This document shows, one piece after another, positions 1 through 38,650 of a DNA stretch of 38,650 bases. Both the position numbers and the translations under genes were made by a program. Positions within the stretch are counted from its first letter, which is position 1, and each line of letters opens with the position of its first letter. This DNA is from a virus (Duplodnaviria > Heunggongvirae > Uroviricota > Caudoviricetes). A model generated the notes under the pieces. The model searched no databases. It was not told where the DNA came from and saw nothing but the letters and a program-made list of their open reading frames with translations. The stretch lies in IMG/VR virus record IMGVR_UViG_3300027777_000022. One strand, given 5' to 3'.

Positions 1-3000
1 ATTGGTTGTAAAGGCAATTGACCCCGAACTGGCAATTGTAGCACTTGATGCGGAAGTTAAACCTGAATATCCGGTTCCAATAACGCCTTGTACGCCTTGC
101 ACACCTTGCACGCCTTGCACACCTTGAGCGCCAGTAGTACCTTGAGCACCAGTTACACCCTGCACGCCTTGTACGCCTTGCACACCTTGCACACCTTGAG
201 CACCTGTTGTGCCTTGAGCGCCAGTAGTACCTTGAGCACCAGTTACACCTTGCACACCTTGCACGCCTTGTACGCCTTGCACACCTTGCACACCTTGCAC
301 ACCTTGAGCGCCAGTAGTACCTTGAGCACCAGTTACACCTTGCACACCTTGCACGCCTTGTACGCCTTGCACACCTTGCACGCCTTGCACACCTTGAGCG
401 CCAGTAGTACCTTGAGCACCAGTTACACCCTGCACGCCTTGTACGCCTTGTACGCCTTGCACACCTTGAGCACCTGTTGTGCCTTGAGCGCCAGTAGTAC
501 CTTGAGCACCAGTTACACCTTGCACACCTTGTACACCTTGGCGGCCTTGCACACCTTGCACACCTTGCACACCTTGAGCGCCAGTAGTACCTTGAGCACC
601 AGTTACACCCTGCACGCCTTGTACGCCTTGTACGCCTTGCACACCTTGCACGCCTTGCACACCTTGAGCGCCAGTAGTACCTTGAGCGCCAGTAGTACCT
701 TGAGCACCAGTTACACCTTGCACACCTTGCACGCCTTGCACGCCTTGAGCACCAGTTGTGCCTTGGGCACCAGTAGTACCTTGAGCACCAGTTACACCTT
801 GCACACCTTGAACGCCTTGTACACCTTGTACTCCTTGCACACCTTGAGCGCCAGTTGTACCTTGAGCACCGGTTACACCTTGCACACCTTGAACGCCTTG
901 TACACCTTGCACACCTTGCACGCCTTGCACACCTTGAGCACCTGTTGTGCCTTGAGCGCCAGTAGTACCTTGAGCACCAGTTACACCCTGCACGCCTTGT
1001 ACGCCTTGCACGCCTTGAGCACCTGTTGTGCCTTGAGCGCCAGTAGTACCTTGAGCACCAGTTACACCTTGCACACCTTGAACGCCTTGTACACCTTGTA
1101 CTCCTTGCACACCTTGAGCGCCAGTTGTACCTTGAGCACCGGTTACACCTTGCACACCTTGAACGCCTTGTACACCTTGAGCGCCAGTTGTACCTTGAGC
1201 ACCGGTTACACCTTGCACACCTTGCACACCTTGAACGCCTTGCACACCTTGAACGCCTTGTACACCTTGTACTCCTTGCACACCTTGAGCGCCAGTTGTA
1301 CCTTGAGCACCGGTTACACCTTGCACACCTTGCACACCTTGCACACCTTGAACGCCTTGTACACCTTGCACACCTTGTGTGCCTTGTGCGCCAGTTACAC
1401 CTTGTACGCCTTGCACACCTTGTGCGCCAGTTACGCCTTGCACACCTTGCACACCTTGAACGCCTTGAGCACCTGTTGTACCTTGAGCGCCAGTGGTGCC
1501 CTGCACGCCTTGTACACCTTGTACTCCTTGCACGCCCTGTACGCCCTGTACGCCCTGTACGCCTTGAGCGCCGGTTGTACCTTGAACGCCCTGTACACCC
1601 TGTACACCCTGTACGCCTTGTGTTCCCTGGGCAGCTTGAACACCCTGTACACCTTGACGGCCTTGCACACCTTGTGTGCCCTGTGTACCTTGAACACCTT
1701 GAGTGCCTTGTGCAGCTTGCACACCCTGAACGCCTTGTACACCTTGAACACCTTGTGTGCCTTGTGTGCCCTGAGTAGACACTGCAACACCATTAGCATA
1801 GGTAAATCCAGCTGCTTGCACATTGCCCACAGCGGAAATATTTCCTGATACTTGAAAAATTGAACCAATAATGCTTAACGTGCCAGTTCCAGCTGCTCTG
1901 CCTATGTTGCCGCCGCTGGCTATGATTCTTGAATCATAATCCAAGGTGCTATTACCACTGCTGTGGAAGTCAATATATGGAGTATTAACTGCTGCAACAT
2001 TTCCTAGTTCCATACCTGCATTGTTAGCGTTGGCCACTAATGCACCTGGATTAGTAAGTGTTATCGTAGTGCCTGTTATGCCTCCACTAACTGATATTGT
2101 AGTTCCTGTAAAAGATGTTGCTTGCACAATACCGGACAGTGACATGTTAGTGCCAGTGTATGATGGTGAATTTATAGTGCCTAATGCGCTTACATCTGTA
2201 CTATAAACTGCGGCAGTTACAGATAAGTTTCCACCTGTATAACCATCTGCTTGTACATTGCCAGTGATAGTGGCGCTGCCTGCATACAAGTTTGCGCCAG
2301 TAACACTGCCTGTAACACTGACTACATCACCAGTATAGCTGGCTGTGTTTACAATACCTGTCACTGAAAGTATATTACCAGTGGCAGTGAAGGACAATCC
2401 AACAGTATCAACGTTGGCAGTTTGATTTGAGCCACTAGCACCTACCATCACAGGGTACAATGTGCCTGTGACAACATCAGTAGCGTTTATAGTGGTACTA
2501 GGTCCAGCTAATCCTTGCGTACCCTGGACGCCTTGAACGCCCTGGACGCCTTGTACGCCTTGTACACCCTGTGTGCCTTGCACACCTTGCCGACCTTGCA
2601 CACCCTGAGCGCCAGTTACGCCTTGAACGCCCTGAACACCTTGTGTACCCTGTACGCCTTGTACGCCTTGTACACCTTGTGTGCCCTGAGCACCAGTGGT
2701 GCCTTGTGCGCCAGTTACTCCTTGTGTGCCTTGGACACCTTGTGTACCCTGTACGCCTTGTACGCCTTGTACGCCTTGTACACCTTGTGTGCCCTGAGCA
2801 CCAGTGGTGCCTTGTGCGCCAGTTACACCTTGTGTGCCCTGCACGCCTTGAACGCCTTGTGTGCCTTGAACACCTTGAACGCCTTGTGTGCCTTGAACAC
2901 CTTGTGTGCCCTGCACGCCTTGTGTGCCTTGAACACCTTGTGTGCCCTGCACGCCTTGTGTGCCTTGTGTGCCCTGAGCACCAGTGGTGCCTTGTGCGCC

Positions 3001-6000
3001 AGTTACTCCTTGTGTGCCTTGGACACCTTGTGTACCCTGTACGCCTTGTACGCCTTGTACGCCTTGTACACCTTGTGTGCCCTGAGCACCAGTGGTGCCT
3101 TGTGTGCCTTGAACACCTTGAACGCCTTGTGTGCCCTGCACGCCTTGTGTGCCCTGCACGCCTTGTGTGCCTTGAACACCTTGTGTGCCCTGCACGCCTT
3201 GAACGCCTTGTGTGCCCTGCACGCCTTGTGTGCCCTGAGCACCAGTGGTGCCTTGTGTGCCTTGGACACCTTGTGTACCCTGTACGCCTTGTACGCCTTG
3301 TACACCTTGTGTGCCCTGAGCACCAGTGGTGCCTTGTGCGCCAGTTACACCTTGTGTGCCTTGAACACCTTGTGTGCCCTGCACGCCTTGAACGCCTTGT
3401 GTGCCCTGCACGCCTTGTGTGCCCTGAGCACCAGTGGTGCCTTGTGCGCCAGTTACACCTTGTGTGCCCTGCACGCCTTGAACGCCTTGTGTGCCCTGAA
3501 CACCTTGTGTGCCTTGAACACCTTGAGTACCTTGTATGCCCTGAACACCTTGTGTGCCCTGAACACCTTGTGTGCCTTGAACACCTTGAGCGCCAGTTAC
3601 ACCTTGAATGCCTTGAACACCTTGTGTGCCTTGAACACCTTGTGTGCCCTGCACGCCTTGAACGCCTTGAACGCCCTGTACACCCTGAACTCCTTGTAAT
3701 CCTTGAGTGCCCTGAGCGCCAGTAGTACCTTGAACACCTTGTGTGCCTTGAACGCCCTGTACACCTTGTGTGCCAGTTACACCCTGGACGCCTTGAACAC
3801 CTTGTGTGCCTTGAACACCTTGTGTGCCTTGAACGCCTTGTACGCCTTGTGTGCCTTGTGTGCCTTGTGTGCCTTGAACACCTTGTGTGCCTTGTACGCC
3901 TTGTGTGCCTTGTACGCCTTGTGTGCCTTGAACGCCTTGTGTACCTTGTGTGCCCTGCACGCCTTGTGTGCCTTGAACGCCTTGTGTACCTTGTGTGCCC
4001 TGCACGCCTTGAGTACCCTGAACACCTTGAACACCTTGAACACCTTGTACGCCTTGTACGCCTTGAGTACCCTGAACACCTTGAACACCTTGTACGCCTT
4101 GAACGCCTTGTGTACCTTGTGCGCCCTGCACGCCTTGTGTGCCTTGAACACCTTGTGTGCCTTGTGTGCCTTGTGTGCCTTGAACACCTTGTGTGCCTTG
4201 AACGCCTTGTGTACCTTGTGTGCCCTGCACGCCTTGAGTACCCTGAACACCTTGAACACCTTGTGTGCTTTGAACGCCTTGTGTACCTTGTGTGCCCTGC
4301 ACGCCTTGAGTACCTTGAACACCTTGTACGCCTTGTACGCCTTGAGTACCCTGAACACCTTGAACACCTTGTACGCCTTGTACGCCTTGAGCGCCGGTTG
4401 TGCCCTGTGCGCCAATTGTACCTTGAACACCCTGTACACCCTGTACGCCTTGTGTGCCCTGTACGCCTTGTGTACCCTGTACGCCTTGTGTGCCTTGGGC
4501 AGCTTGCACACCTTGCACACCTTGGAGACCCTGCACACCTTGAGTTCCTTGAGCACCTGATCCTGCTACAGGAGTGCCGTTGGCGTAGGTAAATCCTGCT
4601 GCTTTTACATTACCAGCCACAGATATATTACCAGCCACACTCAATGCTGTGCCTGATGTGTTTGATATGTTTACTGTGGTGTTTGAACCAAATGTAACAG
4701 TACCATTGCCAAGTCCTGGTCCTATTGAGATTGTGGTAGTGGAGTTAGCTGCGCCATTTTCACCAATGCTAATGGTTTTGGTGTTGCCTGATGTGGTCAC
4801 ACCATTGGCAATTGCCAGAGTGTGTGTCACAGTTGATCTGTCAACTTGTATCGCACCGGTTTGTGATACACCACCTAATACAAGTAACGAAGCAAGTAAG
4901 CTGGTACCAATATTGATATTAGATGAGGTAGCACTAAAATTTACCCCACCATTTACAGATATACTAGATCCAAGAAATCCGCCAGTTGCAACAAAATTAC
5001 CCCCTTGTACATTCCCTGTGGTTGAAATATTACCAGTGGCCACAATACCAGCGGTGGTAACATTACCAGTAGTGCTTAGGCTAGTACCGGTGGCAGCACC
5101 AATGTTAGGGGTTGTTAAGTTAGCACTGGTTTTAACAACAATGTTTCCTGTTCCATCAAATGCTGTGGTTGTGTTGTCTACCTTGGCACTGAACACTGTG
5201 CCTACCAAAGTCAATCCAGCGGAGGTATTTGCAGTGTACACTTGACTTCTGCTGAATTCTGCAAACTGTATGTTACTGGTACCAAATGTGATTGTACCAG
5301 ATGGCGAACTCACAACAAATGCAGCGCCAGCATTGACATTTCCACTTTGCACAAAGAAATAGTCGTTGATACTGATTTCTTCTGTGCTGTTTGCTCCGTA
5401 TTGATCAGTGTCTGAGGAACGTATAATAGCAGTGGTGTTGGCATAGGTATACACACCATTCTGTACGCCATTGGCCTGATTTTGCACCAATACCCGTGTG
5501 CCTACAGTTTGAATATTGGCTCCGTCAATAAGATTGAATACACCAGTAGTTTTTAATGTGGCACCTACGCCATTACCTGCTCCATTGGGTTGGTTATAAG
5601 TTATGGTACCACTGGTAGCTGTTTCCAGAGTGGTTGTGGTAGCTGCATACACTGGCTGGTGAAATGTTATCCCAGTTGTGGCAAAATTATCAACGTATAA
5701 CTTAGTTGCTGCATCATAATCTTGTACAGGCATAGCAAGATTATTGATGTATGTGTTAGCTTTCAATACCACATTGCCGCTAGGGTTTAAATTCAAAGCA
5801 CCGGTACTGGTGATTGTAGTGCCTGTAAAAGATGTTGCTTGCACAATACCGGACAGTGACATGTTAGTGCCAGTGTATGATGGTGAATTTACAGAACCCG
5901 TCGCACTTAGGGTTGTAGCATCAACCCTACCAGTTACAGATAAGTTTCCACCTGTATAACCATCTGCTTGTACATTGCCAGTGATAGAGGCGTTGCCGCC

Positions 6001-9000
6001 ATTTACTGTTCCACTAGTAACACTGCCTGTAACACTGACTACATCACCAGTATAGCTGGCTGTGTTTACAATACCTGTCACAGAAAGTATATTGCCAGTG
6101 GCAGTGAAGGACAATCCAACAGTATCAACGTTGGCAGTTTGATTTGAGCCACTAGCACCTACCATCACAGGATACAATGTGCCTGATGTAACATCAGTAG
6201 CGTTTATAGTAGTGCTAGGACCAGCTAATCCTTGCGTACCTTGTACACCCTGTACACCTTGAACGCCCTGTACACCTTGAACGCCTTGTGTACCTTGAAC
6301 GCCTTGTGTACCTTGAACGCCTTGTGTACCTTGAACGCCTTGTGTACCTTGAGCGCCAGTTACACCTTGTGTGCCTTGTGTACCCTGAACACCTTGTGTA
6401 CCTTGTGTACCTTGTGTACCTTGTGTACCTTGAATGCCCTGTACACCTTGAACGCCCTGTACACCTTGTAATCCCTCAACGCCTTGTACGCCTTGTACGC
6501 CTTGGATGCCCTGTACGCCTTGTGTACCTTGAACACCTTGTGTACCTTGAACACCTTGTGGGCCTTGGATGCCCTGTACGCCTTGCGTACCTTGTACGCC
6601 TTGCGTACCCTGAACGCCTTGTATACCTTGAACGCCTTGTGTGCCCTGTACGCCTTGTGGGCCTTGGATGCCCTGTACACCTTGTGTACCCTGAACGCCT
6701 TGCACACCTTGTGGGCCTTGGATGCCCTGTACGCCTTGCGTACCCTGTACGCCTTGCGTGCCCTGTACGCCTTGTAATCCTTGAATGCCCTGTACACCTT
6801 GTGTACCCTGAACGCCTTGCACACCTTGAGTACCTTGGATGCCCTGTACACCTTGAGTACCTTGGATGCCCTGTACACCTTGAGTACCTTGGATGCCCTG
6901 TACACCTTGTGTACCCTGAACGCCTTGCACACCTTGAGTACCTTGGATGCCCTGTACACCTTGAGTACCTTGGATGCCCTGTACACCTTGAGTACCTTGG
7001 ATGCCCTGTACACCTTGTGTACCCTGAACGCCTTGCACACCTTGAGTACCTTGGATGCCCTGTACACCTTGAGTACCTTGGATGCCCTGTACACCTTGAG
7101 TACCTTGGATGCCCTGTACACCTTGTGTACCTTGAACGCCTTGCGTACCCTGGACGCCTTGAACGCCCTGAACACCTTGTGGGCCTTCAACACCCTGGAC
7201 GCCTTGTGTACCCTGAACGCCTTGAACACCCTGGACGCCTTGTGTACCCTGAACGCCTTGAACACCTTGTGGGCCTTGAACACCCTGAACGCCTTGCACA
7301 CCTTGTGTGCCTTGAACACCTTGTGTGCCTTGAACACCTTGTGTGCCCTGAACACCTTGTGGGCCTTGAACGCCTTGTGTGCCTTGTACGCCTTGGGTAC
7401 CTTGAACGCCTTGTGTGCCTTGCACGCCTTGAACGCCTTGTGTACCCTGCACACCTTGAACGCCTTGTGTGCCCTGGGCGGCTTGAACGCCTTGTACACC
7501 CTGTGTGCCTTGTACACCCTGAACACCTTGAGCACCTGATCCTGCTACAGGAGTGCCGTTGGCGTAGGTAAATCCAGCAGCTTGTACATTACCGGCAGCA
7601 GATATATTACCAGCCACACTCAATGCTGTGCCTGATGTGTTTGATATGAGTACTGTGGTGTTTGACCCAAAGGTGACTGTGCCATTACCAAGTCCTGGTC
7701 CTACTGAGATTGTGGTAGTGGAGTTAGCTGCACCATTTTCGCCAATACTAATAGTTTTGGTATTGCCCGATGTGGTCACACCATTGGCAATATAAAGTGT
7801 TTGTGTCGCAGTTGATCTGCCAACTGTGATTATACCAGTTTGAGCAGTACCTCCCAGAGCTATTACACCAGTGGTCTGACTGGTACCAATGTTGATAGCA
7901 CTAGTGGTTGTACTAAACGTGACAGCTGTACCAGCAGTCAGTGTGCTAGTGGCGCTTATTGATCCGACCACGTTTATTCCGCCAACTGCTTGAATGTTAT
8001 TGGTTTGTAGATTACCTACAATGTGAGCATATCCCAGTATGCCCAGCGAGTTAGAGTTAACAATGGTACTATTACCAGTATCATATTGCCAAACTCGATC
8101 CGTGGTTGACCCAGAAACATATACTGAGTTGTTGGCTAGATTAACATATATCCCAGTTGGTGTGGCCTCTTGGAACCCCACGTTAAAATAATTATTAGAA
8201 TATACGCCAGTGCTGATATCATAAGGTACAGATAACTGATATTGACTGATGTTTCTATTACTATTACCAAGTAACCATAACACAGTTCCTGTGCTGTTGA
8301 ACGTTGCTCCACTTGGTGCACCATCTTGAGCACTTACACTCAGAGATTTGTTAGCATACGCGGCTGTGGCAATGTTGGCGACATTGCTGACTGTGTACTG
8401 ATAGATAGTATCGTTAGTAGTTCCAACAATATACATGTTGGCACCATCAGGACTGAATGTCACTCCAGTTGGTGCAGTTTCTTGAGCACTGATGTTTGCG
8501 CTTAGATTAGAGTAAGAAGCTGTGGCAATATTGGCAACGTTGCTGATACCGTATTGGAACACAATACGAGTGGTTGTGTCCAGCACAAACATGGTGTTGC
8601 CACTGCTGTTGAACCAAAATCCTTGAGGACTGGTAGCCTGTCCATTCACATTGGAACTTAAACTGGCGTAAGAAGCTGTGGCCACCGCCCAAGGAGTAGC
8701 AACATTGTATTGATAAACTGCACGGTTTGCACTACCCAACAAGAACATGGTATTACCACTACTGTTGAAAAACACATCGGTTGCAGATGCGTCCTGAGCA
8801 AGAATGCTCAAGCTGTTGCTAGCCCACCAACCGGCAATGTTGGAAGTATCGCTGTATGTTACCGCGTTGGAGGTGTATAGATTTCCCACAGCACTTACTA
8901 TACCAGCAGTTTTAACATTTCCACCAACAACATTGCCAGCTATAGAAAGTATATTACCAGTGGCAGTAAAAGATAATCCAACAGTATCAACGTTGGCAGT

Positions 9001-12000
9001 TTGATTTGAGCCACTAGCACCCACCATCACAGGATATAATGTTCCTGATGTAACATCAGTAGCGTTTATGGTAGTGCTAGGACCAGCTAATCCTTGCGTA
9101 CCTTGTACACCCTGTACACCTTGAACGCCCTGTACACCTTGAACGCCCTGTACACCTTGTGTGCCTTGTGTGCCAGTTACACCCTGGACGCCTTGGGTAC
9201 CTTGAATGCCCTGTACACCTTGAATGCCCTGTACACCTTGCACACCTTGAATGCCCTGTACACCTTGGATACCCTGTAATCCTTGAACGCCCTGTACACC
9301 TTGTAATCCCTCAACGCCTTGTACGCCTTGAATACCCTGAACGCCCTGAACACCTTGTAATCCTTGAACGCCCTGTACACCTTGTAATCCTTGAATGCCC
9401 TGTACACCTTGGATACCCTGTAATCCTTGAACGCCTTGAACGCCTTGTAAGCCTTGTGTGCCAGTTACACCCTGGACGCCTTGGGTACCTTGAATGCCCT
9501 GTACACCTTGAATGCCCTGTACGCCTTGAATGCCCTGTACACCTTGTAATCCTTGAACGCCCTGTACACCTTGTGTGCCTTGTGTGCCAGTTACACCCTG
9601 GACGCCTTGGGTACCTTGTAATCCTTGAACGCCCTGTGTACCTTGAATGCCCTGAATGCCTTGAACGCCTTGTGTACCTTGAACGCCTTGTATACCCTGA
9701 ACGCCCTGTGTACCTTGAACGCCTTGTGTACCCTGCACGCCTTGGGTACCTTGTAATCCTTGAACGCCCTGTGTACCTTGAATGCCCTGAACACCTTGAA
9801 CGCCTTGTGTGCCTTGTGTGCCCTGCACGCCTTGGGTACCTTGTAATCCTTGAACGCCCTGTACGCCTTGAATGCCCTGAACACCTTGAACGCCTTGTGT
9901 ACCTTGAACGCCTTGTGTGCCTTGTGTGCCCTGCACGCCTTGTGTGCCCTGCACGCCTTGTGTACCCTGAACACCTTGAACGCCTTGTGTACCCTGAACA
10001 CCTTGAACGCCTTGTGTGCCTTGTGTGCCTTGTGTGCCTTGTGTGCCTTGTGTGCCTTGTGTGCCTTGTGTGCCTTGTGTGCCTTGTGTGCCTTGTGTGC
10101 CTTGAACGCCCTGTACACCCTGTACACCCTGAACACCTTGTGTGCCTTGTGCGGCTTGTACACCTTGAACGCCCTGTACACCCTGAACGCCTTGTAATCC
10201 TTGAGTGCCTTGAACGCCCTGTACACCTTGTGTGCCAGTTACACCCTGGACGCCTTGAACACCTTGTGTGCCTTGAACGCCTTGTAATCCTTGAACGCCT
10301 TGTAATCCTTGAACGCCCTGTGTACCTTGAATGCCCTGAACACCTTGAACGCCTTGTGTACCTTGAACGCCTTGTGTGCCTTGTGTGCCCTGCACGCCTT
10401 GTGTGCCCTGCACGCCTTGTGTACCCTGAACACCTTGAACGCCTTGTGTGCCTTGTGTGCCTTGTGTGCCTTGTGTGCCTTGTGCGGCTTGTACACCCTG
10501 AACGCCTTGTAATCCTTGAGTGCCCTGAGCGCCAGTAGTACCTTGAACACCTTGTGTGCCTTGAACGCCCTGTACACCTTGTGTGCCAGTTACACCCTGG
10601 ACGCCTTGAACGCCTTGTGTGCCTTGAACGCCTTGTAATCCTTGAACGCCTTGTAATCCTTGAACGCCCTGTGTACCTTGAATGCCTTGAACACCTTGAG
10701 TGCCCTGAGCGCCAGTAGTACCTTGAACACCTTGTGTGCCTTGAACGCCCTGTACACCTTGTGTGCCTTGAACGCCTTGTAATCCTTGAACGCCCTGTAC
10801 ACCTTGTGTGCCTTGAACGCCCTGTACACCTTGTGTGCCTTGAACGCCTTGTAATCCTTGAACGCCCTGTACACCTTGTGTGCCTTGAACGCCTTGTAAT
10901 CCTTGAACGCCTTGTAATCCTTGAACGCCCTGTACACCCTGAACGCCTTGTAATCCTTGAGTGCCCTGAGCGCCAGTAGTACCTTGAACACCTTGTGTGC
11001 CTTGAACGCCCTGTACACCTTGTACACCTTGTGTACCTTGCACGCCTTGTACACCTTGTGTACCTTGAACACCTTGTGTGCCTTGAACGCCTTGTAATCC
11101 TTGAACACCTTGTGTGCCTTGAACACCCTGAGTGCCTTGTGCACCGGTAGTACCTTGAACGCCTTGTGTGCCAGTTACACCTTGAACGCCTTGTACACCT
11201 TGAACGCCCTGTACACCTTGTGTGCCTTGTGTGCCAGTTACACCTTGAACGCCTTGAGTACCTTGTACACCTTGAGTACCTTGAACGCCTTGAGCACCTG
11301 TTGTACCTTGAGCGCCAGTGGTGCCCTGCACGCCTTGTACGCCTTGCACGCCCTGTACGCCTTGAGCGCCGGTTGTACCTTGAACGCCCTGTACGCCTTG
11401 TGTGCCTTGTGTGCCTTGTGTTCCTTGGGCAGCTTGAACACCCTGCACACCTTGTCTGCCCTGTACGCCTTGAACACCCTGTGTGCCTTGAGCACCTGAT
11501 CCTGCTACAGGAGTGCCGTTGGCGTAGGTAAATCCGGCTGCTTGTATATTACCAGCTACAGAAATATTACCAGCCACACTTAGTGCTGTGCCTGATGTGT
11601 TTGATATGTTTACAGTTGTGTTTGACCCAAAGGTAACTGTGCCATTGCCAAGACCAGGACCTACTGAGATTGTGGTAGTGGAGTTGGCTGCGCCATTTTC
11701 ACCAATGCTGATGGTTTTGGTATTGCCCGATGTGGTCGCACCATTGGCAATTGCCAAAATTTGTGTTGCATTCGATTGCCCAACGGTGATTGTACCAGTT
11801 TGTATAGGTCCACCTAACGTGAGTGCTGGTGTTAATTGTCCAGTACCGATATTAATAGTTGAAAGAGTTGTGGCAAAAGTTACTGTTCCGGTTGTAGATA
11901 AAAGCGAGCCAAAAAATCCGCCACTTGCTGCAACATAATTACCCGCTTGTACATTCCCTGCCACGCTCAGTGCTGTGTTCGAAACGTTGGCAATAGCAAC

Positions 12001-14727
12001 TGCGGTATTGGCAGTGTAACTCACTGTGGTATTACCAGTGCTTGCACCAATGGTCAATGTTGAATTGCCTGCCACATTACTGAAAATTGTCACATTGCTG
12101 ATTGAGTTTGCAACACCATTGGCAGCAATATTGATTGTCTTGATGTTACCACTGGATGTGGCACCTATACCAATGTTCAAGATTTGTGTGGCTGTGGATT
12201 GCCCAATTAAGATATTACCAGTTTGGGCAGTGGCACCAATTGTGGTTGTGCCAGTTGTTTGGCTTGTTCCAATACTGATTGTGCCTGTTGTGGTACTAAC
12301 AGTAAATGTACTTCCAGCCGTGAATGTACTATCAACTGTGAATGTGGATTCTGCTCTTACTGCACCGCCAAGTTGTACTTGTTGACCAAACCAAGTGTTA
12401 CCTTGAACTGCCAATTGTCCTTGAATACCCACAGCATTGGCAGTGAGCATGATAGAATTGGCTGTGTTATATTGAAAAACAGTATCGGCGGCAGTACCAA
12501 TCATCCAAGCTCGACTATTGGCCAAGTCAACAAATATGCCAGTGGGCGTGCTTTCTTGTGCCAGTATACCAAAACTATTTCCCAATGCAAAAGTTGCTGT
12601 GCTTACATCCCATGGTGTGGCAAGATTGTACTCATAAAAAGCAGGTATGTTTTGGGCTGTGACCCACATCTTGGCGCCGTCACTGCTTAAATTAACTGCA
12701 TGTGTGCTGCCTCCAGCAGAACTGGTGGTATTAAATGATTTGTTAGCGTAAGCGGCTGTGGCAATATTGCCTGGAGTAGACAATGTGTATTGATAAACTG
12801 TGCTGTTGGTAGTACCAACCATGTACATTGTGGTCAAATCAGGTCTGAACCACAATCCAGATGGCGCAGAGTCTTGTGCTGAAACGTTGGCGCTTAGTGT
12901 TGCATATGTGGCTGTGGTAATATTCCATGGCGTCGCCATGGTGTATTGATACACAGATCTACTGGTTTGCCCCAACACATACAAGTTAGCACCAGTACTG
13001 TCAATAAACAAGTCATTGGGACTGCCATCTTGTGTGGTTACACTAACATTACCAAACACTGTGCCAGTGTTGGCCATATTGGTAGTTGACATGTTGTATT
13101 GAAACACACGATCATTCGTAGTACCAACTAGATAAAAACTTGAGCCTGCGTTACCAAAGAAAAGTCCAGTACCGTTAGATTCGGATGCAGCAGTTGACAA
13201 GCTAACGTTTGAATAACTCCAGCCTTGAATTGCACTGGTACTGGAATTTACGTTAACATTGCTGAGTGTTAGATTACCTGTTGTAAGAACTAGATTACCA
13301 GCTGACACATTTCCAGCAACTGACAATGCATTGGTTTGTGCATTGAATACAAATCCAGCAGTTGTGACATTGGCCAATTGATTGCTACCAGCAGCACCTA
13401 CCATTACAGGATACAATGTAGTGGTTGTGTTATTGTCAGTGGCATTTATAGTATTGCCTGGACCTACTACGCCCTGTGTACCCTGTACGCCTTGAACACC
13501 TTGTGTACCTTGTATGCCTTGCACACCTTGTGTACCCTGAACACCTTGTGTACCCTGAACACCCTGAACACCTTGTGTACCTTGCACGCCTTGAGGGCCC
13601 TGTACGCCTTGTACGCCTTGTGTGCCTTGAACACCTTGAACGCCTTGTGTACCCTGTACGCCTTGAACGCCTTGTGTACCCTGTACGCCTTGAACGCCTT
13701 GTATACCTTGAACGCCTTGTATACCTTGAACGCCTTGTGTACCTTGCACGCCTTGTGTACCCTGAACGCCTTGTGTGCCCTGTACGCCTTGTACACCCTG
13801 TAATCCCTCAACACCTTGTACTCCTTGCACACCTTGTGTACCCTGAACGCCCTGAACGCCCTGCACACCTTGTGTGCCCTGTACGCCTTGTAATCCTTCA
13901 ACACCTTGTGTACCCTGTACACCTTGCAATCCTTCAACACCCTGAATGCCTTGTACACCTTGTAATCCCTCAACGCCTTGAACACCCTGTACGCCTTGAA
14001 CACCCTGTACGCCTTGAGTACCTTGTACGCCTTGTGTACCTTGAGCTCCGGATCCTGCCACGGGATCACCATTTGCATAGTAAAATCCGGCTGCTGTCAC
14101 ATTCCCAGTAACAGTTACTAGACCAAGAGAACTTAGATTGCCGCTGGTGATATTTCCTGCTACCAACAACCCAGTAGTATCAAAAACTGCTACATTAGAA
14201 ATTCCGCCCACACTTACTGTGATATTACCGCCAGAGCTAACCACAGTTACATTGGATGATCCATTGTTGATATTAGCAACTGAGGTAATAACACCACTTA
14301 AGAAAGCCCCGTTTCCTAAGAAATAATTACCAGTGATATTACCTGCGGCCGATACTATTCCAGATGCTAGAAAATTATTAGCACTGATATTCCCAGTAAC
14401 ACTGATACTGGGAATATTCAATCCACCAGATCCTATATAGATTGAATTGAATCGTAAAGTTGGGCTACCTAGATCGTACACATTGTCCCAGCTGGGGATT
14501 ACAGTATTTGTTACTTGTATTTTGCCAATGCCGTTTGGCGACAGGATCAAGTTACCATTGCTGTTGATTGTGCGAATAGTGTTGTTGGCTATGGCTACAT
14601 TGCTCAGCACTGGGCCCGCAGCAAAAACTTGATCAAAGTTTTGATTAGTGTAACTAAAGGCAGTACGTAACGGATCACCTTGTCCGTCATCGGGTACTGC
14701 GCCAATATCAATGGTGTATTGTGTCAT
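1..14727 (-). CDS. Giant modular collagen-like tail/baseplate fibre protein (>=4909 aa, 3' end beyond left window edge)
   Basis: ATG at 14727 reads [31 protein letters not shown], resembling the T4 gp10/gp9 N-terminal motif (INIG..DDGTGD.LR....IN.NF). The same frame carries all five G-X-Q blocks and the spacers I translated, with no stop found, down to base 1. TAAATA box upstream. Absent from the ORF track, probably because there is no stop codon in the window. Confidence 0.9.
79..1791 (-). repeat. Collagen-like 9-bp/Gly-X-Y repeat block 5 (~570 aa; [12 protein letters not shown])
   Basis: Tandem 9-mers (e.g. plus-strand ttgcacacc, ttgagcacc, agtagtacc) translating to G-X-Q/G-X-T on the minus strand. 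Confidence 0.95.
2506..4557 (-). repeat. Collagen-like repeat block 4 (~685 aa; [12 protein letters not shown])
   Basis: Tandem 9-mers, Gly every third codon. Confidence 0.95.
6223..7536 (-). repeat. Collagen-like repeat block 3 (~440 aa; GTQ, GVQ, GIQ, some GPQ)
   Basis: Tandem 9-mers with higher-order 27-bp and ~108-bp units around 6790-7130. Confidence 0.95.
8080..8830 (-). other. Five-repeat beta-propeller-like domain B within giant fibre
   Basis: Five ~50-aa repeats, consensus SV.AQ...P.G..F..DG..MY..G..ND.IYQY.....W.IATA.Y. Confidence 0.7.
9085..11496 (-). repeat. Collagen-like repeat block 2 (~805 aa; [12 protein letters not shown])
   Basis: Tandem 9-mers, including a pure run of ~10 ttgtgtgcc (GTQ) at ~10012-10101. 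Confidence 0.95.
12465..13220 (-). other. Five-repeat beta-propeller-like domain A within giant fibre
   Basis: Five ~50-aa repeats, e.g. [45 protein letters not shown]. Confidence 0.7.
13462..14049 (-). repeat. Collagen-like repeat block 1 (~195 aa)
   Basis: Tandem G-X-Q triplets starting after [12 protein letters not shown]. Confidence 0.95.
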
Positions 14728-14745
14728 TTGTAGAGTCTCTGATTG

Positions 14746-14751
14746 TATTTA
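14746..14751 (-). promoter_or_regulatory. T4-type late promoter box TAAATA for giant fibre gene
   Basis: GGTAAATAC 18 nt upstream of ATG; the same hexamer recurs before other structural genes. Confidence 0.6.
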
Positions 14752-14771
14752 CCAGACTCTGCGAACAGGTG

Positions 14772-15359
14772 CTACAGCTCGTGATTGGTATCTACACGAT
14801 ACTGGAATGTGTTGATATCTATGTGTTCAAAATTTTCAATATTCTTGAACTCTTTGATTTCTGCTGTAGTGGGTCCGCAAACACGAATAAATTTAGTAGT
14901 TGAGAAATCTTTTATCAATGTAACAACCTGACGTATCCAATTGCCTGTGTAAGTTGGTGCAGCATCTGCACTTTTGTAAAATGCTGTGCCAGCATACACA
15001 TTGTTAAATCGCATGGATGGGCTGGGTCCCATGTCAAATCCCAACATATAGATACGATCATGCCCGTCCAGCGCAGCAATTGCACAGGCAATAGGACCCG
15101 AACTATTGCCATGGTACTTTCTAGGAACTACATTTGCACCCAAATCCGGCAGTGGTTTTCTTGTGTAAAATCTATGATTTTTACTGTATCCTGACCGTTG
15201 TATTTCTTCTGCTATTGGACGATCAGTTGCCACAAGACAGTCTGGCGTGTGGTCTCTATACAAGCCATTGCAGCCATAGATAGATCCTAGAGATCGAAAT
15301 CTGGTCAAATCCAATGCAGTTCTACTCTGCCCATTTCCCAAAACAAATGCCACGGTCAT
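14772..15359 (-). CDS. DUF115/Maf/MptE-like protein (possible glycosyltransferase-related)
   Basis: Motifs AFVLGNGQSR, IYGCNGLY, LVATD, SSG..A, IYMLGFDM. Confidence 0.6.
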   Translation of the reverse strand: MTVAFVLGNGQSRTALDLTRFRSLGSIYGCNGLYRDHTPDCLVATDRPIAEEIQRSGYSKNHRFYTRKPLPDLGANVVPRKYHGNSSGPIACAIAALDGHDRIYMLGFDMGPSPSMRFNNVYAGTAFYKSADAAPTYTGNWIRQVVTLIKDFSTTKFIRVCGPTTAEIKEFKNIENFEHIDINTFQYRVDTNHEL

Positions 15360-15393
15360 AAAAAAATCCTCCCAGTATGTAGCTGAGAGGATT
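15360..15393 (-). terminator. Hairpin/terminator after the MGRPL gene that overlaps the SD of the next gene
   Basis: Minus strand AATCCTCTCAG-ctacata-CTGGGAGGATT-TTTTT-ATG. Confidence 0.65.
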
Positions 15394-15408
15394 GTGAGTT
15401 CCTAAATA

Positions 15409-16224
15409 TTAGGAAGTAACATTGTCAATAACTGCCAATGGAATGTAACCAGCCGGTGCACCTGCAACCGATTCTGTAGCAGTATCTGTTTCTGAACCTG
15501 ACTGTGCAACGCCACCTTCGTCTGTAAAGAAGTTGGCCACATAGAAAAGTTCATTACTGTAGTCGACTTCACCAAGATTAGCATTGCTGTAATCGCCGGC
15601 AGTTCCTGCCCAGTCACGTACCCACTTGTTGCTGAGATTGCTAGCGTAAGCGTCTGAGCTGTCACCAGATTCGTAACCAATGCTCATGTAACCACCTGCT
15701 GGTGCACCAGTGTTGCTCAAAATGCACACACCTACTGGGTATGCGGTTCCATTGCCACCGCCGTCAGCTGCTCTGGCTGTGAAAATATCGCCAGGTGACA
15801 CATTGCCAGTTCCTGTACCAACTGTTTGCCAATTGGTAGTTCCTAGCACAGCAATTTGATATGCTTGACCCACGGTAAAACTGCCATCGGAAACTGTGGC
15901 TGCTGTATAAGCTACCAAATACTTGTGATTGCCTTTCTGTCGAATAATACGACCAGCACCAGCACCAGTGGTGTTACCATCAGGATATAGAATATTCACC
16001 GTGGCCAACACTTCAGGATAGGTGGCACTGGGTTGGCTTGTGGCAGGTGATCCGCCAACCACGCCCAAGAACTGTGCTGCATTTAGAGTCTGCGTGGGTG
16101 CATTATAAACTGGAACATCCAGTGCGCTGAAAGGTGGATAAGCAAGATCCACAGGTGTGGCGGCGCCAGGGCTACCAACACCAGTATTTAAACTGTATTT
16201 TTGTATTTTAAGAGGACGTCCCAT
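15409..16224 (-). CDS. Putative virion structural protein (MGRPLK N-terminus), function unknown
   Basis: 271 aa, Gly/Ala/Thr-rich, strong SD AAGGAG, late box upstream, own terminator. Confidence 0.65.
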   Translation of the reverse strand: MGRPLKIQKYSLNTGVGSPGAATPVDLAYPPFSALDVPVYNAPTQTLNAAQFLGVVGGSPATSQPSATYPEVLATVNILYPDGNTTGAGAGRIIRQKGNHKYLVAYTAATVSDGSFTVGQAYQIAVLGTTNWQTVGTGTGNVSPGDIFTARAADGGGNGTAYPVGVCILSNTGAPAGGYMSIGYESGDSSDAYASNLSNKWVRDWAGTAGDYSNANLGEVDYSNELFYVANFFTDEGGVAQSGSETDTATESVAGAPAGYIPLAVIDNVTS

Positions 16225-16227
16225 TTG

Positions 16228-16318
16228 TTTTCTCCTTAAAGAAGTCCGATGAAGGTTCTAGCTTCTACGCGGCGGGTTAAACCGCATAAGACGCAGGATT
16301 GCGTACAACACTTATTTA
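16228..16318 (-). promoter_or_regulatory. Late promoter (TAAATA 16313-16318) plus structured ~85-nt 5' leader
   Basis: Three consecutive stems (ACGCA/TGCGT, TATGCGGT/GCCGCGTA, GAAG/CTTC) between the box and the SD. Confidence 0.55.
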
Positions 16319-16368
16319 TGGATAGTGAGATATTTTGAGTCAGGTGCAAAAACTTATTAAATATCCAT

Positions 16369-17520
16369 ATGAATATCAATCAAACTCTTGAACAAGGCAA
16401 TCAACATCGCGCCAATCACCAACCAGAACTGGCATTAAAATGCTATGCTGCTGTACTGGGAGAAGATTTCAATCATGGTGCTGCATTCAACAATTATGGA
16501 AATGTGCTACGTGAGATGGGTTATCCTGCTCGTGCTATACCATTTCTTCATGCTGCCCGCGACATCGATCCGTCAAATGTCACTGCTGAATTCAATCTAG
16601 CTGTGGCTTATTTGCTCAAAGGTGATTACGAACTTGGGTGGCAATATTACGAATCACGTTGGCGCTATGAACACATGGCTGGTGTTAAGCCACAATTGCC
16701 AAAGCCCGAATGGACTGGCCAAGATCTCAAAGACAAAACTATATTAGTTGTGGGCGAGCAAGGACTGGGTGATCAAATCCAGTTCTTGAGATTCACTGCT
16801 AACTTACAATCAACTGGTGCCAAAATAAAATTAGTAATGAGTCCCGGTGTCAAAGCATTGTTTCCTACTCCAGCTGGAAATATCATTGGCATCTACGCTC
16901 CTGGTGAAGATCTTGGTGAATACGATTATTGGATTTCCATGATGAGTATACCTAGAGTCATTGGATTACGATTAGAAACAATCGCACACCAATTGCAATA
17001 TGTAGCTGCCACCCCTGAAAAAGCACAAGAGTGGGACAATAAACTAGGGTTAAAAAAGCGTATGAGAATTGGGGTATGTTGGAGAGGCCGACCAGATTCA
17101 TGGATACACAATCACAAAGCCATGCCTGTGGAAAAGATGGCCGAACTCATACGACGCAATCCTGAACATCAATGGATCAACCTAACTGTAGATAGTACCG
17201 AGGAAGAATCACAAATCATAATTGCAGCCGGTGGTGAATGTTTTCCAGGATCAATTCAAAATTTTGCAGACACAGCAGGACTCATGCATCACTTGGATCT
17301 TGTGATATCTGTAGATACTGCCAATGCACACTTGGCAGGAGCAATGGGTCGCCCTGTTTGGATACCGTTGAATGCATATGGTAATTGCTGGCGGTGGTTG
17401 TTGAATCGTGAAGATTCACCCTGGTATCCCAGTGCTAGACTTTATCGTCAACCCAAAATAGGCGACTGGGATAGTGTAGTAAACAAACTACACAAATTTT
17501 TAGGCTTCTTTAAAATTTAA
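16369..17520 (+). CDS. TPR-repeat protein fused to GT9-like (heptosyltransferase-type GT-B) glycosyltransferase domain
   Basis: N-terminal TPRs (AFNNYGNVLREMG, AEFNLAVAYLLKGDYELGW.YYE.RW), EQGLGDQIQF, FADTAGLMHHLDLVISVDTANAHLAGAMGRPVW, DSPWYPSARLYRQ. Confidence 0.88.
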   Translation: MNINQTLEQGNQHRANHQPELALKCYAAVLGEDFNHGAAFNNYGNVLREMGYPARAIPFLHAARDIDPSNVTAEFNLAVAYLLKGDYELGWQYYESRWRYEHMAGVKPQLPKPEWTGQDLKDKTILVVGEQGLGDQIQFLRFTANLQSTGAKIKLVMSPGVKALFPTPAGNIIGIYAPGEDLGEYDYWISMMSIPRVIGLRLETIAHQLQYVAATPEKAQEWDNKLGLKKRMRIGVCWRGRPDSWIHNHKAMPVEKMAELIRRNPEHQWINLTVDSTEEESQIIIAAGGECFPGSIQNFADTAGLMHHLDLVISVDTANAHLAGAMGRPVWIPLNAYGNCWRWLLNREDSPWYPSARLYRQPKIGDWDSVVNKLHKFLGFFKI

Positions 17521-18621
17521 TCGTGCGGTTAGTATTTGATCAACGTCATTGGACATTTTTTTATGCCAATTGGTGTTCATCAATACTTGTAGATTGTGTT
17601 CTACTATTGGTTGTATCTGTTCTAGAACTTTTTGCTGATCCATTGCAGCCAGTGCTTGCATCTGTTCAAATGCCATTTTCCACCGGCGCACATCATCTAC
17701 TTCTAAATCGTAACTTTCGTTTATGATATGATCAAAAGTTCTAAAACCTGACTCTCTAAGATAGTATAGATACCTGTAGCTTGACAATACTATAAACAAT
17801 CGTCTGCAGACCATGACCCTGGCTATTTTTTCAGTAAAGAATACTTGATTGTGCTGTGCATTAGTTTCAGTAACTACCGAGTACGCAGTTTGTTGATACA
17901 CACTGACCGGTGGTATTAGTCCTGTGCGAGTAACAATATCGTGAAATTTACATGGAATTCCAAAATGTGTTATTGGGCCAGGCACAATCATGTCAGGCTC
18001 CAATATTTCTCTTGGCCTAGTAGTTTTACCGCCATAGTAAGACATAATGGTTTGAGGTGACAGCACTGAATCTTTTTCAATCCAATCATGCAATAAAGTT
18101 CTATACGGTCTTTCTCCTCCTAGCAAGGCATCAAATAACATGGGTTTAATAGTTGTAGGGTCAAACTTGTTGATATAAGTTTGCATGGTTGGATGTTGGT
18201 ATACATCTACTGCATCCTGCAACCAATGCTGCCAGATAACCCAAGGATAATGGAGATTGCCAAAATTCTGTTGTCCAGGGCATACTATTAGTAAGTTCGA
18301 GTATACAGATACCCAATCAATGAATAAGCGAAAGCTAAAAATTTCTGGTACAAACCAAACACATTGTATAGGATTAGACACCAGTTTTTTAATTTTCCGA
18401 CACCATTCATTTTTCTGATCAACTTCGTTGCAGTTGAGATATTTTGTATCAGTGGGTTCTACTATCAGAACCACATGTTGCTGATTGTTGTTGACATTCA
18501 ATTGCAATTGATCAAAATTGTCACATAAAATTGTTTGAGGAAAACATTTTTTTACTATAGAAATAGTATTCTCTGAAGGGCCATCATTGAGATTGGCATA
18601 TAACCAATAATTTACTGTCAT
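17500..18621 (-). CDS. Putative glycosyltransferase (GT10/fucosyltransferase-like C-terminal motif)
   Basis: VVTET....FFTEKI.R......FIV......L.YLRESGFRTFDHIINESYD. Confidence 0.5.
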   Translation of the reverse strand: MTVNYWLYANLNDGPSENTISIVKKCFPQTILCDNFDQLQLNVNNNQQHVVLIVEPTDTKYLNCNEVDQKNEWCRKIKKLVSNPIQCVWFVPEIFSFRLFIDWVSVYSNLLIVCPGQQNFGNLHYPWVIWQHWLQDAVDVYQHPTMQTYINKFDPTTIKPMLFDALLGGERPYRTLLHDWIEKDSVLSPQTIMSYYGGKTTRPREILEPDMIVPGPITHFGIPCKFHDIVTRTGLIPPVSVYQQTAYSVVTETNAQHNQVFFTEKIARVMVCRRLFIVLSSYRYLYYLRESGFRTFDHIINESYDLEVDDVRRWKMAFEQMQALAAMDQQKVLEQIQPIVEHNLQVLMNTNWHKKMSNDVDQILTARLNFKEA

Positions 18622-19610
18622 GTCAATAAGTTTTCTAATTTTAACACAGCTATTTCAGTAACTTGTCGTATGGCTGCTGGATTGTGAAACCAAGCAACAT
18701 TGTGTTTGACCATGTCTAAATTCTTTTGATACAGATCTGCAATGTCATCTCTCTGCATGAGTTCAACAATAAGATTGGCTTTGTGTTCGTGCGTGCCCAC
18801 TTGATCAAATTCGTTCCAGATTTCAAAGCCAAGATCTTTGAGTGTTTGTGTGGCCTGTTCGGGACCATAGTTAATGACCAAACAACCGCTGCGATATGCT
18901 TTCCAAGTTTTTTCACTCAGCAACACTTGATCAGTATGGCTAGTTTCTCCATTGATATTCACACAGGCTGCAAACGCTGGATGATTGTTCTGCTCCATCT
19001 TTGGTGGATATCCACCGGTACCAACATAGTCAAAAAATTCTGGTCGGTTGGTCCATGGCAATTCTTCCCACCATCCTGGAGGTAATAAATTTTTAAAGTC
19101 GCCAATCTGATTCACAATCATCACATCCTGGTCAGTCACGTAGGGTTTTATATCACGCAACAGTTTCACTCTGTGATATCTAGAACTACCAGACAAGAAA
19201 CTCACTCGATGTTTTTTTGGCCGATTCTCTTGATGATTGTGTTCTACCAATTGATAAAACCACCAGCTGGGCCAAGGTGACATGTTGGGTTGATCACTCT
19301 GCTGTGGTCTAATATCAGGATGAAATATGAAAAAATCTTTGATGTCTAGATGTTTACACAATTCTTGATGTATTAAATTGGCATCACAAGGATTGCCATC
19401 AAGACATAACACAGGTAATCTTCCTGTTTGTCGAGTGGCGTTGATTATTAAATCAACGCCATATTCCAGACTTTGATTTAATCGCAAGTGACCATCAAAG
19501 AAGAATATCAACTGGTCTGACAAGTTTGACAGTCCAAAATATTCAAATTGAGATCGATGACTTACGGGAGTATTCCAACTGGAATCTGCACCCCAATAGT
19601 GTTCAAACAT
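18618..19610 (-). CDS. Putative glycosyltransferase, distant paralogue of the neighbouring gene
   Basis: NINGET...LLSEKTWKAY...LVINYG....Q.LKDLGF; ATGA overlap with downstream gene. Confidence 0.45.
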   Translation of the reverse strand: MFEHYWGADSSWNTPVSHRSQFEYFGLSNLSDQLIFFFDGHLRLNQSLEYGVDLIINATRQTGRLPVLCLDGNPCDANLIHQELCKHLDIKDFFIFHPDIRPQQSDQPNMSPWPSWWFYQLVEHNHQENRPKKHRVSFLSGSSRYHRVKLLRDIKPYVTDQDVMIVNQIGDFKNLLPPGWWEELPWTNRPEFFDYVGTGGYPPKMEQNNHPAFAACVNINGETSHTDQVLLSEKTWKAYRSGCLVINYGPEQATQTLKDLGFEIWNEFDQVGTHEHKANLIVELMQRDDIADLYQKNLDMVKHNVAWFHNPAAIRQVTEIAVLKLENLLT

Positions 19611-19650
19611 ATTGAGTAATTATAACAGGATGTAGTGGGTGTGTCAATTA

Positions 19651-20388
19651 TTACAGACCAAATCTGGCTCGATCAGCAAGCCAGTTTTGTTCAACACCGG
19701 CGGCATCAATGTCCGTATTATACACACGAACAATAGCCAAGCGGCCTCCCCATAACCCGCCCGGATCCCAGCGTGTCATTAACCCATATCCAATTGAAGG
19801 ATTAGCGGCACCACCCGGTGGTGCCGCTTGAGTTTGTACCAATGTGTTGTTTACATACAAATTGAGAGTGGTTCCATCAAATGTGCCCACAATCTGATAC
19901 CATGCTCCAGGTGTTAATGTATATGGGGCAGTAGCTTGAAATCCTGCACCATACCACCAAGCCTGTAAATCATTAACAGTACCGCTAACTGAACCCAGGC
20001 CAAGATTGATGGTGCCACCACCGTATGAGTATTCTGTAAATATATTAGGTCCAGCTGCGGTGTTAGTTCCATCATAGTAATGCCAAGCTTCAATTGACCA
20101 GTTGGCCAATGTGCCTAAGTTTGTGGAGCTGGCTGCATACTGTCCTGAACCAGGATCAAACTGTATGTATCCACCGTTGGCACTGTTGTATGTGGGACCG
20201 TTTACTAGTATAAAAGTTATTGATCCAACTGTGTCAGTCCAGGTAGAGTAGCCCCCTGATCCAGGATAACTTGCAGGATCGCCGGCGTCAAGATTTAACG
20301 CTGCCGGCAACGGTGCGGGCGGTGGTAATATTGCTTCAAATGTGATTCCACCACCTATGGTGAGTCCGGTGCCGATTGAGAGTGCCAT
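19651..20388 (-). CDS. LamG/concanavalin A-like lectin domain protein
   Basis: LNLDAGDPASYPGSG..WTD, WSIEAW, WYQIVGTFDGTTLNLYVN, GRLAIVRVYN, ARFGL terminus. Confidence 0.85.
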   Translation of the reverse strand: MALSIGTGLTIGGGITFEAILPPPAPLPAALNLDAGDPASYPGSGGYSTWTDTVGSITFILVNGPTYNSANGGYIQFDPGSGQYAASSTNLGTLANWSIEAWHYYDGTNTAAGPNIFTEYSYGGGTINLGLGSVSGTVNDLQAWWYGAGFQATAPYTLTPGAWYQIVGTFDGTTLNLYVNNTLVQTQAAPPGGAANPSIGYGLMTRWDPGGLWGGRLAIVRVYNTDIDAAGVEQNWLADRARFGL

Positions 20389-20396
20389 GTATTATC

Positions 20397-20888
20397 CTAT
20401 GTCAAAATATCTAAAAGTTGTTGTTGCACCGTGACATCATTTAGTCCTAGATGCACATTTTTTGCCCACGCAAAATTTGTCAACCAAGTTCCCATGTATA
20501 AATCATCCACGGCTGCCCATTGAGTGGTTTCAGGATGCTGTTGTAACCATGTTTTTATTTCTGTTGCTCTTTGTTCATGATATGTGACAGCACCAGGCAA
20601 CCATGCAGTATAATCAACGGGCATTTTTTTAATGCCTTGAGTCTGATAAAACTCACACATGCCTTCAATGCTGGTTTTTAATTTCCAATCACTGCTTACA
20701 ACAATTTCAGCACCAGTTTGATCTAGTATTTGATTTAGAATTTCAACTGCTGACGGATCAAAGTCACTGAAATAGGTCTTGTCAGTGCCTGCAAATTCAT
20801 CCGCAGTAGGCATGCTGTGTTCAGTTCTAATTATCTCAGTAGCACCAAGACACATCACGCCGTAATGATCCAAGAACAGTATTTTCAA
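20397..20888 (-). CDS. HAD-superfamily protein (HAD_SAK_2 / Swiss-army-knife RNA-repair type)
   Basis: KILFLDHYGV, AEIVVSSDWK, RATEIKTWL, WAAVDDL. Confidence 0.75.
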   Translation of the reverse strand: MKILFLDHYGVMCLGATEIIRTEHSMPTADEFAGTDKTYFSDFDPSAVEILNQILDQTGAEIVVSSDWKLKTSIEGMCEFYQTQGIKKMPVDYTAWLPGAVTYHEQRATEIKTWLQQHPETTQWAAVDDLYMGTWLTNFAWAKNVHLGLNDVTVQQQLLDILT

Positions 20889-23800
20889 AATGTCAGTTCC
20901 ACTTGAGTTGAAGCTTCAGTTGCCACAAGTCTGTCCACATACCATTCAACAGTTTCAACATCTACAGTTTGTTCTGCCAGTCGCAAACCATGGAAAAATC
21001 TATCTGGAATATTTGCAAATTCTGCTCGTGTGCGCGGAGTTCTTGAATCTTTCACAAACTTCATATCTATTACTGGATAGATATTGTTGAATCTGCAACT
21101 GGTCAAAACACTGTCAGAGAACAAGTTCATGTGATGGTCGGTGATAACATTGTAATAGTCAATGGTATCTTGAATCACTTGCTTGTTGGTCAGAGTGATC
21201 TCTTGACCATGTTCGTTCACAGTGATGGTTCCAACTGGAGTTGCGTCTGTCATTGGATAGGTAAATGCACCTGCTTGTTTGTTAAAGATACGATGTTGAT
21301 CAAATGTTCGTAAAGTTGTGCCATCATTGAATGTCAACAGGTTGTACTGACTTCCAGTTTCACTGCGTTTGATCCACAAGGCTGTGGTTTCTACATAGCA
21401 GCCGCGATCAAAGTCCCAGCTCAACAGTTTGTCAGTGTAGGTGATATCTTCTATTGCCTTGTGTGAGCCATCGCTGAGTGCGATCTGAGTTCCGGCCAAC
21501 AAGCAAATGCCCGAGGTTCCGGTGGCCGAGTTGGAATAGAATGTGCCTGCATTACTGGTCACATAAGCAAACACAGTAAACGGTGTTGAATTCAAACCGG
21601 TTGTAAAGGACAATTTCACTGTTCCAGGAATGCTGCCCAAAGCACCAGTAGCGTACTTTTGACTCGATGTACCGGAAGTGATGATCACACCATATTCAGT
21701 TACCGGAGTTACATTGGATACTGTTACATTAGCAAACGCGGAGCCGCCGCCACCTGCATTGCCAACCCCGCTGGTGTCGGAAACCGTGATGGTTTGTACA
21801 GTGGGTAGGATTGTTTGACTAGGAACAGCAACACTTGTGAGTTGTGAACCATTACCAATAAAGCAGTTGCCAGTGATGTTACCTGTGGCACTGATCAATC
21901 CTGCCGTCAAGATGTTGCCACCAGTGACGTTGCCGGAACTTACCAGACTGTCCACATTGGCTGTTTGGAAATACACCACGCTGTTGAGGCTGTTGCTGAG
22001 TGTGCTGTTGGCCTTGTCGTAGACCAAGCTGATGATACTATGGAATCCTGCTATGCTCACACGAGCCACGTTGTCAGCCGCAGGGGTCACTATCTGATTA
22101 TTCATCAGTGTAACTACAGTGCCAGCACTGGCAGTGACAGCATTGGCTGTGTTGCTTGAAGCACGAATTACCGAATCAACAATGTTCAAGCTACCTGCAG
22201 TGACCTGAGGCATCAAGCAATCGGTGGCTCCCTTGACCAACACAGCAGCTCCTGCATTGTTGACCACTAGATTGTTTATTTTGTTGCCTATGATAGTGAT
22301 GGTGCCCGATCCAGATATCAACACATTGCCCGAGACCTGTAGTTCACAATCATCAACTTCAACATAGCCTGAACTGCTTTTGGTAAATTGTTCGGTCACA
22401 GTTGAACCGCTGATATAAACCTGTGAGTTGCCTGCGATGATCAGATTTGCCATTCTAAGTCCAGCAATCCTGCTATCAACATTGGCTATGGTGACTGTGC
22501 CAACGACTATAGTGCTGGCACCAGTGGTATCATAGGTTATTAGTTGTGTATTTGTACTGGTTATAGTGGGATTTTCTGTGTATTCACCTGGGTGTATCAC
22601 GATAGTATTACGGCCACCAGCAACCTGTGTGAGTGCGTGAGTCACAGTCAGATATGGTTGTAATATGTTTCCTGTGCCAGTGCTGTCATTGCCGTCTTTG
22701 CTGACGTGCATTTCGCCAGCAAAACTGTTATTGATACCAGTCAACTGACTGCCGTCGCCAATAAAATAGTTACCAGTGATGTTGCCTGCAACACTTATGA
22801 CATTACCATATGTGATTTCTTTTGAGGTGGCATTGTAGAACACGATTTCAGCTGTGTTGGCCACATCATTGCGGACCGGTGCCACTGTGAATGTGTTGGC
22901 TGTGGTTTGATTCAACGCACTTCCAGTGGCATTGATGATAATTGAGTTGTTGCCCTGATCGGTTCGACCAGCATCGCTACCAATAGCCACTGAATTGACA
23001 CCTTGATTGGTTCGACCAGCACCGATACCAACAGCCACCGCTTCTTGACCTTGTGAGCTATTACCAGCAAGCACGCCAATGGCCACTCCCCCATTGCCTT
23101 GTGAGGTTCGACCAGCATAGTGGCCGATGGCTACTGATTCTTGACCTTGTGAGGTTAGTCCAGCATCTTTACCAAATGCCACTGCATGATACACAGTATC
23201 TTTTATCACTGCATTATATGGTAATGTTATATTACCATCTGCGGCAAAGGTCCACTGTGCAGAGTTACCAACATTATCGTTGCTGTTGATAACAATATTG
23301 CCGGTGTTGGCCAGTTGTATATATTTGTTGTCATCGCCGATAAACTGATTGTAGTATTGATTGTTGCCGGTGTCAAAATGTATGTGAGTGGGTTCGTCAT
23401 TGATATTACCCCGCACTCGCAAGTACATATTGGCATCTGCGCTGGAACTGCTGGGTGCAAGATACAATCCACTGATGAGATTGCTTGTGCCCGTACCTAT
23501 CACTATCTCGTTTCTGAATGTTACATTGCCGGTTATTCGGTTACCGTTGGCATAGTTGATTGCGATAGTATTACCGGGCAATGTTAGATTACCGGTGCTA
23601 TCAAAGGTCCAGGTTTGTTGAGGTGTAGAATTTCCATCCACAATGATCTGGGCAATTGGCGCTTCTGTGTTGCCGTTGTCTAGATACAGTTCAGCGTAAC
23701 TGTAGGGAGAGTTATTAAAAGCATAGAGGTCAACGCTGGTTGGATTGATAATTATTTGATTAAGATTATTGCCAAGGCTATTGCCCTGAATGGTCAATGA

Positions 23801-24340
23801 GATGTTGGCATCATCACTGATGCTCATGGTGTCACCAGTGAACACAAAATTACCAATAGCAGCATTGCCACCGCCAACAAATGGTGCGCCATTGGCGTAG
23901 AAATACCCATTGGTACGTATACCTGGTGTTATCACATTGCCATTGGTATATGTGAGGTAAGCATCGCTGGCAAAACTGTTGGACCCTGAATTGAATTGTA
24001 TCTCTCCTACATTTCCTGAGGGATAGTTAGTAGTTGATGTGACTTGATTTGTTGTGCTAAAAGTCTGTTCTTCAAGAACAATGTTTACATTAGCACCTTC
24101 AAACACACCAGGTTGACTTGTGGTAGTCAAACTGTTTAATGCAGCTTGACCAGTCACGTATATTGATACGTTAGGATCGGTAGGTGTGGTGGCTGGTCCA
24201 TTAACATCAACAGTGGCAACAGTAGCAACAATGTTAGCCAGTGTAGTAGTCCCATCAGCACCTGCGCGGAGAATCGTGGGTGCGGCTGTTGTTGGTTCGT
24301 ACGGTGAAACGCCAGCGCCTGGTGTGGTGATAATAGCCAT
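20885..24340 (-). CDS. Tail-fibre/adhesin-like protein with YadA-like head repeats, beta-helix, FN3-like module and C-terminal Hint domain
   Basis: 14-aa SQGxxSVAIGxxAG repeats; HVSKDGNDSTGTG..LQPYLTV..A..TIVIHPGEY (pectin-lyase-like start); FTVFAYVTSNAGTFY; CLLAGTQIALSDG...YYNVIT..NLFSDSVLTSC. Confidence 0.8.
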   Translation of the reverse strand: MAIITTPGAGVSPYEPTTAAPTILRAGADGTTTLANIVATVATVDVNGPATTPTDPNVSIYVTGQAALNSLTTTSQPGVFEGANVNIVLEEQTFSTTNQVTSTTNYPSGNVGEIQFNSGSNSFASDAYLTYTNGNVITPGIRTNGYFYANGAPFVGGGNAAIGNFVFTGDTMSISDDANISLTIQGNSLGNNLNQIIINPTSVDLYAFNNSPYSYAELYLDNGNTEAPIAQIIVDGNSTPQQTWTFDSTGNLTLPGNTIAINYANGNRITGNVTFRNEIVIGTGTSNLISGLYLAPSSSSADANMYLRVRGNINDEPTHIHFDTGNNQYYNQFIGDDNKYIQLANTGNIVINSNDNVGNSAQWTFAADGNITLPYNAVIKDTVYHAVAFGKDAGLTSQGQESVAIGHYAGRTSQGNGGVAIGVLAGNSSQGQEAVAVGIGAGRTNQGVNSVAIGSDAGRTDQGNNSIIINATGSALNQTTANTFTVAPVRNDVANTAEIVFYNATSKEITYGNVISVAGNITGNYFIGDGSQLTGINNSFAGEMHVSKDGNDSTGTGNILQPYLTVTHALTQVAGGRNTIVIHPGEYTENPTITSTNTQLITYDTTGASTIVVGTVTIANVDSRIAGLRMANLIIAGNSQVYISGSTVTEQFTKSSSGYVEVDDCELQVSGNVLISGSGTITIIGNKINNLVVNNAGAAVLVKGATDCLMPQVTAGSLNIVDSVIRASSNTANAVTASAGTVVTLMNNQIVTPAADNVARVSIAGFHSIISLVYDKANSTLSNSLNSVVYFQTANVDSLVSSGNVTGGNILTAGLISATGNITGNCFIGNGSQLTSVAVPSQTILPTVQTITVSDTSGVGNAGGGGSAFANVTVSNVTPVTEYGVIITSGTSSQKYATGALGSIPGTVKLSFTTGLNSTPFTVFAYVTSNAGTFYSNSATGTSGICLLAGTQIALSDGSHKAIEDITYTDKLLSWDFDRGCYVETTALWIKRSETGSQYNLLTFNDGTTLRTFDQHRIFNKQAGAFTYPMTDATPVGTITVNEHGQEITLTNKQVIQDTIDYYNVITDHHMNLFSDSVLTSCRFNNIYPVIDMKFVKDSRTPRTRAEFANIPDRFFHGLRLAEQTVDVETVEWYVDRLVATEASTQVELTF
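21095..21505 (-). other. Hint (Hedgehog/intein) autoprocessing domain
   Basis: Block A C1 (CLLAGTQI.LSDG..KAIEDI), block B-like TFDQHRIF, block F YYNV, ends VLTSC instead of HN. Confidence 0.8.
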
Positions 24341-24360
24341 AGTTCAAGTTTCCTTTGATG

Positions 24361-24366
24361 TATTTA
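24361..24366 (-). promoter_or_regulatory. Late promoter box TAAATA
   Basis: GGTAAATAC ~20 nt upstream of the 1151-aa gene, AAGGA SD between. Confidence 0.6.
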
Positions 24367-24389
24367 CCGATATCAATGTAATAATTAAC

Positions 24390-24421
24390 AGTCAACAAAA
24401 AAGGGCCTTGCGGTGCTTTCC
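24390..24421 (-). terminator. Imperfect terminator after the endonuclease
   Basis: AAAGCACC-GCAA-GGCCCTTTTTT with mismatched stem. Confidence 0.45.
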
Positions 24422-24447
24422 TGAACTTCCCATCCCGGGGTTGTTGC

Positions 24448-25245
24448 TTACGGGGTATTTATGCTGGCACAGGCAGAACCGTGCCAACGGGCATACATTG
24501 CCACACTGACTTGTTTATTACAATGCTCACAAGTTTTTTTCAGCTGACTTGGATGTGTTCCGTTGGCAAGACGTTTTTGATTTGACTCTGCACCAACCCA
24601 GGGATTTTTACCTTCAGCAATCATCTTGCGATTATGTTCAGGACCAAGTAAGTTGTGTGTTCCATCTTCAATCAACTTTTTGTTTAACTTGCCGCCTGCA
24701 TTTGGGCTATTGCCATTCTGCCAGTGATGTATTCCTGCCTCACTACGCCACTTGCTGGGATTATTAGTCAGGTTAATGTGTCTGCCACTGGCCATTGCTG
24801 CACTGGCGTTCCGACCATCTTTGTTTGGATTACGGTCACCTTGTAGATTGTGTTTACCTTCACTAACTAACTTATTTTGTTTTTGTCTTAATACTTCAAC
24901 AGATTCAGGATTAGTTTTAGTCCAGTGGTTATCACCACTTAGTTTTGCTACAACTAATGGATCTTTCATTGGGTTATTAGTCGATTCAAATCCCACAGGA
25001 TCCGATGTAAGATTCATACAGCCCGGCTTACCGTAGTGTTCAGCAAGGTATTTGCCCTCAAGTAATTTAAGTTCAGTTGAATCAGTTGCATACTCAAGCA
25101 CTTCTCGTGTAAGTGTTGTTTGATCTTTTATTGATCTTGGCCACATGCCGGATCCAATATAGCCATCGTTGATATTTTCTGTGCTGTGTCTGCCAACATA
25201 GTATTTTCCGTTAACGTGAGTTGTTTTGTATATGAAGTGTATCAT
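24448..25245 (-). CDS. Free-standing Seg-like GIY-YIG homing endonuclease (probable start MIHF at 25245)
   Basis: FIYKTTH.NGKYYVGRHST....DGYIGSG, REVLE, CMN; repeated GxH/GKNP DNA-binding units; C-terminal CEHC..RWHG..C; TAAATA 5 nt before this ATG. Confidence 0.85.
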   Translation of the reverse strand: MIHFIYKTTHVNGKYYVGRHSTENINDGYIGSGMWPRSIKDQTTLTREVLEYATDSTELKLLEGKYLAEHYGKPGCMNLTSDPVGFESTNNPMKDPLVVAKLSGDNHWTKTNPESVEVLRQKQNKLVSEGKHNLQGDRNPNKDGRNASAAMASGRHINLTNNPSKWRSEAGIHHWQNGNSPNAGGKLNKKLIEDGTHNLLGPEHNRKMIAEGKNPWVGAESNQKRLANGTHPSQLKKTCEHCNKQVSVAMYARWHGSACASINTP

Positions 25246-25290
25246 ACAGTTATTTATGATACTCGCCAGCATTACTAAATTTATAGTCAA

Positions 25291-25318
25291 CAAAAAAGCA
25301 CCCGAAGGTGCTTTTTTG
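25291..25318 (-). terminator. Rho-independent terminator after major capsid gene
   Basis: AAAAAAGCACC-TTCG-GGTGCTTTTTT (cUUCGg loop, symmetric A/T tracts). Confidence 0.9.
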
Positions 25319-25341
25319 AGTTCTTTTTGACCAATCTCTGA

Positions 25342-26553
25342 TTAGGAGAATGACAAATTACTCACCGCGATTTCTCCCACATAATCTCCGGCATTGCCGA
25401 AACTCGATGCGGTGTTGGTGAGCTCAATGAAACCATAACGAGTCATGAACGAAACAACTGGTTCGAATGTTGTTGGATCCAATACAACACCTGAACTCAT
25501 CAAGGGGATGTATGGGCAGTAGAATGCAGGAGCGTCAGCTTCTGAACTACCTTTGTAGCCAACCAATACAGGTGTAGTGTCGCTAGCATAGCTATCAACA
25601 AACACACGCATTGCGCCGTTCAGAGTACCAACAAACTTGGTGTTTGTAGGTGCTTCGAATGTACCTTCTGTAGTACGTGCAAACGCACTAGTAGTAGCAC
25701 TTTGCAACACTGTGAGTGCAGCAGAGCTAACCACAGCATAGTTACCAGCGCCACGACGTGTGCGTTGGGCGATCAAGTTAGCAACACGGTTGATCAGAAC
25801 TGCCAGAGCGGCGTGTTCGTCACCAACGAATGTAGCTGTACCAGATACAGTAGCTTGGTTGTATGTGTACTCAGTTGTTGCCAACGAGCGCAGGCTCAAC
25901 AAGATCTCTTGGTCAATTTCAGCTGTAATCTCTTGTGCCAGAGCTGCCATGATTTCGGCTTCTACGTCGATACCATGCATAGCTTGTGCGTCTTGAGCAG
26001 CTTCAAATGTCCAACGAGCTTGCAACTTACGTGTCTTAGCTTCAACAGCTTGCTTCAAGATTTGCACAGAGATCTGACGACCACCGCTACCTTCAAGCAC
26101 TGATGTGTTAGCACCAGAGTAGATGTTTTGTGTTGGATCAACAATACCAGCTGTTACGCTGCTTGCTGAACTGTATGCTTGAGCAATCAAGAATGGGCTC
26201 AATGCTTCTTGACCGGCAGCAGTACTGGTTTGAGCAGTGCTGTTGTCAGTCATTGTGTTGGCATAACGCACACGCAGGGTGTGTATCTGACCAACAGGTC
26301 CGGTCATGGGCTGAACGCCAACCAATTCGTTAGCAATAACAGTTGGCATAACACGACGGATAACTGGCAGAATCACACGGTTAAGTGTGGCAATGTTGCC
26401 AGAACCAGTAGAACCAGAGCTTGCATTTTCTTTCAAATACTTGCGTGTGTTCTCGAGGATCACATTCATACTGGTGCGCTTGTTGCCTTTTAGGCCTTCA
26501 AGAAGGGCTTCCTTGGTTTCATCCCAGCGGCCTTCTAATAGTTGTTGTGACAT
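25342..26553 (-). CDS. gp23: Major capsid protein (T4 gp23-like)
   Basis: IRRVMPTVIANELVGVQPMTGPVGQI, VEAKTRKLQARWTFEAAQD, TRRGAGN, GYKGSSEADA.AFYCPYIPL, FMTRYG. Confidence 0.97.
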   Translation of the reverse strand: MSQQLLEGRWDETKEALLEGLKGNKRTSMNVILENTRKYLKENASSGSTGSGNIATLNRVILPVIRRVMPTVIANELVGVQPMTGPVGQIHTLRVRYANTMTDNSTAQTSTAAGQEALSPFLIAQAYSSASSVTAGIVDPTQNIYSGANTSVLEGSGGRQISVQILKQAVEAKTRKLQARWTFEAAQDAQAMHGIDVEAEIMAALAQEITAEIDQEILLSLRSLATTEYTYNQATVSGTATFVGDEHAALAVLINRVANLIAQRTRRGAGNYAVVSSAALTVLQSATTSAFARTTEGTFEAPTNTKFVGTLNGAMRVFVDSYASDTTPVLVGYKGSSEADAPAFYCPYIPLMSSGVVLDPTTFEPVVSFMTRYGFIELTNTASSFGNAGDYVGEIAVSNLSFS

Positions 26554-26569
26554 TTAAGTCTCCTTTAAA

Positions 26570-27667
26570 TTAAAGCCCTGCCAGACGCTTGATGGCAATA
26601 ACATTGCTGTTGTCAGCGTTATCTTCATCTTGTCTCTGAGCAGTTTTATTACCAGTTACTTCTGACACATTTTCTGAAATCACCTGGCGGGCTTTTACAG
26701 ACTTGCCTTCAGCTAATACTGCTGGTAGATACTTTTCAAAAGCGTTTTTCAGACGAGGTGTCTGCACGCTTTCGAGTAAATTACGCATGACTTCACGCTT
26801 CTCTTCGTTGAGAGGAGAAAGCAGATCGTCTAATGTGTTTTGACGCACATTGGATTCACGGATCACACGTATTTCACGTTCCTTGGACTCAACCAAGACT
26901 TTCGCCTTGTGACTGAGTTTAATGGCCTCGGACAGTTGACGTTCTCTTGAGGCGATGATGTTTTGCAACTTGCGAACTTCGGCTTTCTCATTGAGATGAG
27001 TGGCACCAAATTCCGCAGCATACGCTTCAAAAATACGACGACCAAAACTGTTCTCGCGAGCAGTCTGGATGTCTTCATGTAACTGACTAAGTTCAGCCTT
27101 CAAGTGATGGCTAACAGCTCGACTCATTTTTTCAGCACTTTCTTTTACAAAACGTGCTTTGAGATTCTCCAACTTGCCACGTGCTTCACGCACCAAACGT
27201 ACTTTAGTTTCCACTACATCACGTTTGTCTTGAGCAAATTCTTGGATCTCACGAGCCAACGCATGCACCATGAAGTGTTCTAGTTTTTCTAGTCCTTCAT
27301 TGTGCTGCTTGCGGTCTTTGCGTAATTCGCTGATTTCTTCAGATAATTTTGTTACCATGAAATTGTTAAACTTCACAGCACTTTCTTTCATCTTGGTTTG
27401 AAACTTCACGCGATCTTCACGCAGGGCAGCTTTCTCTTGGGCAAACTCAGCAAGTTCACCGGTGAGACTTTCTGTCATCATCTTGTCTAAGGCTTCAACC
27501 ATCACTGTCTTATCGTGCTCGTAGCGTTGAGCAAACTCTTCACGTAGTTCTACTCGAACCTGTTCACGTGCTTCTGTCAGTTTTGATTCCCAAGCTTCGT
27601 TGAGTTCTCTGCTGACGTCTTCGTTGATCAGGCCGCTATCTAGCAATGGTTTGATTGCATCTAGCAT
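26570..27667 (-). CDS. gp22: Prohead core scaffold protein (gp22-like)
   Basis: Charged coiled-coil protein between protease and capsid genes; GRRIFEAYAAEF motif. Confidence 0.8.
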   Translation of the reverse strand: MLDAIKPLLDSGLINEDVSRELNEAWESKLTEAREQVRVELREEFAQRYEHDKTVMVEALDKMMTESLTGELAEFAQEKAALREDRVKFQTKMKESAVKFNNFMVTKLSEEISELRKDRKQHNEGLEKLEHFMVHALAREIQEFAQDKRDVVETKVRLVREARGKLENLKARFVKESAEKMSRAVSHHLKAELSQLHEDIQTARENSFGRRIFEAYAAEFGATHLNEKAEVRKLQNIIASRERQLSEAIKLSHKAKVLVESKEREIRVIRESNVRQNTLDDLLSPLNEEKREVMRNLLESVQTPRLKNAFEKYLPAVLAEGKSVKARQVISENVSEVTGNKTAQRQDEDNADNSNVIAIKRLAGL

Positions 27668-27670
27668 GCT

Positions 27671-28312
27671 TTACTCCTTAATTTTGAGATCCTTGATAAG
27701 GCGTTTTACTTCCTCACGCAGGTATCTCTGTACCTTGCTGTTCTGACCTGCGTCCTTGGCAATCTCTAACACTTTATGACCATACTTCATATTGCGAAGT
27801 CCTTCATAAATTGCACGAGGATATGCATGCGGGGCACTGGGCTGAGCAACAATATCCACAGTGACTATCTCAAAGTCACTGACATGTCCGTTGCCTTCGT
27901 TCACGTTACCGGAACCACGGCTCGAAACTCCGAGTTTCACACCCGAATCCAACATGGTCTTGACCAGTTGTCCCATAGGTGTAGGTAATATCTTTAACTT
28001 ACCGTAACCAGCAGGGCCGTCCATCCACATTTTTTCAATGCAATGACTGACTCTGTCTAGGTTGATTTTTAAATCTTCAGGGTGATCTACTTCACCCAGC
28101 ACCGAATAACCTTCACGCAGTTGTTCATTGATACTGTGAACCGCTCTACCAATTTCATTCACGGGGTACACACGTTCATTGGCGTTCTTTACTCCGCCTT
28201 CGATACATATACCTTCCATGTACAGGGTCTTTCCTGCGCCGTCAGGACCATCTTCAACCAAGACGCGAATCTTGGCTTGGTTGAAGTTTAGATGTTCCTG
28301 TAAGTATTTCAT
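27671..28312 (-). CDS. gp21: Prohead protease (gp21-like)
   Basis: KNANERVY, LGEVDHP, NLDRVSH, KILPTPMG, LGVSSRGSG, DIVAQPSAPHA. Confidence 0.95.
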   Translation of the reverse strand: MKYLQEHLNFNQAKIRVLVEDGPDGAGKTLYMEGICIEGGVKNANERVYPVNEIGRAVHSINEQLREGYSVLGEVDHPEDLKINLDRVSHCIEKMWMDGPAGYGKLKILPTPMGQLVKTMLDSGVKLGVSSRGSGNVNEGNGHVSDFEIVTVDIVAQPSAPHAYPRAIYEGLRNMKYGHKVLEIAKDAGQNSKVQRYLREEVKRLIKDLKIKE

Positions 28313-28318
28313 TGCTGA

Positions 28319-29173
28319 TTACTTGCCACTACGTGGAAATGGTGTGCGTGTGTTTACACCAGCAGCTTGACCCAAGTTTGGCTTGGTTGCAGGCTTCAAA
28401 TCTTGCGTGGTTTGAGCAGGTGAGTTACCAACTTTACCAATTAGATCTTTTGTGGTGTTCTTGTAAGCGGCAGTGTCGTGATGACCGCCTTCTGCTTGTC
28501 CAGTTTTCACAGGACGACCTTCCATACCCGCTTGTCCACTGTTAAATGCAGTGATAGACTTGGTGTTGGTTCCGGCTGGTTCTGAAGTTACTGGTTTTGG
28601 AGCAGCTTTAAGCGTGATGTTTTCCATCATGCCTTCTGTTTCAAATTCGTCGTTGTCCATGCCCATGTCATCCATGCCATCCATGTCGCCCATGTTGTCT
28701 GCATCGGGTTCACCGTTGCCCATCATGTGCTCAAATTCAGCCATGAGTTCGTCTAACTTGTCAGCTAGATCCATCACATCGCCTTTGGTAGCAGCTTCAT
28801 CACCACCCATTTCGTCATGGTCTTGTTCCATGTCATGAGTGAGATCTTCACCGTCTGATTCAGCTTCGTCATCAAACTCTGCATCATCTTCGCCTTCGTG
28901 CATGCCCGACTCTTCAGTCTCAACATCGTCGATCATGTCGCCGGCTTGGCTTCCGCCCATCATGTCGTCACCTTCTTCCATCGGAGGATTACCGTCAGTA
29001 TCTGGCGGCTCTTCACCCATGGCATTGTCTTCTTCTAATTCGTCCTCTTGCATGATATTCTCATAGATCTGACGACTCTTAGATACTACAATTTGATGAA
29101 AAAGTTCTTTGGCTTTGGCATCTTCGTCGTTGATAACATATTCAATCAACTTTTCAAACTGATTTTTACTCAT
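28319..29173 (-). CDS. Highly acidic putative prohead core/internal protein
   Basis: D/E/M-rich 284 aa; position between portal and protease like T4 gp67/gp68; GGAG SD and upstream TAAATA (29231-29236). Confidence 0.55.
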   Translation of the reverse strand: MSKNQFEKLIEYVINDEDAKAKELFHQIVVSKSRQIYENIMQEDELEEDNAMGEEPPDTDGNPPMEEGDDMMGGSQAGDMIDDVETEESGMHEGEDDAEFDDEAESDGEDLTHDMEQDHDEMGGDEAATKGDVMDLADKLDELMAEFEHMMGNGEPDADNMGDMDGMDDMGMDNDEFETEGMMENITLKAAPKPVTSEPAGTNTKSITAFNSGQAGMEGRPVKTGQAEGGHHDTAAYKNTTKDLIGKVGNSPAQTTQDLKPATKPNLGQAAGVNTRTPFPRSGK

Positions 29174-29295
29174 TTAACTGGCTCCTATAGATATTCGTTA
29201 ACTTTGCCACCCTGGCAAAATGTATATCTATATTTACAAATTAAAAGAAAAATATGCCAGTTATGGCTGGTTTTTTGCCAATTAATACAAAAATG

Positions 29296-29514
29296 TTATG
29301 CTGGAGGAGCAACCGGTGGAGCATATTGAGTTCTAATGTCTTTTAGCTTTTCATTATACTCAAATGTCCTAGTATCATTCATTTTTCGCAATTTATTCAA
29401 TTGCATGAGTGTGAGCTTGGTCTTGCGTAATTGGCCAAGATGAGGCTGAGTGTTATCAGCGGCAACATCTTGATATGCACTGGGACTACGTTCGTAAAGC
29501 TCGTTGAGGATCAT
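29296..29514 (-). CDS. Small head-module protein (72 aa, MILNEL...RKTKLTL.QLNKLR)
   Basis: ATG 7 nt after the portal stop with TAAATA overlapping the stop; the longer track ORF overlaps portal and is likely over-extended. Confidence 0.7.
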   Translation of the reverse strand: MILNELYERSPSAYQDVAADNTQPHLGQLRKTKLTLMQLNKLRKMNDTRTFEYNEKLKDIRTQYAPPVAPPA

Positions 29515-29521
29515 GAAGTAT

Positions 29522-31330
29522 TTATGCTCCAGGTGCTGCTGCCGCAGCCGGGGGTTGAGCAGCTGGAGTTGATCCAATTGTGCCGCCTGGCGCTCCAGGT
29601 GCACCTTCCTGCCCTGCCGGTGTGAGATTTGACATGTCTTGACCCATTGCAACATCGCTTTCTAATCCAGCAGGTGTGATACCCACCGAACGTAGATCTT
29701 GTCCTTGTGATGTTTCCAGTTCTGGCTTTGAGCGTTCTTCTTTCCACAGCTTGGAATTTTGTTGAATTTCGTCTTCGGTCAATCCCAAGAAACGCTCTAG
29801 CAAGAATCTTTTGCTCATGTAAGGCAGTGCTTCCAAACTGGTAAATGCTGTGATACGTGATGTATCTAATTCAGCTTGACGATAACTGGCAAAATTTTGA
29901 GGTGGATTAAACTTGATCTGGAACAGTCCCGCATCAATGTTAAACCCTCTCCAACGCAGGAACATTTTGAATTCATCATCCAGCTTCTGCATGATCAATG
30001 CTTGCAGTCGTTCGCAATATTGATTGAATCTGTACTCTTGAATCAGTGCTGTACCCACTTTGCCGTCTTGCATGGTGCGATCTGAATCATCCGGACCTGT
30101 GGGCAAATAGCTTGACGGCACACGCAGACCACGAGCCATTTTGTTGTTAAAATACTTTAAATCGTCAATTTCGCCAAGATTTTGTCCGCCGGGCAATACA
30201 TCTACTGAGCTGCCGCGTCCGTCTACTCCTACTGGAAAAAAGAAATCTTCGTTGATACTGAGTGGATTATAGCTTGAATCCATGATGTTTTGACCGCCGC
30301 CGCCGTATGTGGGAATACGACGTTGATGCATTTCATTTTTCACACGTTCCACAAACGCCATGGCCATGTGGCTGGGCATGTTGCCCACGTCAATCTTGAA
30401 TACTCTACGCTCAGGCGCACGTTGCACACGATAGATCAACATGGCATCTTCCAGCAGTTCTTTTTGCTTGAATACTTTGAAAATGTTTTCTAGGATGCTT
30501 TTACCAAATGGCCAGAATGTGTCTAAGCCTTCGTTCAGGCTCATATGCACCACATGCTTGGCATCAATGCAAGTTTCGTTCACAGCACGATTGAATCTGC
30601 TGGCGCCACTCATGGCCGAACTAGGTGCTGTATAACCACCGCCTTGCATGCTACCACCAATTCCGCCTGCTCCGCCAGAACTTGGGTTGACCATAAAGTC
30701 AGTTGTGGTCTTGGCTGCCACAGTCAAATTCTGAAAATTAGGATTGATGTCACGAATAATGTATTGTTCTGGGCGTTTGCCTTCGTTTTCGTTCACAATC
30801 ACACGAACCACTTTGCTCATGTCCACCCAGTACATTTCAAATGTTTCTGGGTCACGTACAAAAATTTGATCACCGTACTTGATTGTGTTGCGGAACAGTT
30901 TGAAGATTCGTTGATCCAGTTTGTTCAGCTTGACCCATTGCTGCATCTGTTTGCGGATGATTTCAATTTCGTGATCTGTAGGATCATCGTTATAGGTTAT
31001 GTCAAATGGTGTGTCGTTTTGTTCGTTCAGCTGTGTGGAGAATTCAGATATAATATCTAAACATGCATTCACTTCTGAATCTGCATCCATATTTTCGTAC
31101 TGATTATAACGTTCAATACGATTAGGGTGTCCACTATACACTTCTGGCAATCGGCTGGCGTAGTTGCGAAAGCTGAAATCAGTATCTGCTTGATTGCTTC
31201 GACGTCCGTCGTTTTTTGGATATCCAGGTAATCCTTGATCTCGGCCGCCCGCAATTGGGCTCATCTGTCCAGATAAATCTGCGACTTTGAAAAATTTTTT
31301 CCAACCGGTGCCTTGTTTTGGTTCTGCCAT
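29522..31330 (-). CDS. gp20: Portal vertex protein (gp20-like)
   Basis: YENMDADSEV, LLEDAMLIYRVQRAPERRVFKIDVGNMP, EDFFFP..GRGSSVDVLPGGQNLGEIDDLKYF, LRVPSSYL. Confidence 0.96.
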   Translation of the reverse strand: MAEPKQGTGWKKFFKVADLSGQMSPIAGGRDQGLPGYPKNDGRRSNQADTDFSFRNYASRLPEVYSGHPNRIERYNQYENMDADSEVNACLDIISEFSTQLNEQNDTPFDITYNDDPTDHEIEIIRKQMQQWVKLNKLDQRIFKLFRNTIKYGDQIFVRDPETFEMYWVDMSKVVRVIVNENEGKRPEQYIIRDINPNFQNLTVAAKTTTDFMVNPSSGGAGGIGGSMQGGGYTAPSSAMSGASRFNRAVNETCIDAKHVVHMSLNEGLDTFWPFGKSILENIFKVFKQKELLEDAMLIYRVQRAPERRVFKIDVGNMPSHMAMAFVERVKNEMHQRRIPTYGGGGQNIMDSSYNPLSINEDFFFPVGVDGRGSSVDVLPGGQNLGEIDDLKYFNNKMARGLRVPSSYLPTGPDDSDRTMQDGKVGTALIQEYRFNQYCERLQALIMQKLDDEFKMFLRWRGFNIDAGLFQIKFNPPQNFASYRQAELDTSRITAFTSLEALPYMSKRFLLERFLGLTEDEIQQNSKLWKEERSKPELETSQGQDLRSVGITPAGLESDVAMGQDMSNLTPAGQEGAPGAPGGTIGSTPAAQPPAAAAAPGA

Positions 31331-31346
31331 AGTGAGTTATTTATTG

Positions 31347-33557
31347 TTAATTTCTAGACTGTTGCAGTATTCTACCTTGTACACCTAGGCTGCGACGCAT
31401 GAGATCTACAAGTTCATTCATACTGGATGTTTGTAATCCAATATTTCTAGCCAGTTCCATAATGCCTTGCGTGAGTTCTGGTGATGCACCAGCTGCTGAT
31501 TGTGTTGTTGTTTCAGTTTTAGGTGGTTCAGGTCTAGTGTCATCCAAGGATGTACGATACTTTGTATTAGGACCAGCCAATGGCTCTGGTTTAGGAACTA
31601 TATTCACAACCGGAGGAGGTACCACTGGTTCTATATTCACAACTGGTTTGACCAAAACTGGTTTGGCTGATTGCGGCGCAACAGATTTAACTGCTTGTGC
31701 AGTATCCAATTTAGGCTCTGGTGTTTGTGGTACAACAGATTTAACTGCTTGTGCAGTATCCAATTTAGGCTCTGGTGTTTGTGGTACAACAGATTTAACT
31801 GCTTGTGAAGTGTCCGATTTAGGCTCTGGTGTGCGTAATTCAGCTAGTTTCTGCATGGCTGTTTTATCACTTGCCGCCGGTGCTTCAGTAGTAGGAGTGG
31901 CATTTTTAGTGGCATTTTTACCTTTTAATGCATCCATTTTTTCTGTAAATGTAGTTGGTTCTTTTCCAACGTTGTTCAGTGATTTTATTGCGTTGGCTAC
32001 CGATTCTTCTAAGAATTTTTGGAAATCTGCTGGCTTGACTGAGGTACCGTATCCAGCAGCAGGAGCATTTTGTCCACGGCCAGACCCTGATTCTCCAGGT
32101 CTGGCTTTCGTGGATGTTTTTTCTCCAATGTATTGAGGTGGTATGGTAGTAATTACTTTTTCAATGCCAATGGCTAATTCTGCCATTCCGGCAGTAACAG
32201 GCCCTACACCTTTTTGCACCAGATTGTCCATGGCAATGGTAGTTGCTGTTTGTGCTTGTCGCATGGCCACTTGATTGTTGATATCTACATCACCACCTTT
32301 TCTTAATTTGTCCTGCGCTTCTTTGGCTGCTTTATCATTTTCTTCCGCAGTTTTTGTTCGATTTTTATTTTCAAGCTCTCGTACGCCTGCAAAATCTGCA
32401 TTTACTTGATTGCTCAATCCTGCTCTGGCCAACGCACTATTTCTATTGAGTGCGCCAGTTGCTTCGGTTGCACCCTTGGTCAGCACTGCACTGGCTTTGT
32501 AGTTTTGGCTCATGATTGCCTGGGACATCTCAGGCAACGTTGTATACATTTTTTTAGCTTCTGGACTGTTTACAAATCCACTCATCAGGTCCTGCACACC
32601 TTGTTTTAATGCAGCAGGAGTTTGTGCCATCAACTCTCGATTTTGTGCAATTTGATCTTCGGCTGCTTTGGCTCCGGCTTCGTCACCTGATGCTCTTGCA
32701 GCGGCTGCTTTTTGTTCTAGTTCTCGTGTGACCGCTGCATAACGCTGATCTGACAGTCGTGCTTCTTCTTCTTTGGCCAGTGCATCTGCTGATTTTCCTG
32801 TTAGTTTACTGAGTCTGTCTTGTTGTGCAATATACTCAGCAGCACCAGCTGTAAGTGCTTCTTGTGATTTTTGGGCACTAGCACCGGTTAATGCTTGTAG
32901 TCTTAGATAATTTGCTGTACCTTCGTTAATATCCTTGATCTTTAACCCCATGCGTAGAAATTCAGACTGTATTCCCGACTGCTCTATACCAGCAGCAACT
33001 TCTGCAAACTTCTTGATACCTTGACTAACTGTGCCGCCCATCACTGCTAACGCTTCACTGTTCTGAGCAATCATTGCTCCAAACTCGGGCAATTGATTCA
33101 TTGACAAACCAAACTTCTGCATGTTGCTAAACACGCCAGTCATGCCTTCGGCACTGGCACCACCTACTCTACTGAGATCTTGAAAACTCTTGAATAATGC
33201 ATCACCTTGCTGATTGGCTCTGACTAAGTATGCTCCGGCAAAATCAGTAAGTTTACTAAACGCTGTACCCAATGGTCCCAGCTGTGTTAGCAATGTGCCC
33301 AGTGCAGTAGAACTGGAATTGATTACACCGTTGAACGCACTAGCACCTTGTTGGCCATTGGCCATTGCTGTGGTAAATCCAGAGACTCCTGTTCCAATTT
33401 GTTTGCCAGCTTGAATTAAACTTGATCCAAGCCCAGCCGATGAAGTTGTTAAATTTTGAGCGGCTTTGCCCATTGCTGCGGCATAGTCCATTGCGGATAT
33501 AGTACCAGCGTTAAAGGCTGCTTCCAACTCGGCTAATTTTGATGGATCGAGACTCAT
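31347..33557 (-). CDS. Tape-measure-like / baseplate hub tail protein
   Basis: 736 aa, Ala/Gly/Gln-rich helical body, Pro-rich C-terminal linker; divergent from gp26-like gene. Confidence 0.55.
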   Translation of the reverse strand: MSLDPSKLAELEAAFNAGTISAMDYAAAMGKAAQNLTTSSAGLGSSLIQAGKQIGTGVSGFTTAMANGQQGASAFNGVINSSSTALGTLLTQLGPLGTAFSKLTDFAGAYLVRANQQGDALFKSFQDLSRVGGASAEGMTGVFSNMQKFGLSMNQLPEFGAMIAQNSEALAVMGGTVSQGIKKFAEVAAGIEQSGIQSEFLRMGLKIKDINEGTANYLRLQALTGASAQKSQEALTAGAAEYIAQQDRLSKLTGKSADALAKEEEARLSDQRYAAVTRELEQKAAAARASGDEAGAKAAEDQIAQNRELMAQTPAALKQGVQDLMSGFVNSPEAKKMYTTLPEMSQAIMSQNYKASAVLTKGATEATGALNRNSALARAGLSNQVNADFAGVRELENKNRTKTAEENDKAAKEAQDKLRKGGDVDINNQVAMRQAQTATTIAMDNLVQKGVGPVTAGMAELAIGIEKVITTIPPQYIGEKTSTKARPGESGSGRGQNAPAAGYGTSVKPADFQKFLEESVANAIKSLNNVGKEPTTFTEKMDALKGKNATKNATPTTEAPAASDKTAMQKLAELRTPEPKSDTSQAVKSVVPQTPEPKLDTAQAVKSVVPQTPEPKLDTAQAVKSVAPQSAKPVLVKPVVNIEPVVPPPVVNIVPKPEPLAGPNTKYRTSLDDTRPEPPKTETTTQSAAGASPELTQGIMELARNIGLQTSSMNELVDLMRRSLGVQGRILQQSRN
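31681..31832 (-). repeat. 54-bp tandem repeat x~3 (PEPKLDTAQAVKSVVPQT)
   Basis: acagatttaactgcttgtgcagtatccaatttaggctctggtgtttgtggtaca repeated. Confidence 0.9.
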
Positions 33558-33620
33558 GTTATATCCTTGTAATTTTTCTCAGGGGTGAGTTTGTCATAAT
33601 TATATTTAGCGAGGAAAATC

Positions 33621-34457
33621 ATGCTACCAAACAACCCCCTAACACAATATTTCCGTCAACCTGCCATCTACATACGACTGCCTTCTGGAGGTAAATTTTA
33701 TCCACCAGGCACACTGAATATGCCAGCCAATGGCGAATTACCAGTGCTGCCCATGACCAGTGTGGATGAAATAACTTACAGAACTCCAGATGCATTGTTT
33801 AACGGCACAGCCACAGTAAATGTGATCAAAAGCTGTATTCCGTCTATCAGAGATCCATGGGCCATGCCAGCGTCCGACGTTGATGCTGCACTAGTAGGTA
33901 TCCGCATTGCCAGTTACGGGCATGCTATGGATCTTGATGTCACATGCCCAGCATGCAGTACTGACGAATCAATCAGTGTTGACTTACGTGTGGTCAACGA
34001 TACATTAAAAATAGGTGATTATGAAAACTCGTTAAGCATTAGTGATTTGGAATTTTGGTTTCGCCCTATTCCATACAAATTTGTAAACGACAACAATCAG
34101 ATGCAAATTGAACAACAACAGGCCATGCGTGTGCTTGAAAGTGATGTGGACGAAAAAACAAAACTGGAACAGTTGAATCGTAGCATGCGGTTGATCAATG
34201 AAACCACATTAAGAACCATAGCCCAGAGTATTGCTGCCATCAAGACACCACAAGCAATGGTAACTGAAACTGAATTTATCATTGACTATCTACAAAATTG
34301 CGACAGTAAAATATTCAATCAATTACGTGATCATGTGATTGCAATCAAAAAACAAAGTGATGTGCAACCACTGGCACTGACGTGTAAGGAATGTAGTCAC
34401 CAGTATTCACAACCTTTTACACTGGATCTATCAAGTTTTTTCGTCGACGCCTCCTGA
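33621..34457 (+). CDS. gp26: Baseplate hub subunit/assembly protein (gp26-like)
   Basis: YIRLPSGGKFY, PMTSVDE, D.DA.L..IRIASYG, two CxxC (CPAC, CKEC), terminal SFF. Confidence 0.75.
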   Translation: MLPNNPLTQYFRQPAIYIRLPSGGKFYPPGTLNMPANGELPVLPMTSVDEITYRTPDALFNGTATVNVIKSCIPSIRDPWAMPASDVDAALVGIRIASYGHAMDLDVTCPACSTDESISVDLRVVNDTLKIGDYENSLSISDLEFWFRPIPYKFVNDNNQMQIEQQQAMRVLESDVDEKTKLEQLNRSMRLINETTLRTIAQSIAAIKTPQAMVTETEFIIDYLQNCDSKIFNQLRDHVIAIKKQSDVQPLALTCKECSHQYSQPFTLDLSSFFVDAS

Positions 34458-34483
34458 CCTCTAGCCCAGAAGAGATCGACCAG

Positions 34484-34672
34484 TTGATCGAGAACATGGA
34501 CAAAGATTGTCAAAACATACGCCAGGAGGCTATCAAGATAAGTTGGTTTATGAGAGGTGGATTAACTTACGATCAAGCCATGGCATTGGGTATGCATGAA
34601 CGTGAGATCATAAACAACTTGATCAAAGACAATTTAGAGACCACCAAAAAAAGTGGATTGCCATTTTTTTAG
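34484..34672 (+). CDS. gp51-like small baseplate assembly protein; probably also the C-terminal part of a -1 frameshift product
   Basis: ISWFMRGGLTYDQAMAL...ERE; frame is -1 relative to the upstream gene and open back through 34436. Confidence 0.6.
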   Translation: MIENMDKDCQNIRQEAIKISWFMRGGLTYDQAMALGMHEREIINNLIKDNLETTKKSGLPFF

Positions 34673-34697
34673 TAAAACGGAAACTTTCATTTGTTAG

Positions 34698-34820
34698 TCT
34701 GAAGAAACAAAACAAAAAATGCGTAAACCAAAACCAAAACCAAAATCAGAAGCGCACAAGAAAGCAATTTCACAAGCACGTATTGCAAAATATAAAGCAT
34801 TACATGAGTCATCTGTTTAG
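34698..34820 (+). pseudogene. C-terminal relic of a NUMOD3-containing homing endonuclease
   Basis: Reads SEETKQKMRKPKPKPKSEAHKKAISQARIAKYKALHESSV*; in-frame TAG immediately upstream, no catalytic domain. Confidence 0.65.
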
Positions 34821-35210
34821 AGACTTGCTACGCAAGTCTATTGATTCGCTGTCGCTCATCAATGTATTTTTGTTTCTTGAATTAGTATCATCTAGATACT
34901 GTGGTCATAATTCACCGTATGCACGGTGAATTGATGCATCATCTGAGTGACAGCAGTCATTTATTATAAAGAGATTGTTGTTTCCAACGCAGAGGCGGTT
35001 GACCGGTACCCCTTACTCTAGCTTCACATATCAACGGAACCCTAGTGACCCGATAATAAATCCAAGTCCTATGAGCATGGGGTGTATCTTTTTCACAGAG
35101 CCCAAACCATTTATTGCCTTAAGTTAGCAATTGCCTTTGACGCCCAAGTCCAGACCGGGTATCGCACCGTTCCTCAATGGGGTTGAGTCATATCACTCAA
35201 CACAGAGTCT
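34821..35210 (-). ncRNA. Candidate large structured non-coding element (ncRNA or origin)
   Basis: No ORF >60 aa; at least seven stem-loops, including a perfect 10-bp stem (34909-34932) and GTTG-GAAA-CAAC; strand inferred from the GNRA loop and upstream operon. Confidence 0.5.
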
Positions 35211-35211
35211 A

Positions 35212-36024
35212 TTAGATATATTTGATTTGCTGCCAGGAGGGGTCGAATGTGACTAGGAGATTGTGATAAAATTTTAAATCAGGTGATAACATCAAGTATG
35301 TAAACTCGCCTCGACCTTCGTATTCTTCGTCGTCGAATTCTGAGTCTTCAAATACTTGTTTGACTAACTTGTATAAATCTAGTTTTAGTTGGCCTGACTG
35401 ATGAGTTTTTTGATCGTTGATTGGTAGTCTGATGTTGTGATTTTGTGTGGCAAACAGATTTATCATATGTGTTTTGATCTGTTCATCACTTTGCTGATAC
35501 ATAGGAATGCAGTTGATTTTATCTAACCATGGGCCTAGAGTCATTGTATACGACATACTATGCGGATCTCCTACAATGACTGATTTTAACAGCACCAGAG
35601 GAATTTGATTTATATCATAATTCATGACCGGAAGGATTTTCCTCCATAACCACTCTGTGATTCCTTTGAGATATCTCTTAGTAGGATCTTCAAAAATTCC
35701 AAAACACACGGTGCCGGGTTTTAGATCCAAAATGTTAGTTTCTTTCCAACCAAGGGTATTCTTAAACAGGGTTATGTAGTAGTCAGATGCACACTTCCGC
35801 AACGGTAAAAACGCCAAGTTCTCATGGCAATACACAGTGATCAAACTGTCTTGCCAATAGCTCTGCGATTCTATCTGCTTGCGTCGATGATTAAACCCAT
35901 GTAGATTCACACATTCTTGTTGTATTTTTGCCGGCAACTTTAAAAAATCAGCGTAGTTTTCAACCTTAGGCCAGGACTTGTCTTTTACATCATTGTAAAA
36001 TCTTTTTAAAAATATGTCCGACAC
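35212..36024 (-). CDS. Sulfotransferase-family-like protein with short N-terminal KDxSWP module
   Basis: FLPLRKCAS (cf. PKCA/GS PAPS loop), FEDPTKRYLKG (cf. RDP..R..S), DPH. Confidence 0.45.
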   Translation of the reverse strand: MSDIFLKRFYNDVKDKSWPKVENYADFLKLPAKIQQECVNLHGFNHRRKQIESQSYWQDSLITVYCHENLAFLPLRKCASDYYITLFKNTLGWKETNILDLKPGTVCFGIFEDPTKRYLKGITEWLWRKILPVMNYDINQIPLVLLKSVIVGDPHSMSYTMTLGPWLDKINCIPMYQQSDEQIKTHMINLFATQNHNIRLPINDQKTHQSGQLKLDLYKLVKQVFEDSEFDDEEYEGRGEFTYLMLSPDLKFYHNLLVTFDPSWQQIKYI

Positions 36025-36028
36025 GGTG

Positions 36029-36463
36029 TTATATTCCTATTTTGTTTAGTATCTGCCGGCCGTGTACTCTTACCTGTATATGGCCATTGTAATAGTCTTG
36101 TGATTCTAATACTTGTCTGCTGAACTGCTCACGTGCTTCAATGTATGAACATTCACTTTTGCTATTGCAGTAGAAAAGTATTTCTCTGGTAAAATTGTTG
36201 GTGCCTAGTTTTTCAATGTCTGCGGATAATTCTGCACTGGATCCATAATATTGCTGCCAATCTGAATCAATTTTGCTTCGTATACGTTTTTTCTTTTTGA
36301 TGCCGTTTTTTTGTTTGACTGTTCGGTAAGTTGTTTTTGAAAACTTAGCTAGTTTTTTGCCTATGTATTTGCGTCCTGATAGATTATTTGTGATCAAGTA
36401 AACAAACCCTACACATGTTTCTGGTAATGTCTCCACTGGGGTGTTTTGATATATCCATGTCAT
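36029..36463 (-). CDS. Small GIY-YIG family nuclease (catalytic domain only)
   Basis: GFVYLITN..SGRKYIGKK, SDWQQYYGSS, FTREIL, E...QF, YYN. Confidence 0.85.
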   Translation of the reverse strand: MTWIYQNTPVETLPETCVGFVYLITNNLSGRKYIGKKLAKFSKTTYRTVKQKNGIKKKKRIRSKIDSDWQQYYGSSAELSADIEKLGTNNFTREILFYCNSKSECSYIEAREQFSRQVLESQDYYNGHIQVRVHGRQILNKIGI

Positions 36464-36480
36464 GTATACTAGTTATCATG

Positions 36481-37275
36481 TTATAAAAATGCCTGTAATT
36501 TTTGGATTAAAAAGGTTGCAAATGCTCGATTGCTTTTGATTCCTGGATGTAAATTATCTAATCCCCTGTCTAGAAAAAAATCATTACGATAGCACTGATC
36601 TATATTTAACCAGTTACATTGTGTGATACCGTTATACTCTTGATGAATACGATCGTAAATTTTAAAATATTCATTGTCGTCGCGTAAGGTGGCATTTAAC
36701 ATCTGTTGCGTAAATTTGGTAGTCATGCTAGGAGTTCTATTTGGCTCAGTAATCTGATCAAAATAATTGCGATCCCACTCTGTCACTAATGCGTTTAAAA
36801 AAAACACAGTTATTCCCAATTTATCACATAATTTTTTTAATACATTGGTATAATTTACTATTTCTACCATGAGATAGTGCGGAGAATACAAGTCAAATAA
36901 TCTATTCTTGATATTTTCAATATACTTTGCACTGTAAGTTATACCGTTGTTGAGATTTACATCATTAATTTGACTTTTTGGTCCAAAATATAGTTTGGTA
37001 CTATAAGTTTCTGTTCCTGGATCTAAATGCATTCTAAATAGTTCTGTCCAAGAGACAAACAAATATTCACAGTCGACAGTTGATACAGCATCAATGGCAT
37101 TGAGAAAAATATCTCGGTTGGTTCCTCCACTCTTTCCAACATTCATCAATTGTGTAGTTTTCAAACGATCAACAGTTGAATGCAGTATGTTGACCCATAA
37201 ATCTGAATCCAATGATTGATTTAATAATCCGACGCCGGCAGTATATGAACATCCTGAAAATACTGTGTATCTCAT
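36481..37275 (-). CDS. SGNH/GDSL hydrolase-like protein
   Basis: FSGCSYTAG (block I), NVGKSGGTN (block II), DNLHPG (block V). Confidence 0.65.
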   Translation of the reverse strand: MRYTVFSGCSYTAGVGLLNQSLDSDLWVNILHSTVDRLKTTQLMNVGKSGGTNRDIFLNAIDAVSTVDCEYLFVSWTELFRMHLDPGTETYSTKLYFGPKSQINDVNLNNGITYSAKYIENIKNRLFDLYSPHYLMVEIVNYTNVLKKLCDKLGITVFFLNALVTEWDRNYFDQITEPNRTPSMTTKFTQQMLNATLRDDNEYFKIYDRIHQEYNGITQCNWLNIDQCYRNDFFLDRGLDNLHPGIKSNRAFATFLIQKLQAFL

Positions 37276-38650
37276 GATGCAAGTTCTGTATCTGTGCTAT
37301 AGCTGGTAAATCCATTCTCTTTTACCACCTTGAGAATGTTCTCTACCCTGCTGGTAAGTTCATCTCTATGACTAACCAACCAAATTGATTTGTGTCGTTC
37401 GCGACTCATCTTTTTCAGCAATGCTAATGCATTTTCCACACCCTGAGTATCTAGTCCAGAATCAATCATCTCATCAATGAATAAAATATTGATAGGACTA
37501 TACAAACTTTCCCATACATCTCTAAATGCCCAACTCATGCTGAGGATTAGTCGATTCCGTTCTCCACGTGATAAATTGTCAAAGTCTAGTTCGCGACCCA
37601 GTTCTTCAATGCTCACAGTGAGATCATTCTGAAACTTTACAGTATGTGGCAATCCAATTCGATCAAGATAATGTGTGAGTCGACTGTTGAGATAACTTAA
37701 ATTTTGATCAATAATTTTCTTGCGTACAAATGAGTCTTTGCTGGTCAGTAGCTTCAGCAAAAACTCCTGATGTTCCTGCACCCTTGTAAACTCGTTTAGT
37801 GCATCGTAGCTGACCACTTGCAATGCCTGATGCTGCATGTCTGTAATTTGTTCGGTATATGGATCAGTATCTGCGGTCCTGGCCGCAAGATCCTTGCGCA
37901 AGGCATCCACGGTATTTTTGTGATTCAATGCTTGTTCTAAATTGTCATAAAACACCACTGGAGCAGATCCAATGGTACCAAGAGAAATTAATCGATCTTT
38001 GTGCTCCAGTCGTTGTGCGTCATTGGTTAACAATTGCAACGCTAATTCTTGAAGATTTTTTTCACGTTGTGCTTTTACAGTGTCCAGACTATTATCATGA
38101 ATCTCTGTCCCACAAGCAAAACACTTATGACTGGCAATTTGACTGAGATCTTTTTTGATCTGATCAATTTGCTTTTGTAATTTCACATCATCAGCATTAA
38201 TCTGTTTGATCCAGCAATTTGCATCATCTGTAGATTTCTTTTGCACATGATATGCTTCGAGATCTCTGTGTGCTTGCACTTCTGCGCCAATATCAATGTG
38301 TTCAAGATCGGCAATGCCTTGTGCAAGGCTTTCTGTGTCTTCTGTTTGTTTGCGTAGCCACAGGGTTCGGCGTTTCTCTAAACTGACAATCTGTTCTTCA
38401 ATACGCTTGTTAGCTTCTTGCACAGCACGGATACGTAGTTCTTCTGCTTGGATAGAATCTTTGGTCTGTCTGTTGAGTTCTTTGATGCGATCTGCACGCT
38501 CACTCAGCAGCGTGATGCCCAGCAGTTGTTCAATGATTGTTCGTTGTTCATTGGCTTTGAGACTCAAGAACGGCGGCGTATATGTGTTTAATGCCACAAT
38601 GTGTTGGAACATGTCGTGACTCATGCCTAACACACGTTCTATGGCTTCTT
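37272..38650 (-). CDS. gp46: Recombination endonuclease ATPase subunit, Rad50/SbcC-like (gp46); N-terminus beyond right edge
   Basis: Zinc hook CFACG in coiled coil, signature LSRGE, Walker B ILFIDEMIDSGLD, H-loop LVSH; Walker A not in window. Confidence 0.92.
   Translation of the reverse strand, partial: EAIERVLGMSHDMFQHIVALNTYTPPFLSLKANEQRTIIEQLLGITLLSERADRIKELNRQTKDSIQAEELRIRAVQEANKRIEEQIVSLEKRRTLWLRKQTEDTESLAQGIADLEHIDIGAEVQAHRDLEAYHVQKKSTDDANCWIKQINADDVKLQKQIDQIKKDLSQIASHKCFACGTEIHDNSLDTVKAQREKNLQELALQLLTNDAQRLEHKDRLISLGTIGSAPVVFYDNLEQALNHKNTVDALRKDLAARTADTDPYTEQITDMQHQALQVVSYDALNEFTRVQEHQEFLLKLLTSKDSFVRKKIIDQNLSYLNSRLTHYLDRIGLPHTVKFQNDLTVSIEELGRELDFDNLSRGERNRLILSMSWAFRDVWESLYSPINILFIDEMIDSGLDTQGVENALALLKKMSRERHKSIWLVSHRDELTSRVENILKVVKENGFTSYSTDTELAS

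What the first reader, a model, noticed from the sequence alone, without database searches (positions are those of the whole stretch)
1..14727. Hidden >4,900-aa gene: a baseplate-anchored fibre with ~2,700 residues of Gly-X-Gln collagen
Seen: one minus-strand frame from ATG 14727 to the window edge. Architecture is gp10-like anchor, collagen 1, propeller A, collagen 2, propeller B, collagen 3, [20 protein letters not shown] domain, collagen 4, [14 protein letters not shown] domain, collagen 5, and onward. Established: a triple helix rises ~0.29 nm per residue. Inference: if all blocks are triple-helical they add roughly 0.75 um, several times a T4 long tail fibre, giving a beads-on-a-string 'fishing line' with distinct binding heads spaced along it. 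The supplied ORF track omits it entirely.
Basis: partly seen in the sequence, partly recalled or inferred. Interest (0 to 1): 0.88.

Follow-up and report, generated by a model that had tools for sequence, protein, structure and literature searches.

The report
Giant collagen-spaced phage tail fibre
An uncultured lake jumbo phage encodes a tail-fibre gene of more than 4,900 codons in which five long collagen-like rods alternate with globular knobs; if the short-read assembly is right, it would be one of the longest virus fibres predicted (about 0.8 µm), built from an unusual collagen with almost no proline or charged residues.

Summary
Window 1..14727 (-) is one stop-free frame of 4,909 codons that runs off the window edge. 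It contains 2,676 Gly-X-Y residues in five blocks, separated by an N-terminal anchor, two five-bladed propellers and two fibre knobs.

It is a tail-fibre gene of a freshwater jumbo phage with a T4-like core:
- Its first ~36 residues match the N-terminus of T4 baseplate protein gp10.
- Module 3 is homologous to the solved Legionella phage LME-1 tail fibre.
- Module 4 hits a tail-fibre PHROG.
- Sister phages carry an orthologue at the same position, with the same anchor but different modules. Complete versions are 945, 1,869 and 2,675 aa, and two end in tail-fibre tips.

A trimer model of collagen plus its conserved downstream cap scored 0.89 against 0.00 for controls.

Not shown:
- The C-terminus lies outside the window.
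- Block lengths and module order rest on a short-read assembly. The Logan contigs I laid could not test them.
- Triple-helix formation, virion location and the "fishing line" function are inferred.
- Only the propellers look like candidate binding heads.

The collagen is 0.4% proline and 0.4% charged residues. I class it as a new variant of a known kind, phage collagen-like fibres. Earlier notes of this scan had already flagged this gene and its paralogues in the same genome.

The parts
1..14727 (-). Single open reading frame of 4,909 codons (474 kDa so far), start ATG 14727-14725, no stop before the window edge
14746..14751 (-). TAAATA box 19-24 nt upstream of the ATG (like a T4 late promoter core). 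The box and the 18-nt leader are conserved in sister loci, where they read IQSETLQ/IQPETLQ in frame.
   Evidence: promoter function is inferred
14050..14727 (-). N-terminal anchor module, aa 1-226. Residues ~1-97 form a strongly conserved domain. Residues 3-36 match the N-termini of T4 gp10 and gp9. The rest is GN(I/V)T..YF(I/L)GNG beta-repeats.
13456..14049 (-). Collagen block 1, 198 aa (~57 nm)
11497..13455 (-). Module 1 (aa 425-1077): post-collagen cap, five-bladed SGL-like propeller A (about nt 12328-13230), beta-repeat stalk, pre-collagen cap
9076..11496 (-). Collagen block 2, 807 aa with three AAQ breaks (~231 nm)
7537..9075 (-). Module 2 (aa 1885-2397): cap, five-bladed propeller B (about nt 7942-8835; 45% identical to module 1), stalk, pre-collagen cap
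6214..7536 (-). Collagen block 3, 441 aa (~126 nm). Contains the longest exact DNA repeat, 239 nt with 108-nt period, at 6785-7130.
4558..6213 (-). Module 3 (aa 2839-3390): cap, beta-repeats, DAATKLYVD knob (nt 5083-5805) homologous to residues 236-388 of the Legionella phage LME-1 tail fibre, pre-collagen cap
2497..4557 (-). Collagen block 4, 687 aa (~197 nm)
1771..2496 (-). Module 4 (aa 4078-4319): cap, beta-repeats, [14 protein letters not shown] domain (tail-fibre PHROG 25788, E 1.7e-11)
70..1770 (-). Collagen block 5, 567 aa (~162 nm), rich in [12 protein letters not shown]. Has a 270-nt higher-order repeat, 5.4 copies at 85% identity.
1..69 (-). First 23 residues of a further small domain (G-Y-S-G-L-T-S...). 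It resembles the start of the ~80-95-aa domain that sits between collagen blocks in sister fibres. The ORF continues beyond the window.
   Evidence: the likeness was read by eye

Best explanation
This is the 5' 14.7 kb of a late-expressed tail-fibre gene of an uncultured freshwater jumbo myovirus with a T4-like core.

Attachment (inferred from homology): the protein probably docks on the baseplate periphery through an N-terminal motif shared with T4 gp10 and gp9.

Assembly (supported only by a model): three chains assemble in parallel. Each of the first four collagen-like blocks is followed by a conserved ~50-residue cap (T-I-N-A-T-D ... L-Y-P-V-M-V-G-A). This cap most likely acts as a trimerisation and registration point for the Gly-X-Gln triple helix upstream of it.

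Shape: five semi-flexible rods of about 57, 231, 126, 197 and 162 nm, joined by beta-structured nodes. The nodes are two trimers of five-bladed propellers and two fibre knobs.

Evolution (shown by comparison): the gene grew by duplicating and swapping a cassette of cap, variable core, pre-collagen stalk and collagen. Closely related phages keep the anchor and the neighbouring genes but carry fibres of 945 to 2,675 aa with other cores.

Function (inferred): a very long, multi-node adhesin that enlarges the capture radius of the virion in dilute lake water. The propellers are candidate glycan-binding or glycan-degrading heads. The real tip lies beyond the window.
For: Gene reality and context:
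- ORF and composition.
- Phage context: gp23-like major head, gp21-like protease, gp20-like portal, baseplate hub and gp46-like genes in the window. The major capsid protein is 62-66% identical to those of Vibrio 2.275.O, PA5oct and other jumbo phages.

Anchor:
- Profile of 27 N-termini against T4 gp10 residues 3-35, E 1e-7; weaker hits to gp9-type connectors.
- 241 IMG/VR loci share the N-domain.
- Each of five related 178-345-kb contigs has one strong match to the whole N-domain, in an open frame of 1,112-2,706 aa.

Orthology:
- Sister contigs are 89-95% identical in nucleotides over the capsid genes and 77-86% over the genes just upstream. They diverge after the anchor.
- Complete orthologues: L008 945 aa, L013 1,869 aa, and L152/L153 2,675 aa. 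L152/L153 has 987 aa of collagen in at least 5 blocks and is identical in two assemblies.
- Tips: the complete orthologue L152 ends in a tail-fibre tip (phrog_5342). L084, a partly read collagen fibre with the M3 module (its start lies outside the locus, so its position was not checked), ends in a Peptidase_S74 chaperone.

Modules:
- M3 against the LME-1 tail fibre (9EFK), E 4.7e-18.
- M4 against tail-fibre PHROG 25788, E 1.7e-11.
- Cap: 250 clusters in 1.84 billion representatives. In 76 of the 103 where I could place the cap, G-X-Y triplets lie directly upstream.
- Cassette structure from module self-comparison.

Trimer model: collagen plus cap scored ipSAE 0.89 against a best control of 0.00. 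That mark was reached by 20 of 30 proteins solved as pairs of one chain and by 1 of 23 solved as single chains. pLDDT was 87-88, the runs agreed in at least 98% of contacts, and the tightest contacts lie at the Y-P-V-M motif. The PfC cap of E. coli prophage collagens has been shown to be a trimerisation and refolding domain (PMC3368898).

Assembly plausibility:
- The longest exact repeat is 239 nt, the longest between blocks is 107 nt, and all 251-mers are unique.
- Every listed contig from the unique parts of modules 2-4 has similar depth within each run: 48-90x in X1 and about 2.5-7x in X3-X5, four freshwater runs in all.
Against: - The C-terminus is missing, so neither the full length nor the tip is known.
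- Block lengths and module order rest on one short-read metagenome assembly. A mis-join through an identical collagen k-mer keeps the reading frame, so the open frame does not vouch for the joins.
- Logan k=31 contigs break inside every block and could not test them.
- No independent assembly of this exact gene was found.
- The gp10 likeness covers only ~33 residues; the rest of gp10 is absent.
- The collagen has 0.4% Pro, 0.4% charged residues and no Lys. It therefore lacks both known stabilisers of non-hydroxylated collagens. Triple-helix formation is predicted, not shown, and the model's pass may owe something to memorised collagen structures.
- Monomer models of the anchor and of M3 were poor or found no PDB match.
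- There is no evidence about virion location or stoichiometry.
Confidence: 0.6

Rival explanations
1. Assembly-inflated or chimeric ORF. The real gene resembles its 1-2.7-kaa orthologues. The assembler over-extended repeat blocks, or threaded modules from co-occurring strains or from the genome's other collagen-fibre paralogues into one frame.
For: - The source is a short-read freshwater metagenome.
- 4,604 of 14,697 31-mers and 475 of 14,627 101-mers are non-unique. Intra-block repeats of 140-239 nt exist.
- Block 5 is a 270-nt higher-order repeat.
- Many sister contigs end inside collagen.
- Joins through identical collagen words keep the frame automatically.
- Earlier notes report two more collagen fibre genes in the same genome.
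- Complete orthologues are all 2,675 aa or shorter.
- No second assembly of this gene was found.
Against: - Exact repeats shared between different blocks are 107 nt or shorter, and those between caps 77 nt or shorter. Reads of 150 nt or k of 127-141 can therefore order the modules.
- Repeat copies differ by 15-30%.
- The listed contigs from the unique parts of modules 2-4 show matching depth in each of four runs.
- Junctions between modules and collagen appear in contigs from runs other than the likely source (table 8).
- Each internal module is flanked by collagen on both sides and has no start or stop of its own.
- Sister assemblies independently give blocks of 380-615 aa.
Confidence: 0.22
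2. The gene is real, but the product is not a straight 0.8-um baseplate fibre. The collagen-like blocks may not all form stable triple helices, or the protein may be attached elsewhere (neck, sheath or capsid) as hair- or whisker-like decoration. It may also be cut into shorter pieces after assembly.
For: - Proline-free, uncharged G-V/T-Q sequence with no salt-bridge triplets. A 2025 survey argues these triplets are the general collagen folding aid (PMC11923368).
- 'Hairy' jumbo myoviruses and phages with capsid fibres are known (PMC13282480).
- Some orthologues end in a self-cleaving S74 chaperone.
- The gp10 match is only ~33 residues.
Against: - The trimer model packs the whole 45-residue collagen part and the cap with high confidence.
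- No protease or Hint domain lies inside the 4,909 residues.
- The conserved N-domain is the same one that heads ordinary-looking tail fibres with tail-fibre tips.
Confidence: 0.13
3. Not a virion part at all: a phage-encoded collagen-like protein that acts in or on the host, for example on cell surface or aggregation.
For: Bacterial surface collagen-like proteins exist (reviewed in PMC8968730). No direct evidence places this protein in the virion.
Against: - The gp10-type N-terminus, tail-fibre domains, position inside the structural gene block, the upstream late-type TAAATA box and the tail-fibre tips of orthologues.
- I saw no secretion signal at the N-terminus in the translation.
Confidence: 0.03

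Closest known systems
E. coli O157 prophage collagen-like side-tail-fibre proteins EPclA-D (Ghosh et al. 2012, PMC3368898)
   Same: - Phage fibre proteins that are trimers.
- A collagen rod is flanked by non-collagen caps.
- The downstream cap (PfC) is a trimerisation module that re-nucleates the helix.
- Lengths vary in multiples of three residues.
- Modules are shuffled between phages.
   Different: - EPcl proteins are about 400-520 aa, with one or two Col domains of about 110 residues (32 nm). They are rich in Pro and have ~22% charged residues.
- Here there are at least 5 blocks of 198-807 aa with 0.4% Pro and 0.4% charged residues.
- The cap is unrelated; Pfam finds no Phage_fiber families.
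- This protein has a gp10-type N-terminus.
T4 baseplate wedge protein gp10 (and gp9), PDB 5hx2/5iv5
   Same: The first ~33 residues share the I-x-I-G-x-x-x-D-G-T-G-D-x-L-R ... N-x-N-F motif (E 1e-7).
   Different: Nothing beyond residue ~36 matches. gp10 is 602 aa and is a wedge component that holds the short fibres; it is not itself a long fibre.
Giant beta-repeat fibres of uncultured phages (P0003, P0004, P0012 and others, 2.7-3.7 kaa) and the related orthologues in IMG/VR
   Same: Same N-domain, the same DAATK knob and similar GN(I/V)T repeat stalks. They show that fibres of several thousand residues are normal in this group.
   Different: They contain essentially no collagen. Their shafts are beta-structured repeats.
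Legionella phage LME-1 tail fibre (orf22, PDB 9EFK; PMC12407071)
   Same: Residues 236-388 are homologous to the module 3 knob (E 4.7e-18). The fibre is a trimer in the solved virion.
   Different: It is a 658-aa podovirus fibre with no collagen.
Glycosylated Thr-rich collagen filaments: Bacillus anthracis BclA exosporium nap, vent-worm cuticle collagen (as cited in PMC11923368)
   Same: Collagen without hydroxyproline, where Thr is thought to be stabilised by glycosylation. Glycosyltransferase-like genes sit next to the fibre gene here.
   Different: Those are G-P-T type. Here Gln fills the Y position and most Thr is in X. Glycosylation is untested.
Streptococcus thermophilus phage antireceptors with collagen-like repeats between variable domains (Duplessis and Moineau 2001, cited in PMC5601072)
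   Same: Collagen-like repeats separate exchangeable host-recognition domains.
   Different: A few dozen residues of repeats in a siphovirus protein, against 2,700 residues here.

Membership tests
Collagen triple-helix repeat proteins (Pfam PF01391) | Long uninterrupted Gly-X-Y repeats | tested here: met
   13 runs totalling 2,676 aa. Pfam Collagen E 2e-35 (block 1) and 1e-86 (block 5).
Collagen triple-helix repeat proteins (Pfam PF01391) | Three chains form a triple helix, nucleated by an adjacent trimerisation domain | tested here: inconclusive
   Model only: ipSAE 0.89 against a best control of 0.00, a mark reached by 20 of 30 proteins solved as pairs of one chain and 1 of 23 solved as single chains; pLDDT 87-88. 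It may lean on memorised collagen structures. No physical measurement.
Collagen triple-helix repeat proteins (Pfam PF01391) | Stabilising residues: Pro/Hyp, or charged pairs such as KGE/KGD | tested here: not met
   11 Pro and 11 charged residues in 2,700, with no Lys.
T4 gp10 / gp9-type baseplate-attached proteins | N-terminal docking motif | tested here: met
   Profile A2 against 5hx2_G residues 3-35, E 1e-7; against 9f4a gp9-like connector, E 0.0025.
T4 gp10 / gp9-type baseplate-attached proteins | The rest of the gp10 or gp9 fold | tested here: not met
   No significant match beyond profile position 36. The monomer model has pLDDT 59.
T4 gp10 / gp9-type baseplate-attached proteins | Physical presence in the baseplate | not testable with these tools
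   Needs virion proteomics or cryo-EM.
Phage tail fibres (generic) | Domains shared with proven tail fibres | tested here: met
   M3 against the solved LME-1 fibre, E 4.7e-18. M4 against phrog_25788, E 1.7e-11.
Phage tail fibres (generic) | C-terminal receptor-binding tip or intramolecular chaperone | not testable with these tools
   The C-terminus lies outside the window. Related fibres L152 and L084 end in a tail-fibre tip (phrog_5342) and a Peptidase_S74 chaperone.
Phage tail fibres (generic) | Position in the late structural gene block | tested here: met
   Capsid, protease, portal and baseplate hub genes lie within 20 kb. A TAAATA box lies upstream.
EPcl-type prophage collagen fibres | PfN / PCoil / Pf2 / PfC domains | tested here: not met
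   Pfam scans of all five non-collagen modules gave only weak End_tail_spike, SGL and Arylesterase hits.
SMP-30/gluconolactonase/LRE-like beta-propellers (PF08450) | Profile match above the curated cut-off, and a bladed repeat | tested here: met
   27.1 and 36.7 bits against a cut-off of 26.3. Five 51-53-aa repeats in each. Atlas neighbours are viral SGL/lactonase clusters, a lead only. Catalytic residues were not examined.

The most novel reading that the evidence does not exclude
The assembly is correct and the gene continues beyond the window. The phage would then carry about six trimeric, roughly micron-long beaded fibres. Their rods would be a new physical class of collagen, uncharged and proline-free G-(V/T)-Q, held in register by repeated cap domains. 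They may be stabilised by Gln hydrogen-bond ladders or by Thr glycosylation from the adjacent glycosyltransferase-like genes. The fibres would work as a long-range capture line with propeller lectin or enzyme heads at fixed distances.
Probability: 0.3. Interest if true: 0.85.

Novelty: new variant of a known kind. Interest (0 to 1): 0.62.

Why it matters
- Size. If the assembly holds, this is among the largest phage structural proteins: more than 474 kDa per chain and more than 1.4 MDa per trimer. The fibre would be about five times the length of a T4 long tail fibre, so host capture in dilute lake water could be studied on a concrete object.
- Collagen chemistry. The collagen has neither proline nor charged pairs. 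A recent survey proposes salt-bridge triplets as a folding aid shared by collagens from all domains of life and viruses (PMC11923368). A 2,700-residue natural sequence without a single Lys is a ready test case, and a possible source of uncharged, proline-free collagen-like rods of set length for materials work.
- Evolution. The locus shows how a fibre grows by cassette duplication, with orthologues of 945, 1,869, 2,675 and more than 4,909 aa behind one constant anchor.
- A new domain. The ~50-residue post-collagen cap is an uncurated domain found in 250 protein clusters.

Tried and rejected
Extending the ORF beyond the window:
- No whole genome is held.
- An exact 78-nt word from the window edge is absent from IMG/VR and from the JGI metagenome contigs.
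- No look-alike appeared in earlier scan notes.
- IMG/VR has no close relative of module 4.

Looking for a second assembly of the same gene:
- Protein searches by module, among long and short proteins, gave nothing above 68% identity over more than a quarter of the module. The window's own protein was not returned.

Reads:
- On 1-9900, Logan k=31 contigs cover the unique modules but break inside the collagen. Neither block length nor order could be tested. The many short-sided 'joints' are repeat noise or other collagen genes.
- One joint (6304 to 1, seen in three runs) only hints that collagen-like DNA lies left of the window.

Other searches:
- Megablast of the neighbourhood against GenBank phages found nothing. 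tblastn of the anchor found nothing.
- Sequence searches of single modules against the PDB gave nothing significant. Only profiles worked (against 35, 48).

Structure models:
- The AlphaFold monomer of the anchor (pLDDT 59) was too poor to search.
- The monomer of the module 3 knob (pLDDT 70) gave no Foldseek PDB match at E <= 0.001.

Considered and rejected:
- That the long ORFs in other frames or on the other strand of the collagen DNA are genes. They are shadows of a stop-free 9-nt repeat.
- That the collagen blocks might be polyglycine-II bundles. There are no regular turns.
Full report
**Observation.** With open ends allowed, the window holds one minus-strand frame from ATG 14727 to position 1. 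It is 4,909 codons long, has no stop and is 3'-open. Runs of at least five Gly-X-Y triplets add up to 2,676 residues. Counting the seven A-A-Q triplets where Ala replaces the Gly, the five blocks span 2,700 residues: aa 227-424, 1078-1884, 2398-2838, 3391-4077 and 4320-4886.

An open frame inside the collagen DNA means little, because other frames and the opposite strand are open there too. The 2,209 non-collagen codons lie in the same frame, however, and would stay stop-free by chance with P about 1e-57. The remark that the ORF track omits the gene has a mechanical cause: an ORF that runs off the window is not listed unless open ends are requested.

**Context.** The other genes in the window are T4-type structural genes: a gp23-like major head protein, gp21-like protease, gp20-like portal, a T4_baseplate hub protein and a gp46-like nuclease. 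The capsid protein is 62-66% identical to those of jumbo phages such as Vibrio 2.275.O, Pseudomonas PA5oct, Sinorhizobium Phosso and Xanthomonas XaC1. There is no nucleotide-level relative in GenBank phages. Near-identical DNA occurs in several freshwater metagenome runs from 2017. Earlier notes of this scan place the window in a lake jumbo-phage genome of at least 344 kb that has two more collagen fibre genes far away; I could not read those.

**Anchor.** The first ~97 residues form a conserved domain found at the start of 241 IMG/VR loci (alignments A1 and A2). A profile of 27 such N-termini matches residues 3-35 of T4 baseplate wedge protein gp10 at E 1e-7, and more weakly the N-termini of gp9-type fibre connectors. 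Nothing beyond position 36 matches, so 'gp10-like' applies only to the docking motif. In each of five related contigs of 178-345 kb, one gene gives a strong match to the whole domain, in an open frame of 1,112-2,706 aa. Most also have a second gene with only part of the domain, usually the first 32-36 positions. In this window only the giant ORF has the domain. A TAAATA box lies 19-24 nt before the ATG. The box and leader are conserved in sister loci. This fits a T4-type late gene, but function is inferred.

**Modules.** Self-comparison shows a cassette. After each of collagen blocks 1-4 comes a conserved ~50-residue cap, then beta-repeats, then a variable core, then a conserved stalk that leads into the next collagen block.
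- Cores 1 and 2 are propellers. They score 27.1 and 36.7 bits to Pfam SGL against a cut-off of 26.3, each has five repeats of 51-53 residues, and modules 1 and 2 are 45% identical to each other. The nearest Atlas clusters are viral SGL/lactonase proteins, which is a lead only.
- Core 3, the DAATKLYVD domain, is homologous to residues 236-388 of the tail fibre of Legionella phage LME-1. That fibre is solved in the virion as six trimers (E 4.7e-18). The domain occurs, sometimes several times, inside giant non-collagen fibres.
- Core 4, the YIDFH..DYDSRI domain, hits a tail-fibre PHROG (E 1.7e-11). In most short relatives it lies roughly 180-220 residues before a common C-terminal domain that the window ORF has not reached.

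Cores 3 and 4 are therefore generic fibre knobs rather than obvious binding heads.

**Orthologues.** Sister contigs are 89-95% identical in nucleotides over the capsid region and 77-86% over the genes just upstream of the fibre. They diverge after the anchor. Complete orthologues exist:
- L008, 945 aa with 549 aa of collagen.
- L013, 1,869 aa with 747 aa of collagen. It has a DAATK knob, a final cap and a C-terminal domain.
- L152/L153, 2,675 aa from the Met, with 987 aa of collagen in at least five blocks. It also has small 74-88-aa domains, a cap and a 178-aa tail-fibre tip. It is identical over 20,141 nt in two IMG/VR assemblies and sits behind homologues of the same upstream genes.

L084 has the same module 3 and 789 aa of collagen, and ends in a Peptidase_S74 intramolecular chaperone with many tail-fibre PHROG hits. 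Its 5' end lies outside the locus I held, so its anchor and position were not checked. Sister assemblies independently contain blocks of 380-615 aa. The window gene is thus the largest known member of a hypervariable fibre locus, not an isolated oddity. Many sister contigs end inside collagen, which shows how hard these genes are to assemble.

**The cap and trimerisation.** A profile of eight caps finds 250 clusters among 1.84 billion representatives. In 76 of the 103 hits where I could place the cap, G-X-Y triplets lie within 30 residues upstream. These hits have at most 624 aa of collagen. The cap has no Pfam family and co-occurs with Mtd_N and Peptidase_S74 domains.

Three copies of a 120-residue piece (45 aa of collagen plus 75 aa of cap region) were modelled as a complex. 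The score was ipSAE 0.89 against 0.00 for the best of three controls. That mark was reached by 20 of 30 proteins solved as pairs of one chain and by 1 of 23 solved as single chains, counts that hold only roughly here. pLDDT was 87-88 and the runs agreed in at least 98% of contacts. Contacts run along the whole collagen part and are tightest at the invariant Y-P-V-M motif. This supports a parallel trimer but does not prove one, and it may owe something to solved collagen structures. By analogy, the PfC cap of E. coli prophage collagens is a proven trimerisation and refolding module (PMC3368898).

**Composition.** The collagen is 33% Gly, 30% Gln, 18% Val and 12% Thr, with 0.4% Pro, 0.4% charged residues and no Lys. 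GVQ (437 triplets) and GTQ (217) dominate, and each is written with 12-16 different 9-mers. A 2025 survey proposes KGE/KGD salt bridges as a folding aid shared by collagens of all domains and viruses. It also notes that prokaryotic collagen-like chains reach about 2,000 triplets (PMC11923368). The size here is therefore not a record for prokaryotes, but the absence of both proline and charge is unusual. Stabilisation by Gln hydrogen bonding, by beta-branched X residues, by the repeated caps, or by Thr glycosylation are all inferences. The glycosylation idea rests on the glycosyltransferase-like genes at 14772-19610, one of which has TPR plus GT9 domains.

**Is the assembly right?**

For:
- The longest exact repeat is 239 nt (a 108-nt tandem inside block 3).
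- The longest repeat shared between different blocks is 107 nt, and between caps 77 nt.
- All 251-mers are unique, and only 475 of 14,627 101-mers are not.
- Higher-order repeats are 67-85% alike.
- The listed contigs from the unique parts of modules 2-4 have similar depth in each of four runs: 48-90x in X1 and about 2.5-7x in X3-X5. Several module-collagen junctions are seen in runs other than the likely source.

Against:
- A join through identical collagen words preserves the frame.
- Logan k=31 contigs break in every block, so length and order were not tested.
- No second assembly of this gene was found.

I put about 0.2 on an inflated or chimeric ORF.

**Beyond the window.** After block 5 the protein starts a domain whose first residues resemble the small domain that sits between collagen blocks in L012, L008 and L013. 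A contig joint seen in three runs hints at collagen-like DNA to the left of position 1. The gene very likely continues with more collagen and a tip.

**Verdict.** This is a real tail-fibre gene, and a new variant of the known kind 'phage collagen-like fibre'. It is extreme in size and number of blocks and has an unusual collagen chemistry. The baseplate anchoring is supported by a short homology. The micron-scale 'fishing line' with binding heads remains a reasonable but untested reading.

Noticed in passing
window 14772-19610: The genes just upstream of the fibre stay in synteny with the fibre anchor in sister phages (77-86% nt identity). They are a 195-aa protein with a weak sialyltransferase-like PHROG hit, a TPR + GT9 glycosyltransferase-like gene on the + strand, and three genes without family hits.
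   Followed up: partly
window blocks 2-5, e.g. aa 1099-1101, 2416-2418, 3409-3411, 4338-4340: A Gly->Ala break (G-V-Q / A-A-Q / G-T-Q) sits 6-7 triplets after the start of blocks 2-5 and recurs further along blocks 2, 4 and 5. Sister fibres L001 and L004 carry it every 20-200 residues. It may be a hinge or a register mark.
   Followed up: partly
window 24448-25293 (-): A homing-endonuclease-like gene (phrog_314, E 6e-20) lies directly downstream of the major head gene on the minus strand, between it and the 1,151-aa fibre gene.
   Followed up: no
window 20885-24340 (-) and 19651-20388 (-): A second fibre-like gene of 1,151 aa with a weak Hint-module hit near its C-terminus, followed by a LamG/concanavalin-like protein. 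Neither has the gp10-type N-domain.
   Followed up: partly
L013:15047-15586, P0035-P0047: A shared C-terminal domain of about 130 residues ends many short fibres and L013. It contains D-L-A-E-M-Y and ends in I-E-V-V-V-G-R-L. It has no Pfam family and only PHROGs of unknown function or 'tail fiber'.
   Followed up: partly
L009:2922-3426: One sister contig has a further collagen-coding stretch between the capsid gene and the anchor gene, so collagen genes occur at more than one place in this lineage.
   Followed up: no
P0022, P0025, P0027, P0032: Metagenome proteins of 5,370-6,776 aa share the beta-repeat stalk with this fibre and have no collagen. Fibre-like proteins larger than this one exist among uncultured phages.
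   Followed up: no
window 31347-33557 (-): A 736-aa gene between the portal and baseplate-hub genes has no Pfam or PHROG hit. By position it could be a divergent tail sheath.
   Followed up: no

What the first reader, a model, noticed from the sequence alone, without database searches (positions are those of the whole stretch)
34821..35210. ~390-nt densely structured non-coding element downstream of a catalytic-domain-only GIY-YIG nuclease
Seen (minus 5'->3'): GTTGAGT/ACTCAAC (35182-35201), ATTGC/GCAAT, GACTTGGAT/ATCGGGTC, CGG-TCAA-CCG, GTTG-GAAA-CAAC, AATTCACCGT/ACGGTGAATT (34909-34932), AGTATC/GATACT, ATTGAT/ATCAAT and AGACTTGC/GCAAGTCT. A possible long-range GGAAC/GTTCC pairing (35169-35173 with 35036-35040) would close a multibranch domain. 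It is the longest ORF-free tract in a gene-dense window and matches no RNA family I recognise. The same operon, one gene upstream, encodes a 144-aa GIY-YIG protein with a basic KQKNGIKKKKRIR insert but no separate DNA-binding domain. Inference: an undescribed large phage ncRNA, possibly an RNP partner of that nuclease. A replication or packaging origin is the alternative.
Basis: partly seen in the sequence, partly recalled or inferred. Interest (0 to 1): 0.8.

Follow-up and report, generated by a model that had tools for sequence, protein, structure and literature searches.

The report
Twin-box structured RNA of giant phages
The gene-free 390 bases encode a real, intricately folded and knotted non-coding RNA shared by hundreds of uncultured giant lake phages. 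It nearly always sits just behind a small nuclease gene, but nothing shows that the nuclease needs it. Its job, including that of two always-identical 7-letter words, is unknown.

Summary
**Observation: confirmed.** Window 34821-35210 (minus strand) is a conserved structured RNA.
- 160 unique homologues were found in IMG/VR contigs, 80-98% identical, where the neighbouring baseplate hub protein falls to about 50% identity.
- My 93-pair model, which includes a pseudoknot, is 98.3% paired. 44 pairs show compensatory changes (slid controls 9-14; 0 of 500 shuffles reach this).
- G-U cells outnumber A-C cells 1070 to 29, which fixes the strand.
- There is no coding signal.

**Family.** No Rfam family matches the window. 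In sister clades, Rfam RF01718 (Polynucleobacter-1, 75-79 bits) forms the 5' third of homologous RNAs. So this is a variant of a partly catalogued family. This scan has met the family before on other DNA.

**Twin boxes.** Two 7-nt boxes (34944-34938 and 34893-34887) flank an invariant hairpin. They vary between phages but are identical within each RNA (158 of 160). I found no complementary partner in the RNA, within 3 kb, or in a comparison of two complete genomes.

**Nuclease link.**
- For: the 144-aa GIY-YIG gene lies upstream in 146 of 148 assessable loci and directly abuts the RNA in 113. In this window a 270-aa ORF is inserted between them.
- Against: homologous nucleases exist without the RNA. 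One locus has a PDDEXK nuclease in that position instead. No nuclease residue tracks the boxes.

An RNA-nuclease particle is therefore not shown (about 6%). The function is unknown.

The parts
34821..35210 (-). Whole structured RNA (about 390 nt) in the twin-box / extended Polynucleobacter-1 family
   Evidence: Conserved block in more than 100 contigs. Alignment A1 has 91 unique rows; 160 unique rows after the core-pattern scan. Covariation. No coding signal.
35139..35209 (-). 5' three-way junction: P1 (35209-35207 / 35141-35139), hairpin P1a (35201-35195 / 35188-35182), P2 (35181-35178 / 35146-35143), P2a (35173-35167 / 35158-35152)
   Evidence: helices 1-4: 14 of 20 pairs have changes on both sides. 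In sister clades this domain is replaced by RF01718.
35114..35131 (-). P3 hairpin UUGCU/GGCAA
   Evidence: helix 5 (UA:61, CG:26 at columns 91/107). Preferred over RNAalifold's long-range pairing, which never covaries.
35078..35104 (-). P4 hairpin (35104-35101 / 35081-35078, with an inner stem)
   Evidence: helices 6-7 (GC:44, UA:33, CG:10 at columns 117/144).
35039..35076 (-). P5 long hairpin. Its loop (35061-35054) forms the 5' strand of the pseudoknot.
   Evidence: helices 8 and 9.
34959..34966 (-). 3' strand of the pseudoknot (UAAUAAAU), pairing with the P5 loop
   Evidence: helix 9: 4 of 7 pairs with changes on both sides, for example CG:67, UA:18.
34970..35019 (-). Nearly invariant core: P7 (35019-35016 / 34973-34970) encloses P8 (GGGGU..CGG-UCAA-CCG..CCUCU) and P9 (GUUG-GAAA-CAAC)
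   Evidence: helices 11-15. Invariant stretches are listed. The core pattern is present in more than 120 viral contigs.
34938..34944 (-). Box A (AGAUGAU), preceded by CUC and followed by G. Positions 1-2 can pair with CUG at 34956-34954.
   Evidence: Helix 16. The pairing covaries between clades.
34910..34931 (-). Invariant 9-10-bp hairpin AAUUCACCGU-GCAU-ACGGUGAAUU between the boxes
   Evidence: Exact 24-mer in 111 viral contigs. helix 17 (8 of 9 pairs never vary). Sister clades carry a different hairpin at the same place.
34887..34893 (-). Box B (AGAUGAU), preceded by UCU and followed by A
   Evidence: Identical to box A in 158 of 160 unique RNAs. The two boxes change together at least 7 times (position 1) and at least 5 times (position 5) on the tree.
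34864..34886 (-). A-rich linker of variable length
   Evidence: Alignment A1, columns 397-442.
34840..34863 (-). Hairpin with a conserved GA/GA(A) internal loop and a 2-bp GC tip (AUUGAU-GA-GC-loop-GC-GA-AUCAAU)
   Evidence: helices 18-19 (7 of 8 pairs with changes on both sides).
34821..34839 (-). Terminal hairpin AGACUUGC-GUA-GCAAGUCU, abutting the stop codon of a convergent small ORF. Probable 3' end or terminator (inferred).
   Evidence: Compensatory variants (ACUUGC, AUCUC, AUGUAC, AACUUC, AUUAGC). The scan finds no canonical U-tract terminator.
35212..36024 (-). 270-aa ORF of unknown function, an insertion between the nuclease gene and the RNA
   Evidence: Found in only about 6 related loci. 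No Pfam or PHROG match.
36029..36463 (-). 144-aa stand-alone GIY-YIG nuclease gene (PF19835); the usual immediate upstream neighbour of the RNA
   Evidence: Pfam E = 5e-33. AF2 model pLDDT 96, with residues 40-66 forming a long beta-hairpin. Best solved match is the I-TevI catalytic domain, Z 8.2. Y22, Y33, R93, E109 and N126 are conserved. Linkage.

Best explanation
**What it is.** This is an RNA gene in its own right: a compact, pseudoknotted non-coding RNA of about 390 nt from the phage 'twin-box' family. In sister clades the 5' third of that family is the Rfam motif Polynucleobacter-1.

**How it is made.** It is read from the minus strand as the last element of the gp46 ... GIY-YIG transcription unit. 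It starts within about 7-25 nt of the preceding stop codon (shown). It ends at a covarying hairpin that abuts the convergent genes (shown). Co-transcription and release by processing are inferred.

**How it most likely works (inferred).** The conserved, knotted core acts as a scaffold. It displays two identical single-stranded 7-nt words on either side of an invariant hairpin, which looks like a protein-binding site. The two words are read by one and the same partner. I think the most likely mode is base-pairing with one short complementary sequence in a nucleic acid that is not encoded next to the RNA. Less likely, the two words contact each other directly.

**The nuclease.** Its adjacency is best read as conserved operon position, possibly that of a once-mobile Seg-type nuclease gene parked beside a very conserved RNA gene. 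It is not evidence of a partnership. The biological role is not known.
For: **Real RNA, and its strand.**
- 98.3% of cells are paired; 44 of 93 pairs have changes on both sides; controls give 9-14; 0 of 500 shuffles reach this.
- G-U 1070 against A-C 29 cells.
- No 3-base periodicity and no conserved open frame.

**Conservation far above the neighbours.** 80-98% nucleotide identity where the hub protein is about 50% identical.

**Pseudoknot.**

**Family tie.**
- RF01718 scores 79 and 75 bits in L346 and L344. In both it lies directly after the GIY-YIG stop and directly before the stretch that matches my profile at positions about 198-368.
- The same CUC-box-G ... UCU-box-A layout is found there.

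**Twin boxes.**
- Identical in 158 of 160 RNAs, across 9 haplotypes including transversions.
- On a tree built without the box columns, position 1 changes at least 7 times and position 5 at least 5 times, always in both boxes together. 6 of 6 independent pairs agree (p = 0.03).
- Sister clades carry GAAUAAU, UCGUGAU or ACAUGAU, again twice.

**No partner in cis.**

**Independence from the nuclease.**
- GIY-YIG homologues at 43-55% identity lie beside nrdA/B, denV and uvsY with no RNA.
- A clade with the same neighbours (hub, orf62, gp46) has GIY-YIG but no detectable RNA.
- L259 has a PDDEXK nuclease directly upstream instead.
- 33 of 148 loci have unrelated ORFs inserted between the nuclease gene and the RNA.
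- No nuclease residue tracks the box haplotype.
Against: - No transcript data exist, so the 5' and 3' ends and release from the mRNA are inferred.
- No partner for the boxes was found. There is none within 3 kb, no genome-wide excess of the complement in a complete 347-kb relative, and no co-varying site between two complete genomes. The central mechanistic step therefore rests on exclusion.
- The nuclease linkage is very tight (146 of 148 loci). It persists into clades where the nuclease is only about 50% identical and where the RNA's 5' domain has been exchanged. That is more than ordinary synteny might predict.
- The one replacement gene at that position is again a nuclease.
Confidence: 0.6

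Rival explanations
1. RNA-nuclease particle. The RNA is the partner of the small GIY-YIG nuclease, which lacks a DNA-binding domain. It supplies target recognition through the two identical 7-nt boxes (for example the two half-sites of a symmetric target), or it holds the nuclease in check as an RNA inhibitor.
For: - The RNA begins 7-25 nt after the nuclease stop codon in 113 of 148 loci, and the nuclease lies upstream in 146 of 148.
- The pairing persists in clades with about 50% nuclease identity and a different 5' RNA domain.
- The protein is a catalytic domain only, with intact catalytic residues.
- The only non-GIY gene found directly upstream is another small nuclease (PDDEXK).
- The boxes vary between lineages, as a specificity element would.
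Against: - Homologous small GIY-YIG proteins are common without any RNA. This includes a clade in nearly the same neighbourhood.
- Unrelated ORFs are often inserted between the two genes.
- No nuclease residue covaries with the boxes.
- The model shows no recognisable RNA-binding module, only a GIY-YIG core plus a beta-hairpin.
- 7 nt is short for a guide.
- No target carrying the complement was found.
Confidence: 0.06
2. Cis-acting 3' element. The folded region belongs to the messenger RNA. It serves the upstream operon as a stabiliser against 3' exonucleases, as a terminator or processing platform, or as a regulator of nuclease expression.
For: - It always lies at the 3' end of the unit, directly after a stop codon, and ends in a hairpin that abuts convergent genes.
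- Inserted cargo ORFs all lie upstream of it and in the same orientation.
- No separate promoter is predicted.
Against: - About 330 nt of knotted, near-invariant core with twin boxes is far more than stabilisation or termination needs.
- The sequence is conserved much more strongly than the genes it would serve.
- The upstream gene can be exchanged without any change in the RNA.
Confidence: 0.12
3. DNA-level element. The region would be a replication origin, a packaging site or a recombination site, with the identical boxes acting as iterons or crossover cores.
For: - Repeated identical words that may drift only together are typical of iterons and of crossover regions.
- An A-rich tract and hairpins are present.
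Against: - The constraint is strand-specific: 1070 G-U against 29 A-C cells.
- 44 pairs, including a loop-to-strand pseudoknot, are kept by compensatory change.
- No variant lacks the inter-box segment; the spacing is 49-60 nt in all 160 RNAs.
- The inverted repeat around box B is not conserved.
Confidence: 0.03

Closest known systems
Polynucleobacter-1 RNA motif (Rfam RF01718; Weinberg et al. 2010, Genome Biol 11:R31, PMC2864571)
   Same: In sister phage clades (L346, L344), RF01718 matches at 79 and 75 bits directly behind a homologous GIY-YIG gene. It is followed by a stretch homologous to positions about 198-368 of this RNA, with the same CUC-box-G ... hairpin ... UCU-box-A layout. Both come from freshwater samples, and both have unknown function.
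   Different: - The RF01718 model (141 positions) finds nothing at E <= 10 in this window, in nine divergent relatives, or in five related phage records. This form has a different 5' domain.
- The Rfam entry covers only the first third of the RNA and was listed as possibly cis-regulatory.
- The knotted core and the twin boxes are not catalogued.
Large orphan bacterial and phage RNAs (GOLLD, ROOL, HEARO, OLE)
   Same: It is long, has many helices, is strongly conserved, and was found by comparative genomics. It is partly phage-borne and its function is unknown. HEARO is likewise named for its link to a nuclease gene (from my own knowledge).
   Different: None of these Rfam families matches. This RNA is shorter, and none of those families is known to me to carry two co-varying identical words.
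Guide RNAs of small mobile-element nucleases (omega RNA of IscB/TnpB; IS110 bridge RNA)
   Same: A structured RNA is encoded directly beside a small nuclease or recombinase gene, and it has short variable segments inside a conserved scaffold.
   Different: - The protein is GIY-YIG, not RuvC, HNH or DEDD.
- There are no transposon ends.
- The nuclease family occurs widely without the RNA.
- The variable segment is duplicated and only 7 nt long.
- No target was found.
Free-standing Seg-type GIY-YIG homing endonucleases of T4-like phages and the I-TevI catalytic domain
   Same: The protein matches PF19835 (SegE GIY-YIG domain) at E = 5e-33. It is structurally closest to the I-TevI catalytic domain (Z 8.2, rmsd 2.6 A over 82 residues). 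Its homologues sit between conserved DNA-metabolism genes, as seg and mob genes do.
   Different: - It has only 144 aa and no C-terminal DNA-binding domain.
- It is near-universal and well conserved (67-94% identity) in this phage group rather than sporadic.
- T4 EndoII is a weaker match (Z 5.2).

Membership tests
Rfam RF01718 Polynucleobacter-1 | Covariance-model score at or above the gathering score (37 bits) | tested here: not met
   No match at E <= 10 in window 34300-35700 or 34800-35230. None in nine divergent relatives or in five related phage records, including a complete genome.
Rfam RF01718 Polynucleobacter-1 | Homology of the rest of the RNA to the RNA that carries RF01718 | tested here: met
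   - L346: RF01718 at 1948-2090 (79.3 bits), followed by an nhmmer match to A1 positions 200-368 at 2190-2345.
- L344: RF01718 at 1991-2132 (74.9 bits), followed by a match to positions 198-366.
- The twin boxes are conserved in layout.
Twin-box phage RNA (uncatalogued family; the name comes from this scan's earlier notes) | Two identical 7-nt words flanking a hairpin, changing only together | tested here: met
   Identical in 158 of 160 unique RNAs; at least 12 concerted changes on the tree.
Twin-box phage RNA (uncatalogued family; the name comes from this scan's earlier notes) | Pseudoknotted conserved core supported by covariation | tested here: met
   helix 9 (pseudoknot) has 4 of 7 pairs with changes on both sides; overall 44 of 93 pairs do.
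RNA-guided nuclease systems (CRISPR, OMEGA, bridge RNA) | The nuclease family is consistently associated with the RNA | tested here: not met
   Seven homologues at 43-55% identity with informative downstream sequence, and a further clade, have no RNA. From the RNA side the link is strong, at 146 of 148 loci.
RNA-guided nuclease systems (CRISPR, OMEGA, bridge RNA) | A guide segment complementary to an identifiable target | tested here: inconclusive
   The boxes are variable, but no complementary site was found in cis, genome-wide, or co-varying between two genomes. Host targets could not be searched.
RNA-guided nuclease systems (CRISPR, OMEGA, bridge RNA) | Physical binding of RNA and protein, and RNA-dependent cleavage | not testable with these tools
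   This needs biochemistry.
Group I intron carrying a GIY-YIG homing endonuclease | Interrupts a host gene (flanking exons) and matches the intron model | tested here: not met
   The flanks are a stop codon upstream and convergent genes downstream, and they differ between loci. No Intron_gpI match at E <= 10.
tmRNA, RNase P RNA, 6S, SRP, tRNA | Match to the family model | tested here: not met
   ARAGORN finds none in the window, and Rfam finds none. A related complete genome has its 27 tRNA genes and a tmRNA gene at another place.
GIY-YIG nuclease superfamily (the neighbouring protein) | GIY-YIG fold with the conserved Tyr, Tyr, Arg, Glu and Asn | tested here: met
   PF19835 at E = 5e-33. I-TevI Z 8.2, UvrC N-terminal domain 5.5, T4 EndoII 5.2. 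Y22, Y33, E109 and N126 are invariant and R93 at least 90% conserved across 42 homologues.

The most novel reading that the evidence does not exclude
The RNA and the domain-less GIY-YIG nuclease form a new kind of RNA-programmed nuclease. The two identical 7-nt boxes would each pair with one strand of a symmetric target, so that two nicking events make a double-strand break. The boxes would drift as the target or competitor changes.
Probability: 0.05. Interest if true: 0.95.

Novelty: new variant of a known kind. Interest (0 to 1): 0.6.

Why it matters
Large, knotted, strongly conserved RNAs of unknown function are rare. In the past, RNAs of this kind turned out to be ribozymes, riboswitches or the cores of RNA-protein machines.

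This one is common in giant freshwater T4-like phages. Databases record only a fragment of a sister form, labelled as a possible leader of a gene.

Two words that may change only together make a clean, testable constraint. They point to a reader that is still missing: a nucleic-acid partner, a dimeric factor or an unusual contact within the RNA.

Even if it is not, the family is a good target for structure determination and for correcting the Rfam entry.

Tried and rejected
**Known RNA families.**
- Rfam at gathering and at E <= 10 on the window gave only chance miRNA and lncRNA rows.
- ARAGORN found nothing.

**Cultured phages.** GenBank phages hold no DNA match for the RNA and no protein match for the 270-aa ORF.

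**Own genome.** No whole genome is held for the window.

**Structure alternatives rejected.**
- RNAalifold's long-range helix 103-106/371-375 never covaries. The local P3 helix does.
- A helix between the segments preceding the two boxes gave no consistent register.
- Hammerhead and kink-turn readings of UGAUGAGC..GCGAA fail: the 'CUGAUGA' part covaries as a stem, and the boxes tolerate G to A at the would-be sheared pair.

**Partner for the boxes: none found.**
- No complementary site within 3 kb on either strand.
- No covarying column in the 91- or 160-row alignments.
- No excess of the complement in a 347-kb genome.
- Two hairpin loops carrying the complement lie inside ORFs and look like chance.
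- Two complete genomes with different boxes share no homologous site with matching complements.

**Other ideas tested.**
- A never-ending reading frame across a repeated inter-box unit: the unit length is 49-60 nt and is a multiple of 3 in only 38 of 160 RNAs.
- Coevolution of the nuclease with the boxes: best normalised mutual information 0.44-0.51, at multi-state surface positions, against 0.20-0.36 for three control RNA columns; no GIY-YIG position is perfectly associated with the box state.
- Sequence search for solved relatives of the nuclease found none. Only fold comparison did.
- Simple promoter and terminator scans gave counts at chance level.

Full report
**1. What is at 34821-35210**

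The tract lies on the minus strand, between the stop codon of a 270-aa ORF (35212-36024) and convergent small ORFs followed by a T4-type baseplate hub gene (33621-34457, PF12322). The window comes from an uncultured giant T4-like phage. Its hub protein is only about 31% identical to those of Atu_ph07 and PA5oct-type jumbo phages. The tract has a higher G+C content (0.44-0.47) than its neighbours (0.33-0.38).

On its own it folds only moderately better than shuffled sequence (z = -3.1 on either strand). Rfam and ARAGORN recognise nothing.

**2. Conservation**

- The 24-nt hairpin AATTCACCGTGCATACGGTGAATT occurs exactly in 111 IMG/VR contigs.
- Blastn of window 34700-35300 against the fetched loci shows a block whose ends fall exactly at 35209 and 34821. 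It is 80-98% identical in more than 100 contigs.
- In the same contigs the hub protein drops to about 50% amino-acid identity.
- In total I collected 160 unique RNA sequences.
- The only hits in about 186,000 prokaryote genomes are two large contigs of one Haliscomenobacter metagenome-assembled genome. These are probably binned phage DNA.

**3. It is a structured RNA read from the minus strand**

On alignment A1 (91 unique rows), RNAalifold found 80 pairs, 35 of them with compensatory changes. I revised the model in two ways:
- A local helix P3 replaces a long-range helix that never covaries.
- I added a pseudoknot between the loop of the long hairpin (35061-35054) and 34966-34959.

The resulting 93-pair structure gives these figures:

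| Measure | Observed | Controls |
|---|---|---|
| Cells paired | 98.3% | 35-46% when partners are slid |
| Pairs with changes on both sides | 44 | 9-14 when slid |
| Shuffles reaching the observed value | 0 of 500 | |

Other evidence:
- G-U cells outnumber A-C cells 1070 to 29, so the minus strand is the one under selection.
- Variable columns show no 3-base periodicity (53, 49 and 51 by position modulo 3), and no frame is conserved open.
The proposed GGAAC/GTTCC closure and the AGTATC/GATACT hairpin are not.

**4. The twin boxes**

Two 7-nt words, AGAUGAU at 34944-34938 and at 34893-34887, flank the invariant hairpin.
- Across the 160 RNAs they take nine forms: AGAUGAU, GGAUGAU, AGAUAAU, GGAUAAU, AGAUGAA, AGACGAA, GGAUGAG, ACAUGAA and AGAUCAA. 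The two copies are identical in 158 of the 160 RNAs.
- On a maximum-likelihood tree built without the box columns, position 1 changes at least 7 times and position 5 at least 5 times, always in both boxes together. 6 of 6 independent pairs agree (p = 0.03).
- Recombination between phages could inflate these counts.
- Box A is always preceded by CUC and followed by G. Box B is preceded by UCU and followed by A.

I looked for a reader of the boxes and found none:
- No covarying column in the RNA.
- No complement at a consistent place within 3 kb.
- No excess of the complement in a complete 346,856-bp relative.
- No homologous site with matching complements between two complete genomes whose boxes differ at two positions.
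- The inter-box unit is 49-60 nt long and is not held to multiples of three.

Only the first two box-A bases have a local partner (CUG at 34956-34954). That small helix covaries between clades.

**5. The nuclease link**

From the RNA side the link is strong. Of 148 assessable unique loci:

| Arrangement upstream of the RNA | Loci |
|---|---|
| Homologue of the 144-aa GIY-YIG gene ends within 60 nt of the RNA | 113 |
| GIY-YIG upstream, with one or two ORFs inserted | 33 |
| No GIY-YIG found | 2 |

- The window belongs to the second class. Its 270-aa ORF is one of at least six unrelated insert families, which also include radical SAM proteins and a 264-aa protein.
- The nuclease is well conserved (67-94% identity). 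It keeps Y22, Y33, R93, E109 and N126.
- Its model has pLDDT 96. The 'basic insert' forms a long beta-hairpin at residues 40-66.
- Its closest solved relative is the I-TevI catalytic domain (Z 8.2). PD-T4-3 (7.3), the UvrC N-terminal domain (5.5) and T4 EndoII (5.2) follow.

From the protein side the link is not general:
- The family is large, with 2132 clusters at 50% identity.
- I looked up eight members at 43-58% identity. In one (58%) the contig ends at the gene. The other seven (43-55%) lie beside nrdA/B, denV, uvsY or rnh in T4-like contigs: ORFs follow within about 140 nt in six, the seventh contig also ends at the gene, and none of the loci gives a profile match to the RNA.
- Several more distant clades with the gp47-gp46-GIY order do keep a divergent RNA after the nuclease.
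- Another clade, with the same neighbours (hub, orf62, gp46), has the nuclease followed by a small ORF and a terminator, and no detectable RNA.
- One RNA locus (L259) has a PDDEXK nuclease (PF24608) directly upstream instead of GIY-YIG.
- No nuclease residue follows the box haplotype.

Overall, this is a very stable operon position but no demonstrated dependence. The PDDEXK replacement and the persistence of the pair over long distances keep the partnership idea alive, but at low odds.

**6. Relation to what is known**

Earlier notes of this scan name this family 'twin-box RNA' and call it a relative of Polynucleobacter-1 (RF01718). I tested that.
- The RF01718 model does not match this window, nine divergent relatives or five related phage records at E <= 10.
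- In two sister loci it matches at 79 and 75 bits (gathering score 37). There it lies right after the GIY-YIG stop and right before a stretch homologous to positions about 198-368 of this RNA.
- Those RNAs carry CUC-GAAUAAU-G and UCU-GAAUAAU-AC around a hairpin.

So RF01718 is the 5' third of sister forms. The window's form has a different 5' domain, and the knotted core with the boxes is uncatalogued. Weinberg et al. 2010 list the motif only in a table, as a possible cis-regulator from Burkholderiales and fresh water. No other paper in the held library mentions the motif, and a full-text search on GIY-YIG with structured or non-coding RNA in phages turned up none describing a GIY-YIG-linked RNA.

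**7. Mechanism**

Shown:
- a knotted, conserved RNA;
- its strand;
- its position at the 3' end of the unit;
- the identity constraint on the two boxes.

Inferred: it is released as a stable RNA and acts as a scaffold. The scaffold presents two equivalent single strands and an invariant hairpin to one reader.

| Reader of the boxes | Odds |
|---|---|
| Base-pairing with one short sequence in a nucleic acid encoded elsewhere, or in the host | about 35% |
| Direct box-to-box contact that needs like-with-like bases | about 15% |
| A dimeric protein | about 10% |
| Other or unknown | remainder |

Separate from that table, and overall, I put pairing to a target on behalf of the adjacent nuclease at about 5%. 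A DNA-level role is unlikely because the selection is strand-specific.

**8. Verdict**

- The interpretation as a large non-coding RNA is right.
- 'Undescribed' is half right.
- The nuclease partnership is untested by anything beyond synteny and is partly contradicted.

The object is a new variant of a partly known RNA family. It is of real interest to RNA biologists, mainly because of the unexplained twin boxes.

Noticed in passing
window 16222-16306 (-): Rfam freshwater-2 RNA (RF02980), 70.1 bits against a gathering score of 49.9. This is a second catalogued orphan motif in the same phage, just upstream of the ORF at 15409-16224.
   Followed up: no
window 1-14727 (-): One open reading frame of at least 4909 aa that runs off the window end: a giant protein gene.
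   Followed up: no
L259:2293-2805 (-) and L259:3231-7355 (-): In one relative, the gene directly upstream of the RNA is a PDDEXK nuclease (PF24608) instead of GIY-YIG. It is preceded by three radical SAM genes and a short-chain dehydrogenase-like gene.
   Followed up: partly
L209:472-871 and L210:4016-4405: The only prokaryote-genome hits for the RNA core are two contigs (148 kb and 183 kb) of a Haliscomenobacter metagenome-assembled genome. This is either mis-binned phage DNA or a weak host clue.
   Followed up: partly
5' flank of the RNA in a subset of loci (for example L010, L137, L155, L113, L037): A short AGGCARC word sits between the preceding stop codon and the RNA start, whatever the upstream gene. 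It repeats the internal AAGGCAAC of helix P3, so it could offer an alternative pairing. The window lacks it.
   Followed up: no
window 36481-37275 (-); also L086, L054, L137, L155: The 264-aa ORF, which has GDSL/SGNH-like motifs by eye only, is a mobile accessory gene. In relatives it sits before the nuclease gene, between the nuclease gene and the RNA, or beyond the RNA on the other strand.
   Followed up: partly
window 34687-34820: Two overlapping small ORFs lie on opposite strands: 33 aa on the plus strand (lysine-rich) and 41 aa on the minus strand (hydrophobic). The 33-aa frame recurs in 5 relatives by tblastn. Its stop codon abuts the RNA's terminal hairpin.
   Followed up: partly
G001 (IMGVR_UViG_3300027759_000045) 102805-116353: The complete 346,856-bp relative, which has direct terminal repeats, carries 27 tRNA genes and a permuted tmRNA gene. 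26 of the tRNA genes and the tmRNA gene sit in one cluster, far from the twin-box RNA at 195305-195687.
   Followed up: no
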